Shown: positions 1 through 18,768 of the stretch, one piece after another | How the letters are laid out: each line of letters starts with the position of its first letter | Numbering within the stretch: the first letter of the stretch is position 1 | DNA from: a virus | Taxonomy: Duplodnaviria > Heunggongvirae > Uroviricota > Caudoviricetes | Virus record (IMG/VR): IMGVR_UViG_2718217897_000009 | Location: 1 to 18,768 of that record | Reading direction: 5' to 3' (one strand) | DNA length: 18,768 bases | Program-made: the position numbers and the translations under genes | The notes under the pieces: generated by a model | The model's input: only the letters and a program-made list of their open reading frames with translations | What the model was told of the DNA's origin: nothing | The model's database searches: none

Positions 1-933
1 TCAGCCCTTAAACACGTTATAGCCGAGTTGCTTAGCGACCGATGCCACCATTTTTTGACCGCGAACACTGTTGCCATCTTCGTCCAGCGGTGGTGAGAAC
101 GCGGCAATTCCCATCACTCCAGGGACGACCGCCAGAATACCGCCACCTACACCGCTTTTGCCCGGTAAACCAACACGATACGCCCAGTCACCGGAGCGAC
201 CATACAGCCCTTCCATCATCATTTCGGCCAGAATGTACGGCACGTTGTCGGCCTGAAGAACGCGTTTATGCGTCAACGGATTCACACCACCTGCCGCCAG
301 CGTCGCGCCAAGCGTTGCCAGTTCAATAGTATTGAGGAGCGTGGAGCACTGACGGGTATACACGTCACAGGCTTCCATTGCATCACAATAGAGATATCCG
401 GCGGAGTACAGCAGCCAGGCTATGGCCCGGTTATGGAAGTTGGTTGTTTGTTCCGACTGGTTGACTTCGTCAGAGAGCGCTACCTGCTCGCCAGCCAGTT
501 GCTGTTGGATATGTAAAATTCGCTGCCAGCGTTGTTCAACATTTTCAGCGTTAATCAGGCTGGTGGTGGCAATAGCGCCAGCATTTACCAGTGGCGAAAG
601 CGGTTTGCCGCCATGCAACTCTAAGGCGATAACTGAGTTAAAGGGCAATCCGGTCGGGTCAGCGCCAATTTTGTCCTGTACCGCCTGCGGGCCGACATCT
701 TCTAACGCAAGGGCTAACGTACAGACTTTCGAGATGGATTCCAGTGCAAAGCGGTAATCACTGTCACCCGCACTATAGACGTTGCCATCGCAGGTCACGA
801 TAGCCACTGCCGCCAGTTGACCTGGTACATTCGCCAGAAAGGGAATGTAATCGGCATTTTGTCCGCCGTTAAGTGAGTGAAATTGGGTGTAAGCCTGATC
901 CACTGCCTGCTGTAATTTGTTTGCATCTAACAT
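1..933 (-). CDS. glsA: Glutaminase 1 (GlsA/YbaS), complete 310-aa ORF; stop codon at window positions 1-3
   Basis: Full-length translation matches E. coli glutaminase YbaS as I remember it (MLDANKLQQAVDQAYTQFHSLNGG... GVGGGILAVVPGV...); serine-dependent glutaminase-type motifs present. Confidence 0.9.
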   Translation of the reverse strand: MLDANKLQQAVDQAYTQFHSLNGGQNADYIPFLANVPGQLAAVAIVTCDGNVYSAGDSDYRFALESISKVCTLALALEDVGPQAVQDKIGADPTGLPFNSVIALELHGGKPLSPLVNAGAIATTSLINAENVEQRWQRILHIQQQLAGEQVALSDEVNQSEQTTNFHNRAIAWLLYSAGYLYCDAMEACDVYTRQCSTLLNTIELATLGATLAAGGVNPLTHKRVLQADNVPYILAEMMMEGLYGRSGDWAYRVGLPGKSGVGGGILAVVPGVMGIAAFSPPLDEDGNSVRGQKMVASVAKQLGYNVFKG

Positions 934-1210
934 CTTTTGTTAACTCCTTTTTATAGATGCGGGAGGTAATTCCTCACCCCGGTGCCGATTTTCAGGCATC
1001 CTGATTTAACTTAGCACCCGCAACTTAACTACAGGAAAACAAAGAGATAAATGTCTAATCCTGATGCAAATCGAGCCGATTTTTTAATCTTTACGGACTT
1101 TTACCCGCCTGGTTTATTAATTTCTTGACCTTCCCCTTGCTGGTTTTTTAAGTACTGCGTGACGCAACATTACGCCACGCATTTTCAATGAGTTAACGAA
1201 TCAAACTAAT
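934..1210. other. Host-prophage junction; expected attL region between the glsA start and the 3' end of int
   Basis: Non-coding stretch between a host housekeeping gene and a P2-type integrase. In P2 the attachment site lies just downstream of int. The core sequence cannot be defined without the other prophage end. Confidence 0.35.
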
Positions 1211-2227
1211 TTAATTTTTCCTTTTTCTCTCAAAGTTTGGACACTCGAGTGGCATTCTCTGCAATGGATTATGCAGCACTGCGTCCTCCAGATATTCAGG
1301 CGAAAAATGCGCATAAGTCATCGTCTGCGATATATCTGCATGACCGAGTATTCTTTGCAGCGAAACAATATTCCCGCCGTTCATCATGAAATGAGTAGCA
1401 AAGGTGTGCCTAAGGACGTGAACAGCTTGCCCGTCTGGCAGGTTAGGCTTAGCCTCCTTGAGCTTTAAACGGAACCACTTATAACTCACGCGGAACAGTC
1501 GCCCCTCATTGCGATTTTTCACCAACCGGACAACATCGTCAGAAACGGGAACCACGCGACGCTTGCCATTCTTCGTGAAGTTGAAAACAACCTTGTTACC
1601 GACAATATGTTCAGCCATCAATTGGTAAGCCTCATTCCACCGCGCCCCTGTGGAAAGCAACAAAACAGCCATGCGGTAGTAATCTATTTTGTCTCCACAG
1701 ATAGAGAGAAATCTCTCTATTTCCTCAGTTGTCAAATAAGACATTTCGGGCGCTTTTTCTTTTAAGCGAGGAAGTGCTAACACCGGATTACCGCCGTGAT
1801 ATTCCCCAATCTCAGTCATTGCTTTCAGTACAGCACTAAGAGCAAAGAGATCGTGGTTGATTGTTGATGCCTTGATACCACTGTCAAGACGGCGCGATCT
1901 GTAATCAGCAATCATACGTTCATCAATCTCACACATCATTGGGTCACCCATATCAAGGCAAATACACCGAAGATTACTCAACCTGCGGTTCGCATAATCC
2001 TTATGGCGACCAATCAGCCTCCACCAGATAGCAATAAAATCGCTAAGATGACGCTTATCAATCAGATTGCCAAAACAATCAGGTGAAGGACTGCTCGCAA
2101 GAATTTCGCGCTCAAATGCTAGGGCCTGACTTCTTTTTTCAAATTTGCGACGGACGCGCTTCCCTTTGCCTCCGTTCAGCCTCATGTCCACGATGTAGCG
2201 ACCATCTTCGAGCTTCTTAATTGACAT
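1211..2227 (-). CDS. int: P2-family tyrosine integrase
   Basis: Translation MSIKKLEDGRY...LSTGARWNEA...HVLRHTFATHFMMNGGNIVSLQRILGH...TYAHF resembles P2 Int with the catalytic R..HxxR..Y region. Start chosen at the internal ATG (2225-2227) preceded by GGAGG; the ORF track extends 5 codons further. Confidence 0.9.
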   Translation of the reverse strand: MSIKKLEDGRYIVDMRLNGGKGKRVRRKFEKRSQALAFEREILASSPSPDCFGNLIDKRHLSDFIAIWWRLIGRHKDYANRRLSNLRCICLDMGDPMMCEIDERMIADYRSRRLDSGIKASTINHDLFALSAVLKAMTEIGEYHGGNPVLALPRLKEKAPEMSYLTTEEIERFLSICGDKIDYYRMAVLLLSTGARWNEAYQLMAEHIVGNKVVFNFTKNGKRRVVPVSDDVVRLVKNRNEGRLFRVSYKWFRLKLKEAKPNLPDGQAVHVLRHTFATHFMMNGGNIVSLQRILGHADISQTMTYAHFSPEYLEDAVLHNPLQRMPLECPNFERKRKN

Positions 2228-2296
2228 AAGAAGACCCTCCAACGGTCATATCTCCATCCTGAAAACAAATGGAGAAAATGTAATGTTTATAAAGTG

Positions 2297-2596
2297 TTAA
2301 CCAGTTAGTTTCCCGGATGGGGTAGACGTTGTTTCGCTCGGCCCACAGTGTGCGAGAGCTGGGGCTATTTGCCCGCGAGCAGGATCAATACGGTCATACA
2401 TAAACCAGTCCTGATACTTGTTAAAACGAGGATGCCCAAAAATCTTGATTGCAGCCTCTAAAGTCATTTTTGATTTGTCCCGCTCATATCCGTGATAGGT
2501 CGTGTAATTCAGCCCAACTAAATCAACAAGTTGTTGTTTTGTTAGTCTTTCAGAATCACGTATAAGAGCTAACTTCTCGCCTTGTGAAATTGACAT
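2297..2596 (-). CDS. P2 C-type immunity repressor (99 aa)
   Basis: 99-aa protein with HTH-like N-terminus and a C-terminal GQIAPALAH...ETTS.P.SG..TG segment that matches P2 repressor C as I remember it; sits immediately upstream of int on the same strand, as in P2. Confidence 0.8.
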   Translation of the reverse strand: MSISQGEKLALIRDSERLTKQQLVDLVGLNYTTYHGYERDKSKMTLEAAIKIFGHPRFNKYQDWFMYDRIDPARGQIAPALAHCGPSETTSTPSGKLTG

Positions 2597-2719
2597 ATTT
2601 ACGAGATCTCCATATAGTTACCTAAAAACCATACGCCACCGCATAATGCGAAATGGCGGCATATGCCAGATGCTGACTTAACAAGCCTCAACAAACGGCA
2701 ACAGAGGAGTGTACCAAAA
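2597..2719. promoter_or_regulatory. Immunity-switch intergenic region with two short perfect palindromes (CGCATAATGCG at 2640-2650, GGCATATGCC at 2658-2667)
   Basis: Palindromes read directly from the sequence between the divergently placed repressor and Cox-position ORFs; candidate operator sites. Confidence 0.35.
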
Positions 2720-3043
2720 ATGACAGAACGACGAGATCTCCAACAAATCACGACTCATCAACATTGTCGTCAGTATCCGCTAGACGGGTATCTGGCTATG
2801 AATATTTGCAAGATGACGGCCCGGCAAATAAGCCGCATTCGAGACATGAGTTTGAGTGAGTTGCGCAAGCAAGAGTATGTATCCAGGGAAGAGTTTGCCT
2901 ATATCACTGGGCGCACTTTCAAAGCGACAGGAAACTACCTGGACCGCAATGAAGATCTTGTCTACAGGGAGTATGCAACACCTAACGCCGCATACCCGCC
3001 CAGACAGCCGAATCACGCAGCTCTGGCAGCGCCTGAGCCGTAA
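2720..3043 (+). CDS. Putative Cox/Apl-position early regulator (start ATG 2720 preceded by GAGGAG); family not recognised
   Basis: ORF divergent from the repressor in the position of P2 cox. RBS GAGGAG sits 10 nt upstream of the ATG. The C-terminal 20 residues are proline-rich and look like out-of-frame translation, so the 3' end is uncertain. Confidence 0.35.
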   Translation: MTERRDLQQITTHQHCRQYPLDGYLAMNICKMTARQISRIRDMSLSELRKQEYVSREEFAYITGRTFKATGNYLDRNEDLVYREYATPNAAYPPRQPNHAALAAPEP

Positions 3044-3371
3044 TCACGGCGTAAGCAGCACAGAGATCCGCCATAACCCGGTCGCCAGCTATCTGGAACA
3101 ACTGGGGGCATCAGACCCCGAAGCCGCCGCACGTCTGGCATCCACACTTCAGCAGGACCAGAACACCATGAAAACCCCCGTTACCGTGCTTTCTGACATG
3201 CTGCGCGCCATCCGTGACGCAGAGCACGCACAGAGAATCAGTGAAACCACTGAACGCGCCCACCGCAAAGCAGACCTGCTGCGGGGTAGCCTGACCAGTG
3301 GAAACAAAAAACAGACAGAAACGGGACTCACAAATCCCGTAAATGAGCAAAAAACGCGCCGCGATATATGA
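2973..3371 (+). CDS. Hypothetical ORF overlapping the 3' end of the Cox-position ORF in another frame; possible frameshifted continuation
   Basis: Frame 0 from about 3000 to 3371 shows coding-like codon usage (G-rich first position, ctg/gcc/cgt codons). Start is uncertain; the ATG at 2973 follows AGGGAG with too short a spacer. Confidence 0.2.
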   Translation: MQHLTPHTRPDSRITQLWQRLSRNHGVSSTEIRHNPVASYLEQLGASDPEAAARLASTLQQDQNTMKTPVTVLSDMLRAIRDAEHAQRISETTERAHRKADLLRGSLTSGNKKQTETGLTNPVNEQKTRRDI

Positions 3372-3447
3372 AGCGCGCACAAAACAGGCAAAAGCGGGAT
3401 TTAAAAATCCTGTAACCGATTAATTAATCAACATAAGGAAAAGCGAC
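3300..3447 (+). promoter_or_regulatory. Candidate parC-like centromere/promoter region upstream of parM
   Basis: Inverted repeat ACGGGA-N8-TCCCGT, palindrome GGATTTAAAAATCC and direct repeats AAATCC(C/T)GTAA lie upstream of the AAGGAA RBS of parM. In plasmid R1, parC lies immediately upstream of parM. Confidence 0.3.
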
Positions 3448-4407
3448 ATGAAAATTTGTATCGACGACGGCTCCACCAACATCAAGCTGGCATGGACTGA
3501 GAACGGCAAACGCCGCAACGCCATCAGCCCGAACAGCTTCAAGTCGGAATGGTCTGCGCCGTTCGGTGGCACGCAGCCCGCGAACTACATGCTTGATGGC
3601 GTGCGCTATGGTTTTGATCCGGTCAGCGATCGCTTTGTCCAGACGACCGACACGCAATACCAGTACAGCGATGTGAATGTAATTGCCATTCATCACGCGC
3701 TGGTCAAATCAGGCATCACACCACAGGAGGTGGATGTGGTTGTCACCCTGCCACTGAGCGAGTATTTCGATACAAACGCACAGCCGGACATGGCCAACAT
3801 CAACCGCAAAAAAGCGAACGTCATGCGCCCGGTGGAGTACCAGAACGGCGAAGCATTCACTATCCGTAACGTACGGGTTATGCCTGAATCCATTCCGGCT
3901 GGCTTTAAGGCACTGGCTGACATGAGTCCGTTTGAATCCCTGCTGATTGTGGATTTGGGCGGAACCACGCTGGATGTGGCAAAGGTTCAGGGGCAACTGG
4001 CAGGTATTAGCCAAGTGTTTTGCGATCCACACGTAGGCGTTTCTCTGATGGCCGATGCCGTACTGTCGGTGATGGCCACTAACGGTATGCGCACCAGTCA
4101 CCACATCGCCAATACCATTATCGAACATCGCCATGATGAAGCCTGGCTGCGCCAGCACATCCACAATGACGCGCATTACAACAGCCTGATGGCGGTTATT
4201 CGTGAAAAGGAAGAAACACTGAAACAACGCGTGATCCGCGCGCTGGCGGTTTTTTCGGGTTACGGGCGGGTGATGGTTGTCGGTGGCGGGGCGGAGATTG
4301 TGGCACCCGCTATCCGCGAAGCCTGCGGAGTTAATGCGACTTTCATCGCGGACGGGGTGCCACAGTTTGCTCTGGTTAATGGGCTGTACGCAATGAACAA
4401 GGAGTAA
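3448..4407 (+). CDS. parM: ParM/StbA-family actin-like segregation ATPase
   Basis: N-terminus MKICIDDGSTNIKLAW...ISPNSFKSEW and internal DLGGTTLD, VMPESIPAG and VVGGGAE motifs match plasmid R1 ParM/StbA as I remember it. Confidence 0.85.
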   Translation: MKICIDDGSTNIKLAWTENGKRRNAISPNSFKSEWSAPFGGTQPANYMLDGVRYGFDPVSDRFVQTTDTQYQYSDVNVIAIHHALVKSGITPQEVDVVVTLPLSEYFDTNAQPDMANINRKKANVMRPVEYQNGEAFTIRNVRVMPESIPAGFKALADMSPFESLLIVDLGGTTLDVAKVQGQLAGISQVFCDPHVGVSLMADAVLSVMATNGMRTSHHIANTIIEHRHDEAWLRQHIHNDAHYNSLMAVIREKEETLKQRVIRALAVFSGYGRVMVVGGGAEIVAPAIREACGVNATFIADGVPQFALVNGLYAMNKE

Positions 4408-4411
4408 ACCA

Positions 4412-4726
4412 ATGACGACACCAACCAGACGGATAAGTTTCTATCTGAAGCCCGCCGCCGTCAAGAGTGAACAGGAGGCGTGCAATTACCTCGATAGCCT
4501 GCCAGCCTCCGAACGCAGCCGCGCGCAACGCGCGGCCTTTCTGGCTGGGCTAGCACTCATAAAGCGCAACCCAGCATTTGCCTACTGGATGGCCGAATGG
4601 CCAGAGGACAACCTCCCCTTCAATACCGTTAGCATCAAGGAAACATACCAGGCTAATCAGCCTAGCGGAGTTGAATGCAATTTTTATAAAATAAAAAAGA
4701 ATATTCAGACCTTATTCCCAGAATAA
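4412..4726 (+). CDS. parR: ParR-family centromere-binding adaptor
   Basis: 104-aa protein RRISFYLKP...LDSLP.SERSRAQRAAFLAGLAL...LFPE resembles R1 ParR (RRTIAFKLNP...LDSIPQGERSRLNRAALTAGLAL...LFPKE); AAGGAG RBS; immediately downstream of parM. Confidence 0.75.
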   Translation: MTTPTRRISFYLKPAAVKSEQEACNYLDSLPASERSRAQRAAFLAGLALIKRNPAFAYWMAEWPEDNLPFNTVSIKETYQANQPSGVECNFYKIKKNIQTLFPE

Positions 4727-4773
4727 TCTGATAATTGTATGTGAACTAATAAAATACATACCAACACATCATT

Positions 4774-4798
4774 CTGGCACCCTTGCTAACAGGGTGCC
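4774..4798. terminator. Hairpin (8-bp stem TGGCACCC/GGGTGCCA, 9-nt loop) between convergent parR and the cargo gene
   Basis: Inverted repeat read directly; no strong T-tract on either strand, so terminator function is tentative. Confidence 0.3.
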
Positions 4799-4809
4799 AA
4801 TGTTTCAAA

Positions 4810-5652
4810 TCATGATGAAATTGCCGAAGTTTTTTTATCGTGCTGAAGTACCGCAAATGCCATTAAAACCTCAAGAGAATAGCGACGATAATACTTAACA
4901 AAACCATAATAAAATACTCGGGATGCAGCAATACAAAACAAGAGAAGAAAACAAAAAGGTAACAGCCTGATATTTATATCTATTAAAAAGGATAGAAGGA
5001 ACAGGAACATAAGCAACCAGACTGAAGCGAGAAAAACAAATGTAATGTTTCTACAAAAACCATACAAAGCAACATAGTTTTGCATTTTCACCTGATGATT
5101 TTTAGAATGTTCATACACATAATGATAAGCAAGGCGAAAAAGATCGCCCCTCAAGCCCTTACGTCGATATAGCGTAGATACAGAAAAAACATTTATATAA
5201 CCATCTCGTATTTGCGGCCAAAAGACTTTAATAAGTATAGAATGCAGTGTGGTTTTATGATGTTCTGCTTTATCAAAAGCTGATACAGGAAGTAAAAAAA
5301 CTCCACGGATAAAATTAACTATACTGAACTTAGTATTATGTCGTTTTATTTTCAGGGAGCTTCTTTTAGAAAACAGATAAATTGAAGGATACCCAAGTTT
5401 ACTGTTCATATATTTTTCAATTAAACAGGATGATAGAATAGATATGAAGTGACCTGAAATATATGATAGAACGATTAATACCACATATATAAATACAGTT
5501 ATTATTTCTTTATATTTCAGGATATGGTTAAGAATACCTTCTATATAAACAGGGTTAATTTCAATAGAAAACAAAAAAAGGATAAACAGGAATAACCCAC
5601 CTGGAATTAGATAGCCCAAAAAGTCATAAAATGAAAACGGATTCTGTGTCAC
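4810..5652 (-). CDS. Hypothetical multi-pass membrane protein (280 aa, GTG start), low-GC cargo
   Basis: Long ORF in a markedly AT-rich segment; hydrophobic stretches at about residues 13-30, 50-75, 205-230 and 238-256; no recognised catalytic motif. Confidence 0.6.
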   Translation of the reverse strand: MTQNPFSFYDFLGYLIPGGLFLFILFLFSIEINPVYIEGILNHILKYKEIITVFIYVVLIVLSYISGHFISILSSCLIEKYMNSKLGYPSIYLFSKRSSLKIKRHNTKFSIVNFIRGVFLLPVSAFDKAEHHKTTLHSILIKVFWPQIRDGYINVFSVSTLYRRKGLRGDLFRLAYHYVYEHSKNHQVKMQNYVALYGFCRNITFVFLASVWLLMFLFLLSFLIDINIRLLPFCFLLLFCIAASRVFYYGFVKYYRRYSLEVLMAFAVLQHDKKTSAISS

Positions 5653-5691
5653 ACTTCCCCCTGTGTTACTTGTAAATTAAAGGGTAAAACA

Positions 5692-6189
5692 TTATTTGTT
5701 TTTCCGTAAAGGATTAGCTTTCCATCTTCTTACTAACCATTCGAATTCTTGATATGTAGTATCCGAATTAATGCTTTCTCTGATTGCTTTAATTAATGGC
5801 TCGGCAATATCATATGTCTCTACAACTGTTGTGTAAGATGTTCTTTTTATCATTTTTTCATCATAAATACCTTCACGAATACTTACAGCAACTCGCTCGT
5901 AAAAATTTAAAATATATTGAAATTTTCGACGCTCGGCCATTTCTTCATCTGTTATTGTGCAACCATCACAAGGAAAAACATAAGAACGAAATGATTTGCC
6001 TGAACGATGCACTTGTTTCAGGGTATGCAATGACTCTATATATTGCATATCTTGCCGACTCTCAAAAAGAAAGTTGGCCGTTTGAGTTTTTTTTGCGGTA
6101 CGCACATTGTAGATAATGGTTCCAATGGCAACCAAAACGCCAAGCAGAACAATAGCATTGCTGATGATTTGTAGTGTTATTGGGTTCAT
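5692..6189 (-). CDS. Hypothetical protein with a single N-terminal TM helix (165 aa), low-GC cargo
   Basis: ORF with hydrophobic N-terminus (IISNAIVLLGVLVAIGTIIY) followed by a charged soluble domain; same strand as and 39 bp upstream of the 280-aa gene. Confidence 0.6.
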   Translation of the reverse strand: MNPITLQIISNAIVLLGVLVAIGTIIYNVRTAKKTQTANFLFESRQDMQYIESLHTLKQVHRSGKSFRSYVFPCDGCTITDEEMAERRKFQYILNFYERVAVSIREGIYDEKMIKRTSYTTVVETYDIAEPLIKAIRESINSDTTYQEFEWLVRRWKANPLRKNK

Positions 6190-6214
6190 CCTATTTCATC
6201 CATAAAAAAGGCGG

Positions 6215-6225
6215 GGAGCAAATCC
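6215..6225. repeat. IS186 target-site duplication, left copy (GGAGCAAATCC)
   Basis: Identical 11-bp sequence directly flanks both ends of the element. Confidence 0.75.
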
Positions 6226-7564
6226 CATAAGCGCTAACTTAAGGGTTGAACCATCTGAAGAATGCGACGCCTCGGTGCCTCGTTAAGACGATGCCTCGCG
6301 TTCTTCAATTGCGTTTTGTAGGCTGTCAGGGATACTGTCCCACGAATGGCCACCTGTAAGCTCCAGATGACCATTTTTGTTATTCTCCACAACGAGTTAG
6401 TTCTTCTTTTCGGATCCGGCACTTCTGGGGGGGAAATCCAGCGATGGCTGGATTATGTCGTCAATTAAAAATGCGGCGAGTAGATTAGCAAATATCCACG
6501 CTTTCGCGAGTTCAGGTTCCTTTGCACGCAAAGCATCCAGGTGCAGCAAACTTTTGAGCCGCTTAAAAGCCAGTTCAATTTGCCATCGCAGACGGTAACA
6601 ATCAGCCACTTGCTCTGCTGAATATTCATCTTCCGGTAATGATGTTAGCAATAGCACATGGCCCGCTGCTTCCAGCGTTTCCGCCTGAACTACTCGTCCT
6701 TTTCGACGATTCTCGCTGAGCAGTCGGGTTTTACTGATTAATGCTTTTTCGGGAGGAAGTGATACGGCAATGAGACGTGCCGGAAAGGGAGCTCCGGCTT
6801 TTTTATTACCTGAATTGCCTATCATTACAGTGGTTTCACCGTTCTTACCGCAATCCAGCCCGCGCAGAAAACCCATCATGTCAAAGCGCATTCCTTCTGC
6901 AGTTAACCAGCGCAATCCTCGCCAGTGAACCCGGACGATATAATCAGCTTCTCCAAAAGCAAGTGAGCGGATACATTCGGGACGCGAACCGAATCCCCGG
7001 TCAGCAATGCGTATCTCGTCTGCCGTTTGCGCAAATCGGTCCAGCCGTTCAGCGTCTCTGCTGTCGGTTAGCTCAAAATCAGTGAACTGACAGGTATGAG
7101 GATCATATCCCATATGTAGTCGCCATTCAGCGCTGCCGCCCCCGGGCGCACTGATTGCTGTTCCATCGACAAGACGCAATCTCTTTCCGCTTGTACAACC
7201 CGTAACTGCGGCGCGTACAGCAAGTGTTTGTGCGGCAAGTATGCCAAACCAGTCGGCGGCATTCCGCAGCCGCTTCAGGAGAGCCACGTCAGATAATGTT
7301 GCAACGTCATGGAGCTGAGCCCATGCAGTGACTTCACGTAATGACATCCCCCCGGGGCCGTAAGCCAGCCCCAGACGTAGCAGAGTTGCAGCATCACGAA
7401 TTTCGCGGCGGCGGGTTAGAGCCCCGGCATTACGTGCCGAAGTATCCAGTTCTTCGGGCTTACCAATATGGGCCAGAATTGCTGACCAGTTATCGTGAGA
7501 GTAATTCATCGGCACGTTAAATCATATCAGGCGTAATACCACAACCCTTAAGTTAGCGCTTATG
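6226..7564 (-). mobile_element. IS186 (IS4 family), 1339 bp, perfect 23-bp terminal inverted repeats CATAAGCGCTAACTTAAGGGTTG
   Basis: Terminal inverted repeats at 6226-6248 and 7542-7564 read directly; the internal ORF matches the IS186 transposase; flanked by an 11-bp direct repeat. Confidence 0.9.
6397..7509 (-). CDS. IS186 transposase (DDE, IS4 family), 370 aa
   Basis: Translation MNYSHDNWSAILAHIGKPEELDTSARNAGALTRRREIRDAATLLRLGLAYGPGG... matches IS186 transposase over its full length as I remember it; the ORF track starts two codons earlier (MPMNY). Confidence 0.9.
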   Translation of the reverse strand: MNYSHDNWSAILAHIGKPEELDTSARNAGALTRRREIRDAATLLRLGLAYGPGGMSLREVTAWAQLHDVATLSDVALLKRLRNAADWFGILAAQTLAVRAAVTGCTSGKRLRLVDGTAISAPGGGSAEWRLHMGYDPHTCQFTDFELTDSRDAERLDRFAQTADEIRIADRGFGSRPECIRSLAFGEADYIVRVHWRGLRWLTAEGMRFDMMGFLRGLDCGKNGETTVMIGNSGNKKAGAPFPARLIAVSLPPEKALISKTRLLSENRRKGRVVQAETLEAAGHVLLLTSLPEDEYSAEQVADCYRLRWQIELAFKRLKSLLHLDALRAKEPELAKAWIFANLLAAFLIDDIIQPSLDFPPRSAGSEKKN

Positions 7565-7575
7565 GGAGCAAATCC
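7565..7575. repeat. IS186 target-site duplication, right copy (GGAGCAAATCC)
   Basis: Identical to 6215-6225. Confidence 0.75.
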
Positions 7576-7736
7576 CCGCCTCATTAGAGGTCAACGTAGC
7601 TTAGAAACCATCAAATTCATCATGCATTTTTTTCATATCAACCCCCTCATAGAAATCATAACCACGTTTTGTGGTTTTTGTGATGCATAAACTACATCAA
7701 AGGCAAGCTACGGTCAAATATATGGGCATGCTTACC

Positions 7737-7766
7737 TGCACAAAAGTGCACAAATTTGCACAATTT
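7737..7766. repeat. Three direct repeats of TGCACAA phased exactly 10 bp apart
   Basis: TGCACAA at 7737-7743, 7747-7753 and 7757-7763, followed by a T7 run; helical-turn phasing suggests a protein-binding array. Confidence 0.5.
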
Positions 7767-8075
7767 TTTTGAACGACTTTTTACCCTTCCGGCCCGCGTG
7801 GCAGCTGGATCCGTCAGGGATCCGTGCATGCACAAAAAAACGCGTTTTTGTTGCGCGCAGGTGCCGGGGGAACAGCCCGCAATTTGGGGTCTGAAAGCAT
7901 CCTCAGAAATCGCCAGAAATGCTGCTGATTGTGCCCCTGACGCGATGTTTTATTGGTTGTGTGGTGAAGTATGGGCTGATGCATCACATGCCTGTGATGC
8001 ACTTTGATGCGACGTGTGCTGACAGGTTATTCAACCTGGTAGATCCCTGAGATGCCTGGTGCGTGACACACCGGA

Positions 8076-8099
8076 GCTGGTGAGTCGGGGCATAAATTT
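8076..8099. other. Near-perfect palindrome CGGGGCATAAA-TT-TTTATGCCCCG about 37 bp downstream of the portal stop
   Basis: Read directly; 11-bp arms; no adjacent T-tract on the minus strand. Confidence 0.4.
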
Positions 8100-8135
8100 T
8101 TATGCCCCGGAGAAGCAGCAGACAAGCGGAGCGCG

Positions 8136-9185
8136 TCAGGATATGGGCGGGGTATCCAGCAGTGCGTAAGGGTTAAAACGGATCACCTCTTCGCCCAGCC
8201 AGTCATTAACGTGCTTCATCGCCTCCATCACCGGCATCAGTTCGTTGATCGCAAACACTCTGGCCGCCTTCTCCACATCACCAAAAGAACCCTGCCCGCT
8301 GGGCATTGCGCCCATCAGTTGTGGTGGTACACGGTGAGCGGCCAGCACATCATCACGGGAGGCCGCCTTGACGTTCATGAACTCATCCCGGGCGGTGATC
8401 TGCTGGAATGGCAGGATTTGCACACCGTCCTTCCCGCCGTTCGGTGCCTGGAGTAGCAGGTTCTTGAATGCCCCACCGCCTCTTGCGCCCTGCAACGCTC
8501 TTTCGAGAGCCTGCATACTTTCGCGATCAACCTGTGCTGCCCCCACGTAAATGATGCAGCCTGCATGTGAACCGTTGTCATAGTAGAGTTTGCGGAAGCG
8601 ATCTGCCGAGTGCGACAGACTGGCAGACAACAGGCCACCGAGATATTCCGGCATTCCGTACATCTCCTGGTTGATGTCGGGGTTCAGCACATGGCAGACG
8701 CGCCCCTGACGGAACTCGTGGTCCTGCTCCCCCGTCTGCACAAACCAGTACACATCCGGCTCAACACCACGACGGACGTATTTTGCCAGCGCGTGCCGTA
8801 GTTCCAGTTTTCCGCCCAGCCTGTTGGTGCGCAGTTCAAGAAACGCATTCCCGAAGACAAACCAGTCCAGCGCAAAGGCGGAGAACGCCTGCCGGGAGAG
8901 CAGCCGGTGCGGAATGAAGCAGCCCAGTATGGCATTCCGCTTGAAGTACAGCGCCGACTGGTGCCACGAGGTCTGCCGGGATGCCCGCGCCAGTCCGTAC
9001 CAGTCAACGGGCGTTTCGTAGTATCTGCCGTTACTCAGGCAGTATGCGTTATCCAGCAGGTCGAGTGCGTGCGCATCGTAAGGGCCGTCGAACGAGAAGG
9101 CGCTTAACGACGGCTGGCGGCGCAGTGCCTCTGCCAGCGCCACGCCGTCATCGCGGCGCGAATATTTTCGTTTTTGTTTTTTCAT
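8136..9185 (-). CDS. Phage portal protein (P2 gpQ-like), 349 aa
   Basis: Size and position match P2 Q (344 aa); start ATG overlaps the stop of the upstream terminase ORF (ATGA), as expected for the P-Q arrangement. The family assignment is a recollection-level call. Confidence 0.7.
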   Translation of the reverse strand: MKKQKRKYSRRDDGVALAEALRRQPSLSAFSFDGPYDAHALDLLDNAYCLSNGRYYETPVDWYGLARASRQTSWHQSALYFKRNAILGCFIPHRLLSRQAFSAFALDWFVFGNAFLELRTNRLGGKLELRHALAKYVRRGVEPDVYWFVQTGEQDHEFRQGRVCHVLNPDINQEMYGMPEYLGGLLSASLSHSADRFRKLYYDNGSHAGCIIYVGAAQVDRESMQALERALQGARGGGAFKNLLLQAPNGGKDGVQILPFQQITARDEFMNVKAASRDDVLAAHRVPPQLMGAMPSGQGSFGDVEKAARVFAINELMPVMEAMKHVNDWLGEEVIRFNPYALLDTPPIS

Positions 9186-9751
9186 CAGAACTCAATCACC
9201 CGCATTCCTGTTGCACCGTCCTCATCGCCCAGCGGCTCGTTAATGACGGCAAGCATGGTTGCCCACGCGAGGTCGCCGTGGTTTACGCCGCGTGTGCGGT
9301 CTGTTTCATACGTTATTGCCCCGCCCGCCGTTTTTGCCTTGCGCACAGCGTTGAATGCCCTGACCAGCTCACGTTCGCCCCGGTCATACTCCCAGCGCCC
9401 CGCACGAATAATCTGCAGCATCTTCAGCACAAGCGCGCGTTTGGATGCCAGCGTGAACGTGTACGGCACGGCGGCAGGCCAGAACCGCCGCACTATCTGG
9501 TACACTGCCTCACCGTTACCGCCGGTCACGTCGATACCAATGTGCTGGACGTTGTATTTGTGCGTGAACTGCTCAATCACACGGGCCTGCTCTTCAAATT
9601 CCAGCCCCTGCACCTGCAACGTCTCCACCGTGCGGAATTTGCCGCCCCTGACGGCAGGCGGTACAACAACAGACAGCGCCCCGCTGACGTAGCAGGAAAC
9701 AGGGGGATTTGCCCCTGTTTTTTTGTTCAGAATGCAGCCTTCACCATTCAT
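9185..9751 (-). pseudogene. 5'-truncated terminase large subunit (C-terminal nuclease domain only; ATPase domain missing)
   Basis: 188-aa ORF with terminase-nuclease-like features (IGIDVTGG ... VNHGDLAWATMLAV near the C-terminus) but no ATPase domain. P2 gpP is about 590 aa. The first ~18 codons overlap a hairpin/T-run and a tail-gene remnant, so the annotated start is probably spurious. Confidence 0.55.
9696..9723 (+). terminator. Rho-independent terminator-like hairpin (AAACAGGGG/CCCCTGTTT stem, T7 run)
   Basis: Inverted repeat followed by TTTTTTT on the plus strand. Confidence 0.45.
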
Positions 9752-9850
9752 CTCTAATCGTATTCAGTAATTCGCCCGCAGAAACAAACTAAAATTCATC
9801 CCCCGCATCACGCCACTGAAAGCAGACGGTAAACTCCAGATTTTCAAACC
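9726..9850 (-). pseudogene. Diverged remnant of the 3' end of a gpU-like tail gene
   Basis: About 70% nucleotide similarity to the 3' end of the intact U gene at 10508-10640, including the shared TTCAGAATGCAGCC and CTGAAAGC blocks; the minus-strand translation (..EFTVCFQWRDAGDEF*FVSAGELLN..) parallels the U C-terminus (..EFSISFQRCDEDMRERFQSASAGELLN..) but contains a stop. Confidence 0.4.
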
Positions 9851-10171
9851 AGCGTCAGAAGTATTTAAATGGCACCAGATGTAATATGCAGGCGATTAAT
9901 ATGGTGTGCTTAAAGATCATAAAAGCGGGCAACATTAAAACTCCGGGCTGTGTAAATTACCGCCACTCATAATCAGAGATGAAAACAGAATTAAACTGGC
10001 GGAGTGGATTGTATACATAAAATAAGTTCAGTTGTTGACTTTCACTTCCGTGAATTGATGAAGGTTATTACAATACATCGGTATGATCTCTCCTCCTTAA
10101 AAGGGAGGACTTTTCAGAACGCAGAAATTATTTATAATCCCGTAGTGTTCTATACATGCAAACATTCTTTT

Positions 10172-10195
10172 CCCGCCCCGTGCGGGCTTTTTTTT
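10172..10195 (+). terminator. Terminator-like hairpin (CCCGC/GCGGG stem, T8 run)
   Basis: Read directly; preceded about 35 bp upstream by a perfect TATAAT (10133-10138). Confidence 0.4.
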
Positions 10196-10285
10196 GCCGC
10201 AAAGATACAGTAACAAACAAAATTGTAATCATGGCAATCAAAACACGAGAAACATTTTCAGCAATTGCAATAACAAATTAAAATA

Positions 10286-10315
10286 TTGCAATTGACAATC
10301 CCCGCTTAATATAAT
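10286..10315 (+). promoter_or_regulatory. Sigma70-like promoter (-35 TTGCAA, 18-bp spacer, -10 TATAAT)
   Basis: Hexamers read directly; a terminator lies about 45 bp downstream, giving a predicted transcript of about 60 nt. Confidence 0.35.
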
Positions 10316-10359
10316 CCCTTCCGGAACATAGAACATTAAATCTTCACACAATGCATGTT

Positions 10360-10383
10360 GCCCTCTTTATGAGGGCTTTTTTT
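10360..10383 (+). terminator. Rho-independent terminator (GCCCTC/GAGGGC stem, T7 run)
   Basis: Perfect 6-bp GC-rich stem, 5-nt loop, TTTTTTT. Confidence 0.5.
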
Positions 10384-10401
10384 ATTTCCAGAATATCACC
10401 A

Positions 10402-10430
10402 TTGCCATCATCGGGCGATTTATATATAGT
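10402..10430 (+). promoter_or_regulatory. Sigma70-like promoter (-35 TTGCCA, 17-bp spacer, -10 TATAGT)
   Basis: Hexamers read directly; a terminator lies about 45 bp downstream. Confidence 0.3.
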
Positions 10431-10476
10431 CAGAATGTATTGACAACATTTTGCTTCTTTTCCATGAAGGCCATAA

Positions 10477-10506
10477 GGGAGTGCTTTTTACACTCCCTCT
10501 TTTTTT
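10477..10506 (+). terminator. Rho-independent terminator (GGGAGTG/CACTCCC stem, T7 run) abutting the U stop codon on the opposite strand
   Basis: Perfect 7-bp stem, 7-nt loop, T-run; oriented to stop plus-strand transcription before it runs antisense into the tail operon. Confidence 0.5.
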
Positions 10507-10508
10507 AT

Positions 10509-10967
10509 TCAGAATGCAGCCACAGGCATTTTGTCTTTAAGCGCGTTCAGCAGTTCGCCCGCAGAAGCAGACTGAAACCGCTCTCTCATATCCTCATCAC
10601 ACCGCTGAAAGCTGATGGAAAACTCAATCTTTTTTGCCTTTCCGTAACGATCCAGCTCGGAGCGGGTGGTCTGTAATCCTGTAATCACGTACATTCCGTA
10701 AATCTGCCCCGTGCCATCAATCAGCGGCCAGGGACATCCGGTGTAGGCCTGGGTGTTCAGCAGTGTCAGTGACACCTCACCACCGGTAATTTCCGGGTAC
10801 AACAGACCGGACAGCGTGATCTGATCGTCACCTGCGCCAATATACTGCCAGGCCGCAGAGCGGTTAATGCGCTCATTTTTCACATGTCGCCATGTTTTGC
10901 TCTGCTGGATCTGCTGATGCGGAAGCGTTTTCAGCTCAAACACAAACATGCCAAAAATCATCATCAT
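10509..10967 (-). CDS. Tail protein gpU-like (152 aa)
   Basis: Triple-Met start (MMMIFGMFVFELK...) preceded by AAGGAGA; size and position (immediately after the tape-measure gene) match P2 U. Confidence 0.8.
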   Translation of the reverse strand: MMMIFGMFVFELKTLPHQQIQQSKTWRHVKNERINRSAAWQYIGAGDDQITLSGLLYPEITGGEVSLTLLNTQAYTGCPWPLIDGTGQIYGMYVITGLQTTRSELDRYGKAKKIEFSISFQRCDEDMRERFQSASAGELLNALKDKMPVAAF

Positions 10968-10980
10968 AATTGCGTCTCCT

Positions 10981-13900
10981 TTAGTCCCTGTCGCGGAAGC
11001 TGTTCATGCCTGTACGCGCCTGTCTGCGCATCTCTTCGCGGACGGCCTCACCAACCAGTTTTGCCAGTTCGCGCGGATTCTGTGTGTTGACGTTGTGCAG
11101 ATGTACATGTATCTCACCGGAAAACGCAGCAGCCTGTGGTTGTGGCGTAGCTTCCCTTCTGGCCGCTTCCGGTCGCAACGGGGGCCGGATAGCCTCCGCG
11201 ACGGGAGCGGAAGCCATCACCGCCCCCGTCATACCTTCAGCCACGTTACGCGGCTGCGGCAGTGCGGAGACCTGGCGGGCCACGTTCACAACGGGAGCGG
11301 GGGCACTCACCGCAGGGGTGGGCAGTACACCTGTCAGTCTCTGCCAGAGCATTGTCAGTGCATCCGTCAGCCCTACGCCCGCCGATACCGCCTGCACCGT
11401 CCGGACAACCTGCGGTGCTTTCCACTCGCCGTGAATGATTTCGGGTCCGGGCAGATTTTTGAAAACAATATCGCCGGGACCGACGCGCCTGCGTGTTTCC
11501 TCAAGAAGCCCGCCTGTATTGCTGGCGGTTTTCTGTATCCCCTGCCGGAACCATGCCTCATCCAGCGGGGATTTGCTGCCGGGTTTGCCGACCGGATTGT
11601 CCGCCGTTCCCCTCACCTCTCCGGGAACAGCAGGGGCAGGTTTATTGTCACCGTTGTTTTCCGCTGCATCTGATGACCACGACCATGTTTTCTGCACCAT
11701 TTTTTTCTGTGCAGGATCCCACTCCCACGCAACCGGCGCTTTTTGTGTGGACTGTTTTGCGGCGCTCTCCTGGAGTTTTTGCGTCTCCTTCTGTGCCTCT
11801 TTGATGCCGTCCGGGATGACACCCAGCCACTTCAGCACGGTACCGAGGCCATCAAGGAGCAGCGTCATCGGCCCCAGCACAATGTTCTGAATGACCCACC
11901 CCAGCGTTTTCCCGAACGACTCCCCTGCACTGGTGCATTTGTCGAGCGTCTCTTTTGAGGCGTTTGCAGGTTCAAGCAGGCGGGTGAACCACTCCCACAC
12001 GGCTTTGATGCCGTCACCAATCAGCCCGAACACCGGAGCCAGCGATGCAAAGGCTTCCCGCAGCGGTTGCAGCGCCTCCCACACTCCGGCAAAAAAGCCG
12101 GAAAAAAACGCGCTGATCGGATCCCAGTATTTCCACACCAGAACCGCGCCGCCCACCAGGGCGGCAACAATCAGCCCGACCGGACTGAACAGCGCCCCCA
12201 GTGCGCCACCCAGAACCGACACCGCCCCCGTGACCAGCCCCCACAGCGCAGGCAGCCCCGTCAGGCGCAGTGCCATCGCAGACACAAGCCGGACAGCACC
12301 ACCAATGCCACCGCCCCCCGTCAGCAGCCCCAGTCCCAGTTGCAGTTTTGCCAGCGGCCCCGCAATCAGCCCGAGCGTCAGTGACAGCGCACCGAACGTG
12401 GAAGACAGCGCCAGAACACTCCCGCCGGTCAGCACCAGGACTCTGACCAGCGCCTGATGCTCTCCGGCCCATTCGCGCATCCGGGTCACCCACGCGCTCA
12501 CCGTCTGAACCAGCCCGCGCAAATCCTCGGTCACAGTACCGAAGATGTCCGTGCGTAGCCCTGAGAACGCACCACTCAGCGCCTGAATATCGCCGGAAAG
12601 ATTACCGCGCAGCGTCTGCCCCATGCGGTCTGCCACGCCGCTGACATCACCCAGGTTGTCACGGACATCGGCCAGCGCCTTTAAGAACTGCGGGATCTGG
12701 TCAACGGAGAGGTCTTCAACGGGTGTGCCGAACAGCGCAATGGCCGTGTTCGCCCGCTCTGCCGGGTCACGGATGGCCAGCAGTGCACGGGCGGTCACCT
12801 GCATCGCCTGACGAGCGGTGCTGCCTCCCTGTGCAATGGCAGCAGACACCCGCTCAGCATTCAGGCCGAGAGTCTCATACGCTGAGACACTGGATTTCGA
12901 CATATCCGAACCCCGGATGCTGAACTCCTTCACGGCATCGCCGGTTTTGTCCAGCGCAAACTTGCCCTGCTTTGCCATCTCAACCAGCAGACTCATTGTC
13001 TCGCTGCCGGTGAAGCCCATGTTGCGGAAGTGGGTGGAATACTCGTGCAGAATTTCCGGCAGTTCATCGCGCATTTCAGCGGACATACGCTGCATCCCTG
13101 CCGTCATCAGGTTAGTAGCCTCGTCACTGCTGGCAGCCAGCCCGTTCTTCATCATGATGGCAGCGGCCTGAATGCTCTGCGGCACATCAACACCAAAGAC
13201 GGTCCGCATATCCAGCGCACGACGGCTGATGCGCTCCAGTTCCCGGTCGCCGGTGTCGCCCAGTGCACCGAGCGTACTGCGTACCGCACTCACAGCCTCC
13301 GCAGCACCGGCAAAATCAGCGAGACCGTCAGCCTGTATGTTACGAATAATGTGGGTGTAACGTGCGCCATCCTGTGCGCCTTCCCCCGAACCGGCTGCGA
13401 TGACCGCACCGTGCTGTTCGGACTCCATCGCCGGAGCCATCATACGCTGCGCCGCATACAGGCCGCCTGTACCCGCCGCCATCGCCACAGCCCCTGTGTT
13501 GCGCAGTTTTTCCGCCTGTGCCTTCGCGGCCTCATAGCGGCTCTGTGCCTGCGTCACGCGAGCCAGAGCCTGCCGTTCACGCTCGAGCTGCTCGTTGTAC
13601 TGCTGTGTACGGCGAACGGCACTTTCAATGGTGCGGCTGCTGCCGGAAAGCAGAATGCCGTGTTTGCGCATTTCCCCTGCCGCCGCCTGAAGTTTTTCGC
13701 GTTCGCGCGTGCGCAGCTCGTTCAGGCGCTCAAGCCGCGCGGAGAGTGCCGCCAGCGTTTCACGCTGCTTTTCGGAGAGGATGTTACCGTTCTGCTCTGC
13801 CTTTCGCAGCCCGGCGAGCCTCTGCTCCGCGCGGGCAATCTGTTCGCGGTATTTACTGAGATTTCCGGCGGCACGTTCGAACACCTTCGACTGCCTGTCG

Positions 13901-14067
13901 AGCGTCTGTATGTTGTCCTGCGTCTTCTGAAGGGATTCAGTGAGAGCGCCCACCTGACGGCGGGCGTTTTCGGTCGGGCGTGTCAGCCGGTCAATTGCGC
14001 CAAAGCTGACACGAATATCAAGGGATTTCACTGTTGCGGACTCCGCTACGTTGCGCCGCCCGCTCAC
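10981..14067 (-). CDS. Tail tape measure protein (gpT-like), 1028 aa, GTG start
   Basis: Very long ORF with an N-terminal coiled-coil-like region, a central Gly/Ala/Leu-rich hydrophobic segment and a position between E/E' and U; typical of tape measure proteins. Confidence 0.9.
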   Translation of the reverse strand: MSGRRNVAESATVKSLDIRVSFGAIDRLTRPTENARRQVGALTESLQKTQDNIQTLDRQSKVFERAAGNLSKYREQIARAEQRLAGLRKAEQNGNILSEKQRETLAALSARLERLNELRTREREKLQAAAGEMRKHGILLSGSSRTIESAVRRTQQYNEQLERERQALARVTQAQSRYEAAKAQAEKLRNTGAVAMAAGTGGLYAAQRMMAPAMESEQHGAVIAAGSGEGAQDGARYTHIIRNIQADGLADFAGAAEAVSAVRSTLGALGDTGDRELERISRRALDMRTVFGVDVPQSIQAAAIMMKNGLAASSDEATNLMTAGMQRMSAEMRDELPEILHEYSTHFRNMGFTGSETMSLLVEMAKQGKFALDKTGDAVKEFSIRGSDMSKSSVSAYETLGLNAERVSAAIAQGGSTARQAMQVTARALLAIRDPAERANTAIALFGTPVEDLSVDQIPQFLKALADVRDNLGDVSGVADRMGQTLRGNLSGDIQALSGAFSGLRTDIFGTVTEDLRGLVQTVSAWVTRMREWAGEHQALVRVLVLTGGSVLALSSTFGALSLTLGLIAGPLAKLQLGLGLLTGGGGIGGAVRLVSAMALRLTGLPALWGLVTGAVSVLGGALGALFSPVGLIVAALVGGAVLVWKYWDPISAFFSGFFAGVWEALQPLREAFASLAPVFGLIGDGIKAVWEWFTRLLEPANASKETLDKCTSAGESFGKTLGWVIQNIVLGPMTLLLDGLGTVLKWLGVIPDGIKEAQKETQKLQESAAKQSTQKAPVAWEWDPAQKKMVQKTWSWSSDAAENNGDNKPAPAVPGEVRGTADNPVGKPGSKSPLDEAWFRQGIQKTASNTGGLLEETRRRVGPGDIVFKNLPGPEIIHGEWKAPQVVRTVQAVSAGVGLTDALTMLWQRLTGVLPTPAVSAPAPVVNVARQVSALPQPRNVAEGMTGAVMASAPVAEAIRPPLRPEAARREATPQPQAAAFSGEIHVHLHNVNTQNPRELAKLVGEAVREEMRRQARTGMNSFRDRD

Positions 14068-14598
14068 GCCAGCTCATCACCTCGACGAGAGGCATTGAGA
14101 ATATCCCGCCGGGCGACCAGTTAAACACGACTGCTATATCGGCGACCAGTTCTTCAACGTTGTCGAACTTCGCCAGCGTGATTACGCTTCCATCACCGCC
14201 ACGGACGGTTTCGCAGACTCCGTGGGAGCCAAAAAATTCGCCACCAGAGTTGCCAGCGCCACGAAATCACCGGTGGACAGTGACTGAATTTCTGCCAGCT
14301 TCAGGCGTGGTGCGGTCACGCGCGAAAGCAGCGTCATCATCGGGTCCGTTTTGAGGTTCAGCACCTCAATCAGAGACAGCCCGCGCAACGAGCCTGCCTG
14401 GCGGATTTCCTCGCCAATCTCCACATAGTCAATAACGCGTTCGCCACGCACCACCGGGCAGGATAACTGCACACCCGTTTTTTCCTCTGCGGCTTCTGCG
14501 TTATCCACGGTGTTTTCCTCTGCCACATCGATGTTTTCAGTGGTGGTGTCACCTGCGACGATTTCGCTGTTCATGATGTCATCTTTCTTTGCTGCCAT
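14018..14598 (-). CDS. gpE+E' fusion produced by programmed -1 frameshift at T TTT TTG (14230-14236); extension ends at TGA 14018-14020, overlapping the tape-measure start
   Basis: The -1 frame after the slippery site is open for about 70 codons (FFGSHGVCETVRGGDGSVITLAKFDNVEELVADIAVVFNWSPGGIFSMPLVEVMSWRERAAQRSGVRNSEIP) and terminates inside the start of T, the geometry known for P2 E/E'. Confidence 0.55.
14182..14598 (-). CDS. Tail assembly chaperone gpE-like (zero-frame product, 138 aa)
   Basis: ORF between the tube and tape-measure genes with a GGAG RBS; contains the conserved slippery heptamer near its 3' end. Confidence 0.75.
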   Translation of the reverse strand: MAAKKDDIMNSEIVAGDTTTENIDVAEENTVDNAEAAEEKTGVQLSCPVVRGERVIDYVEIGEEIRQAGSLRGLSLIEVLNLKTDPMMTLLSRVTAPRLKLAEIQSLSTGDFVALATLVANFLAPTESAKPSVAVMEA

Positions 14599-14613
14599 TT
14601 TTCTTTCTCCTGT

Positions 14614-14632
14614 GGCGGCACAATGTGCCGCC
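14614..14632. other. Perfect 19-bp palindrome GGCGGCACA-A-TGTGCCGCC in the FII-E intergenic region
   Basis: Read directly; no T-tract; possible mRNA stem-loop modulating expression between tube and chaperone genes. Confidence 0.4.
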
Positions 14633-14644
14633 CTGTTAATGCTG

Positions 14645-15160
14645 TCAGTTCAGACCGAGCGCCGAACTCACGCGGTCACCAAAGACGTTCTGGCCGTCTT
14701 TTTTGTAGATGAAGTTCAGCAGGTCGATTTCTGTCACATCGCTGTCATCCACCGACTCCTTGTAGTAGGTGTTTTTGACGGCGAAGGTGTACTGTGTGGT
14801 GTCGCCCTGTTTGGTTTCGCCACGGTCGATTTCCGTGATGCGTCCGCGCATCTCCACCTCAAGGATCTGACTTTCCTCACCATCGGTGAACAGCTCACCC
14901 ACAAAGCGCAGCGCCACTTCGTTAATGTCAGTGGCGTATTCCTGGAGCAACTCTTTTTCAACACCGCCGGTGGTGAATGAGGCATCCAGTGCGCCGTCAT
15001 CCAGTCCGAGGTCAATATACACCGCACCCAGCATCCCGCCACCGCGATAGGCTTCGGTTTTTCGGGTCAGTTTAGGCAGAGTGACGCCTGTCACCGTGCC
15101 GATTTTGTTTTTGCCGTTCACAAACAGCGTGAACTGGCGAACGTAACGTGGTACAGCCAT
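14645..15160 (-). CDS. Tail tube protein gpFII-like (171 aa)
   Basis: Translation MAVPRYVRQFTLFVNGKNKIGTVTGVTLPKLTRKTEAYRGGGM...VDLGLDD resembles P2 FII; GGGAGGTG RBS; start abuts the FI stop. Confidence 0.9.
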   Translation of the reverse strand: MAVPRYVRQFTLFVNGKNKIGTVTGVTLPKLTRKTEAYRGGGMLGAVYIDLGLDDGALDASFTTGGVEKELLQEYATDINEVALRFVGELFTDGEESQILEVEMRGRITEIDRGETKQGDTTQYTFAVKNTYYKESVDDSDVTEIDLLNFIYKKDGQNVFGDRVSSALGLN

Positions 15161-16342
15161 TTACGCACCTCCCAGCGTTGCAAAAGCGGAGTCGAAATAC
15201 TCATCCGTGAAGGTCTGGTACAGCGTCAGGTCTTCCATCGGCGGCACTGATGTGTACTTGTAGCGGATACGCACGCGCCCCTGACGTAAATCCGTCGTGC
15301 CGTTGTCCAGCACGTCATACCAGCACTCCGCACCGATAAGTTTTCCGGCGGTGACCAGGGCATTGAGTTTTGCGCGGATGGCGCTAATCACGTCCTTCAC
15401 GTTCGCCGGGGTCAGCGGTTCGTCAATGGTTTCGAACTGCGCCTCAGCGATGGTATCTGCCAGAATCTGCGCTGTGCGCGTGTACACCTCAAAGATGTAG
15501 TCGCTGGTTTCGGCAGTACGGTTCCCCCAGAAGCGGAAGCCGTTACGGCGAATAATCGTGGTGATTTCCTTGTTGTTCAGGTTGTTCGCATCACTGTCTT
15601 CAGCCTGCAACGACCAGAACACCTGCTGCGACATACCGAGCACATTTTTCAGCGCCACGTTGGACAGTGACTTGTGCCAGCCCTGCTCACTGTCAATCCG
15701 CGCACGCAACCCGCACGCATACGCCGCAGCCGGAAATGTTTCGTTATTTCCGCTCACCGGGTTGTAGGCAATGAAGTCAGGCCACAGCAGCATCAGCTCA
15801 CGCGCGGAGAACTTAGCGCGGTAAGTGATTGCCTCCGCCATCGTGCCACAGCCGTTACATCCGGCGTACACAAAGGCGCGGAGCTTGTCCGCAATGACGC
15901 ACAGGGCAGATGTGACAGCTTCGGTATCAAGGCCGGGAGCCGCCAGAATACGCGGGCGGTAACCAATGCTCTCGTCCTGTTCGGCAACCAGCAGCGCATA
16001 CATACCCGTATAGCTGCCGTCAGCCTGCGAACCACCGATGACAAGCTGGTCCTGTGTCTCACCTTCCTCTCCGGCTTCTGCCACACGCACCACGATAACC
16101 TTCGGGCTGGTCTGGTCGGAAATCGCCTTGAGCGTTTTGTACAGCGTGCCTGTTGTGCCTGCCTTACCCAGCACATTCGCCACGCGGGTGATCAATACGG
16201 GCCTGTTTAACGGGAACGCGTCGCTGTCTGCATCGTCCGCCGTGGCCACGATACCGATGACACTGGAATCAATGTCATTAATCGCGGTCACGAGGTCGGT
16301 GTTTTCTTTGACGCGTGCGCCGTGAAAGCGTGTTTCACTCAT
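15161..16342 (-). CDS. Contractile tail sheath protein gpFI-like (393 aa)
   Basis: Translation MSETRFHGARV...PLNRPVLIT...KLRAFVYA...ELMLLWPDF...QGWHKSLSNV...IRRNGFRFWGNRT...YTRTAQ resembles P2 FI; start chosen at the internal ATG preceded by AGGAGG. Confidence 0.9.
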   Translation of the reverse strand: MSETRFHGARVKENTDLVTAINDIDSSVIGIVATADDADSDAFPLNRPVLITRVANVLGKAGTTGTLYKTLKAISDQTSPKVIVVRVAEAGEEGETQDQLVIGGSQADGSYTGMYALLVAEQDESIGYRPRILAAPGLDTEAVTSALCVIADKLRAFVYAGCNGCGTMAEAITYRAKFSARELMLLWPDFIAYNPVSGNNETFPAAAYACGLRARIDSEQGWHKSLSNVALKNVLGMSQQVFWSLQAEDSDANNLNNKEITTIIRRNGFRFWGNRTAETSDYIFEVYTRTAQILADTIAEAQFETIDEPLTPANVKDVISAIRAKLNALVTAGKLIGAECWYDVLDNGTTDLRQGRVRIRYKYTSVPPMEDLTLYQTFTDEYFDSAFATLGGA

Positions 16343-16505
16343 GAGCACCTCCTGGTGTTTTTTCTGTGGCACTATCCTCCCGAAAAACACCCCGACACTC
16401 ACGCGCCGCCCCTTCTCGCCGCTCTCCTACAACATGCGCGGCTCGCGGTGTATTTCGCGTGTGTGGAATGATTTGCAGGACGAAGACACTGACGGAGAAA
16501 GCGGG

Positions 16506-17639
16506 ATGAACCTTTCAGGCATTAACGGATACCTCGCGGGGCTGGCAGAGTGCGTGAAGATACCGGATTTTTCCGTCACAACTGACAACGCGGAAACCGG
16601 AAAAAAAGAGGAAAACGAGGCGCTGACCCGACGGGTCATCTCGCTGGCAATGACCGACAACCGGGGATTTGAAGCAGACCAGTTAACCCTCACGATTGAC
16701 GACTGCGACGGCAGCGTGCGTCTCCCGAAGCGCGGGCAGAAGCTGGGGCTGGCGCTGGGCTGGAAAGGTGAGGCGCTGACGGACAAGGGAGCCTTCATCG
16801 TTGACGAGGTGACACACGAGGGACCGCCGGACAGACTCACCATTACGGCCAGCAGCGCAGACTTCCGCCAGGAGTTCAACGTGAAGCGTGAAGTGTCCTG
16901 GCATGACGTGACGGTGGGGCAGGTTGTTTCTGCCATCGCGTACCGTTACGGGCTGAAAGCGCAAATCAGCGCCTCACTGGCAGGGGTGGAAATCGACCAC
17001 GCCGACCAGACGGAGGAAAGCGACATCTCGTTCCTCACGCGTATGGCAGACATGCTGGGAGCAATCGCCACCATCAAGAACGGCGCACTGCTTTTCATCG
17101 TGCCCGGACAGGGGGTGAGCGCCAGCGGAAAGCCGCTGCCCTCATTCGCCATCACCCGCAGCAGCGGTGACAGCCATCACTTCCGCATTGCAGACCGGCA
17201 GGCGTACACGGGGGTACGCGCTTACTGGCTGGACCTGGACTTTGGCAAAAAGAAAAAAGTCAGCGTGAAGAAACGTGGTTCCACCCAAAAAGCAAAAAAG
17301 GAGAAAAGCAGCAGCCGCGAGGGGGATTACATGGAGGGCGCAGACGGCAATGTGTACGTCATGCGCCAAACCTTCAAAAACGAGGAGGCCGCACGCCGTG
17401 CGGCGGCGGCAAAGTGGCAGCAGCTACAGCGCGGTGCGGCTGAGTTCTCCATCACACTGGCACGCGGTCGCCCCGACCTGTACCCCGAAATGCGCGGCAC
17501 GGTATCCGGTTTCAAGAGCGACATCGACGCGGAAGACTGGGTGCTGGCGAAGGTGGAGCACAACATCGACGACAGCGGCTTCACCACGCGGCTTGAGCTG
17601 GAATTAAAAATTCCTGAATGGATAGCACAACAGGAATAA
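16506..17639 (+). CDS. Tail protein gpD-like (late control D family), 377 aa
   Basis: Translation contains ...TDNRGFEADQLTLTIDDCDGSV.LP.RG..L.LALGWKG...SWHD...SFLTR...HHF.IADR.AYTGV...EFSI.LA.GR.D.Y.E..V.VSGFK...W...V.H...SGFTT.LELE, typical of the P2 D family; GGAG RBS 8 nt upstream of ATG 16506. Confidence 0.85.
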   Translation: MNLSGINGYLAGLAECVKIPDFSVTTDNAETGKKEENEALTRRVISLAMTDNRGFEADQLTLTIDDCDGSVRLPKRGQKLGLALGWKGEALTDKGAFIVDEVTHEGPPDRLTITASSADFRQEFNVKREVSWHDVTVGQVVSAIAYRYGLKAQISASLAGVEIDHADQTEESDISFLTRMADMLGAIATIKNGALLFIVPGQGVSASGKPLPSFAITRSSGDSHHFRIADRQAYTGVRAYWLDLDFGKKKKVSVKKRGSTQKAKKEKSSSREGDYMEGADGNVYVMRQTFKNEEAARRAAAAKWQQLQRGAAEFSITLARGRPDLYPEMRGTVSGFKSDIDAEDWVLAKVEHNIDDSGFTTRLELELKIPEWIAQQE

Positions 17640-17689
17640 CCGGAATAAAATCACGACGATTCACCTTCACGAAAAAGGAGGTCTTCGTC

Positions 17690-17947
17690 GTGTCTTTTCC
17701 GTGTCCTTTTTGTGGTGCGAGCACACGCACCCGCACCAGTCGCGCAGCGAACGATACCGGAACTGTCCGCTGGAAACTCTGCCAGTGCAACAACCCGGAA
17801 TGCAGTCTCTCCTTCTCGACGCTGGAGAGTTTCGACAAAATCACTGTTAAACGTTATGGCTGCACTTCACAGGATATTCCGTGGCAAAGCCTGCCTGCGT
17901 CTCACCGGGGTGATACGCAGTTGTCACTGCCGTTTCCGGTAATGTGA
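17690..17947 (+). CDS. ogr: Ogr/Delta-family zinc-finger late transcription activator (GTG start), 85 aa
   Basis: MSFPCPFCGASTRTRTSR...CQCNNPEC has the C-x2-C ... C-x-C-x4-C arrangement and RTSR motif comparable to P2 Ogr (MFHCPLCQHAAHARTSRY...CQNVNC); AGGAGG RBS 8 nt upstream of the GTG. Confidence 0.8.
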   Translation: MSFPCPFCGASTRTRTSRAANDTGTVRWKLCQCNNPECSLSFSTLESFDKITVKRYGCTSQDIPWQSLPASHRGDTQLSLPFPVM

Positions 17948-18003
17948 GCACATGCCTGTTTTTGTTTTTGTTTCTGTATTATTTTGATTCTGGAGTTTTA
18001 TTT

Positions 18004-18768
18004 TTGACCGGATTTCAACAACGCATCGTGACCGAAAACACCCGCCTGTACTGTGGCGACGCACTGGCAGTATTACCGCATATTGAGCCGGACAGTGTGG
18101 ACGCACTCATCACCGACCCGCCCTACAGTTCCGGCGCGACACACAAAGCCGGACGCAGCCTTCAGGGCAGCCACGCAAAATATCTGAACAGTGAGAGCCT
18201 TCACCGCTTTGAGGGCTTCGCAGGTGAAAACATGGATGCCCGTTCATGGGCATACTGGATGCAGTTGTGGATGATGCAGGCGTACCGCGCCGTCAGGCCG
18301 GGAGGGTATGCTCTGGTCTTTTCCGACTGGCGACAATTACCCGCCCTGACCGATGCTTTTCAGGCAAGTGGCTTTACATGGCGCGGCATTGTTGTCTGAA
18401 ACAAAGGAAGAGCGGCGCGAACGCCTCATGTGGGGTATTTCCGGCATCAGTGCGAATTTATGGTATGGGGCAGCAAAGGCCATCTGGATAAATCCCCGAA
18501 CGGCCCGTTTGACGGCTGTATGTCGTTTCCGGTCAGGCCGCAAAAGAAACTGCATCCGACCGGAAAACCGGAAGCGCTGATGGCAGAGTTGATCAGGACA
18601 GCAGGCGACGGCGGCACAGTCCTTGACCCGTTCATGGGATCGGGAACCACAGGCGTTGCCGCACTGAAAGCGGGCTGCAAATTCATCGGCATCGAGACAA
18701 GCCCGCACTACTTCAGTGTGACTGTTGAGCGACTGCGGCAGGCGCAGTTGATCCCCGCAGCAGCATAA
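18004..18768 (+). pseudogene. Beta-class DNA methyltransferase (DPPY motif IV before FMGSGTTG motif I) interrupted by an in-frame TGA at 18397-18399
   Basis: Two ORF-track segments lie in the same frame separated by a single TGA. Motifs ITDPPYSS (N-terminal part) and DPFMGSGTTG (C-terminal part) are present. Start is uncertain (TTG 18004 with GGAG upstream, or a later GTG). The gene ends at the last base of the window. Confidence 0.65.

What the first reader, a model, noticed from the sequence alone, without database searches (positions are those of the whole stretch)
3300..4726. Plasmid-type ParMR (type II) partition module embedded in the early region of an integrated P2-like prophage
ParM and ParR homologues with an upstream repeat-rich candidate parC sit immediately after the Cox-position ORF, where P2 carries replication genes B and A. 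No rolling-circle initiator (A-like) gene is present in the window. This suggests either an ancestor able to persist as a segregating episome or module exchange with a plasmid.
Basis: partly seen in the sequence, partly recalled or inferred. Interest (0 to 1): 0.55.

Follow-up and report, generated by a model that had tools for sequence, protein, structure and literature searches.

The report
Known ParMR cassette, decayed P2-like prophage
The window really does carry an intact actin-type ParM/ParR DNA-segregation cassette, but it is the standard cassette found next to the replication gene in P88-like (P2-family) prophages in about a quarter of E. coli genomes and already noted in the literature; it looks oddly placed here only because this dead prophage has deleted almost all of its replication gene.

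Summary
The genes are confirmed. 3448-4407 is ParM and 4412-4726 is ParR/StbB. They are preceded by a non-random two-copy 38-nt repeat (3305-3342 and 3378-3415).

The positional argument is wrong. Bases 2988-3371 are the last 127 codons of the rolling-circle initiator gpA. A 5.5-kb deletion across an 11-bp microhomology (2988-2998) removed the rest of the early operon. In intact relatives the order is gpA(940 aa)-ParM-ParR-variable cargo-portal Q. This holds in phage P88/Xuanwuvirus, O157:H7 prophages and 1302 of 5426 complete E. coli genomes. That position is the tin/old slot of P2, not the B/A slot.

Rousset et al. 2022 already wrote that about a fourth of P2-like phages carry a putative partition system that might allow plasmid maintenance. 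RefSeq and GenBank annotate the genes as such.

New detail from this work:
- parM is under purifying selection (dN/dS about 0.1).
- ParR has a conserved DNA-binding N-terminal domain, a saturated linker and a conserved ParM-binding tail.
- The repeats travel with the cassette but are not an R1-style 11-bp iteron array.
- 1440 of 1442 copies are chromosomal.

Function remains untested. The best guess is segregation of excised or unintegrated phage circles during early-operon expression. The copy in this window is a stranded relic.

The parts
2590..2618 (+). Pe-like early promoter (TTGACA-17-TATAGT). After the deletion it is the only consensus sigma-70 site upstream of parMR on the + strand.
   Evidence: 11/12 match. 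Divergent from the C-type repressor gene 2297-2596(-).
2720..3043 (+). 93 of 157 codons are kept, then it runs out of frame into the gpA remnant. The deletion junction, an 11-bp microhomology, is at 2988-2998.
   Evidence: Window 1-2998 equals the TUM9803 prophage L007 9752-12749 (99.8%). Window 2988-3268 equals L007 18272-18552. The full ORF is 157 aa in L007. No Pfam or PHROG family was found.
2988..3371 (+). 3' remnant of the replication initiator gene A (last 127 of 940 codons). The Phage_GPA catalytic domain, residues 179-503, is gone.
   Evidence: RefSeq pseudogene annotation. Alignment to intact gpA genes. Domain position.
3269..4440 (+). The block that always travels together: last ~32 codons of gpA, both repeats, parM and the 5' end of parR. 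The left edge is where similarity to a ParMR-less sister prophage stops. The right edge is where parR alleles start to diverge.
   Evidence: left edge, different gpA C-termini. (nucleotide identity 90-100% up to ~4440-4560, then 20-50%).
3305..3342 (+). Repeat 1 of the candidate centromere (parC). It lies inside the gpA 3' coding end and contains ACGGGA-N8-TCCCGT.
3378..3415 (+). Repeat 2 of the candidate parC, in the 76-nt gpA-parM spacer. It contains GCGGGATTTAAAAATCCTGT.
3448..4407 (+). parM, actin-like segregation ATPase, 319 aa, intact.
   Evidence: 98.7% identical to phage P88 ParM. dN/dS about 0.1.
4412..4726 (+). parR/stbB, centromere-binding adaptor, 104 aa, intact. Residues 1-64 form the DNA-binding domain, 65-93 a hypervariable linker and 94-104 the conserved tail KKNIQTLFPE. 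Its Shine-Dalgarno AAGGAG lies inside the end of parM.
4775..4799 (.). Perfect 9-bp inverted repeat (TGGCACCCT / AGGGTGCCA) between the convergent parR and the 280-aa ORF. Probably a bidirectional terminator.
   Evidence: I19. Function is inferred.
4810..6189 (-). Co-resident hotspot cargo, not part of ParMR: a 280-aa multi-pass membrane protein and a DUF4760 protein.
   Evidence: The same pair follows ParMR in O157:H7 and in an IncC plasmid insert. The arrangement is listed in Rousset Table S5A.
6223..7567 (-). IS421 (IS4 family) inserted in the hotspot.
8136..9185 (-). Portal gene Q, the right border of the gpA-gpQ hotspot.

Best explanation
Bases 3269-4726 are the ParM/ParR (type II, actin-like) DNA-segregation cassette that is a near-constant feature of P88-like (Xuanwuvirus, P2-family) temperate phages. 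It sits directly downstream of the rolling-circle initiator gpA, at the left edge of the gpA-gpQ accessory hotspot.

Shown: the identity of both proteins, the location, the deletion history, purifying selection, and the domain logic of ParR.

Inferred mechanism in an intact phage:
1. parMR has no consensus promoter of its own and no terminator after gpA. It is therefore probably transcribed with the early (replication) operon on infection or induction.
2. ParR dimers bind the two palindromic repeats that straddle the gpA stop codon.
3. The conserved C-terminal tail of ParR captures ParM-ATP filaments.
4. Filament growth pushes sister circular phage genomes apart. Both daughter cells then inherit a copy while the genome is extrachromosomal, that is, before integration or after excision.

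In this window the cassette is a stranded relic. The prophage has lost 813 of 940 gpA codons, most of the early operon, most of the terminase gene and all head, lysis and baseplate genes, so nothing is left to segregate. What remains is Pe - truncated ORF - parM - parR under an intact C-type repressor.
For: Identity.

Location:
- The order gpA(940 aa)-ParM-ParR-cargo-Q is seen in O157:H7, in a complete 34.5-kb phage circle and in six further loci with three ParR alleles.
- All 14 phage records that have this gpA 3' end also have ParM.
- parM is present in 1302 of 5426 complete E. coli genomes, against 1370 with any match to 2250-4800. About 95% of genomes carrying this gpA type therefore carry ParMR.

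Deletion: an 11-bp microhomology and 5,522 bp missing relative to a prophage with the same int and C at the same glsA site. The remnant lacks the GPA domain.

Signs of function:
- parM mean dN/dS is 0.10.
- The ParR tail is kept (pN 0.11-0.17 against pS 0.5-0.58) while the linker is saturated.
- The tail motif is shared with plasmid ParRs: NIKNLFPDDD, and KKNAMKLIN in R100.
- The invariant strand TRRISFYLKP goes with invariant 5' CGGGA arms.
- AlphaFold2 gives helices 20-61, a low-confidence stretch 65-89 and a C-terminal helix 91-101 (low confidence overall).

Repeats belong to the cassette: they are absent from the ParMR-less sister prophage, whose gpA C-terminus differs from exactly that point. 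They are unique in the phage genome and are not due to chance.

Co-transcription: there is no sigma-70 consensus site and no + strand terminator between gpA and parM.
Against: - The centromere assignment is weak. There are only two repeat copies and no 11-bp periodicity (z 1.3 at lag 11, against 4.9 for R100 parC).
- No promoter is embedded in the repeats, unlike R1.
- All available sequences are at least 90% identical there, so conservation says little.
- The same palindromes could act as RNA hairpins (z -2.4) or as minus-strand terminators.
- The promoter scan is a strict consensus scan, so a weak ParR-regulated promoter could exist.
- No experiment on this cassette was found in the searched literature.
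- A phage that integrates and makes many circles by rolling-circle replication has no obvious need for active partition.
Confidence: 0.7

Rival explanations
1. The cassette lets these phages live as stable plasmid prophages (true phage-plasmids). 2022.
For: - One PLSDB record is a complete 34,461-bp circular copy of such a phage.
- A P2-like phage of Burkholderia, KS14, is a proven plasmid prophage (PMC3091744).
- The plasmid prophage D6 uses a 47.5%-identical StbA/StbB pair.
Against: - 1440 of 1442 parM places in complete E. coli genomes are chromosomal.
- Every element examined keeps a tyrosine integrase and sits at an att site.
- No plasmid-type Rep is annotated. The only initiator is gpA, which lies in the repressor-controlled early operon. 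KS14, by contrast, has RepB and ParA and no gpA.
- The phage of the circular record is 100% identical over 12.5 kb to a chromosomally integrated prophage in another strain from the same series.
- At least a dozen phage-sized P2-like 'plasmid' records exist in PLSDB, and only one has this ParM. ParMR is therefore not enriched among episome-like records.
- The other five plasmid hits are large records of 228 kb to 1.4 Mb. The two inspected carry the prophage inserted in other DNA.
Confidence: 0.12
2. The cassette is a competition or defence cargo of the anti-phage hotspot. For example, it could cause partition incompatibility against ParMRC plasmids or phage-plasmids, or interfere with invading DNA.
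For: - It lies in the gpA-gpQ locus that holds tin/old, retrons, restriction systems and similar cargo (PMC9122126).
- It is followed by other accessory genes.
Against: - ParM and ParR have no PADLOC match.
- In the ParR-R100 alignment the strand positions that differ are R/T, S/A, Y/K and K/N. That these are the DNA-facing positions is an inference. The repeats share nothing with the plasmid upstream regions examined, so cross-reaction with plasmid centromeres is unlikely.
- Unlike true hotspot cargo, the cassette is nearly constant in this phage lineage.
- Rousset et al. themselves filed it under 'other functions'.
Confidence: 0.06
3. The cassette is a functionless hitch-hiker or fossil in the whole lineage, not only in this window.
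For: - In this window it sits in a dead prophage.
- No phenotype has been reported in the searched literature.
Against: - parM dN/dS is about 0.1 across E. coli, E. albertii and Salmonella copies.
- The ParR N-terminal domain and tail are selectively conserved across deeply diverged alleles.
- 1278 of 1302 genomes have parM at 80% coverage or more.
- Inducible, plaque-forming phages such as P88 and PhiSM retain it.
Confidence: 0.05
4. Sub-claim rival: the two 38-nt repeats are not a centromere. They would instead be RNA or DNA hairpins with another role (transcript stabilisation, attenuation between gpA and parM, or terminators for antisense transcription), and the real ParR site lies elsewhere or is minimal.
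For: - Both palindromes are followed by T-rich tracts on the minus strand, and one is called terminator-like.
- The variant GCGGGA...TCCTGT still pairs through G-U in + strand RNA (sequence).
- There is no iteron periodicity.
Against: - They are confined to ParMR-carrying phages and lie exactly in the cassette-specific block.
- They are spaced 73 bp apart, about 7 helical turns, so on one face of the helix.
- The arms are conserved while the 8-nt spacers vary, as expected for a protein-bound palindrome.
- No other repeat family exists near the cassette.
Confidence: 0.25

Closest known systems
StbA/StbB (ParM/ParR) of Escherichia phage P88 and other Xuanwuvirus (Peduoviridae) phages and prophages
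   Same: It is the same element. ParM is 98-99% identical. The gpA 3' end plus repeats are 95-98% identical. The order gpA-ParM-ParR is the same.
   Different: In this window the host prophage is defective: gpA is reduced to 127 codons, IS421 is inserted, and the terminase and morphogenesis genes are deleted.
ParMRC of plasmid R1/R100 (type II partition archetype)
   Same: - The order centromere-parM-parR is the same.
- ParM aligns full length with the ATP-binding motifs kept.
- The ParR N-terminal domain is 41% identical.
- ParR has a basic/hydrophobic C-terminal tail.
- An ATAAGGA Shine-Dalgarno precedes parM in both.
   Different: - R100 parC is two sets of 11-bp iterons around a TTGACA promoter, with strong lag-11 periodicity (z 4.9). 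Here there are two 38-nt palindrome-bearing repeats, no periodicity (z 1.3) and no consensus promoter.
- ParR is shorter here, 104 aa against 116 aa.
- The host replicon is an integrating phage, not a plasmid.
ParM/ParR of IncK/IncFII-type plasmids (e.g. CP056802, NZ_CP032181)
   Same: These carry the closest non-phage ParM (about 52% identical). The ParR tail motif N(I/V)xxLFP(D/E) is shared.
   Different: Their ParR is 140-143 aa. Their upstream regions are long, T-rich and iteron-like, and lack the CGGGA palindromes.
StbA/StbB of phage D6 (P1-like plasmid prophage)
   Same: It is a phage-borne ParM homologue, 47.5% identical. Its GenBank note itself cites similarity to P88 StbA.
   Different: D6 is a 91-kb plasmid prophage, where partition has an obvious role. 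Its repeats differ (TCTCA-type).
P2 tin/old locus, i.e. the gpA-gpQ hotspot (Rousset et al. 2022, PMC9122126)
   Same: It is the same genomic slot. The paper counts the StbA + Plasmid_stab_B arrangement among hotspot contents and estimates it in about a fourth of P2-like phages.
   Different: ParMR is not freely swapped cargo. It is linked to one gpA type in about 95% of cases. The truly variable DNA starts inside parR.
Burkholderia phage KS14 (P2-like plasmid prophage)
   Same: It is a P2-family phage with a partition function.
   Different: KS14 has RepB plus type I ParA, no gpA and no chromosomal integration. The P88-like phages have gpA, a tyrosine integrase and type II ParMR.

Membership tests
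Type II (ParMRC) partition system | Actin-like ATPase ParM with both ParM domains and nucleotide-binding motifs | tested here: met
   Pfam StbA_N 3.9e-82 and ParM C-terminal domain 6.8e-69. Full-length alignment to 1mwk at E 7.6e-93, with DDGSTNIKL, MPESIPAG, DLGGTTLD and GGGAE conserved. The role of these motifs is from my knowledge of R1 ParM.
Type II (ParMRC) partition system | Small ribbon-helix-helix adaptor ParR encoded directly downstream of parM | tested here: met
   Pfam Plasmid_stab_B 7.7e-29. 41% identity to R100 ParR. Weak match to pB171 ParR 2jd3. 4-nt gap to parM, with a Shine-Dalgarno inside the parM end.
Type II (ParMRC) partition system | ParR C-terminal peptide that binds ParM | tested here: inconclusive
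   The tail KKNIQxLFPE is conserved across alleles whose linkers are saturated. It resembles plasmid ParR tails, and a C-terminal helix is predicted at low confidence. Binding itself was not testable.
Type II (ParMRC) partition system | parC centromere: array of repeats upstream of parM that contains the autoregulated promoter | tested here: inconclusive
   A significant two-copy 38-nt repeat with palindromic cores is present and is specific to the cassette. It has only two copies, no 11-bp periodicity and no consensus promoter.
Type II (ParMRC) partition system | Resides on an autonomously replicating low-copy replicon | tested here: not met
   1440 of 1442 copies in complete E. coli genomes are chromosomal and lie inside integrated prophages. 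In this window the prophage cannot replicate, because the GPA domain is lost.
Type II (ParMRC) partition system | Stabilises an unstable replicon in cis | not testable with these tools
   Needs a plasmid-loss assay.
P88-like / Xuanwuvirus (P2-family) prophage, gpA-gpQ region | Flanked by replication endonuclease gpA on one side and portal gpQ on the other | tested here: met
   gpA remnant at 2988-3371 and Q at 8136-9185 in the window. Full gpA in relatives.
P88-like / Xuanwuvirus (P2-family) prophage, gpA-gpQ region | Near-identity to the cassette of sequenced, inducible phages of the genus | tested here: met
   94.7-98.7% ParM identity to 14 phage records. 95-98.5% nucleotide identity over 2988-3460.
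Phage-plasmid (P1, N15, SSU5, D6, KS14 type) | Plasmid-type replication initiator and extrachromosomal lysogeny, usually without a chromosomal integration module | tested here: not met
   Integrase present and element integrated. No Rep other than gpA is annotated in the complete early region of the O157:H7 prophage (by annotation only). One circular record exists, but the identical phage is integrated in another strain.
Known anti-phage defence system | Match to a catalogued defence protein family | tested here: not met
   No PADLOC hit for ParM or ParR.

The most novel reading that the evidence does not exclude
P88-like peduoviruses may be facultative 'integrative phage-plasmids'. ParMR, co-expressed with gpA, would actively segregate unintegrated or excised phage circles. 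Both daughters of an infected or partially derepressed cell would then inherit the genome, giving higher lysogenisation or a heritable carrier state. This would be the first actin-like partition system shown to serve an integrating, rolling-circle phage. Its centromere would be a minimal two-site element partly embedded in the initiator gene. It would also explain the roughly 95% linkage between ParMR and the 940-aa gpA variant.
Probability: 0.25. Interest if true: 0.6.

Novelty: already known. Interest (0 to 1): 0.28.

Why it matters
As a discovery it adds little. The cassette is annotated in RefSeq and GenBank, belongs to named phages (P88, PhiSM and others), and its presence in about a fourth of P2-like prophages, with the plasmid-maintenance speculation, was published in 2022.

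What remains open is why an integrating phage lineage found in 24% of complete E. coli genomes keeps an actin-type segregation machine under purifying selection. That question is cheaply testable. The answer would bear on how temperate phages manage the extrachromosomal interval before integration or after excision, and on the boundary between phages and plasmids.

For annotation practice, the case shows that 'missing replication gene plus partition genes' in a prophage can be a deletion artefact rather than a sign of lifestyle.

Tried and rejected
1. R1-style iteron array. Autocorrelation of 3300-3420 shows no 10-11-bp periodicity (z 1.3). The R100 parC positive control gives z 4.9. Rejected.
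2. Covariation between ParR alleles (55-98% identical) and the repeats. None is seen. The test is uninformative because the divergence lies in the linker, while the DNA-binding strand is invariant.
3. Search for intermediate relatives to allow covariation tests. Phage and plasmid collections jump from at least 94% to about 52% ParM identity. All ParR homologues found share the same N-terminus. The genome scan gave only E. albertii, Salmonella and one 'Vagococcus' contig, all 97-99% identical.
4. An own promoter for parMR. No consensus site was found. By eye, TTTAAA-16-ATTAAT would leave almost no leader.
5. Defence-system identity. No PADLOC hit.
6. Apparent inversion of the tail block FI-U relative to D-ogr. 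Rejected, because this is the native order in the lineage. It is contiguous in strain 2-1 and arranged the same way in the 34.5-kb circle.
7. Whether the strain with the circular 34.5-kb record also has an integrated copy. That assembly is not in the E. coli collection. Only an identical integrated copy in a different strain was found. Inconclusive.
8. AlphaFold2 of the ParR monomer. Mean pLDDT is 58.8, so it is used only as weak support and no fold search was attempted.
9. Literature. Several keyword hits for 'ParM' were author names or references (Parma, Parmley) and irrelevant. PMC3754688 (cdt-V P2-like prophages of O157) is not held.
Full report
**What is in the sequence.**
- 3448-4407(+) encodes a 319-aa protein with both ParM Pfam domains (StbA_N 3.9e-82, ParM C-terminal domain 6.8e-69).
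- It aligns from residue 2 to 316 with R1 ParM (1mwk, E 7.6e-93). The alignment keeps DDGSTNIKL, MPESIPAG, DLGGTTLD and GGGAE.
- 4412-4726(+) encodes a 104-aa Plasmid_stab_B protein (7.7e-29). It is 41% identical to R100 ParR over residues 6-63 and weakly similar to pB171 ParR.
- The upstream 'repeats' are a single two-copy family: 38 nt at 3305-3342 and 3378-3415, 30/38 identical, 73 bp apart. None of 2000 randomisations reached 30/38; the maximum was 26.
- Each copy carries a CGGGA-N8-TCCYG palindrome. This palindrome occurs nowhere else in the window or in a complete 34.5-kb relative.

**What the window is.** It is E. coli chromosome. The sequence is 100% identical to strains AST205 and E100341, and to AST19 for the left part. 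A P2-family prophage remnant lies between glsA and copA. It contains, in order:
- integrase (1211-2242, -)
- C-type repressor (2297-2596, -)
- a strong Pe-like promoter (2590-2618)
- a truncated early ORF
- ParM and ParR
- two minus-strand accessory genes
- IS421
- portal Q
- a terminase fragment
- the tail genes U, T, E, FII and FI
- D, ogr, and a broken methyltransferase

**The 'missing A gene' is a deletion.**
- RefSeq annotates 2988-3371 as 'replication endonuclease, incomplete, missing N-terminus'.
- Strain TUM9803 carries a prophage at the same glsA site with the same integrase, repressor and first early ORF (99.8% over window 1-2998). It has a complete early operon and a 947-aa gpA.
- Window 2988-3268 matches the 3' end of that gpA. 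The two matches overlap by 11 bp (2988-2998). A 5,522-bp deletion across a microhomology therefore fused codon 93 of the 157-codon early ORF, out of frame, to the last 127 codons of gpA.
- The Phage_GPA domain lies at residues 179-503 of the 940-aa protein and is gone.
- A second deletion removed most of the terminase gene and all head, lysis, baseplate and fibre genes. Sister strains have lost still more.

**Where the cassette normally sits.** In intact relatives the order is gpA(940 aa) - 76 nt - ParM - 4 nt - ParR - variable genes - portal Q - terminase P. This order is seen in:
- an O157:H7 prophage
- a complete circular 34.5-kb copy
- six further loci
- two prophage copies carried on large plasmid records

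That position is the P2 tin/old slot, not the B/A slot.

The cassette belongs to sequenced, inducible phages (P88, 520873, P884B11, PhiSM and others), with ParM 94.7-98.7% identical.

parM is present in 1302 of 5426 complete E. coli genomes (24%), and 1440 of 1442 places are chromosomal. Only about 68 further genomes match the 2250-4800 query without parM. All 14 phage records with this gpA 3' end have ParM. The cassette is therefore close to a lineage-constant feature of this gpA type rather than freely swapped cargo. TUM9803 (Dam + AAA ATPase instead) shows that it can be replaced.

**Anatomy of the module.**
- *Left edge.* Similarity to the ParMR-less TUM9803 prophage stops at window 3268, and the gpA C-termini differ from that point (...RKADLLRGSLTSGNKKQTETGLTNPVNEQKTRRDI against ...RKATLLQKRGKQHF...). 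The last ~32 codons of gpA and repeat 1 therefore belong to the cassette.
- *Right edge.* Nucleotide identity among ParMR loci is 90-100% through parM and the first 10-50 codons of parR. It then collapses to 20-50% and stays low into the downstream cargo.
- *parM* is under purifying selection (mean dN/dS 0.10).
- *ParR alleles* range from 98% down to about 50% identity to the window protein, but the divergence is regional.
  - Residues 1-64 are conserved (pN 0.04-0.055, pS 0.24-0.30), with TRRISFYLKP invariant.
  - Residues 65-93 are saturated (pN 0.6, pS 0.8-0.96).
  - The tail (KKNIQxLFPE or GNIRALFPE) is again conserved (pN 0.11-0.17, pS 0.5-0.58).
- The tail motif recurs in plasmid ParRs.
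- A low-confidence AlphaFold2 model gives helices 20-61, an unstructured stretch 65-89 and a terminal helix 91-101.
- This is the expected layout of a ParR: a DNA-binding dimerisation domain, a flexible linker and a ParM-capturing tail.

**Is 3305-3415 a centromere?**
- *For.* The repeats are cassette-specific, unique in the phage genome and non-random. They are spaced about 7 helical turns apart. Their arms are conserved while the 8-nt spacers vary.
- *Against.* There are only two copies. There is no R1-like periodicity (lag-11 z 1.3 against 4.9 for R100 parC). There is no embedded consensus promoter. All available copies are too similar for conservation to be informative.
- *Alternative.* The palindromes could be RNA or terminator hairpins.
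- I rate 'parC' at roughly 0.6-0.7. It is not demonstrated.

**How it most likely works.** The identity of the motor and adaptor, their selective maintenance and their position are shown. The steps below are inferred.
1. There is no consensus promoter and no terminator between gpA and parM. The cassette is therefore probably read with the early replication operon, on infection or induction, when the phage DNA is circular and being copied.
2. ParR on the two palindromes would nucleate ParM filaments that push sister circles apart.
3. Both daughter cells would then receive a genome before integration or after excision.

In this window there is no initiator, no packaging and no excisable, replicable unit, so the cassette is a relic kept silent behind an intact repressor.

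**Rivals.**
- *Stable plasmid lysogeny.* This is disfavoured. 99.9% of copies are chromosomal. Integrase is always present. The only initiator is gpA. KS14, the proven P2-like plasmid prophage, has RepB and ParA instead. The one circular record is identical to an integrated prophage in another strain. P2-like phage-sized 'plasmid' records are not enriched for ParMR.
- *Defence or incompatibility role.* There is no PADLOC support. The ParR strand residues and the repeats differ from the plasmid ones examined.
- *Lineage-wide pseudogene status.* This is contradicted by the selection data.

**What is known.**
- Rousset et al. 2022 (PMC9122126) defined the gpA-gpQ hotspot. [quoted passage not shown] - The GenBank record of phage D6 notes similarity of its StbA to P88 StbA.
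- I found no experimental work on the cassette.

**Verdict.** Function is still untested, which gives it modest residual interest.

Noticed in passing
window 4440-4726 (parR 3' part); loci L003, L004, L008, L011: parR is mosaic. Its first 10-50 codons are about 97% identical among all loci. Its linker (codons 65-93) is saturated for both synonymous and non-synonymous change, and at least three deep allele groups exist. The recombination boundary of the variable hotspot lies inside parR.
   Followed up: partly
window 4810-6189 (- strand): A 280-aa multi-pass membrane protein (PHROG 12528; weak PADLOC hit to Csx27, E 1.2e-5) and a DUF4760 protein (PHROG 2284) form a recurrent gene pair downstream of ParMR. 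The pair is seen in O157:H7 and other loci and is listed in Rousset Table S5A. Its function is unknown; it is a possible defence candidate.
   Followed up: partly
window 3269-3371: The last ~32 codons of gpA differ completely between ParMR-carrying phages and a sister prophage with other cargo. The extreme C-terminus of the initiator is therefore swapped together with the accessory module.
   Followed up: partly
window 6223-7567: IS421 lies in the opposite orientation in strain AST19 at the same position. The match is reverse-complemented with 26-bp overlaps at both ends. This is either an in-place inversion or an assembly difference.
   Followed up: no
window 9185-10508 and 11169-17683: The terminase gene is truncated at about 9685 and all head, lysis, baseplate and fibre genes are missing. 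Strains AST19 and EC0026B additionally lack window 11169-17683 (T, E, FII, FI, D). This shows stepwise decay of the same remnant.
   Followed up: partly
window 17944-18768: The DNA methyltransferase downstream of ogr is split by an internal stop. RefSeq marks it as a pseudogene in AST19.
   Followed up: no
L007 (E. coli TUM9803, NZ_CP135671.1 4209386-4222029): An intact prophage sits at the same glsA site with the same integrase and repressor. Between gpA and Q it carries a DNA adenine methylase, a 565-aa AAA ATPase and a hypothetical protein instead of ParMR.
   Followed up: partly
L003 (pZ1323PEC0009-2, NZ_CP148288.1): A complete 34,461-bp P88-like phage is deposited as a circular 'plasmid' from a cat isolate. 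A 100%-identical copy over 12.5 kb is chromosomally integrated in human isolate Z1323HEC0067 of the same series.
   Followed up: partly
L006 (NZ_JBQPOM010000071.1, 'Vagococcus sp. WN89Y'): A 226-kb contig of a Vagococcus (Firmicute) assembly carries a ParM 97% identical to the E. coli prophage gene. This is probably enterobacterial contamination of that assembly.
   Followed up: no
L017 (pC-Ec2-KPC, IncC, NZ_MK439959.1) and L018 (pS2122_1, IncHI2, NZ_CP110658.1): P88-like prophage DNA including gpA-ParM-ParR lies inside large resistance plasmids. In one it is cut by IS26. In the other it is flanked by chromosomal pheA/tyrA/aroF genes.
   Followed up: partly

Follow-up and report, generated by a model that had tools for sequence, protein, structure and literature searches.

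The window (the whole 18,768-nucleotide stretch of DNA that was analysed) carries at positions 4810 to 6189 two AT-rich membrane-protein genes, here called geneA and geneB, which are two separately mobile single-gene morons stacked in one E. coli phage lineage and not an ancestral cassette. geneA encodes a member of Pfam family DUF4760 and geneB belongs, by remote sequence similarity, to the large Csx27 superfamily of four-TM proteins. What moves here is a single gene together with its leader, and the micro-ORF and terminator that precede DUF4760 genes look, from their anatomy, like a leader-peptide attenuator. The most likely function would be a lysogen-expressed, membrane-acting exclusion or abortive-infection role. 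The leader switch of DUF4760, the EDS1-like fold of its model and the occurrence of Csx27 relatives as prophage morons were unanticipated by the original prediction, which had described a two-gene candidate defence module.

Locus and host prophage

The window was 100% identical to E. coli H1827/12 (RefSeq), in which the gene order runs glsA, then int, HTH, gpA fragment, ParM, ParR-like, geneB, DUF4760, IS421, portal, tail genes and ogr, then copA. The prophage is a degraded P2-like element in the E. coli chromosome, with decay visible as fragments of gpA and terminase, an internal deletion, a Dam pseudogene and an IS insertion; the geneA and geneB ORFs are intact although most prophage genes have been lost. 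The two genes occupy the gpA-to-Q interval, the home of tin/old in P2, and the RefSeq order of this identical locus bears out the placement originally made. The same geneA/geneB order was found between gene A and portal gene Q of the intact phage vB_EcoM-705R2, to whose portal that of the window is 77% identical. The features of the locus are as follows.

2988..3371, plus strand: gpA (replication endonuclease) fragment, early-region edge of the hotspot; RefSeq "replication endonuclease, incomplete", with a gpA match
3448-4407, plus strand: ParM, partition gene (RefSeq annotation)
4412-4726, plus strand: ParR/StbB-like partition gene (RefSeq annotation), convergent with geneB
4775..4799, no strand assigned: 9-bp GC-rich hairpin, candidate bidirectional terminator between the convergent geneB and ParR-like genes (RNA fold of 4740-4815)
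4810..5652, minus strand: geneB, 280 aa, GTG start, predicted four-TM inner-membrane protein; Csx27 superfamily, PHROG 12528
5653..5691, minus strand: geneA-geneB spacer, 39 nt, with Shine-Dalgarno GGGGGAAG for the GTG start of geneB
5692..6189, minus strand: geneA, 165 aa, ATG start; DUF4760, identical to WP_001068330
6227..7563, minus strand: IS421 (IS186-like, IS4 family), transposase at 6397-7515; from BLAST break points against vB_EcoM-705R2 (locus L012) and RefSeq annotation, with terminal repeats visible
8136..9185, minus strand: portal protein Q, late-region edge of the hotspot (RefSeq annotation)

The hairpin at 4775..4799 is without a clear U-run on the geneB strand and is thus a candidate terminator only. 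GC content was 0.317 for geneB and 0.351 for geneA, versus 0.525 for the whole window, 0.547 for ParM, 0.505 for the ParR-like gene, 0.521 for the IS421 transposase and 0.587 for the portal gene, so that the sharp AT-richness first noted (32-35% GC against 50-59% in the flanks) is confirmed. In 64 of 77 DUF4760 loci and in 77 of 78 geneB-family loci the flanks exceeded the gene by more than 8 GC points; this AT-richness may partly stem from the codon content of TM-rich proteins.

The tin/old slot of P2-like prophages is a validated reservoir of anti-phage systems, and roughly one in four P2-like phages has a ParMR-type partition system (Rousset et al. 2022). Table S5 of that paper catalogues the gene content of the hotspot and reads the locus as a plasmid-partition locus; its supplementary table gives Plasmid_stab_B at least 494 times and DUF4760 at least 197 times. 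The genes were therefore undescribed only in part: their content is listed there, with no functional test of them. Antiviral function has been predicted by machine learning for only 15-32% of unknown P2-hotspot proteins (2026 preprint).

Among ParMR-bearing P2-like phages of E. coli several cargos alternate, the geneA-geneB pair being one. ParM and ParR were considered as members of a cassette and rejected, being found without geneB, while DUF4760 is found without ParMR in other genera. ParMR and DUF4760 stood together only in E. coli and in the Citrobacter lineage (139 loci), as in Citrobacter phage Shae_phiSM, which carries ParM/ParR and DUF4760 and no geneB. Comparison of the same locus across P2-like phages upheld the designation of variable cargo for geneB, which is absent from Shae_phiSM and 15 other P2-like loci, and only in part for DUF4760, which is kept beside the portal gene in 16 loci and is absent from P2 and from many ParMR-bearing E. 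coli P2-like phages. Both genes resemble known tin/old cargo (old, tin and the TIR+2TM+1TM system of AC1) in their gpA-Q slot, their convergence on the early operon, their AT-richness, their exchange between related phages and the involvement of membrane proteins. They differ from it in being without an enzymatic partner such as a TIR, ATPase or nuclease, and DUF4760 further in being a conserved edge gene rather than swapped cargo; PADLOC models of known tin/old-hotspot systems matched neither protein.

The DUF4760 protein and its leader

Neither protein had been assigned to a characterised family, which proved incorrect: geneB matches a Csx27 model (below) and geneA matches Pfam PF15956 (DUF4760) at E 1.1e-34 (120.1 bits against a gathering cutoff of 25, profile positions 2-141 of 141). 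The same profile matched all 54 aligned geneA relatives; the sequence homologues numbered 111. Hydropathy placed a single N-terminal TM helix at about residues 8-29, and R30/K33/K34 stand after it (charge distribution), because of which the C-terminus is predicted to be cytoplasmic (N-out/C-in). The remainder is a predicted cytoplasmic all-helical domain of about 130 aa, and DUF4760 contains conserved basic residues. The AF2 model had a pLDDT of 94, and its predicted secondary structure agreed with the hydropathy topology; for the pair as a whole, ORFs, hydropathy and models accord with the two co-oriented minus-strand membrane genes first described (165 aa with one TM helix, 280 aa with four).

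Annotation searches with geneA and geneB gave zero NCBIfam matches, PHROG matches to families of unknown function, and by sequence against PDB noise only (nopaline-binding protein, growth hormone); a BFVD fold search with the geneA model gave one unnamed relative and zero annotated fold mates. In a PADLOC-DB v2 scan geneA had no match at E <= 1 and geneB matched only two accessory models, Csx27 and tm_4, neither of them a system; Csx27 for geneB excepted, no curated defence-system model corresponds to either protein. A literature search returned no experiment or functional test on DUF4760 or the geneB family, and the two proteins are not mentioned in the supplements of Vassallo 2022 and the 2026 P2/P4 preprint.

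Of 50,697 phage records, 15 contained DUF4760. At 16 P2-like loci outside the paired E. coli lineage (15 with a complete copy, plus the fragment in locus L027), from several genera and at 74-90% identity, it adjoins portal/cos, and the interval between it and gpA is filled by variable genes, defence-like genes among them. In a Pectobacterium P2-like phage the DUF4760 protein was 79% identical versus 68% for the portal. The gene is as conserved as the portal gene across P2-like genera and always lies by cos, so a role for the phage itself fits as well as defence. Elsewhere it immediately follows cI and shares its strand (Pseudomonas phage D14E), adjoins the integrase gene (Acinetobacter and Alteromonas phages), or stands between large virion proteins and the tailspike, beside Bro-N genes (Klebsiella and Serratia prophages). 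DUF4760 was also seen as an isolated gene between housekeeping operons, in non-phage chromosomal contexts.

The region upstream of geneA contains the following features, which in this copy are split by IS421.

6190..6226, minus strand: leader remnant at geneA, comprising the terminator 3' arm, T-run and conserved TATGGATGAAA ribosome-binding region (compared with vB_EcoM-705R2, L012 5958-6000)
7564..7600, minus strand: displaced 5' attenuator half, comprising the 18-nt spacer GCTACGTTGACCTCTAAT and the 5' terminator-hairpin arm GAGGCGGGGA
7601..7636, minus strand: leader micro-ORF MKKMHDEFDGF-stop, with Shine-Dalgarno GAGGGGG at 7642-7648
7655..7684, minus strand: candidate sigma-70-like promoter of a leader-geneA-geneB transcript (consensus match only; maps from vB_EcoM-705R2, L012 5856-5885)

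The core motif …DEFDGF-stop was found in 44 of 47 distinct DUF4760 upstream regions, as 29 distinct core sequences of the form D-E-F/Y-D/E-G-F-stop, within leader ORFs of 8-12 codons each preceded by a Shine-Dalgarno sequence. Differences from the consensus core fell 9/6/74 by codon position (54 synonymous and 25 mostly conservative non-synonymous). A hairpin and T-run were present in 36 of 38 leader-bearing loci, and two loci keep the micro-ORF without a terminator. In vB_EcoM-705R2 the terminator has a 10-bp stem with 7 GC pairs (terminator scan); stems vary between loci with pairing kept, and the architecture is kept in distant phages at 26-28% protein identity. This arrangement points to attenuation as the probable mechanism at DUF4760.

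Known attenuators and arrest peptides (trp/phe leaders, TnaC, ErmCL, ToiL-topAI) likewise have a short translated uORF under peptide-level selection and an intrinsic terminator after the leader, immediately before the regulated gene. The DUF4760 leader differs in that no conserved antiterminator was found by RNAalifold, two loci are without the terminator and Rfam gave no match (zero at gathering score in the window, with noise only for the leader). To our knowledge the D-E-F/Y-D/E-G-F-stop motif matches no known arrest peptide, and a literature search for the DEFDGF peptide found nothing relevant. RNAalifold returned, besides the terminator, a small hairpin around the stop codon of the leader; the two covarying pairs of this hairpin probably reflect only two clades. 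Pairing of the leader Shine-Dalgarno with the conserved spacer TTAACCTCT appeared possible by eye in several loci; this helix was not predicted by RNAalifold, and the spacer is unconserved outside one clade. The leader peptide and terminator are a candidate new regulatory element, one hinting that expression responds to the translational state, which is perturbed by phage infection.

IS421 interrupts the terminator hairpin at its loop and runs in the geneA direction, with a target duplication of 11-13 bp (6214-6226 and 7564-7576), a junction shared by 5 of 289 genomes. As the insertion lies inside the hairpin, the attenuator of this copy is broken, and expression of geneA and geneB must therefore come from read-through out of the IS or from an IS-borne promoter. 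A shared DUF4760 remnant was considered as the source of similarity in the IS421 flanks and rejected, since other IS421 copies have similar flanks; one other copy examined lies inside the nupC terminator, and the likeness reflects a preference of the IS family for GC-rich hairpins.

Structure prediction with Foldseek, suggested originally as a check on both proteins, gave for geneA a confident model with the EDS1 family ranked first and for geneB a model of pLDDT 64. As judged from the predicted model, the closest fold to DUF4760 is that of the plant EDS1/PAD4/SAG101 proteins (probability up to 0.98, TM-score on query 0.52-0.58), with Foldseek E-values of about 0.3 and sequence identity of 6-10%. 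The EP domain (PF18117) of these proteins is the receptor of TIR-made pRib-AMP/ADP and ADPr-ATP, and its fold has been said to be without structural relatives outside the EDS1/PAD4/SAG101 family (PMC6377607). Both domains are all-helical, whereas DUF4760 is membrane-anchored, is without the lipase-like domain and covers only about 60% of the EP domain. PF18117 matched none of 54 DUF4760 members at E <= 10, the DUF4760 profile matched no EDS1 chain in PDB at E <= 10, and no TIR gene was seen among annotated neighbours in the sampled loci. It seems a long shot that DUF4760 is a counterpart of the EP domain, acting as a membrane-tethered small-molecule or peptide receptor whose synthesis would be gated by the arrest-type …DEFDGF-stop leader and which in the E. 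coli lineage would switch on a Csx27-like channel to stop phage. If true, a plant immune receptor fold, a CRISPR accessory family and a new translational sensor would meet in a single prophage locus; an EP-like fold, if confirmed, would bear on the origin of the plant EDS1 signalling module.

The Csx27-like protein

The GTG start of geneB is supported because homologues start M-x-Q-N-P-F-S at the same position, and the conserved columns there give the N-terminal signature NPFSxYDFLGYxxPG. TM segments were placed by hydropathy at about residues 8-30, 47-78, 198-224 and 228-250, in agreement with the helices of the AF2 model. These form a 2+2 layout around a basic central loop of about 115 aa (20 K+R versus 5 D+E), which is predicted to be cytoplasmic because it is so strongly basic. 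The protein matched PADLOC Csx27 model PDLC01605 at E 1.2e-5 (23.9 bits, residues 6-243 against profile 4-178 of 206); the model also matched 25 of 25 close relatives (best E 5.6e-8) and, among diverse relatives, 59 of 100 (best E 2.2e-10), for which no other family competed. Sequence homologues numbered 358, and the family comprises 1,092 clusters at 50% identity. A dN/dS of 0.25 between the two geneB alleles indicates, at the level of sequence, purifying selection.

geneB shares with Csx27, a type VI-B1 accessory, four predicted TM helices, a match over almost the whole HMM and immunity-related genome neighbourhoods. It differs in length (about 280 aa versus about 200 HMM positions), in the extra cytoplasmic loop and in context, being a moron that stands solo in temperate Enterobacterales phages without nearby cas13b or CRISPR array. 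It is by context not Csx27 sensu stricto: its neighbours are the ParR-like gene and DUF4760, the window contains neither a Cas gene nor a repeat array, and none of the 139 loci examined showed a cas13b neighbour. Relatives were found solo in E. coli and Salmonella lambdoid prophages (loci L002-L009) and in about 52 viral contigs, with their own AT-rich promoter regions. In lambdoid prophages they were placed downstream of cI, between cI and xis/int, or in nin-type regions, and some lay near an AIPR-like ORF, a kinase/phosphatase-like pair or a methyltransferase (putative labels, given by eye from ORF sequences). Csx27 relatives are thus widespread prophage morons. A wider four-TM "Csx27 family" was reportedly described by Makarova and colleagues in 2019. 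According to Makarova 2019, cited in PMC7642515 and PMC11662929, its members are predicted to form channels in the membrane. Smargon et al. saw Csx27 in VI-B loci only. Csx27 itself dampens Cas13b interference instead of conferring defence, which counts against a defence reading of geneB. Through the kinship of geneB and Csx27, a CRISPR accessory family becomes approachable in a tractable E. coli model.

Pairing and proposed function

geneA and geneB were found together in 289 of 5,426 E. coli genomes, each gene in exactly these 289 genomes and in 292 places; this corresponds to about 5% of complete E. coli genomes, ST131 included. A terminator scan found no terminator-like site between the two genes, and co-transcription across the 39-nt spacer is therefore implied. 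In an hmmsearch over 139 loci, both genes occurred together only in one near-clonal E. coli phage lineage of at least 96% identity. Outside it, DUF4760 stood alone in about 55 loci (among them Pectobacterium, Citrobacter phage Shae_phiSM and 14 other IMG/VR P2-like contigs) and the geneB family alone in about 60, the partner being absent within 6-8 kb. The two genes have also diverged unequally in strain 9662, geneB by 11% and geneA by only 4 nt, a further sign of their independence. The description of a two-gene cassette was in this respect misleading: genes that are neighbours at a hotspot need not form a "system".

Both families sit in positions typical of lysogeny-expressed genes (cI, int and virion-tailspike slots), so that expression of geneA and geneB in lysogens is to be expected, and a defence or exclusion function is plausible. 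The reading tentatively preferred, at a confidence somewhat below even, is that two separately mobile morons form one transcription unit at the tin/old slot and both act against superinfecting phage. geneA would travel with its own control region (promoter, leader ORF and strong intrinsic terminator, then the gene), so that it and anything behind it would stay off until translation of the leader is perturbed; geneB, 39 nt behind, would thereby have come under the switch of geneA. The prophage would produce both proteins, which would act at the inner membrane, geneB as a membrane effector that blocks DNA entry or perturbs the membrane and geneA as a conditionally expressed, membrane-tethered sensor or adaptor, each working without the other. 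Known prophage and phage exclusion proteins (SieA of P22, RexB/SieB of lambda, HK97 gp15, T4 Imm) are comparable as small inner-membrane single-gene proteins encoded by AT-rich morons in lysogeny-expressed slots, downstream of cI or in the virion-tailspike interval (the SieA position). SieA differs in having three TM helices and no soluble domain, no Sie family in Pfam matched geneA or geneB (E <= 1) or 54 DUF4760 members (E <= 10), and we know of no exclusion phenotype for either family. If either gene protects lysogens, DUF4760 and/or the Csx27-like family (>1,000 clusters at 50%) would join the defence repertoire as single-gene membrane-acting modules.

A role outside defence, as lysogenic-conversion or housekeeping morons, appears rather unlikely and is the foremost of the alternatives. 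DUF4760 could time lysis or lysogeny, anchor the ParMR-partitioned prophage to the membrane or act in a stress response, and geneB could serve transport or DNA uptake. The conservation of DUF4760 beside the portal gene in the 16 P2-like loci (15 complete, across genera, 74-90% identity) and its non-phage chromosomal contexts speak for this, and leader-peptide attenuators classically govern biosynthetic, transport or antibiotic-resistance genes. The Csx27 family has in addition been tied by gene neighbourhood to natural-transformation machinery (PMC7642515). A core function is contradicted, however, by the absence of DUF4760 from P2 and most phages (present in 15 of 50,697 records), and ParMR accompanies it only in the E. 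coli and Citrobacter lineage, while both families recur in classic exclusion/defence gene slots and defence-like genes lie beside some geneB relatives and between DUF4760 and gpA.

Less probable still is a true two-component system, with a DUF4760 sensor or regulator and a Csx27-like effector channel that are interdependent at least in the E. coli lineage. The genes are co-oriented at 39-nt spacing with no terminator between them, their co-occurrence is perfect (289 genomes and 292 places each), and designs with a multi-TM protein and a partner are common in defence, for example TIR+2TM+1TM of phage AC1 from the same hotspot (Rousset 2022). The pair is also kept where geneB is replaced by the allele differing by 11%, in strain 9662. 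All paired copies nevertheless belong to one near-clonal lineage, so that co-occurrence represents a single evolutionary event; the partner is missing from the roughly 55 DUF4760 and 60 geneB-family loci elsewhere, and promoters of their own serve the solo geneB genes. The 280-aa geneB subtype has been seen only with geneA, yet only two alleles of it are known.

It is very improbable that geneB instead serves counter-defence, in which it would protect the prophage or its progeny by damping an immune effector of the host, in the way that Csx27 acts on Cas13b. Homologues of host immune regulators are common in phages, and the geneB family matches the Csx27 model; Csx27 lowers interference by Cas13b, heterologous Cas13b included (Smargon et al.; MS2 plaque assay). 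The hosts, however, are Enterobacterales, with no cas13b neighbour in 139 loci, the match is remote (24 bits), and the positions of geneB are typical of lysogen-expressed genes and not of early anti-defence genes.

That the genes are decaying remnants or chance ORFs in the AT-rich DNA of a badly degraded, dead prophage is hardly credible, and for the coding sequences of geneA and geneB it is refuted: both are full length and of the same length as in inducible phages, both belong to large conserved families, dN/dS is 0.25, the DUF4760 model reaches pLDDT 94, and long ORFs in 33%-GC DNA are improbable by chance because stop codons are AT-rich.

The two genes and their setting

The following features of the window were delimited, the insertion sequence by comparison with an intact phage:

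4810-5652, minus strand: geneB, open reading frame of 280 aa with a GTG start
5692-6189, minus strand: geneA, open reading frame of 165 aa with an ATG start
6227-7563 (+/-1 nt at each end), same orientation as geneA: IS421 (IS186-like)

The two minus-strand ORFs match the positions of the original prediction exactly. GC content is 0.317 in geneB and 0.351 in geneA, versus 0.505-0.587 across the ParM, ParR-like, IS421 transposase and portal genes and 0.525 for the entire window, in agreement with the low GC that had been claimed. The predicted transmembrane (TM) content was likewise borne out by hydropathy. The geneA product has a single N-terminal TM segment followed by R30, K33 and K34, from which its soluble domain is taken to be cytoplasmic; the geneB product has four segments, arranged as two pairs flanking a central loop of ~115 aa that is very basic (20 K+R vs 5 D+E). 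Predicted secondary structures of both proteins were consistent with this topology.

The window matches the E. coli H1827/12 chromosome at 100% identity, and there the RefSeq annotation bounds the prophage by glsA and copA. The annotated order is glsA, integrase, HTH protein, gpA fragment, ParM, partition protein, hypothetical protein and DUF4760 protein in the left part, and IS421, portal, tail genes, gpD, ogr, Dam pseudogene and copA in the right part. This order confirms that the prophage is P2-like and that the two genes occupy the gpA-to-Q slot, the position of tin/old in P2, as had been proposed. The prophage is a remnant: gpA and the terminase survive as fragments, Dam is a pseudogene and there has been an internal deletion; geneA and geneB are intact despite this. 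Capsid, lysis and baseplate genes have been lost, and the terminase fragment is mis-annotated as 'oxidoreductase'. An unannotated low-GC stretch (0.36-0.41) was observed at 9690-10520, in which the only recognisable part, 9855-9941, matches the P2 tail-fibre/tail-fibre-assembly junction.

Sequence homologues numbered 358 for the 280-aa protein and 111 for the 165-aa protein, the 280-aa family comprised 1,092 clusters at 50% identity by profile search, and dN/dS between two geneB alleles was 0.25. Both geneA and geneB are real genes.

Family membership and predicted structure

The original prediction had recognised no characterised family in either protein, which no longer holds for the pair. 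The geneA product belongs to Pfam DUF4760 and is full-length (E 1e-34), and R45, K65, R68, R99, K115 and R137 are conserved; it had no match in NCBIfam or PADLOC, and a literature search on DUF4760 returned no relevant publication. Its structural model is confident (pLDDT 94, pTM 0.81) and consists of the TM segment within a long helix, followed by a compact helical domain. The model gave the following structure matches (chain, protein, match score):

8zf0_C: PAD4, 11.3
4nfu_B: SAG101, 11.1
7xey_B: PAD4, 10.8
4nfu_A: EDS1, 10.3

Because the query is all-helical, these matches, reported without target residue ranges, would have to fall on the helical EP domain (PF18117) of these plant proteins. 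Sequence comparison did not support the match: PF18117 had no match in 54 DUF4760 members at E <= 10, and the DUF4760 profile search of the PDB returned no EDS1 chains. No TIR gene was present among the annotated neighbours in the sampled loci. The resemblance of DUF4760 to the EDS1 family might reflect common descent, and we regard this as doubtful while giving it some weight.

No Pfam or NCBIfam family was matched by the geneB product, which matches the PADLOC Csx27 model (E 1.2e-5, residues 6-243 against profile positions 4-178 of 206). The same model is matched by all 25 of 25 close relatives (best E 5.6e-8) and by 59 of 100 relatives ~30% identical to the window protein (best E 2.2e-10), and no competing family was seen among those 100 diverse sequences. 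Since the match is repeated across close and diverse relatives, geneB is, on sequence similarity, best filed in the Csx27 superfamily; it is not classed as Csx27 proper because the annotated locus holds no cas13b gene or CRISPR array near it. The family carries the N-terminal signature NPFSxYDFLGYxxPG, with F6, Y14, P17, Y64, G67, H68, S74, E79, H177, R201 and K253 invariant. The geneB model was poor (pLDDT 64). Makarova and colleagues reportedly described, in 2019, an expansive four-TM Csx27 family of predicted membrane channels for ssDNA. Csx27 itself is a membrane accessory protein of type VI-B1 CRISPR-Cas13b and was not found outside VI-B loci by Smargon et al.; membrane channels have been predicted for the family (as cited in PMC7642515 and PMC11662929). 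Neither DUF4760 nor the geneB family is within a validated defence system.

Leader micro-ORF, terminator and the IS421 insertion

The region upstream of geneA is uninterrupted in the intact phage vB_EcoM-705R2 (locus L012):

L012 5856-6000: leader and terminator region, compared with window 7601-7636 (minus strand) and 6190-6226 (minus strand)

In this phage a promoter-like site is followed by a Shine-Dalgarno sequence and an 11-codon ORF, MKKMYDEFDGF-stop. An 18-nt spacer separates the stop from a 10-bp GC-rich hairpin with a T-run, and the region running to the geneA start codon begins 12 nt past the latter. The same architecture was found upstream of DUF4760 in all kinds of genomic context, with a micro-ORF of 8-12 codons that has a C-terminus of the form D-E-F/Y-D/E-G-F-stop and is followed by a strong intrinsic terminator. 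The core [DE][EDQ][FYW][DE][GW][FILV] was present in 44 of 47 distinct upstream regions, in 29 nucleotide versions. Across its six codons, positions 1, 2 and 3 accounted for 9, 6 and 74 differences from consensus, and the non-synonymous changes were conservative (D/E, F/Y, F to I/L/V); the micro-ORF is therefore translated, and selection acts on the peptide. Under a stricter stop-anchored motif the leader was scored in 38 of 47 regions, 36 of which have a hairpin and T-run between the leader stop and the DUF4760 start, with stem sequences that vary by locus and pairing that is retained. From this anatomy alone, we read the region as a leader-peptide attenuator. No Rfam family matched the leader region, a literature search for the peptide motif found no publication, and RNAalifold recovered the terminator and no antiterminator.

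RNAalifold also returned a small hairpin enclosing the leader stop codon, with two covarying pairs that probably derive from only two clades. It occupies columns 41-54 of alignment A5 (the last leader codons and the first bases past the stop), where the wobble bases of the Asp and Gly codons covary with post-stop bases (CG/UA and UA/CG in 5-6 of 13 sequences), a weak signal.

The leader peptide could instead be functional itself, for example as a ligand of DUF4760. The two loci that lack the terminator retain the micro-ORF 26-27 nt upstream of DUF4760, and the motif drifts along with DUF4760 divergence: members only 26-28% identical still have a short ORF in which D/E, G and aromatics are frequent, with ends such as NEGWDF-stop, DGWDDI-stop and DGYGLG-stop, and two of these three examples have a terminator after the ORF. 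The C-terminus of the leader peptide, acidic-aromatic and with Phe as its last residue (FDEFDGF-COOH), resembles the E. coli SSB tip (DFDDDIPF-COOH), and a free mimic peptide or DUF4760 ligand is conceivable. Distant members with the leader architecture and a drifted peptide were seen in Acinetobacter and Alteromonas phages. In Acinetobacter phage A3926.3 (L142 2707-3567), a longer DUF4760 variant of 286 aa with ~3 extra N-terminal TM helices likewise has a micro-ORF and terminator upstream; the membrane anchor of the family is thus variable.

In the window, the attenuator-like region is split by IS421. The 11-13 bp target duplication (GGGATTTGCTCCC), at 6214-6226 and 7564-7576, is the top of the geneA terminator hairpin, and the element lies exactly in the hairpin loop. 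The leader ORF (MKKMHDEFDGF-stop, 7601-7636, minus strand) has been displaced 1.3 kb upstream together with the 5' hairpin arm, and geneA still adjoins no more than the 3' arm, the T-run and the ribosome-binding region (6190-6226). This junction is common to 5 of the 289 E. coli genomes that carry geneA. The family of IS421 prefers GC-rich hairpins as targets. Another IS421 copy is inserted in the nupC terminator, of similar sequence; from this copy and the insertion described here, IS421 seems to target GC-rich terminator hairpins.

Distribution, proposed function and hotspot contents

geneA and geneB are each present in exactly 289 of 5,426 complete E. coli genomes, at 292 places, all chromosomal and nearly all >=99% identical. 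These copies are a single lineage, which takes in the inducible phages vB_EcoM-705R2 and 569R5 and an ST131 prophage. Profiles of both families and of ParM, ParR, gpA and portal were then run against a set of 139 loci taken from genomes, phage records and IMG/VR. In this set the two genes occur together only in the >=96%-identical E. coli lineage, always in the order portal-(cos)-A-B-ParR-ParM-gpA, and the 'two-gene cassette' of the original prediction resolves into two independent genes.

DUF4760 lies beside the portal gene without geneB in 16 other P2-like loci (15 complete copies and a fragment in L027), including a Pectobacterium prophage and Citrobacter phage Shae_phiSM; portal-side copies are 74-90% identical to the window protein, a conservation at least equal to that of portal. 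Elsewhere it occurs alone just downstream of cI (Pseudomonas phage D14E), adjoining the integrase gene (Acinetobacter and Alteromonas phages), isolated between housekeeping operons, and, in Klebsiella and Serratia prophages, adjoining Bro-N genes between the genes for large virion proteins and the tailspike, where P22 carries sieA. Relatives of geneB (~44% identical) occur without geneA in over 50 viral contigs and in widespread lambdoid prophages of E. coli, Salmonella and Klebsiella. They sit either in the interval from cI to xis/int or within the nin/replication region and have their own AT-rich promoter regions; in some cases the adjoining ORFs look like an AIPR protein, a methyltransferase, or a kinase paired with a phosphatase. 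DUF4760 is AT-rich relative to its flanks in 64 of 77 loci and the geneB family in 77 of 78. In E. coli O111:H8 strain 9662 (L036), 4 nt separate geneA from the window copy, while the middle of geneB has diverged by 11-22%, and recombination therefore treats the two as separate units. The mosaic indicates recombination with a diverged geneB allele: its centre (window 4947-5546) is 78-93% identical per 100-nt window, and L036 geneA, ParM and ParR are 93-100% identical to the window.

The reading we tentatively favour, at somewhat less than even confidence, is that these are two separately mobile, lysogen-expressed inner-membrane morons stacked at the hotspot, each acting at the membrane against superinfecting phage. 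The geneA product would be a conditionally made, membrane-tethered sensor or adaptor; geneB would have been placed under the attenuator of geneA, and its product would block or perturb the membrane or DNA entry of the superinfecting phage. The data establish how the genes are organised, their topology and family membership, that each is independent of the other, and that they are under selection. Lysogen expression, attenuation and anti-phage activity are suggested by position and by analogy with SieA, RexB, SieB and other membrane effectors, and the defence role is a positional inference only.

A role other than defence is unlikely but the strongest competitor, given that DUF4760 is conserved adjoining cos, is associated with ParMR in E. 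coli and is present in non-phage contexts, and that attenuators classically control other kinds of gene. An obligate two-component system, for which adjacency within one lineage is the sole support, is a good deal less likely. Counter-defence, by analogy with the repression of Cas13b by Csx27, would be very improbable: geneB resembles Csx27 only remotely, and the examined loci showed no cas13b. That the ORFs are junk is refuted by conservation and dN/dS and is scarcely credible. If the favoured reading of two membrane morons is true, they would be of an already known kind, prophage membrane exclusion or abortive-infection genes. What would set them apart is a protein of Csx27 type encoded away from CRISPR, a leader-peptide switch that is conserved, and a fold like that of the EP domain. 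The leader peptide, the kinship with Csx27 and the resemblance to the EDS1 fold are three specific leads, cheap to test, that a specialist would not have anticipated.

Genes between DUF4760 and gpA vary among the other P2-like phages (L104-L119, L010, L027). ORFs labelled by eye in this interval were:

other P2-like phages: orphan Dam-like methyltransferase
L112: Gabija-like ATPase and UvrD-like helicase
L119: ParA-like and RelA/SpoT-like genes
L027: Fic gene and HicAB-like pair

The locus had been put forward as undescribed; its genes had already been catalogued by Rousset et al. 2022 in their supplementary tables, where DUF4760 appears at least 197 times and Plasmid_stab_B at least 494 times. 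A ParM/ParR-like plasmid-partition pair is located at window 3448-4726 (plus strand), inside the integrated P2-like prophage. About one quarter of P2-like phages carry such a pair (Rousset et al. 2022), and it was also present in two large E. coli plasmid records.

What the first reader, a model, noticed from the sequence alone, without database searches (positions are those of the whole stretch)
6204..7584. IS186 inserted into a GC-rich hairpin immediately upstream of the cargo cassette
Removing the element and one copy of the 11-bp duplication reconstructs AAAAAA-GGCGGGGA-GCAAA-TCCCCGCC, a perfect 8-bp stem. On the minus strand this is followed by T6, i.e. an intrinsic terminator only about 14 nt upstream of the start codon of the 165-aa cargo gene. 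The site has the GGGG-N-CCCC form that I recall IS186 prefers. The insertion puts the transposase in the same orientation as the cargo genes, 37 bp upstream of them, so it may have altered their expression (read-through or a hybrid promoter) or separated them from their native control region.
Basis: partly seen in the sequence, partly recalled or inferred. Interest (0 to 1): 0.5.

Follow-up and report, generated by a model that had tools for sequence, protein, structure and literature searches.

The report
IS186 splitting a prophage terminator hairpin
A common E. coli jumping gene (IS186) has landed in its known preferred target, a GC-rich terminator hairpin just upstream of two accessory genes in a decayed P2-type prophage; this is ordinary IS186 behaviour, and the main by-product is an unannotated, conserved tiny gene next to the hairpin.

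Summary
Window 6226-7564 is an intact IS186B/IS421 copy, 100% identical to thousands of E. coli copies, with 23-bp perfect inverted repeats. It is flanked by an 11-bp duplication, GGAGCAAATCC.

Removing the element and one repeat copy gives exactly the sequence found in 280 complete E. coli genomes, including strain EC0026B at the same glsA-copA locus. That empty site is a -19.4 kcal/mol hairpin followed by T6, ending 14 nt before the DUF4760 start codon. It matches the published IS186 target, GGGG(N7)CCCC.

The same position is occupied in eight other genome records, four in each orientation and in different prophage backgrounds. It is therefore a recurrent hot spot, like the lon promoter.

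One correction: the hairpin is not at the edge of the cargo cassette. It lies inside the cassette's conserved leader, in this order:
- a promoter-like element
- a 5' stem-loop
- an 11-codon micro-ORF (MKKMHDEFDGF)
- the terminator hairpin
- the DUF4760 gene

The insertion destroys the terminator and puts 1.35 kb between the leader and the cargo genes. The effect on expression is untested.

The IS186 event itself is already-known biology and of low interest. The DEFDGF micro-ORF, which occurs widely in phage contigs, is the only potentially new item.

The parts
6226..7564 (-). IS186B/IS421 insertion sequence, 1339 bp. Terminal 23-bp perfect inverted repeats lie at 6226-6248 and 7542-7564.
   Evidence: 100% identity to annotated IS186B/IS421 copies in E. 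coli. Inverted repeats found.
6397..7509 (-). IS186 transposase gene (370 aa, intact), co-directional with the cargo genes.
   Evidence: ORF list. Pfam DDE_Tnp_1, E = 1.6e-26. The element is 100% identical to the AST19 copy, whose transposase is annotated WP_001300563.1.
6215..6225 (.). Left copy of the 11-bp target-site duplication GGAGCAAATCC.
   Evidence: Only a single copy is present in empty sites.
7565..7575 (.). Right copy of the 11-bp target-site duplication GGAGCAAATCC.
6204..6217 (-). Cargo-side half of the split terminator. On the minus strand this is the 3' stem arm TCCCCGCC (6217-6210) followed by T6 (6209-6204).
   Evidence: The terminator is called in the empty locus L002 at 12007-11983 (minus strand).
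7573..7582 (-). Leader-side half of the split terminator. On the minus strand this is the 5' stem arm GAGGCGGGGA.
7601..7636 (-). Unannotated, conserved 11-codon micro-ORF MKKMHDEFDGF*. A strong Shine-Dalgarno sequence GAGGGGG lies at 7648-7642.
   Evidence: In the six conserved codons, third positions vary in 6 of 6 and first and second positions in 1 of 6 each.
7655..7717 (-). Promoter-like region of the cargo leader, with three elements. (1) TTGACC (7717-7712), 17-nt spacer, TAGTTT (7694-7689). This element is conserved as TTGAC(T/C)-N17-TA(A/G)(T/A)TT in many homologous leaders. (2) An E. coli-specific ATCACA-N18-TATGAT at 7684-7655. (3) A stem-loop AACCACAAAACGTGGTT at 7676-7660.
   Evidence: Consensus scans only. 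No transcript data.
5692..6189 (-). First cargo gene, a 165-aa DUF4760 protein.
   Evidence: Pfam PF15956, E = 1.1e-34. PHROG 2284, unknown function. No PADLOC hit.
4810..5652 (-). Second cargo gene, 280 aa, function unknown.
   Evidence: PHROG 12528, unknown function. Weak PADLOC Csx27 match, E = 1.2e-5.

Best explanation
This is a recent, ordinary transposition of an active IS186B copy into one of its canonical targets, GGGG(N7)CCCC.

Here the target is supplied by the stem of an intrinsic-terminator hairpin. The hairpin sits in the 5' leader of a DUF4760 + 280-aa cargo operon. That operon occupies the gpA-gpQ (cos-proximal) variable slot of a decayed P88-like (P2-family, Xuanwuvirus) prophage between glsA and copA.

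Staggered cuts two bases into the G and C runs duplicated 2+7+2 = 11 bp. The insertion splits the two stem arms 1.35 kb apart, so the terminator can no longer form. It also places the whole IS between the conserved leader (promoter-like element, 5' stem-loop, 11-codon micro-ORF) and the DUF4760 start codon.

The site is a recurrent hot spot. The same position and duplication are found in both orientations in other E. coli lineages, which is how IS186 behaves at the lon promoter.

Shown: the identity of the IS, the target duplication, the empty site, the motif, the recurrence and the conservation of the leader.

Inferred:
- The hairpin terminates or attenuates transcription in vivo.
- The cargo genes normally depend on read-through from the leader promoter.
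- In this orientation any remaining cargo transcription must come through the IS, from the leader promoter or the transposase promoter. No strong minus-strand terminator is predicted between 7564 and 6190.
For: - **Identity of the element.** 100% identity to IS186B/IS421, with intact inverted repeats and transposase.
- **Empty site.** It is exact in EC0026B at the same locus (2 mismatches in 6226 bp of left flank) and present in 280 genomes overall.
- **Target motif.** The target fits GGGG(N6/N7)CCCC. That motif has only 54 sites in K-12, and one of them was hit 16 times (PMC5009759).
- **Duplication length.** A resident K-12 IS186 next to nupC sits in a similar hairpin, AAAAAAGCCGGGGATAATTCCCCGGTTTTTTT, with an N6 core and a 10-bp duplication. 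A published IS186B capture has an 11-bp repeat (PMC12102499).
- **Recurrence.** Eight occupied records, four in each orientation, all share the same junctions. They fall in at least three prophage backgrounds.
- **Independent hits at this locus.** AST19 and EC0026B share a 6.5-kb deletion that the window lacks. AST19 carries the IS in the opposite orientation and EC0026B is empty. Separate insertions are the simplest history.
- **Precedent.** IS186 is reported at the same lon-promoter position in opposite orientations (PMC3045373).
- **Hairpin.** -19.4 kcal/mol, z = -4.65, lost in both halves after insertion. A hairpin plus T5-6 is present in all 29 distinct homologous leaders. The Citrobacter phage stem carries a compensatory G-C to A-U change, and the Pantoea stem is entirely different.
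Against: - Nothing contradicts the structural account.
- The functional part has no transcript data.
- The terminator stem is mostly invariant among relatives, so covariation support is modest: 2 of 7 pairs change on both sides, and 17 to 50 of 500 shuffles reach the observed values on the covariation measures.
- The promoter assignments are consensus matches only.
- The genome the window comes from is not in the complete-genome collection, so its own history cannot be traced directly.
Confidence: 0.9

Rival explanations
1. The insertion is adaptive rather than a neutral hot-spot hit. On this view, cells were selected either because the IS silences a costly membrane-protein cargo, or because read-through from the IS with loss of the terminator raises cargo expression.
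For: - The insertion recurs in several lineages.
- The cargo lies in the known P2 gpA-gpQ defence hotspot (PMC9122126).
- The terminator 14 nt from the start codon suggests that expression is normally kept low.
Against: - Only 8 of 288 site-bearing genomes are occupied.
- The orientations are 4:4, which argues against selection for read-through activation.
- Mutation-accumulation data explain repeated hits at single GGGG(N6/7)CCCC sites without selection.
- The cargo ORFs stay intact and identical in occupied and empty loci.
Confidence: 0.12
2. There was a single ancestral insertion. The two orientations and the several backgrounds arose later, by in-situ inversion (recombination between the 23-40-nt inverted ends) and by horizontal spread or gene conversion between prophages.
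For: - All occupied loci have identical junctions and duplications.
- The IS ends plus the palindromic target form 40-nt, 88% complementary inverted arms (I1).
- All IS copies are identical in sequence, so they carry no phylogenetic signal.
Against: - Identical junctions are expected from a site-specific staggered cut, as reported at the lon promoter in both orientations.
- 280 empty sites are interspersed among the same prophage types.
- At the glsA-copA remnant, a single origin needs both an inversion and a precise excision. AST19 and EC0026B share a deletion that the window lacks, yet they differ in occupancy.
- Only 1 excision was seen among 857 IS events.
- The remnant prophage lacks most structural genes, so it probably cannot spread as a phage. 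That last point is inference.
Confidence: 0.07
3. The hairpin is not a working terminator for the cargo transcript. It could be only the terminator of the micro-ORF gene, or a DNA-level element, with DUF4760 transcribed from its own promoter. In that case the IS has little regulatory consequence.
For: - Micro-ORFs ending in DEFDGF and followed by a hairpin occur in many phage contexts without DUF4760, which suggests a self-contained unit.
- The stem sequence is more conserved than pure structure would require.
Against: - Only 14-20 nt separate the T-run from the DUF4760 start codon in 29 distinct leaders, which leaves no room for a separate promoter downstream of the hairpin.
- No promoter-like site is predicted between the hairpin and the start codon.
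- The loop, where a -35 element would have to lie, is not conserved.
Confidence: 0.1

Closest known systems
IS186 insertion at the lon-promoter hot spot of E. coli (SaiSree et al. 2001, cited in PMC3045373), and the IS186 target motif GGGG(N6/N7)CCCC (Lee et al. 2016, PMC5009759)
   Same: The element is the same, and so is the target form: palindromic G4/C4 runs flanking a 6-7 nt core. The duplication covers the core plus two bases on each side. The same position is hit repeatedly, in either orientation.
   Different: Here the target is an intrinsic-terminator stem in a prophage cargo leader, not a housekeeping promoter. No phenotype is known for this site.
Resident IS186 copy downstream of nupC in E. 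coli K-12
   Same: It is also inserted in a GC-rich hairpin flanked by A and T runs (AAAAAAGCCGGGGATAATTCCCCGGTTTTTTT), with the duplication GGATAATTCC. This shows that terminator stems supply IS186 targets naturally.
   Different: The core is N6, giving a 10-bp duplication. That hairpin follows the end of a chromosomal gene rather than lying in a leader just before a start codon.
P2-like phage gpA-gpQ (old/tin) defence hotspot (Rousset et al. 2022, PMC9122126)
   Same: The cargo sits between the replication gene fragment and portal gene Q, next to the packaging region. [quoted passage not shown]
   Different: The accessions of this cassette appear only in that paper's loci listing (supplementary file 6), so I found no sign that it was tested for anti-phage activity. 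PADLOC has no model for it. ParM and StbB look like backbone genes in P88-like phages rather than cargo.
Leader-peptide transcription attenuators and leaky-terminator leaders (for example trp, pheL, tnaC)
   Same: A short translated ORF with a strong Shine-Dalgarno sequence is followed closely by an intrinsic terminator and then the structural gene.
   Different: No alternative antiterminator pairing was identified. The peptide is conserved in sequence (DEFDGF-COOH) across unrelated phage contexts, which is not typical of amino-acid-sensing leaders. No regulation has been demonstrated.

Membership tests
IS186 (IS4 family) | Near-identity to the IS186 reference, about 1.34 kb long | tested here: met
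   1339 bp, 100% identical to copies annotated IS186B/IS421. The published length is 1338 bp; the one-base difference reflects the ambiguous terminal base.
IS186 (IS4 family) | Perfect 23-bp terminal inverted repeats | tested here: met
   CATAAGCGCTAACTTAAGGGTTG at 6226-6248 and its reverse complement at 7542-7564.
IS186 (IS4 family) | Single DDE transposase of about 370 aa | tested here: met
   ORF 6397-7509 (minus strand), Pfam DDE_Tnp_1, E = 1.6e-26. The element is 100% identical to the AST19 copy, whose transposase is annotated WP_001300563.1.
IS186 (IS4 family) | Target duplication of about 10-12 bp at a GGGG(N6/N7)CCCC site | tested here: met
   The target is GGGG-AGCAAAT-CCCC and the duplication is GGAGCAAATCC. 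The motif is from PMC5009759. The empty site was verified.
Intrinsic (Rho-independent) terminator | Stable GC-rich stem-loop directly followed by a U-tract on the transcribed strand | tested here: met
   An 8-10 bp stem, 5-nt loop and T6; -19.4 kcal/mol, z = -4.65. Called by the scanner in the empty locus. Present in 29 of 29 distinct homologous leaders.
Intrinsic (Rho-independent) terminator | Transcripts actually end at the U-tract | not testable with these tools
   No transcript data. This needs Term-seq, 3'-RACE or in vitro transcription.
P2-like gpA-gpQ hotspot cargo | Located between the replication gene A and portal gene Q of a P2-family (pro)phage | tested here: met
   Integrase, C-like repressor, gene A fragment, ParM and StbB lie to the left, and portal Q and a truncated terminase P to the right. 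The hotspot definition is in PMC9122126.
P2-like gpA-gpQ hotspot cargo | The slot holds different genes in related phages | tested here: met
   P88 and other P88-like phages share the backbone only from about window 7737 onward and carry other genes in this slot.
P2-like gpA-gpQ hotspot cargo | Anti-phage activity of the cargo | not tested
   No PADLOC family matches DUF4760. Both PHROGs are of unknown function. The cassette is listed in the Rousset supplement, but I found no sign that it was tested.
Leader-peptide attenuator | Short translated ORF immediately upstream of a terminator that precedes the structural gene | tested here: met
   A 9-12 codon ORF with a strong Shine-Dalgarno sequence in all 29 distinct leaders. 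Pairwise codon differences are 915 synonymous against 132 nonsynonymous.
Leader-peptide attenuator | Mutually exclusive antiterminator structure, or regulated read-through | tested here: inconclusive
   Folding shows only the terminator and small weak helices. A conserved AACCTCT between the stop codon and the hairpin could pair with the Shine-Dalgarno sequence, but this was not tested. No Rfam family matches.

The most novel reading that the evidence does not exclude
The hairpin that IS186 hit is the terminator of an undescribed, widespread phage micro-gene encoding an 8-21-residue peptide ending in DEFDGF-COOH.

In DUF4760 cassettes, this micro-gene and its terminator would form a leader that gates expression of the membrane-protein cargo, for example by leaky or conditionally suppressed termination. 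The GGGG(N6-7)CCCC stem makes that gate a built-in IS186 hot spot, so E. coli lineages recurrently uncouple the cargo from its control.

The existence and conservation of the micro-ORF are well supported:
- At least 119 viral contigs carry it, against 0 for a permuted control.
- Variation among homologues is concentrated at third codon positions.

That it is unreported, and that it regulates the cargo, are not established.
Probability: 0.3. Interest if true: 0.55.

Novelty: already known. Interest (0 to 1): 0.22.

Why it matters
The IS186 event adds one more documented hot spot for a well-characterised element. It also shows that GC-rich terminator stems are natural IS186 targets, so it matters little for the biology of insertion sequences.

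It has some practical value. Strains with the site empty, occupied in one orientation and occupied in the other exist at the same locus. They offer a natural series for testing how the DUF4760 cargo of P2-family prophages is controlled.

The by-product is more interesting. A conserved, unannotated micro-ORF plus terminator lies in front of the cargo, and the same DEFDGF peptide ending occurs across many phage types. If that is a real functional micro-protein or leader, it is a feature that standard annotation misses.

Tried and rejected
- **Hybrid promoter at the junction.** The scan found no sigma-70-like site of at least 9/12 between the IS tip and the DUF4760 start, and hand inspection of the IS tip found no usable -35 hexamer. 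I did not adopt this idea.
- **Hairpin as a cassette-boundary or backbone element.** Rejected, because homology with P88-like phages carrying other cargo starts about 150 bp further right, at window ~7737.
- **Known RNA family for the leader.** Rfam gave only a sub-threshold chance match to SorX, 19 bits against a gathering score of 46.6.
- **Known defence system.** PADLOC gave nothing for DUF4760 and only a weak Csx27 match for the 280-aa protein.
- **P2 cos sequence.** GGCGAGGCGGGGAAAGCAC is not found within 3 mismatches, so I give no exact cos coordinate.
- **Original target paper.** SaiSree et al. 2001 is not held in the library. I used Lee et al. 2016 and PMC3045373 instead.
- **IS186 outward promoters.** The literature search returned nothing useful.
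- **Naming the micro-peptide.** A tblastn search of the phage collection with the 21-aa T4-like peptide and a PHROG scan of three micro-peptides (21-34 aa) both found nothing. Full-text search for 'DEFDGF' found no relevant paper.
- **Covariation test of the terminator stem.** On a MAFFT alignment it gave only modest support, because the stem is nearly invariant and two divergent hairpins misalign.
Full report
**1. The observation**

Reading 5900-7900 and the repeat search confirm the anatomy.
- A6 lies at 6204-6209 and GGCGGGGA at 6210-6217.
- The element spans 6226-7564, bounded by perfect 23-bp inverted repeats (CATAAGCGCTAACTTAAGGGTTG).
- GGAGCAAATCC is repeated directly at 6215-6225 and 7565-7575.
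- TCCCCGCC lies at 7573-7580.

The exact repeated string is 13 bp, because the terminal C and G of the element extend it. The sequence alone cannot distinguish a duplication of 11, 12 or 13 bp.

The 1339 bp are 100% identical to copies annotated IS186B/IS421, which occur in 2220 of 5426 complete E. coli genomes with a median of three places per genome. The 370-aa ORF on the minus strand (6397-7509) is a DDE_Tnp_1 transposase.

The 165-aa ORF starts at 6189 on the minus strand, 14 nt after the T6 run and 36-37 nt from the IS tip.

**2. The empty site**

I joined the flanks with one repeat copy and searched the complete E. coli genomes.
- Five EC0026B-derived records match the 2000-bp reconstruction in one piece at 100% identity.
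- AST19, AST205 and E100341 match it in two pieces 1350 bp apart.
- EC0026B carries the same glsA-copA prophage remnant as the window, with 2 mismatches in 6226 bp of left flank. It has GGCGGGGAGCAAATCCCCGCC once.

**3. The hairpin**

The intact sequence folds as a 10-pair stem with a 5-nt loop at -19.4 kcal/mol, z = -4.65, with no shuffle folding as well. The scanner calls it a minus-strand terminator in the empty locus. In the window no terminator is called at either half, and both junction RNAs fold no better than shuffles.

**4. Target preference**

Lee et al. 2016 (PMC5009759) define the IS186 target as 5'-GGGG(N6/N7)CCCC-3'. K-12 has 54 such sites, and one was hit 16 times independently.

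The site here is GGGG-AGCAAAT-CCCC. The duplication is the 7-nt core plus two bases on each side.

The K-12 copy beside nupC sits in AAAAAAGCCGGGGATAATTCCCCGGTTTTTTT, with an N6 core and a 10-bp duplication. A published capture of IS186B reports the 11-bp repeat GGGGTGCCCCC (PMC12102499).

The motif is expected 0.39 times in a window of this size. Two other, unoccupied instances are present.

**5. Recurrence**

Junction-specific queries gave these counts:

| State of the site | Records |
|---|---|
| Empty | 280 |
| Occupied, window orientation | 4 (LS4 twice, MDR_56, MSI001) |
| Occupied, opposite orientation | 4 (AST19, AST205, E100341, ST131 isolate 46) |

All occupied loci that I fetched have the same insertion point and the same duplication. 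They lie in at least three backgrounds: the glsA-copA remnant and two variants of a complete prophage.

At the remnant, AST19 and EC0026B share a 6.5-kb deletion (window 11170-17682) that leaves a fragment of the tape-measure gene, whereas the window keeps the block. AST19 has the IS in the opposite orientation and EC0026B has none. Two separate insertions are the simplest history.

Same-position, opposite-orientation IS186 insertions are reported at the lon promoter (PMC3045373). The window's own genome is not in the collection.

**6. Context**

The window holds a decayed P2-family prophage between glsA and copA. In order it contains:
- an integrase
- a C-like repressor
- a fragment of replication gene A
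- ParM and a StbB-like protein
- the 280-aa gene and the DUF4760 gene, both on the minus strand
- the hairpin with the IS
- portal gene Q and a truncated terminase gene P

This is the gpA-gpQ hotspot of Rousset et al. 2022 (PMC9122126). [quoted passage not shown] PADLOC has no model for it, and both proteins fall in PHROGs of unknown function.

In P88-like phages, ParM and StbB are backbone genes and the variable slot lies between them and the portal gene.

**7. Where the hairpin really sits**

Phages with other cargo align to the window only from about 7737 rightward. The 160 bp between the hairpin and that point therefore belong to the cassette.

On the minus strand this stretch contains a strong Shine-Dalgarno sequence and an 11-codon ORF, MKKMHDEFDGF* (7636-7601), ending 18 nt before the hairpin.

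The 78%-identical Citrobacter phage Shae_phiSM keeps the ORF (MKKVFDEFDGF*). Its hairpin has a compensatory G-C to A-U change and an unrelated loop.

I compared 29 distinct leaders: the window's own reconstructed leader plus homologues from Xenorhabdus, Kluyvera, Enterobacter, Dryocola, Klebsiella, Rahnella, Atlantibacter, Pantoea and viral contigs. All 29 have the following, in order:
- a Shine-Dalgarno sequence
- a 9-12 codon ORF ending (F/Y/H/Q/L)DE(F/Y)D(G/W)F-stop
- a hairpin of -14 to -19 kcal/mol
- a T5-6 run
- about 14-33 nt of spacer, then the DUF4760 start codon

In the six conserved codons every third position varies, but only one first and one second position do. Pairwise codon differences are 915 synonymous against 132 nonsynonymous.

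Formal covariation support for the stem is modest, because the stem is almost invariant.

A promoter-like TTGAC(C/T)-N17-TA(A/G)(T/A)TT recurs about 50-70 nt upstream of the micro-ORF start in many of these leaders; in the window it lies at 7717-7689. It is followed by a stem-loop whose sequence differs between lineages. These are consensus matches only.

**8. Consequences, inferred**

Only about 14-33 nt separate the T-run from the DUF4760 start codon (14 nt in the window), and no promoter-like site is predicted there. DUF4760 is therefore most likely transcribed by read-through of the hairpin from the leader promoter.

The IS destroys the hairpin and inserts 1.35 kb. In the window orientation the leader, the transposase and the cargo all read the same way. 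The scan found only one weak terminator-like site on that strand within the IS (6509-6496). Read-through into the cargo is therefore possible, but it has not been demonstrated. No hybrid promoter is predicted at the junction.

The 4:4 orientation split and the 8/288 occupancy fit a neutral hot spot better than selection for activation.

**9. Side observation**

A permuted control matches none.

Only 36 of the 119 matches precede a DUF4760 gene. The others include:
- minimal 8-codon ORFs of the form M[KYFNL]DEFDGF*
- P2-like loci with a different 174-aa cargo gene
- loci with a candidate endolysin gene 1.0-1.4 kb downstream (judged from ORF N-termini only, no domain search)
- large contigs (about 92-174 kb) where a 21-aa version precedes a 340-aa ORF beginning MKILHTGDWHLG

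Many are followed by a GC-rich hairpin. I found no name for this peptide in PHROGs, in the phage collection or in the held literature.

**10. Verdict**

The finding is real and correctly interpreted, but it is ordinary and well-documented IS186 behaviour. Novelty: already known. Interest is low. The leader micro-ORF is the only part that may be new.

Noticed in passing
window 7601-7636 (minus strand); Shine-Dalgarno sequence at 7642-7648: An unannotated 11-codon ORF, MKKMHDEFDGF*, lies 18 nt upstream of the hairpin. It is conserved with a synonymous-substitution pattern in 29 distinct DUF4760 leaders across Enterobacterales and viral contigs.
   Followed up: yes
IMG/VR loci L065-L183 (for example L068, L071, L079, L093, L114, L174): ORFs of 8-21 codons ending DEFDGF-stop occur in at least 119 viral contigs, against 0 for a permuted control. 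Most are not next to DUF4760. Contexts include P2-like loci, loci with a candidate endolysin gene downstream, and large (92-174 kb) contigs. Many are followed by a GC-rich hairpin. No name was found in PHROGs or the held literature.
   Followed up: partly
window 7655-7717 (minus strand) and homologous leaders L010-L062: A promoter-like TTGAC(C/T)-N17-TA(A/G)(T/A)TT is conserved in many leaders. In many relatives an ATTACC-N5-GGTAAT palindrome overlaps the -10 element. It is followed by a stem-loop (window 7660-7676, AACCACAAAACGTGGTT) whose sequence changes between lineages while staying self-complementary.
   Followed up: partly
window 11170-17682: A 6.5-kb block of P2-type tail genes is absent from AST19 and EC0026B, which join the flanks at a 4-bp overlap. 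On the minus strand it carries the tape-measure, an unassigned 138-aa ORF, tube and sheath genes, and on the plus strand a gpD-like gene. The minus-strand genes are inverted relative to the gpD-like gene and ogr, compared with my recollection of the standard P2 gene order (not checked here).
   Followed up: partly
L009 (E. coli K-12 derivative, nupC-pdeA intergenic region): The resident K-12 IS186 copy also sits in a GC-rich hairpin flanked by A and T runs, AAAAAAGCCGGGGATAATTCCCCGGTTTTTTT, with the 10-bp duplication GGATAATTCC. About 29 nt of its flank resembles the flank in the window.
   Followed up: yes
window 3105-3119 and 9702-9715: Two further GGGG(N6/7)CCCC motifs (GGGGCATCAGACCCC and GGGGGATTTGCCCC) are unoccupied potential IS186 targets.
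   Followed up: no
L126 and L157 (IMG/VR contigs): Two viral-contig records also show the micro-ORF running straight into an IS186 end at the same junction. L157 has the orientation opposite to the window. These may be additional occupied copies.
   Followed up: no
window 3448-4726: The ParM and StbB-like partition genes are shared by P88, Shae_phiSM and other P88-like phages. They therefore look like backbone genes rather than cargo, although the Rousset supplement lists them as part of the hotspot content.
   Followed up: partly

What the first reader, a model, noticed from the sequence alone, without database searches (positions are those of the whole stretch)
7737..7766. Helically phased triple TGCACAA repeat in the region between IS186 and the portal gene
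Three exact heptamers at 10-bp intervals followed by a T-run lie in the non-coding region where P2-like phages carry cos and terminase-recognition sequences. Phased repeats of this kind are typical binding arrays for a DNA-binding protein.
Basis: seen in the sequence. Interest (0 to 1): 0.4.

Follow-up and report, generated by a model that had tools for sequence, protein, structure and literature searches.

The report
Repeat array of a prophage cos site
The three phased TGCACAA repeats are real and form the conserved outer edge of the DNA-packaging (cos) site of a decayed P2-like (P88-type) prophage. They are most likely docking sites for the phage's packaging enzyme: an expected kind of element, but one whose fixed layout across the whole P2 family I did not find described.

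Summary
TGCACAA occurs at 7737, 7747 and 7757, followed by a T7 run, and a fourth copy sits at 7829. The window holds a defective P88-like (Peduoviridae) prophage of E. coli.

By homology, the 19-nt cohesive-end sequence is 7860-7878, which puts the repeats at -123, -113, -103 and -31 from it. Among 64 relatives with unrelated left flanks, conservation jumps from random to 80-100% exactly at -123. The GCACAA cores are 97-100% conserved, while the 3-bp spacers vary.

P2, 186, satellite P4 and P4-like satellites carry TGCAT at -124/-123, -111, -101 and -29. Ralstonia RSA1, Stenotrophomonas Smp131 and, more loosely, Pseudomonas phiCTX have the same layout. The known 55-bp P2/P4 cos core begins at the proximal copy, so the distal triplet lies outside it.

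Two different repeat units occur in phages of the same host, and satellites share their helpers' unit. Together these point to a helper-encoded reader, most likely terminase and probably its small subunit. Binding is inferred, not shown.

A ParR centromere, chance and a known RNA were tested and rejected. A promoter or terminator role does not explain the family-wide conservation.

The element here is a relic, because the prophage lacks terminase and capsid genes. Novelty: new member of a known kind. Interest is moderate.

The parts
7737..7743 (+). Distal repeat 1 (TGCACAA), at -123 from the start of the cohesive-end 19-mer. It is the first conserved base of the cos block.
   Evidence: The conservation profile jumps from 0.3-0.5 to 0.8 or more exactly here in 64 loci with distinct left flanks. 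The unit is 87-100% conserved per column.
7747..7753 (+). Distal repeat 2 (TGCACAA), at -113.
   Evidence: Columns are 95-100% conserved in 92 distinct cos-anchored relatives, against 80-89% for the flanking spacer.
7757..7763 (+). Distal repeat 3 (TGCACAA), at -103.
   Evidence: Columns are 99-100% conserved.
7764..7772 (+). T7 run plus GA, conserved with the array in P88-type cos sites.
   Evidence: Columns are 96-100% conserved. Together with the weak GTGCA/TGCAC stem it is scored as terminator-like, but the fold is not better than shuffles.
7783..7826 (+). G+C-rich middle segment containing the dyad GGATCCgtcagGGATCC (7807-7823). Its sequence is lineage-specific, but its length is held constant.
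   Evidence: One search shows a gapless alignment anchored at cos. The distance from the first repeat to cos is 123 bp in 100 of 107 P88-type loci and 121 bp in 5 of 5 G3 loci, although the sequences between differ.
7829..7840 (+). Proximal repeat 4 (TGCACAA at -31) plus an A-run. It is the counterpart of TGCATTAAAA, which opens the known 55-bp P2/P4 cos core.
   Evidence: It is 96-100% conserved. P2, 186, P4 and the P4-likes have TGCAT at -29, as do 102 of 105 P2-type phage loci and 15 of 15 satellite loci.
7841..7859 (+). Short dyad CGCG...CGCG and GCAG immediately before the nick region. It corresponds to CCGCCCCG..CGGGCGG in P2.
7860..7878 (+). Inferred 19-nt cohesive-end sequence (cosN), GGTGCCGGGGGAACAGCCC. 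Relatives have GGTGACGGGGGAACAGCCC.
   Evidence: It matches the P2 sequence GGCGAGGCGGGGAAAGCAC at 13 of 19 positions, read directly from the sequence. The Klebsiella-type lineage has GGCGAGGCGGGGGAGCAAG at the same offset behind the same GCGCGCAG. The phiRSA1 cohesive end begins GGTGAGGCGGGG (PMC5694545). The window's A5C variant is seen in 2 of 107 relatives. Cleavage itself has not been demonstrated.

Best explanation
The three TGCACAA units form the distal half of a two-part recognition element in the cos (DNA-packaging) site of a P88-type, P2-like prophage. The proximal half is the fourth TGCACAA at -31, directly beside the 19-nt sequence that terminase nicks (7860-7878). The three distal units sit 10 bp apart, on one face of the helix. 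A fixed 72 bp separates the last distal unit from the proximal one. The most likely mechanism is that several DNA-binding domains of an oligomeric phage terminase, probably the small subunit (a PF05944, gpM-type protein), each read one unit. This would bend or wrap the roughly 90 bp between the sites and place the large subunit's nuclease on the 19-mer. Three things are shown: the sequence anatomy, its conservation, and the fact that the same architecture with a different unit recurs across the P2 family and its P4-like satellites. Three things are inferred: protein binding, the identity of the protein, and the wrapping geometry. In this window the element is a relic. The prophage has lost the small terminase subunit, most of the large subunit and its capsid genes, so the site could act only if a P88-type helper phage supplied terminase.
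For: (1) The repeats are real and non-random.
(2) Position: they lie between the cargo hotspot and the portal gene, where P2-like phages carry cos (PMC9122126).
(3) cos homology: the 19-mer homologue is 123 bp downstream in 100 of 107 P88-type loci and 121 bp in 5 of 5 G3 loci.
(4) Boundary: in 64 loci with unrelated left flanks, column conservation is 0.3-0.5 up to -124 and at least 0.8 from -123 onward.
(5) Cores versus spacers: GCACAA cores are 97-100% conserved, 3-bp spacers 80-93%.
(6) Same architecture in classical phages: P2, 186, P4 and five P4-like satellites from other genera carry TGCAT at -124/-123, -111, -101 and -29. This holds although P2's intervening sequence is unalignable with the others.
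(7) Distant relatives: RSA1 has the units at -129, -110, -100 and -29; Smp131 at -129, -112, -102 and -29; phiCTX has GCAG units at -109, -99, -83, -37 and -28. The phiCTX record annotates 'R4, R5, R6 repeats' across cos.
(8) Satellites: all 15 P4-like loci in IMG/VR keep TGCAT at -111, -101 and -29. P4 shares only the cos region with P2 (PMC9122126).
(10) Small-subunit clades: the GCACAA lineages share a small-subunit clade at 52-58% identity, against 33-34% to P2 and 186.
(11) Unique site: the motif forms no other cluster in the complete P88 genome, where 9 copies are found against 9.7 expected and 4 of them lie at cos.
Against: There is no binding or packaging experiment for these repeats in any P2-like phage in the literature I could read. 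The primary paper (Ziermann and Calendar 1990) is not held. Later papers cite only a 55-bp core as conserved and required, and that core excludes the distal triplet. The match between repeat unit and small-subunit clade is confounded by phylogeny, because the large subunit and portal diverge in parallel. In P4-like satellites the first two TGCAT copies also form the hairpin after psu. In P2 they overlap the old/tin promoter region. Some conservation could therefore serve transcription. No solved structure exists for PF05944, so a DNA-reading domain is assumed rather than seen. In P2-type phages the outermost copy is less conserved, found in 50 of 105 loci.
Confidence: 0.68

Rival explanations
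1. Transcription signal. The array plus T-run acts as a weak intrinsic terminator or insulator that stops transcripts from the cargo hotspot from running across cos. On the other strand it could act as a promoter or operator for cargo genes.
For: The scanner scores a terminator-like GTGCA/TGCAC 5-bp stem followed by T7. In P4-like satellites the first two TGCAT copies form the GCCATGCA..TGCATGGC hairpin followed by T's right after psu. In P2 the old/tin transcript starts lie about 150 bp from cos, so that promoter overlaps the TGCAT copies.
Against: The fold is no better than shuffles, with z-scores of -0.44 and -0.54. P88 and many relatives have a separate strong terminator just upstream of the array. 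No sigma-70-like site overlaps the array. Cargo genes abut the array in either orientation across 64 different flanks. A terminator would conserve a stem, not three direct units at fixed distances from the nick site, nor a fourth copy at -31.
Confidence: 0.1
2. Architectural or host-factor element. The phased A/T tracts (CAAAAG, CAAATTTG, CAATTTTTTTG) give an intrinsic bend or bind a host bending protein such as IHF. Either would help terminase act at cos without sequence-specific reading of the heptamers.
For: A-tracts recur every 10 bp and a conserved T7 run follows. The lambda cos site uses an IHF-induced bend (general knowledge). The phiCTX record annotates an IHF site near cos.
Against: P2, 186, P4 and RSA1 keep the same positions with TGCAT units and no phased A-tracts. 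The G/C-containing GCAC part of each unit is 97-100% conserved while the A/T-rich spacers vary. Two different units coexist in phages of the same host, which argues against a host reader. The phiCTX IHF site lies about 300 bp from cos, not at the repeats.
Confidence: 0.1
3. Recombination boundary. The array is the crossover point or signal at which cargo cassettes of the cos-proximal defence hotspot are exchanged, and it is conserved for that reason rather than for packaging.
For: Homology between relatives with different cargo begins exactly at the first repeat. Rousset et al. note that the hotspots abut cos and speculate that cos ends promote exchange (PMC9122126).
Against: In P4-like satellites the hotspot lies on the other side of cos, yet the TGCAT triplet is still kept between psu and cos at the same offsets. 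A sharp boundary is also what purifying selection on an essential site next to free-to-vary DNA would produce.
Confidence: 0.07
4. Centromere (parC-like) array for the ParM/ParR partition genes carried by P88-type phages.
For: P88 and the window encode ParM and a partition protein 1-3 kb to the left. Centromeres of ParMR systems are phased direct repeats (general knowledge).
Against: Of loci with at least 4.5 kb of upstream sequence, 0 of 15 Novemvirus-type, 14 of 52 P88-type and 0 of 69 P2-type loci... more precisely, ParM is present in 0 of 15, 38 of 52 and 0 of 69, so many lack it, yet all keep the repeat architecture. The array is fixed to cos, not to parM.
Confidence: 0.02
5. Chance low-complexity repeat with no function.
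For: The heptamer count in the whole window is not above expectation.
Against: Only 1 of 300 shuffles gives any such phased triple. The array is conserved in more than 100 distinct relatives with cores more conserved than spacers.
Confidence: 0.01

Closest known systems
cos site of P2, 186 and P4 (the 55-bp core of Ziermann and Calendar 1990, as cited in PMC5694545, PMC3931495 and PMC9122126)
   Same: The location between the cargo hotspot and the portal gene is the same. Both have a G+C-rich 19-mer (13 of 19 identical to P2), a short dyad before it, and a proximal TGCA unit plus A-run at about -30 that opens the core. Both have three distal units at about -123, -112 and -102.
   Different: The unit is (T/C)GCACAA instead of TGCAT in all four copies. 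Spacing is 10/10 bp instead of 12-13/10 bp. The 19-mer differs at 6 positions, and a conserved T7 run follows the array. The distal triplet is not part of the described 55-bp core. I could not read the 1990 paper to see whether it was noted there.
Lambda cosB (the R1-R3 binding sites for the small subunit gpNu1, plus IHF site I1)
   Same: Both have several short repeated recognition sites beside the nick site that position terminase. A unique array in the genome and a bend or wrap between sites and nick are the proposed logic for both (general knowledge).
   Different: There is no sequence or protein homology (PF05944 versus gpNu1). The lambda sites are not all in direct 10-bp phase. Here almost all conserved sequence lies on the side that becomes the right end of the virion DNA, and no IHF site was identified.
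phiCTX cos-flanking repeats ('region3; containing R4, R5, R6 repeats' in NC_003278)
   Same: These are repeated GCAG units at -109, -99, -83, -37 and -28 from cos in a P2-like phage, annotated by the depositors as repeats spanning cos.
   Different: The unit differs (GCAGRRA) and the positions are partly shifted. I could not read any functional statement about them.

Membership tests
P2-family (Peduoviridae) cos site | Lies between the replication/cargo side and the portal gene (gpQ homologue) of a P2-like genome | tested here: met
   The portal gene is 8136-9185(-), with a remnant of the terminase large subunit next to it and ParM and cargo genes on the other side. P88 and P2 have the same order.
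P2-family (Peduoviridae) cos site | G+C-rich 19-nt cohesive-end sequence related to GGCGAGGCGGGGAAAGCAC | tested here: met
   7860-7878 is GGTGCCGGGGGAACAGCCC, 13 of 19 identical to P2. A bridging lineage has GGCGAGGCGGGGGAGCAAG at the same offset. phiRSA1 starts GGTGAGGCGGGG.
P2-family (Peduoviridae) cos site | Core-like flank: a TGCA unit plus A-run and a short dyad immediately upstream of the 19-mer (left part of the 55-bp core) | tested here: met
   TGCACAAAAAAACGCG..CGCGCAG at 7829-7859 corresponds to TGCATTAAAACCGCCCCG..GCGGGCG in P2 and P4.
P2-family (Peduoviridae) cos site | Staggered cleavage by terminase giving 19-nt 5' cohesive ends, and ability to direct packaging | not testable with these tools
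   No physical-end data exist for P88-type phages in the records seen. The only linear record that starts nearby (P88_4B11) starts at -77, probably arbitrarily.
Terminase small-subunit binding array (lambda cosB-like) | Multiple repeated sites next to the nick site, unique in the genome | tested here: met
   There are four copies within 100 bp of each other and no other cluster in the 35.8-kb P88 genome or in the window.
Terminase small-subunit binding array (lambda cosB-like) | Sites are bound by the small terminase subunit | not testable with these tools
   Only indirect support is available. Satellites share their helper's unit, the unit differs between phages of one host, and the small-subunit clade follows the unit. 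No PF05944 structure exists.
ParMR centromere (parC) | Repeat array co-occurs with, and lies next to, parM/parR | tested here: not met
   ParM is present in 0 of 15 Novemvirus-type and 0 of 69 P2-type loci that have at least 4.5 kb of upstream sequence and still carry the array.
Rho-independent terminator | Stable G+C-rich stem-loop followed by a T-run | tested here: inconclusive
   A 5-bp stem with 3 G-C pairs plus T7 passes the simple scan. However, the minimum free energy of -8.4 kcal/mol is no better than shuffles, z = -0.44.
Known structured RNA (Rfam) | Match to a covariance model | tested here: not met
   No match at E <= 1 in 7500-8200 on either strand.

The most novel reading that the evidence does not exclude
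All Peduoviridae and their P4-like satellites may share a two-part packaging signal that is larger than the textbook 55-bp cos core. It would consist of a phased distal triplet at about -123, -112 and -102, plus a proximal copy at about -30 from the nick. The unit would be a lineage-specific 'code': TGCAT in P2/186/P4/RSA1, GCACAA in P88/Novemvirus/Reginaelenavirus, and GCAGRR in phiCTX/Smp131. That code would be read by the gpM-type small terminase subunit and would set which helper can package which satellite or cosmid. P88-type phages would then form a separate packaging-specificity group. No P4-like satellite with their code was found among 128 IMG/VR loci.
Probability: 0.45. Interest if true: 0.6.

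Novelty: new member of a known kind. Interest (0 to 1): 0.4.

Why it matters
DNA recognition by P2-type terminase is poorly defined. There is no structure for the small subunit family, and only a 55-bp conserved core is cited. The repeats provide explicit candidate contact sites, a fixed spacing to test, and a natural specificity swap (TGCAT versus GCACAA) between phages that infect the same host.

- It would explain why the cargo/defence hotspot of P2-like phages stops exactly at -123.
- It would predict which helpers can mobilise which P4-like satellites.
- It would tell engineers of P2/P4 cosmid particles how much flanking DNA a cos cassette needs.

For this particular window the result is ordinary. 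The site is an intact-looking but orphaned packaging signal in a prophage that can no longer package itself.

Tried and rejected
- **ParR centromere.** Rejected, because many loci with the array lack ParM.
- **Known RNA.** No Rfam match. Single-strand folds of the array and neighbouring segments are no better than shuffles.
- **Promoter.** No sigma-70-like site overlaps the array.
- **Repressor or operator array.** No second cluster of the motif exists in the window or in the complete P88 genome.
- **Alternative cos location at about 7785-7803.** I first considered CCCTTCCGGCCCGCGTGGC, which resembles the reverse complement of the P2 cos and sits where the P88_4B11 linear record starts. I dropped it after the Klebsiella-type lineage showed a near-P2 19-mer at the 7860 position.
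- **Satellites with the GCACAA unit.** A search for P4-like satellites carrying this unit found none. That was 0 of 128 IMG/VR loci and 6 psu-anchored loci from GTDB genomes, all of TGCAT type. The sampling is small, so this is absence of evidence only.
- **Using the Klebsiella-type lineage to tell the two terminase subunits apart.** This failed, because both subunits follow the repeat unit.
- **Literature.** Ziermann and Calendar 1990 and the Christie and Calendar review are not held. Searches for the TGCAT repeats at cos returned nothing.
- **Structure prediction of the small subunit.** Not attempted. The window encodes none, and a model would not link the protein to the repeats.

Full report
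**Observation.** The sequence at 7737-7770 reads TGCACAAaagTGCACAAattTGCACAAttttttt. It holds three exact heptamers starting at 7737, 7747 and 7757, followed by seven T. A fourth exact copy, followed by an A-run, lies at 7829-7835. Tandem Repeats Finder reports a 10-bp array at 7737-7763. The heptamer is not enriched in the window overall, with 7 copies against 5.07 expected. The arrangement is nonetheless non-random: only 1 of 300 dinucleotide-preserving shuffles contains any exact 7-mer three times at a constant 8-12 bp period.

**Context.** The window is 100% identical to an E. coli chromosome region between glsA/ybaT and copA. That region holds a defective P88-like prophage of the Peduoviridae (P2-like), close to the genus Xuanwuvirus.
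- The replication endonuclease is truncated.
- The terminase large subunit is reduced to its C-terminal nuclease domain at 9185-9751.
- Scaffold, capsid, small terminase, lysis and baseplate genes are missing.
- An IS186/IS421 copy at about 6226-7564, with a 12-13 bp target duplication, sits 171 bp to the left of the array.
- The portal gene is 8136-9185 on the minus strand.
- An intact relative with the same cargo genes and no IS exists in an O157:H7 genome.

**Where cos is.** Phage hits (P88, 520873, 500465-2, Chuche and Enterobacter phage phiT5282H) begin to align with the window exactly at 7737. The repeat pattern is present in at least 120 IMG/VR contigs. These fall into three P2-like lineages:
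- P88-type.
- Novemvirus-type.
- A Klebsiella (Reginaelenavirus)-type. At the homologous position, behind the same GCGCGCAG, its 19-mer is GGCGAGGCGGGGGAGCAAG. That is almost the experimentally known P2 cohesive end, GGCGAGGCGGGGAAAGCAC.

This fixes the cos 19-mer of the window at 7860-7878, GGTGCCGGGGGAACAGCCC. Relatives have GGTGAC, and the window's variant occurs in 2 of 107 relatives. The repeats are therefore at -123, -113, -103 and -31 from the start of the 19-mer.

**Conservation.** The distance from the first repeat to the 19-mer is 123 bp in 100 of 107 P88- and Novemvirus-type loci, and 121 bp in 5 of 5 Klebsiella-type loci. This holds although the sequence in between differs between lineages.

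Anchoring on the 19-mer rather than on the repeats, I kept 64 loci whose left flanks are unrelated to each other. In these, column conservation is at background (0.3-0.5) up to -124 and at least 0.8 from -123 onward. In a MAFFT alignment of 92 distinct cos-anchored sequences, the GCACAA cores are 97-100% conserved, the first base 89-99%, and the 3-bp spacers 80-93%. On the other side, homology with prophages that have a different cos-to-portal spacer ends about 2 bp after the 19-mer (query 5-321).

The conserved block is therefore about -123 to +21, bounded by variable DNA on both sides, and the first TGCACAA is its first base.

**The same architecture elsewhere.** I aligned P2, 186, P4 and P4-like satellites without gaps on the start of their known or inferred cohesive ends. 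The satellites come from Enterobacter, Tatumella, Citrobacter, Kluyvera and Photorhabdus, with psu only 60-65% identical. All carry TGCAT at -124/-123, -111, -101 and -29. P2 keeps these positions although its intervening sequence is unalignable with 186 and P4.

Among IMG/VR loci anchored on a P2/186-type 19-mer:

| Loci | TGCAT near -29 | near -111 | near -101 | near -124 |
|---|---|---|---|---|
| Phage (105) | 102 | 82 | 79 | 50 |
| P4-like satellite (15) | 15 | 15 | 15 | 14 |

More distant relatives show the same plan:
- Ralstonia phiRSA1 has TGCAT at -129, -110, -100 and -29.
- Stenotrophomonas Smp131 has CGCAG at -129, -112 and -102, and TGCAG at -29.
- Pseudomonas phiCTX has GCAG units at -109, -99, -83, -37 and -28. 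Its GenBank record annotates 'R4, R5, R6 repeats' spanning cos.

The 55-bp core that later papers cite from Ziermann and Calendar 1990 corresponds, by my count on the P2 and P4 sequences, to -29..+26. It therefore begins with the proximal TGCAT, and the distal triplet lies outside it.

**Inference on mechanism.** Four observations point to a phage-encoded, sequence-specific reader that belongs to the packaging machinery.
1. The array is fixed to the nick site, not to any gene.
2. It is unique in the genome. The full P88 genome has 9 copies against 9.7 expected, 4 of them at cos and no other cluster.
3. Two different units, TGCAT and GCACAA, occur in phages of the same host, E. coli. This argues against a host protein.
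4. P4-like satellites share only the cos region with their helpers (PMC9122126) and depend on helper terminase, yet they keep their helpers' unit at the same offsets.

The 10-bp phasing puts the distal units on one helical face. The invariant 72 bp between the third distal and the proximal unit is close to seven helical turns.

I therefore propose that an oligomeric terminase contacts the four units, bends or wraps the intervening DNA, and positions the nuclease on the 19-mer. The most likely reader is the gpM-type small subunit (PF05944). Small subunits of the GCACAA lineages form a clade at 52-58% identity to P88, against 33-34% for P2 and 186. The large subunit and portal diverge in parallel, so this does not single out the small subunit. 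No structure of this family exists. Binding, the identity of the protein and the geometry are all inferences.

**Rivals.**
- **ParR centromere.** Excluded. ParM is absent from 0... that is, present in 0 of 15 Novemvirus-type and 0 of 69 P2-type loci that have enough upstream sequence and still carry the array.
- **Terminator.** This is weakly suggested by a 5-bp stem plus T7. In P4 the first two units do form the hairpin after psu. However, the fold is not better than shuffles, P88 has its own terminator just upstream, and a terminator does not explain fixed offsets or the copy at -31.
- **Promoter or operator.** No promoter-like site overlaps the array. The old/tin promoter overlap in P2 is specific to that lineage.
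- **Intrinsic curvature or a host bending protein.** This cannot be the conserved property. TGCAT-type sites lack phased A-tracts, and the G/C part of the unit is the best conserved.
- **Recombination boundary.** This is compatible with the sharp edge at -123. It does not explain why satellites, whose hotspot is on the other side of cos, keep the array.
- **Known RNA.** No Rfam family matches.

**Verdict.** The element is the distal repeat array of a P88-type cos site, orphaned in a defective prophage.

As a kind of thing it is known: a cos site with phased recognition repeats. What I did not find described in the literature available to me is twofold:
- The distal triplet sits at fixed offsets across the whole P2 family and its satellites.
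- The unit differs between lineages.

The key 1990 paper could not be read, so prior description cannot be excluded. Interest is moderate, because the element gives concrete, testable sites for a poorly characterised terminase and a possible basis for helper-satellite packaging specificity.

Noticed in passing
window 6214-7576: An IS186/IS421 copy (about 6226-7564; transposase ORF 6397-7515 on the minus strand) is flanked by a 12-13 bp direct duplication, GGGAGCAAATCC(C). It inserted into a G+C-rich hairpin, AGGCGGGGAGCAAATCCCCGCCT, between the cargo genes and cos. The cos block itself is untouched.
   Followed up: partly
window 4810-6189 (minus strand): Two cargo genes sit in the P2-type hotspot next to cos. 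One is a 280-aa protein with only a weak PADLOC hit to Csx27 (E = 1e-5), and the other is a DUF4760 protein. The same pair occurs without the IS in an intact P88-like prophage of E. coli O157:H7 PV15-279 (L294). They may be an uncharacterised defence cassette.
   Followed up: partly
window 9185-9751 and beyond: The prophage is heavily decayed. The terminase large subunit is reduced to its C-terminal nuclease domain. Scaffold, capsid, small terminase, lysis and baseplate genes are deleted. The replication endonuclease is truncated, and RefSeq marks the tail sheath and a methyltransferase as pseudogenes.
   Followed up: partly
window 7864: The inferred cohesive-end 19-mer carries C where nearly all relatives have A (GGTGCC versus GGTGAC; 2 of 107 repeat-anchored relatives share the C). 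This could be decay in a defective prophage or a rare natural variant.
   Followed up: partly
window 7977-8010 (also 7680-7688): A second, weaker 10-bp array lies on the portal side of cos, with TGATGCA motifs at 7977, 7993 and 8003 and one more at 7680. It is absent from P88 but present in some E. coli prophages that share this spacer. It is unexplained.
   Followed up: no
window 7807-7823; L002, L013, L011, L017 at equivalent offsets: Most lineages have a G+C-rich dyad between the distal and proximal repeats, and its sequence differs by lineage: GGATCCgtcagGGATCC here, CGCCAGAGCTGGCG in 186, CGCGCCattcccGGCGCG in P4, and GCGCCAGAACTGGCGC in the Klebsiella type. P2 has none. It could be a further recognition or structural element.
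   Followed up: no
L136 5157-5900 and L289 5898-6647 (P2 gpM, 186 R): The small terminase subunits of P2 and 186 end in a basic KRGRPKK/KRGRPPK tail that resembles an AT-hook. P88-type proteins have a different basic tail. No solved structure exists for this family (PF05944).
   Followed up: no
L004 position 1 and L007 end (NC_049391, P88_4B11): This linear GenBank record starts 77 bp upstream of the inferred cohesive end, inside the cos block. The start is probably arbitrary rather than a physical end, but no end-mapping data were available to check.
   Followed up: no
IMG/VR loci L014-L286: P4-like satellites make up 15 of 120 loci with a P2/186-type cos but 0 of 128 loci with a P88-type cos. 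P88-type phages may have no P4-like satellites, or their satellites may be missed by this sampling.
   Followed up: partly

What the first reader, a model, noticed from the sequence alone, without database searches (positions are those of the whole stretch)
9185..10640. Terminase reduced to its nuclease domain and fused to a diverged duplicate of the U gene 3' end
The ORF upstream of the portal gene keeps only a C-terminal nuclease-like domain. Its 5' end runs directly into a roughly 125-bp segment (9726-9850) that is about 70% identical to the 3' end of the intact U gene 700 bp away, including a shared hairpin/T-run/TTCAGAATGCAGCC junction. The divergence argues against a recent duplication and for recombination between two related P2-like elements or an old inversion/deletion.
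Basis: seen in the sequence. Interest (0 to 1): 0.5.

Follow-up and report, generated by a model that had tools for sequence, protein, structure and literature searches.

The report
Deletion scar in a decaying prophage
This is an ordinary dead-virus remnant in an E. coli chromosome: a 14-kb deletion cut the virus's DNA-packaging gene in half and parked the stump next to an older, already-present leftover of a tail gene.

Summary
Window 9726-9844 is a decayed copy (71% identity; local score 49 against 8.3±1.4 for shuffles) of the last ~41 codons of the intact gpU gene at 10509-10967. The 188-aa ORF 9185-9751(-) carries only terminase C-terminal sequence.

The "fusion" is two unrelated events.

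1. Recent deletion. An almost intact sibling prophage sits at the same glsA-copA site in E. coli strain 2-1. Against it, the window lacks 14,270 bp. The deletion runs from terminase codon 414/415 to the last sense codon of a 94-aa gene downstream of the tail fibre gene, and was joined at a 2-bp TG microhomology (window 9685-9686). The terminase stump (residues 415-580 of 580) lacks both N-terminal domains and the first strand of the nuclease fold (VWIGYDAN). RefSeq already annotates it as a pseudogene.

2. Old scar. The U' relic also occurs, 95-100% identical, in relatives with intact terminase and tail fibre genes (66 complete E. coli genomes carry the relic). It abuts relics of a tail-fibre 3' end and of a tail-fibre-assembly gene. 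It is best read as the scar of an ancient illegitimate recombination between two P88-like (Xuanwuvirus) phages during tail-fibre module exchange.

Verdict: non-functional and ordinary. Low interest.

The parts
8136..9185 (-). Intact portal gene (P2 Q-like), 349 aa
   Evidence: Pfam Phage_portal, E=2e-16. RefSeq WP_032201605.1 is the same protein in the intact sibling prophage.
9185..9685 (-). Large terminase remnant: codons 415-580 plus stop of a 580-aa gpP-type terminase. A pseudogene.
   Evidence: 165/166 identical to L002 terminase residues 415-580. Only Terminase_6C, profile positions 18-154 of 155. RefSeq: 'incomplete; missing N-terminus'.
9686..9751 (-). Fortuitous 22-codon 5' extension of the ORF (MNGEGCILNKKTGANPPVSCYV). 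It is read out of frame through the end of the U' relic, terminator T1 and the orf94 stop codon.
   Evidence: ORF list. BLASTP similarity to terminase starts at ORF residue 23. Frame comparison.
9685..9687 (+). Deletion junction. TGA is the stop codon of the deleted 94-aa gene. Its TG (9685-9686) is the 2-bp microhomology shared with the terminase side.
   Evidence: blastn of window against L005: window 7732-9686 = L005 11883-13837 and window 9685-18768 = L005 28108-37185. Parental sequences compared.
9692..9726 (.). Terminator T1: A-run, GC hairpin, T-run. Bidirectional in form. In intact relatives it lies between the convergent orf94 and the U' relic.
   Evidence: Terminator scan, hairpin 9702-9716. 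RNA fold -17.9 kcal/mol, z = -4.2. Present in L003 directly after orf94. Not shared with phage 21 downstream of its orf94 homologue.
9726..9844 (-). U' relic: decayed copy of the last ~41 codons plus stop of a gpU-type tail gene
   Evidence: 71% identity to 10508-10633, score far above shuffles. In-frame stop and frameshift. 95-100% identical copies in 66 E. coli genomes, never annotated.
9842..9946 (+). Relic of the tail fibre gene H 3' end (stop TAA at 9897-9899) and the first ~15 codons of the tail-fibre-assembly gene G (ATG at 9901)
   Evidence: About 80% identity to the P2 H/G junction and the SfMu tail fibre/assembly junction. Alignment and translation: QKYLNGT.. against P2 QKYINGT.., and LKIIKAGNIKT against P2 LKNIKAGNAKT.
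9972..10124 (+). Relic of the 3' end of tail-fibre-assembly gene G, with an internal deletion and an in-frame stop
   Evidence: tblastn with the strain 135 G protein, residues 138-164. DNA 71.5% identical to L006. Aligns to L006 5482-5634, inside the intact G gene.
10125..10475 (+). Conserved AT-rich G-U intergenic region with promoter-like and terminator-like units. It is context rather than part of the scar.
   Evidence: 87-89% identical across four lineages, including strain 135, which lacks the relic. 71 genomes carry it. 35% GC for 10125-10508.
10476..10507 (.). Terminator T5 next to the stop codon of the intact U gene
   Evidence: Terminator scan. Fold z = -2.9. Compensatory G:C to C:G change in L006.
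10509..10967 (-). Intact gpU tail gene, 152 aa
   Evidence: Pfam Phage_P2_GpU, E=7e-40. 100% identical in L005. dN/dS well below 1 between lineages.

Best explanation
The region records two separate events in a P88-like (Xuanwuvirus, P2-related) prophage integrated between glsA and copA.

Event 1, old. In an ancestor of a whole prophage lineage, two related phage genomes recombined illegitimately. One parent had the layout 'tail fibre - small membrane gene - bidirectional terminator - convergent U'. The other had 'tail fibre H - assembly gene G - intergenic region - terminator - convergent U'. Parent 1 was joined, about 120 bp inside the 3' end of its U gene, to parent 2 about 55 bp before the stop of its H gene. 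The product gained a new tail fibre module. It kept the useless leftovers U' (9726-9844), H' 3'/G' 5' (9842-9946) and G' 3' (9972-10124), which have since decayed at roughly the neutral rate.

Event 2, recent, seen in four strains. A 14,270-bp deletion, measured against the sibling prophage of strain 2-1, joined terminase codon 414/415 to the stop codon of the small membrane gene at a 2-bp TG microhomology. It removed two thirds of the terminase, all capsid, lysis, baseplate and tail fibre genes, and the membrane gene.

The 188-aa ORF is a by-product. It consists of 166 terminase codons plus 22 out-of-frame codons read through a terminator and the U' relic. It lacks the gpP N-terminal domain, the ATPase domain and the first strand of the nuclease fold, so it should be inactive. 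With its other lesions the prophage is cryptic.

Shown: both breakpoints of the deletion, the pre-existence of the relic, and the decay of the relics. Inferred: the layout of the two parents in event 1, and the lack of function.
For: Deletion:
- Megablast matches split at window 9685-9689.
- Strain 2-1 carries the near-intact sibling prophage at the same locus.
- Window 7732-9686 equals L005 11883-13837, and window 9685-18768 equals L005 28108-37185, at 99.4-99.5% identity. This gives a 14,270-bp gap with a 2-nt overlap.
- The parental sequences at the junction show only TG in common.
- The right breakpoint is the TGA stop of orf94.
- The identical junction occurs in 8 complete-genome records from 4 strains.

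Terminase stump:
- Residues 415-580 of 580 are retained.
- The intact protein has Terminase_5, Terminase_6N and Terminase_6C (residues 402-563). The stump matches only profile positions 18-154 of Terminase_6C.
- VWIGYDAN lies just upstream of the break.
- RefSeq annotates it as a pseudogene.

The relic predates the deletion:
- It is 100% identical in strain 2-1, and 98.7-100% identical over the relic block in L003. Both have intact terminase and tail fibre regions.
- 66 genomes carry it.

Scar structure:
- The U' relic abuts the H 3'/G 5' relic and the G 3' relic.
- Strain 135 has a plain H-G-intergenic-U layout and no relic, which matches the layout proposed for parent 2.
- L007 has a different tail fibre module and a different U' allele, but the same collinear U'|H'|G' structure.

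Neutral decay:
- The relics carry stops and frameshifts.
- Their divergence from functional counterparts (about 29% for both U' and G' 3') is comparable to dS of 0.14-0.30 between U alleles.

Layout: the convergent orientation of U towards the tail fibre region is normal for P88.
Against: - No parent-1-type phage was found, that is, an intact U directly convergent on orf94 with a 3' end close to the relic. It was absent from 5,426 E. coli genomes, the phage collection, 43 loci from other species and the metagenome scan. A within-genome duplication of the U 3' end followed by decay therefore cannot be excluded.
- The region is mosaic. The relic is 98.7-100% identical between the window and L003, while U is only 93% identical. 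This blurs any dating.
- The L007 G' relic is 94% identical to the strain 135 G gene, much less decayed than the window's. This needs either later gene conversion or an independent history.
- Lack of expression or function of the 188-aa ORF was not tested experimentally.
- The strain 2-1 reference carries an IS3 insertion in its tail fibre gene. The true deleted length in the direct ancestor may therefore be about 1.2-1.3 kb shorter.
Confidence: 0.85

Rival explanations
1. A single rearrangement, such as recombination between two P2-like elements or an inversion/deletion, both truncated the terminase and created the U-like duplicate.
For: The two features are adjacent: the break is at 9686 and the relic starts at 9726. 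The relic is diverged, as expected if a second element was involved.
Against: The relic, T1 and the relic/H' junction are present and 98.7-100% identical over the relic block in prophages with complete terminase and tail fibre genes. The terminase break maps to a simple collinear 14,270-bp deletion with no inverted segment.
Confidence: 0.03
2. The U' relic arose by duplication of the U 3' end plus terminator within one genome, for example by slipped or unequal recombination. It then decayed, with no second phage involved.
For: U' and U have the same orientation and share the stop-codon/T-run junction at 25/27 positions. No donor phage was found. 29% divergence is compatible with long neutral decay.
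Against: The hairpin stems of T1 and T5 are not alike. The relic sits exactly between a foreign tail fibre module, whose orf94 homologues are in lambdoid phages, and the stump of the previous H/G genes. That is the signature of module replacement. The L007 relic ends in a different U C-terminus (..KDKSSSLNAFP*), resembling the long-tailed U alleles of other genera rather than its own U.
Confidence: 0.2
3. The 188-aa ORF is a domesticated stand-alone nuclease kept by the host.
For: An open frame of 188 codons with a strong Terminase_6C match (E=4e-30). The neighbouring portal gene is intact.
Against: It lacks the first beta-strand carrying Asp-405. Its first 22 codons are out-of-frame read-through of a terminator hairpin and a pseudogene. 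The junction occurs in only 4 strains and the retained sequence is 99% identical to an intact sibling, so the event is too recent for selection to be visible. RefSeq annotates it as a pseudogene. No NCBIfam family of this shape matches.
Confidence: 0.02
4. The U' relic is retained because it is useful. It could serve as a homology arm that lets tail fibre modules be swapped with any phage having a convergent U. Alternatively, when transcribed from the tail fibre operon, it could act as an antisense RNA against the U mRNA 3' end.
For: The relic is 95-100% conserved in 66 genomes. Two lineages with different tail fibre modules share the same U'|H' architecture. Perfect matches of 13-14 nt to U exist.
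Against: High conservation among the 66 genomes probably reflects recent common ancestry. Between the two old lineages the relics are only 65-69% identical, which is neutral-level. No gradient of similarity along the relic was seen that would indicate crossovers inside it. T1 lies between the tail fibre operon and the relic and should stop transcription.
Confidence: 0.07
5. The junction is an assembly artefact.
For: None specific.
Against: The junction is identical in 8 complete-genome records from 4 independently sequenced strains: E100341, AST19, AST205 and the EC0026B derivatives.
Confidence: 0.01

Closest known systems
Escherichia phage P88 and relatives (Xuanwuvirus, Peduoviridae; P2-like coliphages, PMC5285337)
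   Same: P2-type gene set. The sheath-tube-E-tape measure-U block lies on the opposite strand to the baseplate and tail fibre genes, so U converges on the tail fibre region, with D and ogr beyond it. U protein is 77% identical.
   Different: P88 has an invertible alternative tail fibre segment and a DNA invertase between G and U. This lineage has a 384-bp AT-rich non-coding region there instead (10125-10508), unrelated to the P88 sequence, plus the relics. The window copy has lost about 20 kb in two deletions and is defective.
Cryptic or defective prophages decaying by internal deletion, such as the P2-type remnant with ogrK and a gpD fragment in E. coli K-12 (own knowledge)
   Same: Microhomology-bounded internal deletions (TG here; ATACCCG at the second deletion), an IS insertion, internal stop codons, and truncated morphogenesis genes annotated as pseudogenes.
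   Different: Nothing of substance. This copy is at an earlier stage of decay, and an almost intact sibling at the same site allows exact reconstruction.
Mosaic tail fibre modules exchanged among P2, Mu, P1 and lambdoid phages (own knowledge: Haggard-Ljungquist et al. 1992 on P2 H/G)
   Same: The H 3'/G 5' relic is about 80% identical to the P2 and SfMu tail fibre/assembly junctions. The replacement module carries a small membrane gene also found after the side tail fibre genes of phage 21 and lambda-like phages.
   Different: Here the illegitimate end of the exchange is preserved as a visible scar. It includes about 120 bp of the donor's convergent U gene, which such exchanges do not usually leave behind.
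gpP-type large terminase (Pfam Terminase_5 + Terminase_6N + Terminase_6C)
   Same: The stump is 99% identical to the C-terminal 166 residues of such a protein.
   Different: It lacks the gpP N-terminal domain, the ATPase domain and the first strand of the nuclease domain. It is a fragment and not a member in any functional sense.

Membership tests
gpP-type large terminase subunit | N-terminal gpP-like domain (Pfam Terminase_5) | tested here: not met
   Present at residues 7-63 of the intact sibling protein and absent from the 188-aa ORF.
gpP-type large terminase subunit | Packaging ATPase domain (Pfam Terminase_6N) | tested here: not met
   Residues 147-371 of the intact protein. No match in the ORF, which starts at residue 415.
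gpP-type large terminase subunit | Complete RNase H-like nuclease domain (Terminase_6C), including the first beta-strand with its acidic residue | tested here: not met
   The intact protein matches profile positions 1-154 at residues 402-563. The ORF matches only positions 18-154. The lost residues include VWIGYDAN (D405). That this Asp is catalytic is inferred by analogy with other terminase nucleases. No solved homologue was detectable by sequence.
gpU tail protein (Pfam Phage_P2_GpU) | Full-length open reading frame covering the GpU domain (residues 6-125 of the 152-aa protein) | tested here: not met
   This row concerns the relic at 9726-9844. It covers only about the last 41 codons and has an in-frame stop and a frameshift. 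The neighbouring gene at 10509-10967 meets the criterion.
P88-like (Xuanwuvirus) P2-related prophage | P2-type structural gene set, with the FI-to-U block inverted and convergent on the tail fibre genes, followed by D and ogr | tested here: met
   Annotation of the window's source record and of the intact sibling. Same layout in P88. U is 77% identical at the protein level. Formal genus membership by genome-wide identity was not computed.
Intrinsic (Rho-independent) bidirectional terminator (T1, 9692-9726) | GC-rich hairpin flanked by an A-run upstream and a T-run downstream | tested here: met
   Pattern scan and fold of -17.9 kcal/mol with z = -4.2. Termination activity cannot be tested with these tools.
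Microhomology-mediated (illegitimate) deletion | Collinear loss of an internal segment relative to an intact relative, with only a few shared bases at the junction and no IS element or site-specific recombination site | tested here: met
   14,270-bp gap with a 2-nt overlap (TG). Flanks are collinear at 99.4-99.5% identity. IS421 lies more than 2 kb away, beyond the portal gene.

The most novel reading that the evidence does not exclude
The most novel reading still open concerns the terminase stump's surroundings. Two possibilities remain. First, the U' relic may act as a portable homology arm that makes tail fibre modules exchangeable among phages with a convergent U gene. Second, the adjacent conserved AT-rich region (10125-10508) may encode three tandem promoter/short-transcript/terminator units, that is, undescribed small RNAs of P88-like prophages, occupying the place where P88 carries its tail fibre invertase.
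Probability: 0.1. Interest if true: 0.4.

Novelty: already known. Interest (0 to 1): 0.1.

Why it matters
It matters little beyond correct annotation. The terminase fragment should stay a pseudogene; some RefSeq records call it 'oxidoreductase'. The 188-aa ORF should not be called a gene, and the prophage should be scored as defective. The case has modest value as a cleanly reconstructed example of prophage decay, with both breakpoints and the microhomology known from a sibling at the same site. It also preserves a rare scar from the illegitimate end of a tail fibre module exchange.

Tried and rejected
- Rfam scan of 9100-11100 at E≤1: only one chance-level hit, SpF51 at E=0.32.
- PDB sequence search with the intact terminase, to place the catalytic residues: no hit.
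- Extra U-end copies: the TTCAGAAYGCAG motifs at 10113 and 10387 first looked like further U 3' relics. The 10113 copy lies inside sequence homologous to the coding 3' end of gene G in strain 135, and neither is significant against shuffles (38/500 and 1/500 shuffles reach the score).
- Orientation of the H/G relic: I first took it to be on the minus strand, as a remnant of an invertible segment. The P2 record is stored reverse-complemented, and the relic is on the + strand.
- Search for a donor phage with an intact U matching the relic: none found in E. coli complete genomes, the phage collection, 43 U-encoding loci of other species or the metagenome scan.
- Link between the intergenic region and the P88 invertase/invertible segment: no similarity at DNA or protein level.
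- Phage collection search with the intergenic region alone: no match.
- NCBIfam on the ORF, orf94 and the two cargo ORFs: nothing.
- Small ORFs in 9760-10505: none convincing.
Full report
**What the window is.** The window is 100% identical over the 2.9-kb query (8100-11000) to E. coli chromosomes such as NZ_CM128606. In the NZ_CM128606 annotation it lies between glsA and copA. The gene order there is:
- integrase, an HTH repressor-like gene, and a truncated replication endonuclease;
- ParM and ParR-like genes;
- a 280-aa ORF, a DUF4760 gene and IS421;
- portal(-) and a terminase pseudogene(-);
- about 820 bp without annotation;
- U(-), tape measure(-), E(-), tube(-), sheath(-, internal stop);
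- D(+), ogr(+), and a DNA methyltransferase (internal stop).

This is a P2-related prophage. Its closest named relatives are P88-type phages (Xuanwuvirus), with U 77% identical at the protein level. P88 shows the same orientation of the sheath-to-U block, convergent on the tail fibre region. That orientation therefore needs no special explanation here. P88 is described as a P2-like coliphage in PMC5285337.

**Checking the observation.**
- ORF 9185-9751(-) exists and is 188 aa.
- The segment 9726-9844 aligns with the 3' end of U (10508-10633) at 89/126 identical columns. The local score is 49, against 8.3±1.4 (maximum 14) for shuffles. Apart from self-overlapping chunks, the U 3' end is the best match in the window on either strand.
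- The T-run plus TTCAGAATGCAGCC is shared at 25/27 positions.
- Both copies are preceded on the + strand by a hairpin plus T-run, but the stems differ in sequence.
- On the minus strand the relic reads as a broken C-terminus of gpU, with one in-frame stop and one frameshift.

**The terminase stump.** An intact 580-aa terminase in E. coli strain 2-1 has three Pfam domains: Terminase_5 (residues 7-63), Terminase_6N (147-371) and Terminase_6C (402-563). The 188-aa ORF matches only Terminase_6C, profile positions 18-154 of 155. BLASTP puts ORF residues 23-188 on residues 415-580 at 165/166 identity. The intact sequence reads ...NRPVWIGYDANGSSGNGD|SGALSVVV... at the break. The first strand of the RNase H-like fold, with Asp-405, is therefore lost. 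That this Asp is catalytic is an inference from other terminase nucleases, since a PDB sequence search found nothing to anchor it. The first 22 codons of the ORF come from reading, out of frame, through the end of the U' relic, a strong hairpin and the stop codon of another gene. RefSeq annotates 9185-9685 as an incomplete pseudogene. In the EC0026B records it carries the misleading name 'oxidoreductase'.

**The deletion.** Megablast matches to other genomes split at window 9685-9689. The left part matches portal plus terminase, and the right part matches 'hypothetical protein' plus U. Strain 2-1 carries an almost complete sibling prophage at the same glsA-copA site. A direct comparison gives:
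- window 7732-9686 = L005 11883-13837 (99.4% identity);
- window 9685-18768 = L005 28108-37185 (99.5% identity).

This is a collinear loss of 14,270 bp with a 2-nt overlap. The parental sequences share only TG at the junction. The right breakpoint is the TGA stop codon of a 94-aa membrane-protein gene, orf94, which follows the tail fibre gene. The deletion removed terminase codons 1-414, the scaffold, capsid, small terminase, head completion, lysis, baseplate and tail fibre genes, and orf94. The strain 2-1 copy contains an IS3 in its tail fibre gene, so the direct ancestor may have lost about 1.2-1.3 kb less. The same junction is found in 8 complete-genome records from 4 strains, which rules out an assembly artefact.

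**The U' relic is older than the deletion.** The relic with its terminator (9690-9856) is 100% identical in strain 2-1 and 95-100% identical in 66 complete E. coli genomes, always unannotated. In prophages with intact terminase and tail fibre genes it sits directly after orf94 (L003, L005). The deletion merely brought the terminase stump next to it.

**What the relic is.** Immediately to its right, on the + strand, lie two further relics.
- 9842-9946 is about 80% identical to the junction between tail fibre gene H and assembly gene G of P2 and SfMu. It contains the H stop at 9897-9899, the G start at 9901, and recognisable codons (QKYLNGT; LKIIKAGNIKT).
- 9972-10124 matches the 3' end of gene G of strain 135 (tblastn residues 138-164; DNA 71.5% identical), with an in-frame stop.

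Strain 135 (L006) has the plain layout H - G - 380-bp intergenic region - convergent U, with no relic. The window lineage therefore looks like this layout after most of H was replaced by a foreign block. That block runs 'tail fibre - orf94 - terminator T1 - last ~120 bp of a convergent U gene'. It leaves the last ~55 bp of the old H, plus a G gene that then lost its middle.

orf94 homologues follow the side tail fibre genes of phage 21 and lambda-like phages. T1 is not shared with phage 21, so T1 and U' came from a P2-like context.

A third lineage, SWHEFF_58 (L007), has a different tail fibre module consisting of the fibre plus two small genes, as in phage 21. It has a different terminator and a U' relic with a different C-terminus (..KDKSSSLNAFP*) that is also frameshifted. 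It nevertheless shows the same collinear U'|H'|G' arrangement, aligning with the window over 9743-10198 at 69%. The scar is therefore old.

Divergence of U' from U (29%) and of G' 3' from an intact G (28%) is of the same order as synonymous divergence between U alleles of these lineages (dS 0.14-0.30). This fits neutral decay.

**What remains uncertain.**
- No phage with the proposed donor layout was found. I give an intragenomic duplication of the U end about 0.2.
- The region is mosaic. Between the window and L003, the relic is 98.7-100% identical but U only 93%. The L007 G' relic is 94% identical to the strain 135 G gene. Dates and the exact order of events cannot be fixed.

**Function.** I found nothing that argues for function of the stump or the relic. 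The prophage also has the following lesions:
- a second internal deletion of about 5.5 kb, bounded by ATACCCG;
- an IS421 insertion;
- internal stops in the sheath and methyltransferase genes.

It is a cryptic prophage.

**Comparison with the known, and verdict.** Every element is a known kind of thing: a defective P2/P88-like prophage, a microhomology-mediated deletion, a terminase pseudogene already flagged by RefSeq, and a recombination scar from tail fibre mosaicism. The ORF is a terminase remnant, and the relic is old and probably recombinational. However, the two features do not come from one event, the nuclease domain is incomplete, and no inversion is involved. Interest is low.

Noticed in passing
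window 10125-10508: AT-rich (35% GC) intergenic region between the tail-fibre-assembly gene relic and U. It is 86-100% conserved in 71 E. coli genomes and never annotated. It holds three + strand promoter-like sites (10111-10138, 10286-10315, 10402-10430), each followed 35-70 nt later by a hairpin plus T-run (10172-10194, 10360-10383, 10476-10507). The last stem shows a compensatory G:C to C:G change in strain 135. There is no Rfam match, no convincing ORF and no similarity to the P88 invertase region. These could be undescribed small RNAs.
   Followed up: partly
window ~2988-2998: A second internal deletion relative to the strain 2-1 sibling prophage. About 5.5 kb are missing (L005 915-6436), from the early genes into the replication endonuclease gene. 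The junction is bounded by a 7-bp ATACCCG microhomology.
   Followed up: partly
window 4467-7731: The cargo region upstream of the portal gene differs between siblings. Strain 2-1 carries an IetA/IetS anti-phage system (PADLOC E=4e-89 and 6e-41). The window instead has a 280-aa ORF (4810-5652, weak Csx27-like hit, E=1e-5), a DUF4760 gene (5692-6189) and IS421 (6397-7515). This looks like a variable accessory or defence hotspot.
   Followed up: partly
window 15161-16402 and ~18000-18768: In RefSeq the tail sheath gene and the DNA methyltransferase gene after ogr each carry an internal stop. This is further evidence that the prophage is decaying.
   Followed up: no
L058 (NZ_OX460336, EC0026B derivative) 3069-3301: In the EC0026B records the ogr gene begins about 200 bp beyond U. 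That implies a further deletion removing the tape measure-to-D block in that strain. The same records name the terminase remnant 'oxidoreductase', which is a misnomer.
   Followed up: no
window 3448-4726: ParM (StbA_N/ParM) and a Plasmid_stab_B partner gene lie inside a P2-like prophage. Both are also present in the intact sibling. They suggest a plasmid-like partition module in this phage lineage.
   Followed up: no
L003 5719-6003; L007 4590-5174; L059 1210-1794: Small membrane-protein genes (92-97 aa) travel with tail fibre modules in both P88-like prophages and lambdoid phages (phage 21 and lambda-like isolates, about 90% aa identity). Their function is unknown. They have no Pfam or NCBIfam match.
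   Followed up: partly

What the first reader, a model, noticed from the sequence alone, without database searches (positions are those of the whole stretch)
8136..17947. Non-canonical gene order: tail block FI-FII-E-T-U is inverted relative to D-ogr, and capsid, lysis, baseplate and fibre genes are missing
In P2 the order is FI-FII-E-T-U-D-ogr on one strand, with Q-P divergent from O-N-M-L. Here Q and the terminase remnant keep their expected orientation and D-ogr theirs, but FI..U lie on the opposite strand with FI adjacent to D (divergent, 163-bp spacer). No O, N, M, L, lysis, V, W, J, I, H or G homologues appear. The pattern fits an inversion with breakpoints in P and at the U/D boundary followed by deletion, leaving a cryptic prophage that retains sheath, tube, tape measure, D and Ogr.
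Basis: partly seen in the sequence, partly recalled or inferred. Interest (0 to 1): 0.5.

Follow-up and report, generated by a model that had tools for sequence, protein, structure and literature searches.

The report
Decayed P2-like prophage, native gene order
This is an ordinary, partly deleted P2-family prophage in the E. coli chromosome. Its "inverted" tail-gene block is the normal layout of a known, widespread group of working phages, not a local rearrangement.

Summary
Q and a 3' remnant of P lie on the minus strand. U-T-E'/E-FII-FI also lie on the minus strand. D-ogr lies on the plus strand, 163 bp from FI. No capsid, lysis, baseplate or fibre genes are present.

E. coli strain 2-1 carries a near-complete prophage at the same glsA/copA site, 99.4-99.5% identical on both sides of the gap. 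It has a full P gene and O-to-fibre genes, followed by the same minus-strand U..FI block and plus-strand D-ogr.

The same layout occurs in:
- the phages P88, Chuche, phiT5282H and 3LV2017;
- all 46 phage records whose D is at least 60% identical;
- 14 Enterobacterales species genomes;
- many E. coli genomes, including an O157:H7 cryptic prophage.

P2 and two distant relatives keep U-D contiguous.

So no inversion breakpoint lies in P. One 14.27-kb deletion (junction at 9685/9686) removed P(5')-to-fibre. Other damage is a 5.5-kb early-region deletion, an IS421 insertion and a methylase nonsense codon. Sister strains have lost T-D as well. Eight complete records share the junction, so it is not an assembly artefact.

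Interest is low and the feature is already known.

The parts
1115..1143 (.). attL core (29 bp, TATTAATTTCTTGACCTTCCCCTTGCTGG). The second copy (attR) lies about 105 nt beyond the window end, in the copA promoter region.
   Evidence: Longest exact repeat between the glsA-int spacer and the methylase-copA spacer of the 100%-identical record L001.
1211..2227 (-). Phage integrase, intact.
   Evidence: Pfam Int_N + Phage_integrase. 99.7% aa identity to strain 2-1. RefSeq annotation.
2297..2596 (-). HTH protein in the position of the P2 C repressor, intact.
   Evidence: RefSeq annotation. 100% aa identity to strain 2-1. It occupies the same position as C in P2.
2988..3371 (+). Remnant of the replication endonuclease A (residues 820-946 only). 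The junction of deletion 1 lies at about 2992-2998, with ATACCCG microhomology. That deletion removed 5.5 kb of early genes and most of A.
   Evidence: blastn map to L010, junction alignment, tblastn.
3448..4726 (+). ParM/StbB-type partition gene pair, a trait of this lineage.
   Evidence: Pfam StbA_N/ParM_N and Plasmid_stab_B. The pair is also present in strain 2-1, the O157:H7 prophage and Chuche.
4810..6189 (-). AT-rich cargo at the variable locus upstream of Q: a 280-aa protein plus a DUF4760 protein.
   Evidence: Pfam, PADLOC weak Csx27 hit at 1e-5, GC 31-33%. In strain 2-1 and phiT5282H this locus holds an AAA ATPase plus an S8 peptidase instead.
6227..7563 (.). IS421 (IS4 family) insertion with 22-bp terminal inverted repeats and a 13-bp target duplication, GGGAGCAAATCCC.
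   Evidence: Pfam DDE_Tnp_1, RefSeq name, ends and duplication read from the sequence.
8136..9185 (-). Portal gene Q, intact.
   Evidence: Pfam Phage_portal. 100% aa identity to strain 2-1.
9185..9685 (-). Terminase large subunit P, C-terminal remnant (residues 415-580 of 580).
   Evidence: Pfam Terminase_6C, tblastn, RefSeq pseudogene annotation.
9685..9686 (.). Junction of deletion 2. It removed 14.27 kb (L010 15922-30191): the 5' part of P, then O, N, M, L, X, lysis, R, S, V, W, J, I, the fibre genes and a 94-aa ORF. The microhomology is 2 bp (TG).
   Evidence: Alignments and blastn map. The junction is 100% identical in 8 complete records.
9687..10508 (.). AT-rich non-coding stretch native to the lineage. 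It holds a duplicated U 3' end (9713-9844), an 87-nt relic of a fibre/tfa gene junction (9855-9941, minus strand) and four plus-strand terminator hairpins.
   Evidence: Present unchanged in the intact strain 2-1 prophage. Repeats, terminators, fibre-junction similarity. No Rfam family matched.
10509..10967 (-). Tail gene U, intact.
   Evidence: Pfam Phage_P2_GpU. 100% aa identity to strain 2-1.
10981..14031 (-). Tape measure gene T, intact.
   Evidence: Pfam PhageMin_Tail. 100% aa identity over 1016 aa.
14018..14598 (-). E and the overlapping E' frame, the tail chaperone pair made by a -1 frameshift. The E' frame is open from 14266 to 14018.
   Evidence: Frame analysis, RefSeq GpE annotation, P2 E/E' annotation.
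14645..15160 (-). Tail tube gene FII, intact.
   Evidence: Pfam Phage_tube. 99.4% aa identity.
15161..16342 (-). Tail sheath gene FI, intact.
   Evidence: Pfam sheath domains. 99.7% aa identity.
16343..16505 (.). FI/D divergent spacer. It holds one conserved T(G/C)T-N12-ACAACA element at 16414-16434, about 80 bp from the FI start codon and about 83 bp from the D start codon. Inferred to be a bidirectional Ogr-dependent late promoter region.
   Evidence: Alignment of five lineage members. The same element occurs in their P/O spacers. It occurs exactly twice per phage genome. P2's pP and pO share one activator site. The TGT-N12-ACA consensus is given in PMC3931495.
16506..17639 (+). Tail gene D, intact.
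   Evidence: Pfam Phage_GPD. 98.1% aa identity.
17690..17947 (+). ogr, the zinc-finger late activator, intact.
   Evidence: Pfam Ogr_Delta. 97.6% aa identity.
18004..18768 (+). DNA methyltransferase pseudogene (Trp131 changed to a stop codon).
   Evidence: Translation compared with strain 2-1. RefSeq 'internal stop' note.

Best explanation
The window holds a defective prophage of the P2 family (Peduoviridae), integrated between glsA and the copA promoter of E. coli.

It belongs to an Enterobacterales lineage (P88/Xuanwuvirus, phiT5282H/Novemvirus, 3LV2017/Reginaelenavirus, Chuche, PhiSM, SEN4/5 and many prophages). In this lineage the native gene order is Q-P(-), O...fibre(+), U-T-E'/E-FII-FI(-), D-ogr(+). 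The FI..U block is therefore in its normal place and orientation.

The missing genes are explained by one simple 14.27-kb deletion. It runs from inside P to the end of the last gene after the fibre genes and joined the ends at a 2-bp microhomology.

Independent decay events are:
- a 5.5-kb deletion of the early/replication region;
- an IS421 insertion;
- a nonsense codon in the methylase gene.

The element cannot replicate, package DNA, build a baseplate or lyse the cell. The still-intact FI-U, D and ogr genes are recent leftovers.

Inferred, not shown: in this lineage the FI/D spacer works like P2's pP/pO region. A single central Ogr-type activator site would drive late transcription in both directions. 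That is how D and ogr would be expressed once separated from the F operon.
For: Same-site intact relative:
- Window 1-2998, 2988-4557, 7732-9689 and 9685-18768 map collinearly, with no strand switch, onto the strain 2-1 prophage at 95-99.5% identity.
- That prophage has a full P, O-to-fibre genes, then U..FI(-) and D-ogr(+).

Lineage architecture:
- Full gene maps of Chuche, phiT5282H, P88 and 3LV2017 show the same order.
- In all 46 phage records with D at least 60% identical, FI lies adjacent on the opposite strand.
- The same holds in 14 species-representative genomes: Salmonella, Citrobacter, Klebsiella, Raoultella, Edwardsiella, Providencia, Serratia, Trabulsiella and a contig labelled Vagococcus sp. 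(a probable contaminant).
- P2, Methyloversatilis and Roseospira have U-D contiguous.
- P88 and PhiSM form plaques (PMC5285337, PMC6456863).

Deletion:
- Junction alignments.
- No O-to-fibre homologues remain.
- The junction is identical in 8 complete records.

Further decay:
- AST19 lacks window 11170-17682.

Promoter model:
- T(G/C)T-N12-ACAACA is found only in the P/O and FI/D spacers of each phage.
- P2's annotated shared pP/pO activator site lies 56 and 55 nt from the two transcription start sites.
Against: Nothing contradicts the architecture and deletion account.

Weak points:
- No experiment or transcript data exist for the proposed bidirectional promoter.
- The box pattern was derived from the FI/D alignment before being tested on the P/O spacers, and the phages are related to each other.
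- The -10 elements I propose match the consensus at only 4 of 6 positions.
- I found no paper that describes the divergent FI/D order explicitly. It is documented only in deposited, annotated genomes.
- The window's IS421 is in the opposite orientation to all closest complete records. The exact source assembly therefore differs from them at one point, which remains unexplained.
Confidence: 0.93

Rival explanations
1. A canonical P2-order prophage suffered a local inversion in this strain, with breakpoints in P and at the U/D boundary. Deletion of the head, lysis, baseplate and fibre genes followed.
For: Relative to P2 itself, the FI..U block is inverted and P is truncated.
Against: The 99.5%-identical prophage at the same site has an intact P and all O-to-fibre genes, and it already has the same FI..U orientation.

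Both sides of the P break are collinear with that prophage on the same strand. The break is therefore a deletion endpoint, not an inversion endpoint.

The arrangement is shared by functional phages and by many genera.
Confidence: 0.02
2. An assembly artefact or chimera. Two unrelated prophage fragments, Q-P from one and the tail block plus D-ogr from another, were joined by misassembly at 9690-9860 or at 16343-16505.
For: GC content drops sharply to 37-45% between 9600 and 10500. The window's IS421 orientation differs from the reference records.
Against: The 500-bp stretch across the 9685/9686 junction is 100% identical in 8 complete genome records from 4 strains.

The AT-rich stretch sits at the same place in the intact prophage and in about 70 other genomes.

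The FI/D junction is collinear in 26 of 30 evenly sampled records out of 1470 matching E. coli records.
Confidence: 0.01
3. A domesticated remnant kept by selection. One version is a tailocin-like or other contractile device built from FI, FII, E, T, U and D. Another is a retained ogr module that cross-activates late genes of co-resident P2-like prophages or P4-type satellites.
For: FI, FII, E/E', T, U, D and ogr all have intact reading frames. The putative late promoter spacer is intact. E. coli K-12 also keeps ogrK with a D fragment in cryptic prophage PR-X.
Against: No baseplate (V, W, J, I), fibre, tail completion (R, S) or lysis genes remain, so a contractile particle cannot be assembled or released.

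The intact frames are explained by how recent the deletion is: 99.5% DNA identity to the complete prophage.

Sister strains AST19 and EC0026B have deleted T through D, which shows that block is dispensable.

Ogr cross-activation is possible but untested.
Confidence: 0.04

Closest known systems
Near-complete prophage of E. coli strain 2-1 (NZ_CP097198.1, 2335000-2373300), at the same glsA/copA site
   Same: Same attachment site and same gene order and orientation. 99.0-99.5% DNA identity over int-C, Q-P(3') and U...methylase. U, T, E and Q proteins are 100% identical.
   Different: Strain 2-1 retains the early genes, full A, full P, and O through the fibre genes (its H is interrupted by an IS3). 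It has an intact methylase and carries AAA ATPase plus S8 peptidase cargo in place of the window's 280-aa/DUF4760 pair and IS421.
Escherichia phage P88 (Xuanwuvirus), Escherichia phage Chuche, Citrobacter phage PhiSM, Enterobacter phage phiT5282H (Novemvirus), Klebsiella phage 3LV2017 (Reginaelenavirus)
   Same: Same module order: Q-P(-), O..fibre(+), U-T-E-FII-FI(-), D-ogr(+). FI is 69-85% and D 67-72% identical at the protein level. The same T(G/C)T-N12-ACAACA element sits in the P/O and FI/D spacers of the four with full maps.
   Different: These are complete, viable phages. At the DNA level only short stretches match, at about 75%, so the window's prophage is a distinct species and possibly a distinct genus. 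P88 carries a DNA invertase and alternative fibre genes where the window has an AT-rich relic.
Cryptic P2-like prophage of E. coli O157:H7 next to the tRNA-Leu, tRNA-Cys and tRNA-Gly genes (L011). From memory only, this is CP-933T/Sp13.
   Same: Same lineage and the same kind of decay. It has int, early genes, A, ParM/StbB, then an IS3 scar that replaces Q through the fibre genes, then U-T-E'-E-FII-FI(-) divergent from D(+). FI is 83% identical.
   Different: Different integration site. Q and P are lost completely, T is frameshifted, and D is truncated by IS30 with ogr gone. The early region and A are retained.
Bacteriophage P2 (NC_001895)
   Same: Same gene families: Q, P, FI, FII, E/E', T, U, D, ogr, int, a C-like repressor and A. 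Q-P is divergent from O, and the late promoters are Ogr-dependent with a shared pP/pO activator site.
   Different: In P2, FI-FII-E-T-U-D-ogr form one rightward unit and D is the last gene of the F operon. Protein identity to the window is only 42-48%. P2 has no ParM/StbB pair.
E. coli K-12 cryptic prophage PR-X (ogrK plus the yegZ D fragment)
   Same: A P2-family remnant that retains ogr next to D sequence. It shows that ogr-containing relics are a familiar end-state of P2-type prophage decay.
   Different: PR-X is only about 0.6 kb and derives from a canonical P2-type phage. The window's remnant is about 17.8 kb and still has whole tail genes.

Membership tests
P2-family (Peduoviridae) prophage | P2-type portal (Q) and large terminase (P) adjacent on one strand | tested here: met
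   Pfam Phage_portal and Terminase_6C. Collinear with Q-P of strain 2-1 and similar to P2-family phages. P survives only as its C-terminal 166 residues.
P2-family (Peduoviridae) prophage | Contractile tail module FI, FII, E/E' (with -1 frameshift), T, U, D | tested here: met
   Pfam sheath, Phage_tube, PhageMin_Tail, Phage_P2_GpU and Phage_GPD. The E' frame overlaps E with a T-run. 46-48% aa identity to P2 FI, U and D.
P2-family (Peduoviridae) prophage | Ogr/Delta zinc-finger late activator and TGT-N12-ACA-type late promoter elements | tested here: met
   Pfam Ogr_Delta at 1e-11. TCT-N12-ACA element at 16414-16431 in the FI/D spacer, conserved across the lineage. Binding and activation were not tested.
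P2-family (Peduoviridae) prophage | Capsid genes O, N, M, L divergent from Q-P | tested here: not met
   Absent from the window but present in the 99.5%-identical relative. They were lost by deletion, so the window holds a defective member, not a non-member.
Lineage with divergent FI/D (Xuanwuvirus, Novemvirus, Reginaelenavirus and relatives) | U-T-E-FII-FI on the opposite strand to D-ogr, with FI and D start codons facing across a spacer of about 150-200 bp | tested here: met
   Window spacer is 163 bp. The same holds in all 46 phage records with D at least 60% identical and in 14 species genomes.
Lineage with divergent FI/D (Xuanwuvirus, Novemvirus, Reginaelenavirus and relatives) | Membership of one of the named ICTV genera (about 70% genome-wide nucleotide identity; threshold quoted from my own knowledge) | tested here: inconclusive
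   Megablast of 8000-18768 against phage records matched only 7-15% of the query at 70-76% identity. Protein identity to P88 is 84% for FI and 71% for D. Probably a separate genus or species, but no whole-genome intergenomic distance was computed and the prophage is incomplete.
Defective (cryptic) prophage | Bounded by att repeats next to an integrase, but lacking genes essential for replication, packaging, virion assembly and lysis | tested here: met
   29-bp att repeat, int, A reduced to 127 residues, P to 166 residues, and no O-to-fibre or lysis genes.
R-type tailocin (phage-tail-like bacteriocin) | Sheath and tube plus a complete baseplate, fibres and a lysis cassette, without capsid genes | tested here: not met
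   Sheath, tube, tape measure, U and D are present. V, W, J, I, the fibre genes, R, S, holin and endolysin are absent.

The most novel reading that the evidence does not exclude
In this lineage the FI/D spacer may be a bidirectional late promoter built around one shared Ogr-type activator site. It would have arisen when an ancestral inversion of the F operon carried pF next to D, placing ogr downstream of an Ogr-dependent promoter and so creating a positive feedback loop.

In the decayed prophage this self-contained pFI/pD-D-ogr module is still intact. It could trans-activate late genes of co-resident P2-like prophages or P4-type satellites.
Probability: 0.3. Interest if true: 0.25.

Novelty: already known. 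Interest (0 to 1): 0.08.

Why it matters
It matters little beyond correct annotation. The apparently non-canonical order should not be read as a rearrangement or misassembly. It is the standard layout of a large group of P2-family phages in Enterobacterales.

The locus gives a tidy, dated series of prophage decay at a single attachment site:
- near-complete in strain 2-1;
- 14.3 kb deleted in AST205, E100341 and the window;
- a further 6.5 kb deleted in AST19 and EC0026B;
- with or without IS421.

The only mildly useful lead is the inferred shared-activator, bidirectional FI/D late promoter. It would explain how D and ogr are expressed once separated from the F operon.

Tried and rejected
- Exact TGT-N12-ACA in the window: 3 hits, none in the FI/D spacer, and no more than chance. 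The relaxed T(G/C)T form emerged only from the comparative alignment.

- Rfam scans of the whole window at gathering thresholds, and of 9650-10550 at E up to 1: no credible family. The only hit was a Streptococcus sRNA at E = 0.14. I first read the promoter/terminator units at 10100-10500 as possible small-RNA genes. Folding z-scores were -0.9 to -2.75. The repeated hairpin plus TTCAGAA(T/C)GCAG motif and the fibre/tfa junction relic fit recombination scars and relics better. This remains unresolved.

- Literature searches for an explicit description of the divergent FI/D order found none. The Burkholderia P2-like phages in PMC3091744 keep D-U contiguous. The P88 paper (PMC5285337) does not discuss gene order.

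- The ogrK literature search gave nothing useful, so I used the K-12 record annotation instead.

- PADLOC scan of the cargo genes: only a weak Csx27 hit.

- The 93% rather than 100% coverage by the best genome hit looked like a possible difference at the finding. It turned out to be the IS421 orientation only.

Full report
**What is in the window**

The window is E. coli chromosome. It is identical to strain AST205 (NZ_AP043614.1) apart from two SNPs and the orientation of one insertion sequence. It runs from glsA (1-933) to the last gene before copA.

The whole interval from about 1115 onward is a prophage. A 29-bp direct repeat, TATTAATTTCTTGACCTTCCCCTTGCTGG, lies next to the integrase at 1115-1143. 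It recurs just upstream of copA, about 105 nt past the window end.

**Checking the observation**

- portal Q, 8136-9185(-);
- a terminase RNaseH-domain remnant, 9185-9685(-);
- gpU, 10509-10967(-);
- tape measure T, 10981-14031(-);
- E with its overlapping E' frame, 14018-14598(-);
- tube FII, 14645-15160(-);
- sheath FI, 15161-16342(-);
- gpD, 16506-17639(+);
- Ogr, 17690-17947(+).

With the RefSeq start sites, the FI/D spacer is 16343-16505, exactly 163 bp. The P2 record shows FI-FII-E/E'-T-U-D-ogr as one rightward unit, so relative to P2 the FI..U block is indeed inverted.

I ran tblastn of every protein of an intact relative against the window. There was no hit for O, N, M, L, X, holin, lysozyme, lysC, R, S, V, W, J, I, H or fibre.

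**Why the inversion interpretation fails**

E. coli strain 2-1 (NZ_CP097198.1) carries a nearly complete prophage at the same glsA/copA site. Its order is:
- int and a C-like repressor;
- early genes and A;
- ParM/StbB and cargo genes;
- Q(-) and P(-);
- O N M L X, lysis, R S V W J I, H and fibre genes (+);
- U T E' E FII FI (-);
- D, ogr and methylase (+).

The window maps onto it collinearly, with no change of strand:
- window 1-2998 = L010 1-2998 (99.0%);
- window 2988-4557 = L010 8521-10090 (95.2%);
- window 7732-9689 = L010 13967-15924 (99.4%);
- window 9685-18768 = L010 30192-39269 (99.5%).

The FI..U block is therefore already "inverted" in a genome that has a full-length P and the entire head, lysis, baseplate and fibre set. 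The break in P is one end of a plain deletion of L010 15922-30191 (14.27 kb). The other end is the stop codon of a 94-aa ORF that follows the fibre genes. The two ends share only TG. No inversion breakpoint lies in P.

**The arrangement is a lineage trait**

- Complete maps of Escherichia phage Chuche, Enterobacter phage phiT5282H (Novemvirus), Escherichia phage P88 (Xuanwuvirus) and Klebsiella phage 3LV2017 (Reginaelenavirus) all show U-T-E-FII-FI on the strand opposite to D-ogr. FI faces D across a short spacer.
- Comparing tblastn positions of D and FI, all 46 phage records with D at least 60% identical have FI adjacent on the opposite strand. These include PhiSM, PhiR44_2, 500465-2, Xuanwuvirus P884B11, KSP20, SEN4/5, ST16-OXA48phi5.4 and many Klebsiella phages.
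- In a scan of one genome per species, 14 loci have FI(-) immediately upstream of D(+), followed where the contig allows by ogr(+). They are from Salmonella, Citrobacter, Klebsiella (2), Raoultella, Edwardsiella, Providencia (4), Serratia, Trabulsiella and a contig labelled Vagococcus sp. that is probably a contaminant. A fifth Providencia locus held only a D fragment. The two distant hits, Methyloversatilis and Roseospira, have U(+) upstream of D(+), as P2 does.
- The canonical order is therefore most simply ancestral. The divergent order is a derived trait of an Enterobacterales clade. This is an inference by parsimony; no tree was built.
- P88 and PhiSM are inducible, plaque-forming phages (PMC5285337, PMC6456863), so the order is fully functional.
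- Within E. coli, 1470 records match the FI/D junction probe. In an evenly spaced sample of 30 of them, 26 span both gene starts collinearly. These include E2348/69, SE11 and O157:H7.
- The O157:H7 element is itself a decayed copy. An IS3 scar replaces Q through the fibre genes, then comes U-T(frameshifted)-E'-E-FII-FI(-), facing a D gene truncated by IS30.

**Not an artefact**

The 500 bp across the deletion junction are 100% identical over their full length in eight complete records: AST205, AST19, E100341 and five EC0026B derivatives.

**Full decay history relative to the strain 2-1 prophage**

1. Deletion 1 removed L010 2999-8520. This took out the early genes and A residues 1-819, with a junction at a 7-bp ATACCCG microhomology near 2992-2998.
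2. The variable cargo locus between StbB and Q holds a 31-33% GC pair (a 280-aa protein and a DUF4760 protein) in place of an AAA ATPase plus S8 peptidase.
3. IS421 is inserted at 6227-7563 with a 13-bp target duplication. The EC0026B records appear to lack it, because their matched span is 1350 bp shorter.
4. Deletion 2 is the 14.27-kb deletion described above.
5. The methylase gene has Trp131 changed to a stop codon.
6. In AST19 and EC0026B a third deletion removes window 11170-17682, most of T through D, leaving U next to ogr.

The retained U, T, E and Q proteins are 100% identical to those of strain 2-1, and FI and FII are more than 99% identical. The E/E' frameshift arrangement is intact. 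Their integrity therefore reflects how recent the deletion is. Selection need not be invoked, and the third deletion shows the block is dispensable.

**How the layout probably works (inferred)**

I aligned the FI/D spacers of five lineage members. This revealed a conserved T(G/C)T-N12-ACAACA element at window 16414-16434. The same element appears in the P/O spacers of the same phages.

Across the complete phage genomes, the strain 2-1 prophage and the P88 and 3LV2017 loci, the pattern occurs exactly twice. It appears once in each of those two divergent spacers and nowhere else.

In P2, the late promoters share a TGT-N12-ACA consensus (PMC3931495). pP and pO are annotated as sharing one activator site, 56 and 55 nt from their respective start sites. 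In the window the element's centre lies about 80 bp from the FI start codon and about 83 bp from the D start codon. Weak -10-like hexamers lie where starts 55 nt either side would need them: GATAGT on the minus strand at 16371-16376, and TGGAAT at 16464-16469.

I therefore propose that the FI/D spacer is a second bidirectional, Ogr-dependent late promoter region. It would supply D and ogr with the late transcription they receive in P2 as part of the F operon. This is untested.

**Rivals**

- A strain-specific inversion is refuted by the intact same-site relative.
- A misassembly or chimera is refuted by the independent assemblies.
- A domesticated tailocin is excluded by the absence of baseplate, fibre, tail-completion and lysis genes.
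- Retention of ogr for cross-activation of other P2-type elements cannot be excluded. It has a precedent in K-12's ogrK/yegZ remnant PR-X, but nothing here requires it.

**Verdict**

The cryptic-prophage conclusion is right. The inversion mechanism is wrong, because the order is the conserved architecture of a known phage lineage. The feature is ordinary and already represented in annotated public genomes, so interest is low.

Noticed in passing
window 6227-7563: IS421 is in the opposite orientation to the otherwise identical AST205 and AST19 records. The difference is an exact inversion of the interior (6249-7541) between the perfect 22-bp terminal inverted repeats, with the same insertion site and the same 13-bp target duplication. 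It could be a real in-place inversion or an assembly orientation error. The EC0026B records seem to lack the IS altogether.
   Followed up: partly
window 9687-10508: An AT-rich (37-45% GC) non-coding stretch between the fibre-side genes and U. It has four plus-strand terminator hairpins, and three of them are followed by a TTCAGAA(T/C)GCAG motif that copies the 3' end of U (the fourth has a looser version). Sigma-70-like promoters sit in front of three short units. No Rfam family matched. The stretch is conserved at 90-95% in about 60 other E. coli genomes. It could hold small RNAs or be stacked recombination scars.
   Followed up: partly
window 9855-9941 (minus strand): An 87-nt stretch is about 80% identical to the tail-fibre/fibre-assembly gene junction of many prophages, a Peduovirus P2 record and Shigella phage SfMu. 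P88 has a DNA invertase and alternative fibre genes at this position. This is probably a relic of an invertible fibre cassette.
   Followed up: partly
window 1115-1143 and L001 30873-30901: The 29-bp att core overlaps the copA promoter, and possibly its CueR operator (from memory). The attR copy retains the full TTGACCTTCCCCTTGCTGGAAGG sequence, so integration appears to leave the copA promoter intact.
   Followed up: no
window 4810-6189: A 31-33% GC cargo pair (a 280-aa protein with a weak Csx27 hit, plus a DUF4760 protein) sits at the variable locus upstream of Q, the position of old/tin in P2. Relatives carry an AAA ATPase plus an S8 peptidase there. It may be an anti-phage defence cargo.
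   Followed up: partly
window 3448-4726: A plasmid-type ParM/StbB partition pair is conserved in this integrating P2-family lineage (strain 2-1, the O157:H7 prophage and Chuche).
   Followed up: no
L008 (AST19) 12467-12673; window 11170-17682: Sister strains AST19 and EC0026B carry the same remnant with a further 6.5-kb deletion. It fuses the 3' end of T to a point 7 nt upstream of ogr. Together with strain 2-1 this gives a stepwise decay series at one locus.
   Followed up: yes
L013 (NZ_JBQPOM010000071.1): A contig labelled Vagococcus sp. WN89Y carries an enterobacterial-type FI/D/ogr module (84% and 70% aa identity). The assembly is probably contaminated or mislabelled.
   Followed up: no
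window 14018-14598: E is 138 aa, compared with 91 aa in P2. The E' frame is open from 14266 and overlaps the 3' end of E at an AAT TTT TTG run, consistent with the conserved P2-type -1 frameshift.
   Followed up: partly

What the first reader, a model, noticed from the sequence alone, without database searches (positions are those of the whole stretch)
9851..10508. AT-rich island carrying a tandem array of promoter/terminator mini-units (candidate small RNAs) with structure-preserving stem changes
Between the truncated terminase and the U gene there is no convincing protein ORF. Instead there are at least three plus-strand units, each a sigma70-like promoter or perfect -10 followed 40-50 nt later by a GC stem-loop and a T7-8 run (terminators at 10172-10195, 10360-10383, 10477-10506; a similar hairpin at 9696-9723). 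Two units share the extended -10 TATAATCCC, and several share an AACATT motif. The stems differ in sequence (CCCGC/GCGGG, GCCCTC/GAGGGC, GGGAGTG/CACTCCC, CAGGGG/CCCCTG) yet keep the hairpin plus U-tract architecture, the pattern expected for diverged paralogous structured RNAs or repeated terminator modules. Predicted transcripts are about 50-70 nt and would end just before running antisense into the tail operon.
Basis: seen in the sequence. Interest (0 to 1): 0.65.

Follow-up and report, generated by a model that had tools for sequence, protein, structure and literature searches.

The report
Three orphan promoter-terminator cassettes in prophage
An AT-rich gap between two converging tail-gene operons of a decayed P2-family prophage of E. 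coli holds a dead tail-fibre-assembly gene plus three conserved promoter-to-terminator cassettes with no protein-coding potential; they are plausible but unproven small-RNA genes, of moderate interest.

Summary
On the + strand there are three sigma-70-like promoters (10/12 matches), each followed 34-46 nt after its -10 hexamer by a GC hairpin and a T7-8 run. A fourth terminator lies at 9696-9723. Given the terminators, the joint chance of such promoters is about 1e-5.

The interpretation needs correcting in three ways.
- The left part (9851-10126) is a decayed tail-fibre-assembly gene, and 9724-9850 is a remnant of a second gpU 3' end.
- The units are not paralogues. They share only TATAATCCC and generic terminator tails, so the differing stems are not compensatory changes.
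- T1 is the original terminator of the tail-fibre operon, and T3 is a terminator that all relatives examined keep next to the U stop.

The block occurs as one copy in 72 of 5426 complete E. coli genomes, always with this U allele, and was found nowhere else. Across 14 variants the three -10 hexamers are invariant and T1/T2 nearly so. Inter-unit spacer varies like U third codon positions (pi 0.12). No ORF is conserved and Rfam has no match.

Best reading: ORF-less, moron-like cassettes making RNAs of about 51, 62 and 70 nt, whose terminators also shield the tail operon. Expression is untested.

The parts
9185..9685 (-). Context: truncated terminase large subunit. The deletion junction with the island is at about 9685.
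   Evidence: Pfam Terminase_6C, E 3.8e-30. RefSeq annotates it as a pseudogene missing its N-terminus. Intact relatives align only from 9685 rightwards.
9696..9723 (+). T0: intrinsic terminator of the replacement tail-fibre module (stem 9699-9719, then T-run). It is a positional homologue of T3.
   Evidence: -17.1 kcal/mol, z -3.8. In intact prophage SCU-176 it follows the 94-aa gene after the tail fibre. Its tail plus the following 14 nt are 93% identical to the T3 tail plus the U stop region (family D2).
9724..9850 (-). Remnant of the 3' end of a second gpU gene (a recombination scar).
   Evidence: Local alignment to 10507-10634 scores 74 against a null of 15.2 +/- 2.4. BLAST gives 72% over 139 nt, E 2e-14. 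Repeats D3 and D4.
9851..10126 (+). Decayed tail-fibre 3' end and tail-fibre-assembly (tfa) pseudogene with an internal deletion.
   Evidence: 9855-9941 is 81% identical to the P2 H/G junction. 9960-10126 aligns with the annotated tfa of TUM9803 and with the intact 187-aa tfa (Pfam Caudo_TAP) of strain 135, whose stop maps to about 10126.
10111..10138 (+). P1: sigma-70-like promoter, TTTTCA-16-TATAAT (TTTACA, 11/12, in six of the 14 variants aligned). It overlaps the end of tfa.
   Evidence: The -10 is invariant in 14 variants.
10145..10195 (+). Predicted RNA1 (~51 nt). Its 5' part is unstructured (…CAUGCAAACAUUCUUUU), followed by T1 (stem 10172-10186, T8 10188-10195). T1 is also the tail-fibre operon terminator.
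   Evidence: T1 pi = 0.000 and body pi = 0.088, against a neutral value of about 0.12. T1 lies 46 nt after the tfa stop in strain 135.
10196..10285 (+). Inter-unit spacer, evolving at about the neutral rate.
   Evidence: pi 0.124 against 0.122 for U third codon positions.
10286..10315 (+). P2: TTGCAA-18-TATAAT. The TTG of the -35 and the whole -10 are conserved; the spacer sequence is hypervariable.
   Evidence: -10 pi 0, spacer pi 0.296.
10322..10383 (+). Predicted RNA2 (~62 nt). It has a variable 5' end, a conserved core (AUUAAAUCUUCACACAAUGCAUG) and T2 (stem 10360-10376, T7 10377-10383).
   Evidence: Core pi 0.042, T2 pi 0.011, 5' end pi 0.254.
10402..10430 (+). P3: TTGCCA-17-TATAGT. The spacer is unusually conserved.
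   Evidence: -10 pi 0, spacer pi 0.021.
10437..10506 (+). Predicted RNA3 (~70 nt), ending in T3 (stem 10476-10498, T-run to 10506), 2 nt before the U stop codon.
   Evidence: -16.2 kcal/mol, z -2.8. A G:C to C:G flip in the T3 stem occurs in TUM9803 and strain 135. A terminator of this orientation next to the U stop is present in all relatives examined.
10509..10967 (-). Context: gpU tail gene, the last gene of the convergent tail operon.
   Evidence: Pfam Phage_P2_GpU, E 7e-40. Annotation.

Best explanation
The interval is the accessory-cargo slot of a P88-like (Xuanwuvirus-type, P2-family) prophage. It lies between the tail-fibre operon (+) and the convergent FI-FII-E-T-U tail operon (-). 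Its left part is debris: a stub of a second gpU and a decayed tail-fibre-assembly gene, left by a tail-fibre module swap. Its right 400 nt carries three independent, co-oriented transcription units without ORFs. Each is a near-consensus sigma-70 promoter, then 34-46 nt from the -10 hexamer to an intrinsic terminator with a 7-8 U tail. I infer that host RNA polymerase transcribes them in the lysogen without phage activators. The products would be RNAs of about 51, 62 and 70 nt with an unstructured 5'/central segment, a terminator hairpin and a poly-U tail, the layout of Hfq-type base-pairing sRNAs. They would act in trans on host or competing-phage mRNAs. The same terminators have a second, structural job. 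T1 ends the tail-fibre operon, and T2 and T3 back it up, so that no rightward transcription runs antisense into U. Shown: the sequence features, their non-random arrangement, their orthologous conservation and the absence of a conserved ORF. Inferred: transcription, RNA ends, Hfq dependence and any target.
For: Non-random promoter-terminator pairing has a joint P of about 1e-5, and these are 3 of the 4 best promoter matches in the window. Across 14 orthologous variants all three -10 hexamers are invariant (0 of 18 columns vary, against 36% of columns in the neighbouring spacer). T1 and T2 have 3 variable columns of 48. Unit bodies have pi 0.04-0.09, against 0.122 for U third codon positions and 0.124 for the inter-unit spacer. 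P2 keeps the TTG of its -35, the -10 hexamer and 17-18 nt spacing while the spacer sequence is replaced. A compensatory G:C to C:G change occurs in T3. T-run length differences shift the frame of the small + strand ORFs that span T1 and T2, and none of the + strand AUGs has a Shine-Dalgarno sequence. The island has 36% GC in a 53-62% context. The slot carries different cargo in relatives: an invertase cassette, a glycosyltransferase, or a 140-nt structured element. The units survive in the degraded prophage of the window, where tfa itself has decayed. RNA1 has a UUCUUUU tract directly before its terminator hairpin and a U8 tail, which from my own knowledge of Ishikawa et al. 2012 is the Hfq-binding module. 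Precedent: Pas sRNAs sit in intergenic regions next to tail/capsid genes of lambdoid prophages.
Against: There are no expression data of any kind. Rfam gives no hit. No convincing target was found: duplex scans of the window and of an intact relative gave only background. Only about 4-5 independent allele lineages exist, all within E. coli, so the conservation statistics rest on few events and mosaic recombination could mimic them. The predicted 5' end of RNA2, where a seed is usually found, is the most variable part. Conservation of T1 and T3 is expected from their terminator role alone. Parts of the island clearly are recombination scars.
Confidence: 0.5

Rival explanations
1. Non-functional relics. 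The cassettes are promoters and terminators left behind after cargo genes were deleted, and/or serial recombination scars at the U 3' end. They look conserved only because the lineage is young.
For: T0 plus 9724-9850 is demonstrably such a scar. The tfa gene in the island is decayed. 10431-10460 weakly resembles the U 3' end (24/32, P about 0.02), as does 10113-10124 (P about 0.04). The slot holds deletable cargo in relatives. The block is confined to 72 genomes with few alleles.
Against: Diversity inside the units is about half that of adjacent spacer and U synonymous sites in the same sequences. It is zero in all three -10 hexamers. Decay would not spare exactly the promoter hexamers and hairpins. 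No variant with a gene between a promoter and its terminator, or with a partial block, exists in 5426 genomes.
Confidence: 0.25
2. A terminator stack or insulator acting only at the DNA/transcription level. Three back-to-back terminators protect the tail operon from convergent tail-fibre transcription. The promoters serve collision or interference with read-through from U, or are incidental, and the short RNAs have no function of their own.
For: Every relative examined has a terminator of this orientation next to the U stop. T1 sits 46 nt after the tfa stop. No intrinsic terminator exists on the minus strand after U, so opposing promoters could limit antisense read-through into the tail-fibre genes.
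Against: Relatives manage with one terminator. This does not explain the invariant -10 hexamers or the conserved unstructured RNA bodies. Chance promoters are unlikely.
Confidence: 0.15
3. One reading: a tandem array of paralogous structured sRNAs that arose by duplication and diverged with compensatory stem changes.
For: The architecture is shared, along with TATAATCCC in units 1 and 2 (u1 vs u2 local score 23 against a null of 14.3, P about 0.002) and recurrent AACATT.
Against: u1/u3 and u2/u3 are not more similar than shuffles. BLAST finds only 9-11 nt matches. The shared parts are the promoter -10/discriminator and the generic terminator tail. AACATT fails multiple-testing correction and is not conserved in unit 2.
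Confidence: 0.05
4. The units encode very small proteins or type I toxins.
For: Mechanical ORFs of 30-41 aa start at 10156 and 10351, and short ORFs lie on the minus strand.
Against: The + strand ORFs run through the terminators, lack Shine-Dalgarno sequences, and are frame-shifted by T-run length differences between variants. The 37-aa minus-strand ORF at 10238-10351 lies largely in the variable, indel-bearing P2 spacer / RNA2 5' region; the other short minus-strand ORFs were not compared across the variants.
Confidence: 0.03

Closest known systems
Morons of temperate phages (Hendrix/Juhala definition; for example the P2 Z/fun-orf30 'TO region' between G and FI) - recalled from my own knowledge
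   Same: Extra AT-rich DNA sits between two late-gene blocks, with its own sigma-70 promoter and intrinsic terminator. It is absent or different in related phages and occupies the slot next to the tail-fibre-assembly gene. That slot holds a glycosyltransferase in phage Chuche and an invertase cassette in P88.
   Different: There is no ORF; the cargo would be RNA only. Three cassettes sit in a row. Here the slot borders U rather than FI, because the FI-U block is inverted relative to P2.
Prophage-encoded Hfq-type sRNAs of E. coli (DicF, IpeX, AsxR/AgvB, PasA-D, svsR)
   Same: Short transcripts from intergenic prophage DNA with their own promoter and a Rho-independent terminator. Pas genes lie next to tail/capsid genes.
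   Different: All of those are in lambdoid prophages and are experimentally detected. There is no sequence or Rfam relationship here. These units lie in a P2-family prophage and are untested.
Lambda OOP RNA (77-nt constitutive antisense RNA) - from my own knowledge
   Same: A tiny transcription unit with its own promoter and terminator, pointing against a convergently transcribed phage gene.
   Different: OOP overlaps the 3' end of cII and acts in cis. RNA3 stops 2 nt before the U stop codon, so it can be antisense only to a U 3' UTR.
Conserved ~140-nt non-coding element at the same tfa|U junction in Enterobacter phage phiT5282H and prophages of 8 other genera
   Same: Same position and orientation, ending in a terminator next to the U stop, with no ORF.
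   Different: No detectable sequence similarity to the window's units. It is a single, long, highly structured element (-39.8 kcal/mol consensus) rather than three short cassettes.

Membership tests
Any Rfam 15 RNA family | Covariance-model score at or above the family's gathering threshold | tested here: not met
   There were 0 hits at gathering over the whole window. With permissive settings the best hit is SpF51, 22.8 bits against a threshold of 50, E 0.16, driven by the terminator hairpin.
Hfq-type trans-acting sRNA | Own promoter and a Rho-independent terminator with a long U tail | tested here: met
   Promoters score 10/12. Hairpins are followed by T8, T7 and T7.
Hfq-type trans-acting sRNA | U-rich tract just upstream of the terminator hairpin (Hfq-binding module) | tested here: inconclusive
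   RNA1 has UUCUUUU directly before the stem. RNA3 has it 15 nt upstream. RNA2 has only UGUU.
Hfq-type trans-acting sRNA | A discrete stable transcript that is Hfq-bound | not testable with these tools
   No expression or CLIP data were available. Literature searches found nothing for this locus.
Hfq-type trans-acting sRNA | A conserved seed with an identifiable target | tested here: inconclusive
   Conserved single-stranded cores exist. Duplex scans of the window and of an intact relative gave only background energies. The host genome could not be scanned.
Phage moron | Own promoter and terminator, deviant base composition, and location between genes that are adjacent in relatives | tested here: met
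   tfa and U are about 150 nt apart in phiT5282H and many genera.
Phage moron | Carries a protein-coding gene expressed from the prophage | tested here: not met
   No conserved ORF. Expression is not testable.
Tandem paralogous sRNA array (OmrA/B, PrrF1/2 type) | Alignable sequence homology between the copies | tested here: not met
   Only TATAATCCC and terminator tails are shared.
Cis-antisense RNA to the convergent gene (OOP type) | The transcript overlaps the coding region of the opposite-strand gene | tested here: not met
   The T3 U-run ends at 10506 and the U stop codon is at 10509-10511.
Repetitive extragenic / miniature mobile element | Many dispersed copies per genome | tested here: not met
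   The median is one place per genome, always at this locus and always the whole block. None occur on plasmids.

The most novel reading that the evidence does not exclude
The three cassettes are 'RNA morons': ORF-less accessory transcription units that a P2-family prophage keeps under purifying selection. They would express three unrelated small RNAs in the lysogen, which reprogramme host genes or block competing phages. Allelic replacement of the RNA2 5' end would reflect changing targets. Together with the unrelated 140-nt structured element at the same junction in nine other genera, this would make the tfa|U gap of Xuanwuvirus/Novemvirus-type phages a dedicated slot for non-coding RNA cargo.
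Probability: 0.3. Interest if true: 0.55.

Novelty: new member of a known kind. Interest (0 to 1): 0.38.

Why it matters
Prophage-encoded sRNAs are known almost only from lambdoid phages. If these are real, they would be among the first from P2-family prophages. They would also show that moron slots can carry RNA-only cargo. The lineage occurs in clinical E. coli, including an ST131 isolate, so such RNAs could affect host physiology or phage resistance. If they are not real, the locus is still a tidy example of how tail-fibre module swaps leave nested scars, and of a conserved guard terminator between convergent late operons.

Tried and rejected
- **Rfam.** Gathering and permissive thresholds on the window and on nine related loci gave nothing relevant.
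- **Homologues outside E. coli.**
  - 43 loci encoding gpU relatives from other genera have no similarity to the island.
  - The phage collection matched only the P2/SfMu H-G junction.
  - Plasmids gave no match.
  - Viral contigs gave five loci and the metagenome scan five; all of them align to the window at 84-100% identity, like the E. coli variants already in hand. A sixth metagenome hit was a chance 20-mer in unrelated DNA.
- **Invertase relic.** I tested whether unit 3 is a leftover of the P88 invertase cassette. There is no similarity to the P88 gix site, promoter or terminator, and no gix-like core in the island.
- **Target search.** RNA duplex scanning of the window and an intact relative returned only the antisense self-hits and background.
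- **Small-protein reading.** Rejected for the + strand ORFs, because they run through the terminators and T-run length differences shift their frames; the one minus-strand ORF checked lies in variable, indel-bearing sequence.
- **Mobile-repeat reading.** Rejected because there is a single copy per genome.
- **AACATT motif.** Not significant after correction for multiple testing.
- **Literature.** Searches found no report of sRNAs at this locus.

Full report
**Context.** The window is a degraded P2-family prophage of E. coli lying between glsA and copA. It is identical in 10 complete genomes. The flagged interval lies between a truncated terminase (Pfam Terminase_6C) and gpU (Pfam Phage_P2_GpU), the last gene of a minus-strand tail operon.

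In intact relatives such as SCU-176 (94% identical, 57 genomes) the same island sits between the plus-strand tail-fibre genes and the convergent U-T-E-FII-FI operon. The nearest named phages are P88 and other Xuanwuvirus members, with about 77% gpU identity.

- Four plus-strand intrinsic terminators lie at 9702-9723, 10172-10195, 10360-10383 and 10476-10506.
- Three plus-strand sigma-70-like promoters with 10/12 matches lie at 10111-10138, 10286-10315 and 10402-10430.
- Those three are among the four best promoter matches in the whole window.
- I held the terminators fixed and shuffled the 110 nt upstream of each. A promoter of that quality, ending 25-75 nt upstream, appears in 1.6%, 3.1% and 2.3% of shuffles, so about 1e-5 jointly.
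- The island has 36% GC against 53-62% in the flanks.

- 9724-9850 is a remnant of the 3' end of a second gpU. Its local alignment score to the real U end is 74, against 15.2 +/- 2.4 for shuffles.
- T0 and its tail are the counterpart of T3 and its tail (93% over 27 nt).
- 9855-9941 matches the P2 H/G junction and encodes a tail-fibre-assembly N-terminus.
- 9960-10126 aligns to the C-terminal part of tfa genes. That gene is partly preserved in TUM9803 and SCU-172 and fully intact (187 aa, Pfam Caudo_TAP) in strain 135.
- In strain 135 the tfa stop lies 8 nt before the unit-1 TATAAT, and T1 lies 46 nt after the stop.

So T1 is the original terminator of the tail-fibre operon. In the window/SCU-176 sub-lineage a newer tail-fibre module was inserted upstream, bringing its own terminator (T0) and a stub of donor U. 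The old tfa then decayed.

**The units are not paralogues.** Repeat finding, short-word BLAST and local alignment with shuffles detect no similarity between units. The only exceptions are TATAATCCC (units 1 and 2) and the generic G+C/T-run ends. The different stems are therefore different terminators, not compensatory evolution of one ancestral hairpin.

AACATT occurs five times on the plus strand. However, 22% of shuffles contain some hexamer at that frequency, and the unit-2 copy is not conserved.

**Distribution.**
- The 400-nt block occurs in 72 of 5426 complete E. coli genomes. It is always complete, always one copy at this locus, and always linked to this U allele.
- It is absent from 43 loci encoding gpU relatives in other genera.
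- It is absent from the phage collection and from plasmids.
- Viral-contig and metagenome scans turned up only loci that align to the window at 84-100% identity, like the E. coli variants already in hand.

**Evidence for constraint.** I aligned 14 distinct variants from 10100 to the end of U and computed nucleotide diversity (pi) for each feature.

| Feature | pi |
|---|---|
| U third codon positions | 0.122 |
| Inter-unit spacer 10196-10285 | 0.124 |
| All three -10 hexamers | 0 |
| T1 | 0.000 |
| T2 | 0.011 |
| T3 | 0.064 |
| RNA1 body | 0.088 |
| RNA2 core | 0.042 |
| RNA3 body | 0.074 |

None of the 18 columns in the -10 hexamers varies, against 36% variable columns in the spacer. P2 keeps the TTG of its -35, the -10 hexamer and a 17-18 nt spacing while the spacer sequence itself is replaced (pi 0.30). 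T3 shows a G:C to C:G flip in two variants.

The small + strand ORFs run through the terminators and are frame-shifted by T-run length differences, so none is conserved.

There are caveats. Only four or five independent allele lineages exist, phage mosaicism can create sharp identity boundaries, and the terminators would be conserved for their own sake.

**The slot.** The tfa|U junction carries different cargo in related phages:
- an invertible tail-fibre segment plus DNA invertase in P88 and phage 503458;
- a 36% GC segment with a glycosyltransferase in phage Chuche;
- a conserved, strongly structured, ORF-less element of about 140 nt in Enterobacter phage phiT5282H and in prophages of eight other genera.

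In all relatives examined, a terminator pointing against U sits right at the U stop. T3 therefore has a conserved architectural role.

**Interpretation.** The best-supported reading is that units 1-3 are ORF-less, moron-like transcription units. Host RNA polymerase would produce RNAs of about 51, 62 and 70 nt with an unstructured segment, a terminator hairpin and a U7-8 tail. That is the layout of Hfq-type sRNAs. The terminators would also insulate the tail operon from convergent transcription.

Transcription, RNA ends, chaperone binding and targets are all inferred. A duplex scan found no convincing target within the phage, and Rfam has no related family.

The main rival is that the cassettes are relics of deleted cargo and of repeated recombination at the U end. 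The island demonstrably contains such scars, and the RNA3 5' part weakly resembles the U end (P about 0.02). That rival does not explain why diversity is lowest exactly in the promoter hexamers and hairpins. A pure insulator role, paralogous duplication and small proteins are less likely.

**Verdict.** These are new, untested candidates of a known kind (prophage sRNA or moron) in a narrow lineage, of moderate interest.

Noticed in passing
L013:3500-3640 (-), likewise L016, L019, L020, L015, L034, L018, L024:4700-4840, L067:3490-3645; a shorter form in L006, L009, L036: A conserved ORF-less element of about 140 nt fills the gap between the tail-fibre-assembly (or invertase) stop and the gpU stop. 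It occurs in Enterobacter phage phiT5282H and in prophages of Enterobacter, Kosakonia, Izhakiella, Mixta, Erwinia, Rosenbergiella, Trabulsiella, Serratia and Symbiopectobacterium. Its core reads ATCGAGTACnGTCATTTTTAACGGTGCTGCAGCACnGTCAGTTATGGCGG and it ends in a terminator next to U. The consensus fold is -39.8 kcal/mol with little covariation, and Rfam has no match. It may be an unrecognised phage RNA or a protein-binding site.
   Followed up: partly
window 9685-9850: A nested recombination scar. The terminator T0 plus 127 nt of a second gpU 3' end sit immediately right of the deletion junction with the truncated terminase. This shows that a tail-fibre module was swapped in together with a stub of the donor's U gene.
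   Followed up: yes
window 10292-10334: The P2 spacer and the first ~13 nt of predicted RNA2 are about twice as diverse (pi 0.25-0.30) as synonymous sites of U. The flanking promoter hexamers and the RNA 3' half are near-invariant. Each of the three 5'-end alleles can pair with the conserved AUGCAUG just before T2. There are too few alleles to test.
   Followed up: partly
window 10384-10424: The P3 spacer and the 18 nt upstream are much more conserved (pi 0.02-0.07) than a promoter spacer needs to be. This could be a regulator-binding site overlapping P3.
   Followed up: no
window 10100-10510, minus strand: No intrinsic terminator follows gpU on the minus strand anywhere in the island. It is unclear how the FI-U tail operon transcript ends, and whether it runs antisense into the tail-fibre genes in intact relatives.
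   Followed up: no
window 5692-7515 and 2663-4726: The degraded prophage carries an IS421 (IS4-like) transposase insertion, a ParM/partition-protein pair and a DUF4760 gene between the replication-gene remnant and the portal gene. The tail sheath has an internal stop and the methyltransferase near copA is a pseudogene (RefSeq annotation).
   Followed up: no
L002:18576-18716: The intact relative in SCU-176 carries a Hok/Gef-family toxin gene and a DUF3800 gene near ogr, at the prophage end. The window's degraded copy lacks them.
   Followed up: no

What the first reader, a model, noticed from the sequence alone, without database searches (positions are those of the whole stretch)
14018..14236. 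Canonical -1 programmed frameshift site (T TTT TTG) giving a gpE+E' fusion that overlaps the tape-measure start
The slippery heptamer is in the correct zero-frame register (AAT TTT TTG) 15 codons before the E stop, and the -1 frame stays open for about 70 codons, ending inside the beginning of the tape-measure gene. This is the conserved architecture of tail assembly chaperones and supports the tail operon being intact even though the prophage is defective.
Basis: partly seen in the sequence, partly recalled or inferred. Interest (0 to 1): 0.4.

Follow-up and report, generated by a model that had tools for sequence, protein, structure and literature searches.

The report
P2-type tail chaperone frameshift site
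This is an ordinary copy of the well-known programmed -1 ribosomal frameshift that P2-like phages use to make two tail-assembly chaperones (E and E+E') from one gene, preserved here in a partly deleted E. coli prophage.

Summary
The gpE-like ORF is 14598..14182 (138 aa). It contains T TTT TTG at 14236..14230 in zero-frame register AAT TTT TTG, 15 codons before its stop. The -1 frame then stays open to the stop at 14020..14018, 14 nt inside the tape-measure gene (GTG 14031). The predicted fusion is 193 aa.

- The -1 extension matches Pfam Phage_P2_GpE, the E' family (E = 1.2e-13).
- The fused protein aligns with P2 gpE+E' across the junction (40% identity, E = 2e-32).
- P2's annotated frameshift site is the same heptamer in the same register.
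- In all 22 relatives examined, E' lies in the -1 frame. Nineteen have T TTT TTN at the homologous spot and three have another in-register slippery heptamer.

No stimulatory RNA structure was found, as is reported for P2.

The host element is a defective P2-like prophage between glsA and copA in E. coli. About 14 kb of head, lysis, baseplate and fibre genes are gone. The FI-FII-E/E'-T-U, D and ogr ORFs are intact.

This is already-known biology and of low interest. Frameshifting itself was not, and could not be, measured here.

The parts
14182..14598 (-). Zero-frame tail assembly chaperone gene, gpE homologue (138 aa, stop included)
   Evidence: ORF and translation. phrog_103 'tail protein' 4e-29. 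tblastn 42.5% identity over 80 aa to P2 E. RefSeq CDS 'phage tail protein' WP_065273861.1. Pfam PF10109 reaches only 15.6 bits, below the cutoff of 25.
14230..14236 (-). Slippery heptamer T TTT TTG (zero frame AAT TTT TTG)
   Evidence: Read directly from the sequence. Identical heptamer and register to the annotated P2 site GGT TTT TTG. Conserved position in 19 of 22 relatives.
14018..14236 (-). E' reading frame (-1 relative to E): 72 codons from the slip site, stop at 14020..14018. Fused E+E' is 193 aa.
   Evidence: Translation. Pfam PF06528 1.2e-13. phrog_1756 1e-24. dN/dS about 0.29 in this frame against 1.0-1.6 in the control frames, versus P88-like phages.
14039..14146 (-). Conserved E' core (PF06528 match, residues 31-66 of the extension: ..ADIAVVFNWSP..M...E..SWRERA..RSG)
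   Evidence: Pfam match coordinates. Alignment of 22 E' sequences with near-invariant AD, F.W.P, M, E, WR, R and G.
14182..14266 (-). 85-nt window where both the zero and -1 frames are open. It is the only place a productive shift can occur and contains a single in-register slippery heptamer.
   Evidence: -1 frame opens 30 nt upstream of the heptamer; the E stop closes the window.
10981..14031 (-). Tape-measure gene T. Its GTG start at 14031 overlaps the E' end by 14 nt.
   Evidence: Pfam PF10145. RefSeq CDS WP_065273863.1. GGAG 9 nt upstream of the GTG.
14645..15160 (-). Tail tube gene FII, immediately upstream of E
   Evidence: Pfam PF04985 7e-46. RefSeq.
15161..16342 (-). Tail sheath gene FI, first gene of the operon
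   Evidence: Pfam PF04984, PF17482 and PF22671. RefSeq start.
10509..10967 (-). gpU-like tail terminator gene, last gene of the operon
   Evidence: Pfam PF06995 7e-40.
16506..17947 (+). Divergently transcribed gpD-like gene (16506..17639) and ogr/Delta-like late activator (17690..17947)
   Evidence: RefSeq annotation. The same divergent layout occurs in phage P88 and in E. coli strains 135 and 2-1.

Best explanation
The site is the E/E+E' programmed -1 ribosomal frameshift cassette of a P2-like (Peduoviridae) prophage whose closest phage relatives are Xuanwuvirus, Gemsvirus and Novemvirus.

When the FI-FII-E-T-U late operon is translated, most ribosomes finish E (138 aa). A minority slip back one base on U UUU UUG, with the P-site tRNA-Phe re-pairing UUU to UUU and the A-site tRNA-Leu moving from UUG to UUU. 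They then read GGC UCC CAC... to the stop at 14020..14018. The result is a 193-aa E+E' protein that shares residues 1-122 (or 1-123) with E and carries the conserved E' domain. Residue 123 is Leu under tandem slippage, or Phe if the slip precedes A-site decoding.

By analogy with lambda G/GT, the shared E part binds the tape-measure protein and the E' part recruits the tube protein, and the slip frequency fixes their ratio.

Shown here: the anatomy, the homology of both parts, conservation of the site and frame, purifying selection in the E' frame, and the absence of an own start codon. Inferred: that slippage occurs, how efficient it is, and the chaperone roles. In this element the cassette is most likely an undecayed relic, because the baseplate, fibre and head genes are deleted.
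For: - Anatomy.
- The gene lies between the tube and tape-measure genes.
- The extension hits PF06528 at 1.2e-13, above its cutoff, plus phrog_1756 and phrog_6416.
- E+E' against P2 gpE+E': 40% identity, E = 2e-32, with the alignment running straight through the junction.
- P2 record AF063097 annotates gpE+E' and the 'site of -1 translational frameshift' at the same heptamer and register.
- PMC3091744 states that the P2 shift occurs at TTTTTTG and yields the 91-aa E and 142-aa E+E'.
- Across 22 relatives at 26-96% E identity, E' is always in the -1 frame. There are 14 TTTTTTG, 4 TTTTTTT and 1 TTTTTTC at the homologous codons. The other 3 have A AAT TTT, C CCT TTC or G GGA AAG in register.
- E'-frame dN/dS is about 0.29, against 1.0-1.6 in the other frames.
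- There is no ATG, GTG or TTG in the -1 frame between the slip site and the conserved core.
- It is the only one of 178 heptamers with this ORF configuration.
- The lambda G/GT mechanism is described in PMC5009743.
Against: - No frameshift product has been observed for this element.
- Pfam PF10109 (the gpE family) scores below its cutoff on the zero-frame protein (15.6 against 25 bits), and NCBIfam gives nothing.
- No stimulatory RNA structure or Rfam element was found, although none is reported for P2 either.
- TTTTTTG is over-represented in the window as a whole.
- The prophage is defective, and sister strains have lost the module, so present-day use is doubtful.
Confidence: 0.92

Rival explanations
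1. Relic only. The cassette is sequence-intact because the roughly 14-kb deletion is recent. It is no longer expressed to any purpose or under selection in this host. This rival concerns current function, not identity, and it is compatible with the best explanation.
For: - E, the GpE piece, T, U and the tube protein have the same protein accessions as in the near-complete prophage of strain 2-1 at the same copA-proximal site, which points to recent divergence.
- Baseplate, fibre, head and lysis genes are absent, and the replication gene and large terminase are truncated.
- The adjacent methyltransferase is a pseudogene.
- Strains AST19 and EC0026B carry the same remnant with T-E'-E-FII-FI-D deleted.
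Against: ogr, D and the FI-D intergenic region are retained at 99.5% identity to strain 2-1, so the operon could still be transcribed. No expression data are available either way.
Confidence: 0.6
2. Transcriptional slippage. RNA polymerase stutters on the T6 run and adds one U, so a fraction of mRNAs encode E+E' directly and no ribosomal slippage is needed.
For: The site is a homopolymer run (T6 here, T7 in strain 135 and two IMG/VR contigs). The reporter-fusion data for P2, as I recall them, do not by themselves separate the two mechanisms.
Against: - Six residues is shorter than the runs known to give appreciable bacterial RNAP slippage (own knowledge: usually 8-9 or more).
- Three relatives keep the shift with non-homopolymeric heptamers (A AAT TTT, C CCT TTC, G GGA AAG).
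- All relatives preserve the X XXY YYZ codon register. That register matters for tRNA re-pairing but is irrelevant to polymerase stuttering.
Confidence: 0.05
3. Independent small gene. E' is translated from its own start codon as a separate 25-39 aa 'GpE family' protein, as RefSeq annotates it, and no frameshift occurs.
For: PGAP calls a separate CDS at 14095..14018, and annotators of many phages do likewise.
Against: - The only canonical start in the window's -1 frame downstream of the slip site is ATG 14095. It lies inside the PF06528 match (residues 31-66) and would remove half the domain.
- In 97%-identical relatives PGAP instead uses a non-canonical ATA with no Shine-Dalgarno sequence.
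- Start positions are absent or non-conserved across 21 loci.
- The conserved linker upstream of the core (RGGDG) and the dN/dS signal show that the frame is read from further upstream.
- In P2, E' is annotated as a -1 extension of E.
Confidence: 0.03
4. Chance. A T-run happens to sit near the end of an ORF next to an open alternative frame.
For: TTTTTTG occurs 15 times in the window against 5.7 expected. GC-rich DNA has long spurious open frames, for example the antisense ORFs 13030..14124 and 14034..14354, which have no Pfam hits.
Against: Homology of the -1 frame to E', conservation of site, register and frame across genera, and frame-specific purifying selection.
Confidence: 0.01

Closest known systems
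Bacteriophage P2 gpE / gpE+E' (-1 frameshift in the FETUD operon; Christie et al. 2002, cited in PMC3091744; GenBank AF063097)
   Same: Identical heptamer T TTT TTG in the identical zero-frame register. The gene sits between FII (tube) and T (tape measure). E' is homologous (PF06528). E' ends a few bases inside T. No own start codon for E'. No detectable stimulatory structure.
   Different: - Only 40% identity overall.
- E carries about 40 extra acidic N-terminal residues (138 against 91 aa).
- The slip site is 15 rather than 6 codons before the E stop.
- A 10-residue insertion (..CETVRGGDGS..) follows the junction, so E+E' is 193 against 142 aa.
- D and ogr are transcribed divergently from FI rather than downstream of U.
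E/E' cassettes of P88-like phages (Xuanwuvirus P88 and P88_4B11, Gemsvirus 500465-2, Novemvirus phiT5282H)
   Same: Closest phage relatives (E 50-55%, E' 63-65% identity). Same 85-103-nt two-frame overlap, slip site 15-17 codons before the E stop, same (G/D)GDG-type linker, same divergent D|FI layout.
   Different: The window's clade is known only from E. coli prophages and IMG/VR contigs (9 of 5426 complete E. coli genomes). P88_4B11 has TTTTATG at the T-run, leaving A AAT TTT as its slippery heptamer.
Phage lambda gpG / gpGT tail assembly chaperones (-1 shift at G GGA AAG)
   Same: [quoted passage not shown]
   Different: No sequence similarity is expected or was seen. Siphovirus rather than contractile tail. 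Different heptamer, though Mannheimia P2-like phages do use G GGA AAG.
E. coli dnaX gamma/tau -1 frameshift (A AAA AAG)
   Same: Tandem-slippage X XXY YYZ heptamer in an E. coli translation context.
   Different: dnaX depends on an upstream Shine-Dalgarno-like element and a downstream hairpin. Here no significant or conserved downstream structure was found (z = -0.11 over 60 nt and -1.65 over 100 nt; consensus -2.07 kcal/mol), there is no Rfam frameshift element, and the shift extends rather than truncates the protein.

Membership tests
P2 gpE / gpE+E' frameshifted tail assembly chaperone pair | Located between the tail tube (FII) gene and the tape-measure (T) gene of a contractile-tail operon | tested here: met
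   PF04985 tube at 14645..15160 and PF10145 tape measure at 10981..14031 flank it.
P2 gpE / gpE+E' frameshifted tail assembly chaperone pair | Zero-frame product homologous to P2 gpE | tested here: met
   tblastn 42.5% identity over 80 aa to P2 E, E = 2e-13. BLASTP of the fusion 2e-32. phrog_103 4e-29.
P2 gpE / gpE+E' frameshifted tail assembly chaperone pair | Zero-frame product passes the Pfam PF10109 (Phage_TAC_7) gathering score | tested here: not met
   15.6 bits against a cutoff of 25, and only the C-terminal 40 residues match. P2 gpE scores 47.8. This is a sensitivity limit of the model for this divergent clade, since direct pairwise homology to P2 gpE is clear.
P2 gpE / gpE+E' frameshifted tail assembly chaperone pair | -1 frame ORF homologous to E' (Pfam PF06528 Phage_P2_GpE) | tested here: met
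   50.7 bits against a cutoff of 23, E = 1.2e-13, covering profile positions 1-36 of 37. Alignment with 21 E' sequences.
P2 gpE / gpE+E' frameshifted tail assembly chaperone pair | Slippery X XXY YYZ heptamer (T TTT TTG in P2), in zero-frame register, inside the two-frame overlap | tested here: met
   AAT TTT TTG at 14238..14230. It is the single in-register heptamer in the 85-nt overlap. P2 has GGT TTT TTG.
P2 gpE / gpE+E' frameshifted tail assembly chaperone pair | E' lacks its own translation initiation site | tested here: met
   No ATG, GTG or TTG between the slip site and the conserved core. The first ATG (14095) lies inside the domain and has no strong Shine-Dalgarno sequence.
P2 gpE / gpE+E' frameshifted tail assembly chaperone pair | E' terminates at or just inside the start of the tape-measure gene | tested here: met
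   E' stop at 14020..14018 and T start at 14031. P2: E' ends at locus position 810 and T starts at 803.
P2 gpE / gpE+E' frameshifted tail assembly chaperone pair | A fusion protein is actually made by the -1 shift (about 10% in P2, from my memory of Christie et al. 2002) and is essential for tail assembly | not testable with these tools
   Needs a reporter assay, a western blot, mass spectrometry or genetics.
Stimulated -1 PRF signals (dnaX / IS-type, with a 3' hairpin or pseudoknot) | Stable, conserved RNA structure 5-9 nt downstream of the heptamer | tested here: not met
   60-nt fold z = -0.11 and 100-nt fold z = -1.65. Nine-sequence consensus -2.07 kcal/mol. No Rfam match at E <= 1.

The most novel reading that the evidence does not exclude
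The clade-specific features could define a functionally distinct chaperone subclass. These features are the roughly 40-residue acidic N-terminal extension of E, which has an 11-aa indel among relatives, and the 10-residue RGGDG-containing linker after the junction. Alternatively, the retained FI-FII-E/E'-T-U + D + ogr block could be kept and expressed by the host for some use of sheath/tube polymers. Nothing found here supports either idea, but neither is excluded.
Probability: 0.03. Interest if true: 0.35.

Novelty: already known. Interest (0 to 1): 0.08.

Why it matters
Mainly for annotation. RefSeq splits this cassette into a 'phage tail protein' and a 25-aa 'GpE family' fragment with an arbitrary start (ATG here, ATA in 97%-identical relatives), instead of a 138-aa E and a 193-aa E+E' joined at 14230. 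Recognising the site confirms that the tail-core operon of this remnant has not decayed and helps date the deletion as recent. It adds no new biology: the mechanism, the heptamer and its conservation in P2-like phages have been described since 2002-2004.

Tried and rejected
- NCBIfam gave no hit for E or for the fusion.
- Pfam gave no hit for E at E <= 0.01 and only a sub-threshold PF10109 match at relaxed settings.
- The genome-contig scan with E found no confirmed relative, and the viral-contig scan found only 3.
- The word-indexed protein search returned only a narrow E. coli clade. I therefore took diversity from tblastn against phage records and fetched 20 loci individually.
- The primary P2 paper (PMC135442) is not held. 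I relied on the GenBank annotation and on PMC3091744 instead.
- The Rfam whole-window and relaxed local scans were empty.
- The PDB sequence search was empty.
- I looked for a stimulatory hairpin in single sequences and in a 9-sequence alignment and found nothing significant. The GGTGG 4 nt upstream of the heptamer, also present in P2, is explained by conserved Val codons and is too close for the dnaX-type spacing. This is by inspection and was not tested.
- A weak hairpin directly 5' of the T-run was flagged as terminator-like (14258..14242). It has only 3 G-C pairs and is not conserved in P88, so I dismissed it.
- An exact P2-type Ogr dyad TGT-N12-ACA is not present in the FI-D intergenic region, so the late promoter was not identified.
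- The Glu-to-Gly change in the E' core (SPGGIF against SPGEIF) looked like possible decay. That column also holds V, A and D in functional phages, and the allele is shared with the near-complete prophage of strain 2-1, so it is uninformative.
- The antisense ORFs 13030..14124 and 14034..14354 have no family hits.

Full report
**1. Observation**

The genes of this region are on the minus strand. The ORF from ATG 14598 to the stop at 14184..14182 encodes 138 aa. The run TTTTTTG occupies 14236..14230. It begins at index 362 of the ORF, so the zero-frame codons are AAT TTT TTG, which is the X XXY YYZ register needed for tandem tRNA slippage. Fifteen sense codons separate TTG from the TAA stop.

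Reading from 14236 in the -1 frame gives 72 sense codons (FFGSHGVCETVRGGDGSVITLAKFDNVEELVADIAVVFNWSPGGIFSMPLVEVMSWRERAAQRSGVRNSEIP) and a stop at 14020..14018.

**2. More than chance?**

The heptamer alone is not evidence. TTTTTTG occurs 15 times in the window against 5.7 expected. The configuration, however, is unique. Of 178 XXXYYYZ heptamers on both strands, only this one has at least 80 open zero-frame codons upstream, a zero-frame stop within 30 codons, and a -1 frame that continues at least 40 codons past that stop. The zone in which both frames are open is 85 nt long and contains a single in-register heptamer.

**3. Identity of the two reading frames**

- The -1 extension matches Pfam PF06528 (Phage_P2_GpE, which is the E' segment) at 50.7 bits against a cutoff of 23, E = 1.2e-13, covering the whole profile. 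It also matches phrog_1756 (1e-24) and phrog_6416 (4e-14).
- The zero-frame protein matches phrog_103 'tail protein' (4e-29) and P2 gpE directly (42.5% identity over 80 aa).
- It falls below the Pfam PF10109 cutoff (15.6 against 25 bits, while P2 gpE scores 47.8), and NCBIfam finds nothing.
- A conceptual E+E' fusion aligns with P2 gpE+E' at 40% identity, E = 2e-32, in one alignment that runs through the junction. The only gap there is a 10-residue insertion just after the junction.
- The flanking genes are tail sheath, tail tube (upstream), tape measure and gpU (downstream).

**4. Comparison with P2 and the family**

GenBank AF063097 annotates gpE, gpE+E' ('-1 frameshift; essential tail protein') and a 'site of -1 translational frameshift'. 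The sequence there is GGT TTT TTG, the same heptamer in the same register, and E' ends 8 nt inside T. PMC3091744 summarises the primary work: the P2 shift occurs at TTTTTTG, gives the 91-aa E and the 142-aa E+E', is conserved in Burkholderia P2-like phages, and has no downstream hairpin.

I fetched 22 related loci from Peduoviridae of Escherichia, Klebsiella, Enterobacter, Salmonella, Yersinia, Erwinia, Mannheimia, Aeromonas, Burkholderia and Ralstonia, a Zymomonas plasmid-borne prophage, three IMG/VR contigs and E. coli prophages.

- In all 22, E' homology lies in the -1 frame relative to E homology.
- At the homologous codons, 14 have TTTTTTG, 4 have TTTTTTT and 1 has TTTTTTC.
- The remaining three carry a different in-register slippery heptamer: A AAT TTT (P88_4B11), C CCT TTC (Klebsiella ST16-OXA48phi5.4) and G GGA AAG (Mannheimia). 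The Mannheimia record's own note also names its site as slippery.
- E identity to the window across this set ranges from 26% to 96%.

Against P88-like phages, the part of E' downstream of the E stop has dN/dS of 0.29-0.39 in the E' frame, against 1.0-1.6 in the two other frames. An alignment of 22 E' sequences shows the near-invariant AD..F.W.P...M...E...WR....R..G core.

**5. Mechanism**

*Shown.* The register, the open frame, the homology and the conservation are all shown above. E' also has no own start. There is no ATG, GTG or TTG in the -1 frame between the slip site and the conserved core. The first ATG (14095, which PGAP uses for a 25-aa CDS) lies inside the PF06528 match. In 97%-identical relatives PGAP instead chooses a non-canonical ATA with no Shine-Dalgarno sequence. 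Start codons across the family are absent or non-conserved.

*Inferred, from P2 and lambda.* A minority of ribosomes slip -1 on U UUU UUG and produce a 193-aa E+E' alongside the 138-aa E. Residue 123 is Leu if both tRNAs slip after A-site decoding, and Phe if the slip precedes decoding. The shared part binds the tape measure and the E' part engages the tube protein, with the slip frequency setting their ratio (lambda G/GT model, PMC5009743). My recollection of Christie et al. 2002 is about 10% efficiency in P2. That paper is not in the library.

*Stimulators.* No stimulator was found.
- The 100 nt downstream fold with z = -1.65 (11 of 200 shuffles fold as well), and the first 60 nt with z = -0.11.
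- Four relatives, including P2, give z from -0.38 to +1.19.
- A nine-sequence consensus fold has -2.07 kcal/mol.
- Rfam has no match, even at E <= 1.

**6. Rivals**

- *Transcriptional slippage* on the T-run is unlikely. The run is short. Three relatives use non-homopolymeric heptamers. The codon register is conserved, and register matters only for tRNA re-pairing.
- *Independent translation of E'* is contradicted by the start-codon analysis, and by conservation and selection upstream of any candidate start.
- *Chance* is excluded by the homology.
- *Relic only* is the live question and concerns present function rather than identity (see section 7).

**7. Context and the 'intact operon in a defective prophage' claim**

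The window is 100% identical over 9000..18768 to the chromosomes of E. coli AST205 and E100341. The element sits between glsA and copA. Its gene order is:

1. integrase
2. HTH repressor
3. truncated replication endonuclease
4. ParM-like cargo
5. IS421
6. portal
7. large terminase lacking its N-terminus
8. U, T, E', E, FII and FI on the minus strand
9. D, ogr and a methyltransferase pseudogene on the plus strand

The divergent D|FI arrangement is native to this phage group, as seen in P88, strain 135 and strain 2-1.

Strain 2-1 carries a near-complete version at the same site. It has the full terminase, the capsid, lysis and baseplate genes, and an IS3-disrupted fibre gene. Its E, GpE-fragment, T, U and tube protein accessions are identical to those of the window's element. 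Compared with it, the window lacks about 14 kb, from inside the terminase gene to just beyond the fibre genes, with the junction at about 9685/9686.

So the tail-core ORFs are indeed intact and the prophage is indeed defective. But no tail can be assembled without a baseplate, and strains AST19 and EC0026B have gone on to delete T-E'-E-FII-FI-D. The cassette is best seen as undecayed because the deletion is recent. The clade is rare, found in 9 of 5426 complete E. coli genomes.

**8. Novelty and verdict**

This is the P2 E/E+E' frameshift, with the same heptamer, register, position and E' domain, in a divergent member of the family. The differences are quantitative:

- about 40 extra acidic N-terminal residues
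- a slip site 15 rather than 6 codons before the E stop
- a 10-residue RGGDG-type linker shared with P88-like phages

Novelty is 'already known' and interest is low. The only practical value is correcting the split RefSeq annotation.

Noticed in passing
window 9686..10508: An AT-rich block that RefSeq leaves unannotated, between the truncated terminase and gpU. It is flanked by a 26-nt direct repeat (9713-9738 and 10495-10520), and the second copy is the 3' end of U plus its terminator tail. Inside are three + strand sigma-70-like promoters (10111-10138, 10286-10315, 10402-10430; 10 of 12 matches), each followed 35-60 nt later by a hairpin and T-run (10172, 10360, 10476). These may be short transcripts or morons. 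No convincing Rfam match at E <= 1 (best SpF51_sRNA, 22.8 bits against a gathering score of 50, E = 0.14). Positions 9855-9941 are about 80% identical to the P2 H/G fibre junction.
   Followed up: partly
window 6209..7581: The IS421 (IS4-like) copy is inverted relative to the otherwise 99.98-99.99% identical strain AST205. The two alignments overlap by about 40 nt at each end, at the terminal inverted repeats. This is either an in-place inversion or an assembly difference.
   Followed up: no
window 14230 (slip site) compared with L006, L007, L022: Sister prophages (strain 135 and two IMG/VR contigs) have T TTT TTT instead of T TTT TTG. That changes zero-frame Leu123 to Phe and the first -1 codon from Gly to Cys. 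It is a natural polymorphism in the last position of the heptamer.
   Followed up: partly
window 14473..14598 (N-terminus of E): E has a roughly 40-residue acidic, low-complexity N-terminal extension that P2 gpE lacks. Most database relatives are 127 aa (an 11-aa indel) rather than 138 aa.
   Followed up: no
window 14018..14095 (RefSeq 'GpE family phage tail protein'): PGAP's standalone 25-aa CDS starts at an ATG inside the conserved E' domain. In 97%-identical relatives it starts 14 codons earlier at a non-canonical ATA. This is an annotation artefact of not modelling the frameshift.
   Followed up: yes
window 3448..6189: Cargo region of the prophage. It holds a ParM-like segregation protein and a partition/stability protein (3448..4726, +). 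It also holds a 280-aa hypothetical protein with a weak PADLOC Csx27 hit (1.2e-5) next to a DUF4760 protein (4810..6189, -). Strain 2-1 has an AAA ATPase and an S8 peptidase at the corresponding place, so this looks like a variable, possibly defence-related hotspot.
   Followed up: partly
window 9185..9685 and L024: The large terminase retains only its C-terminal RNaseH-like domain, and the deletion junction lies at about 9685/9686. Strains AST19 and EC0026B carry the same remnant with a second deletion that removes T through D, which documents stepwise decay.
   Followed up: partly
window 18004..18768: The DNA methyltransferase next to ogr is a pseudogene with an internal stop in the 100%-identical AST205 record, but it is intact in strains 135 and 2-1.
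   Followed up: no
window 14185..14200 (E' linker, -1 frame RGGDG): The window clade, P88-like phages and some Klebsiella phages share a GGDG/TGDG motif in the linker between the slip site and the E' core. It is absent from P2, and the underlying GGCGG(A/T)GA(C/T)GGA is conserved at the DNA level.
   Followed up: no
whole window: TTTTTTG is about 2.6-fold over-represented (15 against 5.7 expected, with 0 of 200 shuffles reaching 15). Slippery-motif counts alone are therefore a poor screen in this sequence.
   Followed up: yes

Follow-up and report, generated by a model that had tools for sequence, protein, structure and literature searches.

Nonsense mutation in the cargo DNA methyltransferase of a decaying P2-like prophage, very probably a recent pseudogene of one Escherichia coli clone

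A stretch of 18,768 nucleotides, referred to here as the window, closes with a gene for a DNA methyltransferase whose reading frame is broken by one in-frame TGA. The break is very probably a nonsense mutation in the cargo methyltransferase of a decaying P2-like prophage, carried by one E. coli clone, and the gene a recent pseudogene. It is a case of ordinary gene decay, already annotated by RefSeq as a pseudogene. The gene has the following elements.

17992-17995, plus strand: Shine-Dalgarno-like GGAG, read from the sequence, ending 8 nt 5' of the TTG start.
18004-18768, plus strand: class-beta N6/N4 DNA methyltransferase gene of 254 codons with one internal stop, taken to be a pseudogene (PF01555 and RefSeq).
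18115-18126, plus strand: motif IV, DPPY, codons 38-41, catalytic and binding the target base; read from the sequence, with D38, P39, P40 and Y41 invariant.
18397-18399, plus strand: premature TGA at codon 132 (W132 to stop), derived from TGG through a G-to-A change at 18399; intact alleles have TGG.
18631-18645, plus strand: motif I, FMGSG, codons 210-214, SAM binding, 3' of the TGA; read from the sequence, with F210, G212 and S213 invariant.

The open reading frame runs from TTG 18004, the start also chosen by RefSeq, to TAA 18766-18768, the final bases of the window. A preliminary description of this DNA had placed a single in-frame TGA at 18397-18399, splitting a methyltransferase between motif IV and motif I in the context ...TWRGIVV-TGA-NKG..., and this account is accurate in each respect: the TGA is the sole internal stop in the frame, and the segments on its two sides match PF01555 in the same frame. 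The local sequence at 18390-18399 is tgttgtcTGA, translated as ...FTWRGIVV-stop-NKGRAART.... Because the TGA separates DPPY on its 5' side from FMGSG on its 3' side, the window copy has no uninterrupted frame containing both motifs and, judged by its sequence, is a pseudogene of the PF01555 family and not a functional member. RefSeq labels the identical sequence 'DNA-methyltransferase, pseudo, internal stop' in all four carrier strains.

Assignment of the gene to a family is clear from its intact allele, which matches PF01555 (N6_N4_Mtase) with E=1.8e-28 and 100.4 bits against a cut-off of 26.7. Taken alone, the C segment scores 69.6 bits (profile positions 159-220) and the N segment 24.0 bits, just under the cut-off (profile positions 1-72). 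Motif IV precedes motif I, as in class-beta enzymes, in which the order is IV, TRD, I (PMC7544214). The same succession of DPPY, TRD and FxGxG is seen in M1.HpyAVI (5hfj), CcrM (6pbd), M.MboIIA and M.RsrI; the intact allele aligns with M1.HpyAVI over its full length (E=5e-19) and has, like these enzymes, the conserved W-x-K and an HxxY-type hairpin. The C-terminal DNA-binding domain of CcrM has no counterpart in the window gene, and the window copy differs from the class-beta enzymes in stopping at codon 132. Since its neighbours are ogr upstream and attR and copA downstream, with no restriction endonuclease partner of the kind that marks a type II restriction-modification system, the gene is one for an orphan methyltransferase. 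The class-beta enzyme that it encodes probably acts on N6 of adenine. PADLOC matches the gene to methyltransferase models only.

The residue lost at the TGA is invariant. A search of about 5.8 billion proteins yielded more than 7,500 homologues, the best 120 of which, ranging from 99% down to about 50% identity, were aligned. Such an alignment had been proposed as a check for Trp at this site, and residue 132 is indeed Trp in 120 of these best 120, inside an invariant W-[DN]-K motif with an invariant R139 and a near-invariant P141 (117 of the same 120) after it; a stop at position 132 occurs in none of them. The preliminary description had also considered whether homologues might show a natural domain break here with independent starts. 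All 119 full-length homologues listed are instead single chains of 232-289 aa that span the site, the remaining match (P0070) being a partial sequence. W132 aligns with a Trp in both M1.HpyAVI (5hfj) and CcrM (6pbd), which in the former is W108 by numbering derived from the alignment. This position falls inside residues 101-133 of M1.HpyAVI, the beta6-beta7 hairpin loop that forms part of the putative DNA-binding region and is followed by the TRD (PMC5173035). A literature search on the aligned Trp of M1.HpyAVI turned up the boundaries of the hairpin and TRD only, and no role ascribed to this residue in particular.

Comparison within the species identifies TGG as the ancestral codon. A megablast search of 5,426 complete E. 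coli genomes with the gene as query finds it in only 11, of which eight have the TGA and three are intact. The intact copies, from TUM9803, 2-1 and 135, are uninterrupted 254-codon genes with TGG at codon 132, in agreement with the TGG (Trp) to TGA change initially suggested from the sequence context. With such continuous close relatives, the pair of in-frame segments in the window is no product of chance. Relative to the consensus of all alleles, the window shows a single difference, the G-to-A change at base 18399. The nearest intact allele, that of TUM9803, has two further differences from the window, both private to TUM9803.

The eight complete genomes with the TGA match the window gene at 100% identity and represent four strains. 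Two of these, AST19 and AST205, come from Japan and one, E100341, from Gambia; the fourth is the UK isolate EC0026B of ST484 (PMC10569738), present as five laboratory derivatives. Beyond these, the exact 131-aa N-terminal product is found on 145 public assembly contigs (204 blocks in the index) and the 102-aa C-terminal ORF on 85 contigs of public assemblies, and at least ten further independent assemblies or read sets (NCBI, ENA, Logan) all have TGA. All 15 TGA copies that were compared, the window and 14 fetched loci, are identical across 765 nt. In the 2.7 kb 3' of the methyltransferase stop, comprising the attR region and copA, the 12 carrier loci whose sequence extends far enough for flank comparison differ by 0-1 nt, whereas TUM9803 shows 5 differences from the carriers and strain 2-1 shows 73. 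Such near-identical copA flanks indicate that the TGA allele marks one clone, and the carriers examined are, by this measure, one clonal lineage. A recent pseudogene, one of the options first put forward for the gene, is thus the option that fits a copy one base away from the intact consensus and identical in all 15 carriers over 765 nt.

RefSeq annotation of the identical sequence shows that the window spans glsA to the methyltransferase stop, with a P2-like prophage inside that has integrated into the E. coli copA promoter region. Two features bear on the limits of the element and on the position of the methyltransferase within it.

1115-1143, plus strand: attL core, 29 bp, TATTAATTTCTTGACCTTCCCCTTGCTGG, a direct repeat.
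17690-17947, plus strand: ogr/Delta-like zinc-finger late-gene activator, directly 5' of the methyltransferase (RefSeq, identical sequence).

The gene order begins with an integrase, a repressor-like HTH protein, a truncated replication endonuclease, and ParM and StbB-like partition genes; two cargo genes, IS421, the portal gene and a truncated terminase gene follow, and then directly gpU, tape measure, gpE, tube, sheath, gpD, ogr and the methyltransferase. An intrinsic terminator lies 3' of the methyltransferase, and attR, the second 29-bp copy, is situated about 105 nt past the methyltransferase stop and window end, between the terminator and copA (positions 20373-20401 of locus L005). Because the att core repeats past its stop, the methyltransferase is the last gene inside the element. 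The order gpD, ogr, methyltransferase, terminator, attR, together with the duplicated 29-bp core, is that expected of P2-like cargo. The core presumably overlaps the copA promoter and the CueR operator (TTGACCTTCCCCTTGCTGGAAGG). At attR, beside copA, the promoter sequence is restored in full; attL, which lies between glsA and the integrase gene, retains part of it.

Other parts of the element have features of their own. The ParM-like and StbB-like plasmid partition genes (window 3448-4726, plus strand) lie inside the prophage beside the truncated replication endonuclease gene and hint that the ancestral element could have been maintained in a plasmid-like way. Between the replication and portal genes is a variable cargo slot (window 4810-6189, minus strand) that holds a 280-aa protein and a DUF4760 protein; the same slot is occupied by an AAA ATPase and an S8 peptidase in 2-1 and by a Dam methylase and an AAA ATPase in TUM9803. 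The 280-aa protein has a weak match to Csx27 (PADLOC E=1.2e-5), the sole PADLOC match among the hotspot neighbours, and the slot looks like a defence-gene hotspot.

Related methyltransferases are known from temperate phages, while megablast found no near-identical DNA in sequenced phages. The best phage relative at the protein level is the methyltransferase of Escherichia phage Chuche (80% identity), whose gene occupies the same place in a P2-like genome, with ogr on one side and the att/int end on the other, and has no restriction enzyme among the annotated Chuche genes within 4 kb on either side. Bpm of Bordetella phage BPP-1 (about 50% identity) and the methyltransferase of Stenotrophomonas phage Smp131 (44%) belong to the same family and are likewise orphan cargo of temperate phages. 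Unlike the genes of these three phages, the window copy appears inactivated. The surroundings of the genes differ as well: Chuche has Com-like 'control of modification' (Mu Com-like) and MokW-like toxin genes immediately upstream of its methyltransferase (L019 3417-4726), both of which are missing from the window, and a 'translational regulator' adjoins the methyltransferase of Smp131. Since ogr in the window is followed only by a T-rich spacer of 56 nt (17948-18003, with (TGTTTT)x3.5 at 17957-17977), control of methyltransferase expression must, judging from the gene layout, differ from that in Chuche and Smp131.

The prophage that carries the TGA is itself decaying: its replication and terminase genes are truncated, a large segment is deleted and IS421 has inserted. 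The deletion is marked by the following feature.

9185-9685, minus strand: truncated terminase large-subunit gene, marking deletion of the head, lysis, baseplate and tail-fibre modules (comparison with near-complete prophages).

This terminase-to-gpU deletion (window ~9185-10508, junction near 9685) is common to all TGA carriers examined, such that deletion and TGA occur together in every one. Near-full-length prophages of ~33-35 kb at the same att site in 2-1 and TUM9803 keep the head, lysis, baseplate and fibre genes as well as an intact methyltransferase. The IS4-family IS421 transposase gene (window 6281-7393, plus strand) lies between the DUF4760 and portal genes; the EC0026B locus lacks IS421 and is otherwise identical. 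Sister carriers have extra lesions, among them loss of the tail block from tape measure to gpD, a sheath/tube deletion, and truncation of portal and gpD; in three carrier loci (L014-L016) no ogr gene is called 5' of the methyltransferase. The sheath gene has an internal stop in E100341 (L001 1172-2353 / L006 16661-17842) and in GCA_030002975 (L012), and is intact in AST205 and in the window (15161-16342, minus strand), so the window would correspond to an AST205-like member of the clone. AST205 has IS421 and the tail block, AST19 has IS421 without the tail block, and EC0026B has neither, a set of combinations that calls for at least one recurrent event or precise loss of the IS. Within one clone, then, the prophage is decaying stepwise, as read from these differences among its loci. 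The cryptic-prophage pseudogenes of E. coli present the same picture, one nonsense mutation amid truncated genes, a large deletion and an inserted IS, and the window gene, with no substantive difference from them, is a typical example.

These observations are consistent with a simple course of events. A spontaneous G-to-A transition would have turned the Trp132 codon from TGG into TGA, so that translation ends after 131 residues. The product would keep DPPY and be without the beta6-beta7 DNA-contacting hairpin, the target-recognition region and the SAM-binding half that contains motif I; on the strength of these losses we infer that it is unable to methylate, and its inactivity can be assumed with considerable assurance. 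The methyltransferase would originally have served the phage in a protective role, most likely by methylating DNA, of the phage or of the host, in the lytic or the lysogenic state. In the carrier lineage, which includes the ST484 isolate EC0026B, the prophage appears to be a non-inducible remnant that is still losing parts. A gene serving the phage would no longer be under selection in such a remnant, and the nonsense mutation may therefore have drifted to fixation with the clone, once the prophage had become a remnant or around that time, leaving a recent pseudogene. Relaxed selection after prophage inactivation is a plausible cause of the loss.

The preliminary description had also raised low-level read-through of the stop. 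It is improbable that the gene is instead a leaky pseudogene, in which RF2 ends most ribosomes at UGA-A and tRNA-Trp reads a small fraction, with measurable consequences. In E. coli, Trp-tRNA-Trp competes with RF2 for UGA, and the resulting read-through differs from one cell to another (PMC10570021); a passage in PMC5289835, citing Engelberg-Kulka 1981, describes UGA followed by A as particularly prone to misreading by tRNA-Trp, and the +4 base here is A. Inserted Trp would rebuild the exact wild-type enzyme, and low activity, variable from cell to cell, would persist. Exact restoration of Trp is, however, a general property of any TGG-to-TGA-A mutation and not evidence of function. That no second lesion has appeared in the downstream half of any of the 15 TGA copies compared might seem to favour a gene still in use, but it is uninformative on selection because the lineage is so young that none would be expected in 765 nt, and missing second mutations were rejected as a sign of selection on the ground that the carriers are clonal. 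Nor is there any read-through-stimulating structure: shuffled sequences fold as well as the RNA of 18390-18470 (z = +0.76), which has no SECIS-like fold, and Rfam at E<=1 gave no match over 17600-18768. The lack of a stop among the best 120 homologues means that the site is not a conserved recoding site, and the surrounding prophage is visibly decaying. Natural isolates carry a more efficient RF2 variant, Ala246, than K-12, and read-through in them should for this reason be below the K-12 level. It is very unlikely that UGA-A has been tolerated or maintained and is biologically exploited because read-through yields low and variable amounts of wild-type enzyme, and nothing suggests that read-through is under selection. 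If true, the phage methyltransferase would have become an epigenetic modifier that acts stochastically and sub-stoichiometrically on the host chromosome.

Selection might alternatively have favoured the nonsense allele itself, methylation being costly or disturbing to host gene regulation. Members of the lineage in which it is fixed have been sampled in Japan, Gambia and the UK, and the allele's 145 contigs compare with 86 for the commonest intact variant listed in the cluster. This abundance, however, reflects clonal expansion and the sampling of one lineage; the stop is of single origin, with no sign of recurrent inactivation, and many neighbouring prophage genes are decaying too, as expected under neutral loss. 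Adaptive loss is accordingly given little credence. Coexistence of intact and interrupted alleles among strains also recalls the ON (intact) and OFF (interrupted) methyltransferase states of phasevarions. These switch by simple-sequence-repeat slippage or invertible segments, whereas here a single base has been substituted and the substitution is fixed in one clone. The methyltransferase gene contains no tandem repeat, the sole nearby repeat being the intergenic one at 17957-17977, and phase variation is excluded by the lack of a repeat at the site and by the identical substitution in all carriers.

A sequencing or assembly error, with G (TGG) as the true base, had been another of the options raised at the outset and would explain why a window known from assembled sequence departs at one base from the intact alleles, but the chance of it is negligible given that the same TGA is present in complete genomes of four strains from three countries and in more than ten independent assemblies, that the N-terminal product recurs on so many contigs, and that the site lies outside any homopolymer or simple repeat. 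The last reading, in which the interrupted gene works as a two-piece methyltransferase or is subject to programmed recoding by selenocysteine or a suppressor tRNA, draws on downstream ORFs reported by gene callers, the longer of which is listed here.

18430-18768, plus strand: in-frame GTG-initiated downstream ORF of 112 aa, not a credible independent gene (no usable Shine-Dalgarno).

An in-frame ATG at 18460 opens the shorter, 102-aa ORF, and both starts lack a Shine-Dalgarno close enough to be used; AAGGAAG is found 20 nt 5' of GTG 18430, too far to serve. Restart would also drop the invariant W132, K134 and R139 and the near-invariant P141, and an independent C-terminal gene was rejected on these grounds and because the homologues are single chains. 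As to recoding, the homologues have Trp at the site, not Cys, which speaks against selenocysteine; selenocysteine insertion and stimulated read-through were rejected on the lack of stops among the best 120 homologues, of a suitable fold and of an Rfam match, and a suppressor tRNA borne by the element was rejected because the window contains no tRNA gene anywhere. This reading, too, has virtually no chance of being correct.

As a recent pseudogene in a decaying prophage, the locus is of little importance beyond correct annotation, for which the consequences are direct. The 131-aa and 102-aa 'methyltransferase' proteins reported by gene callers should be treated as one pseudogene, and the methylation motif of the enzyme is not to be expected in TGA carriers, including the ST484 isolate EC0026B. 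The locus offers a clean, datable case of stepwise prophage decay in one clone, and the TGA could act as a marker of the lineage.
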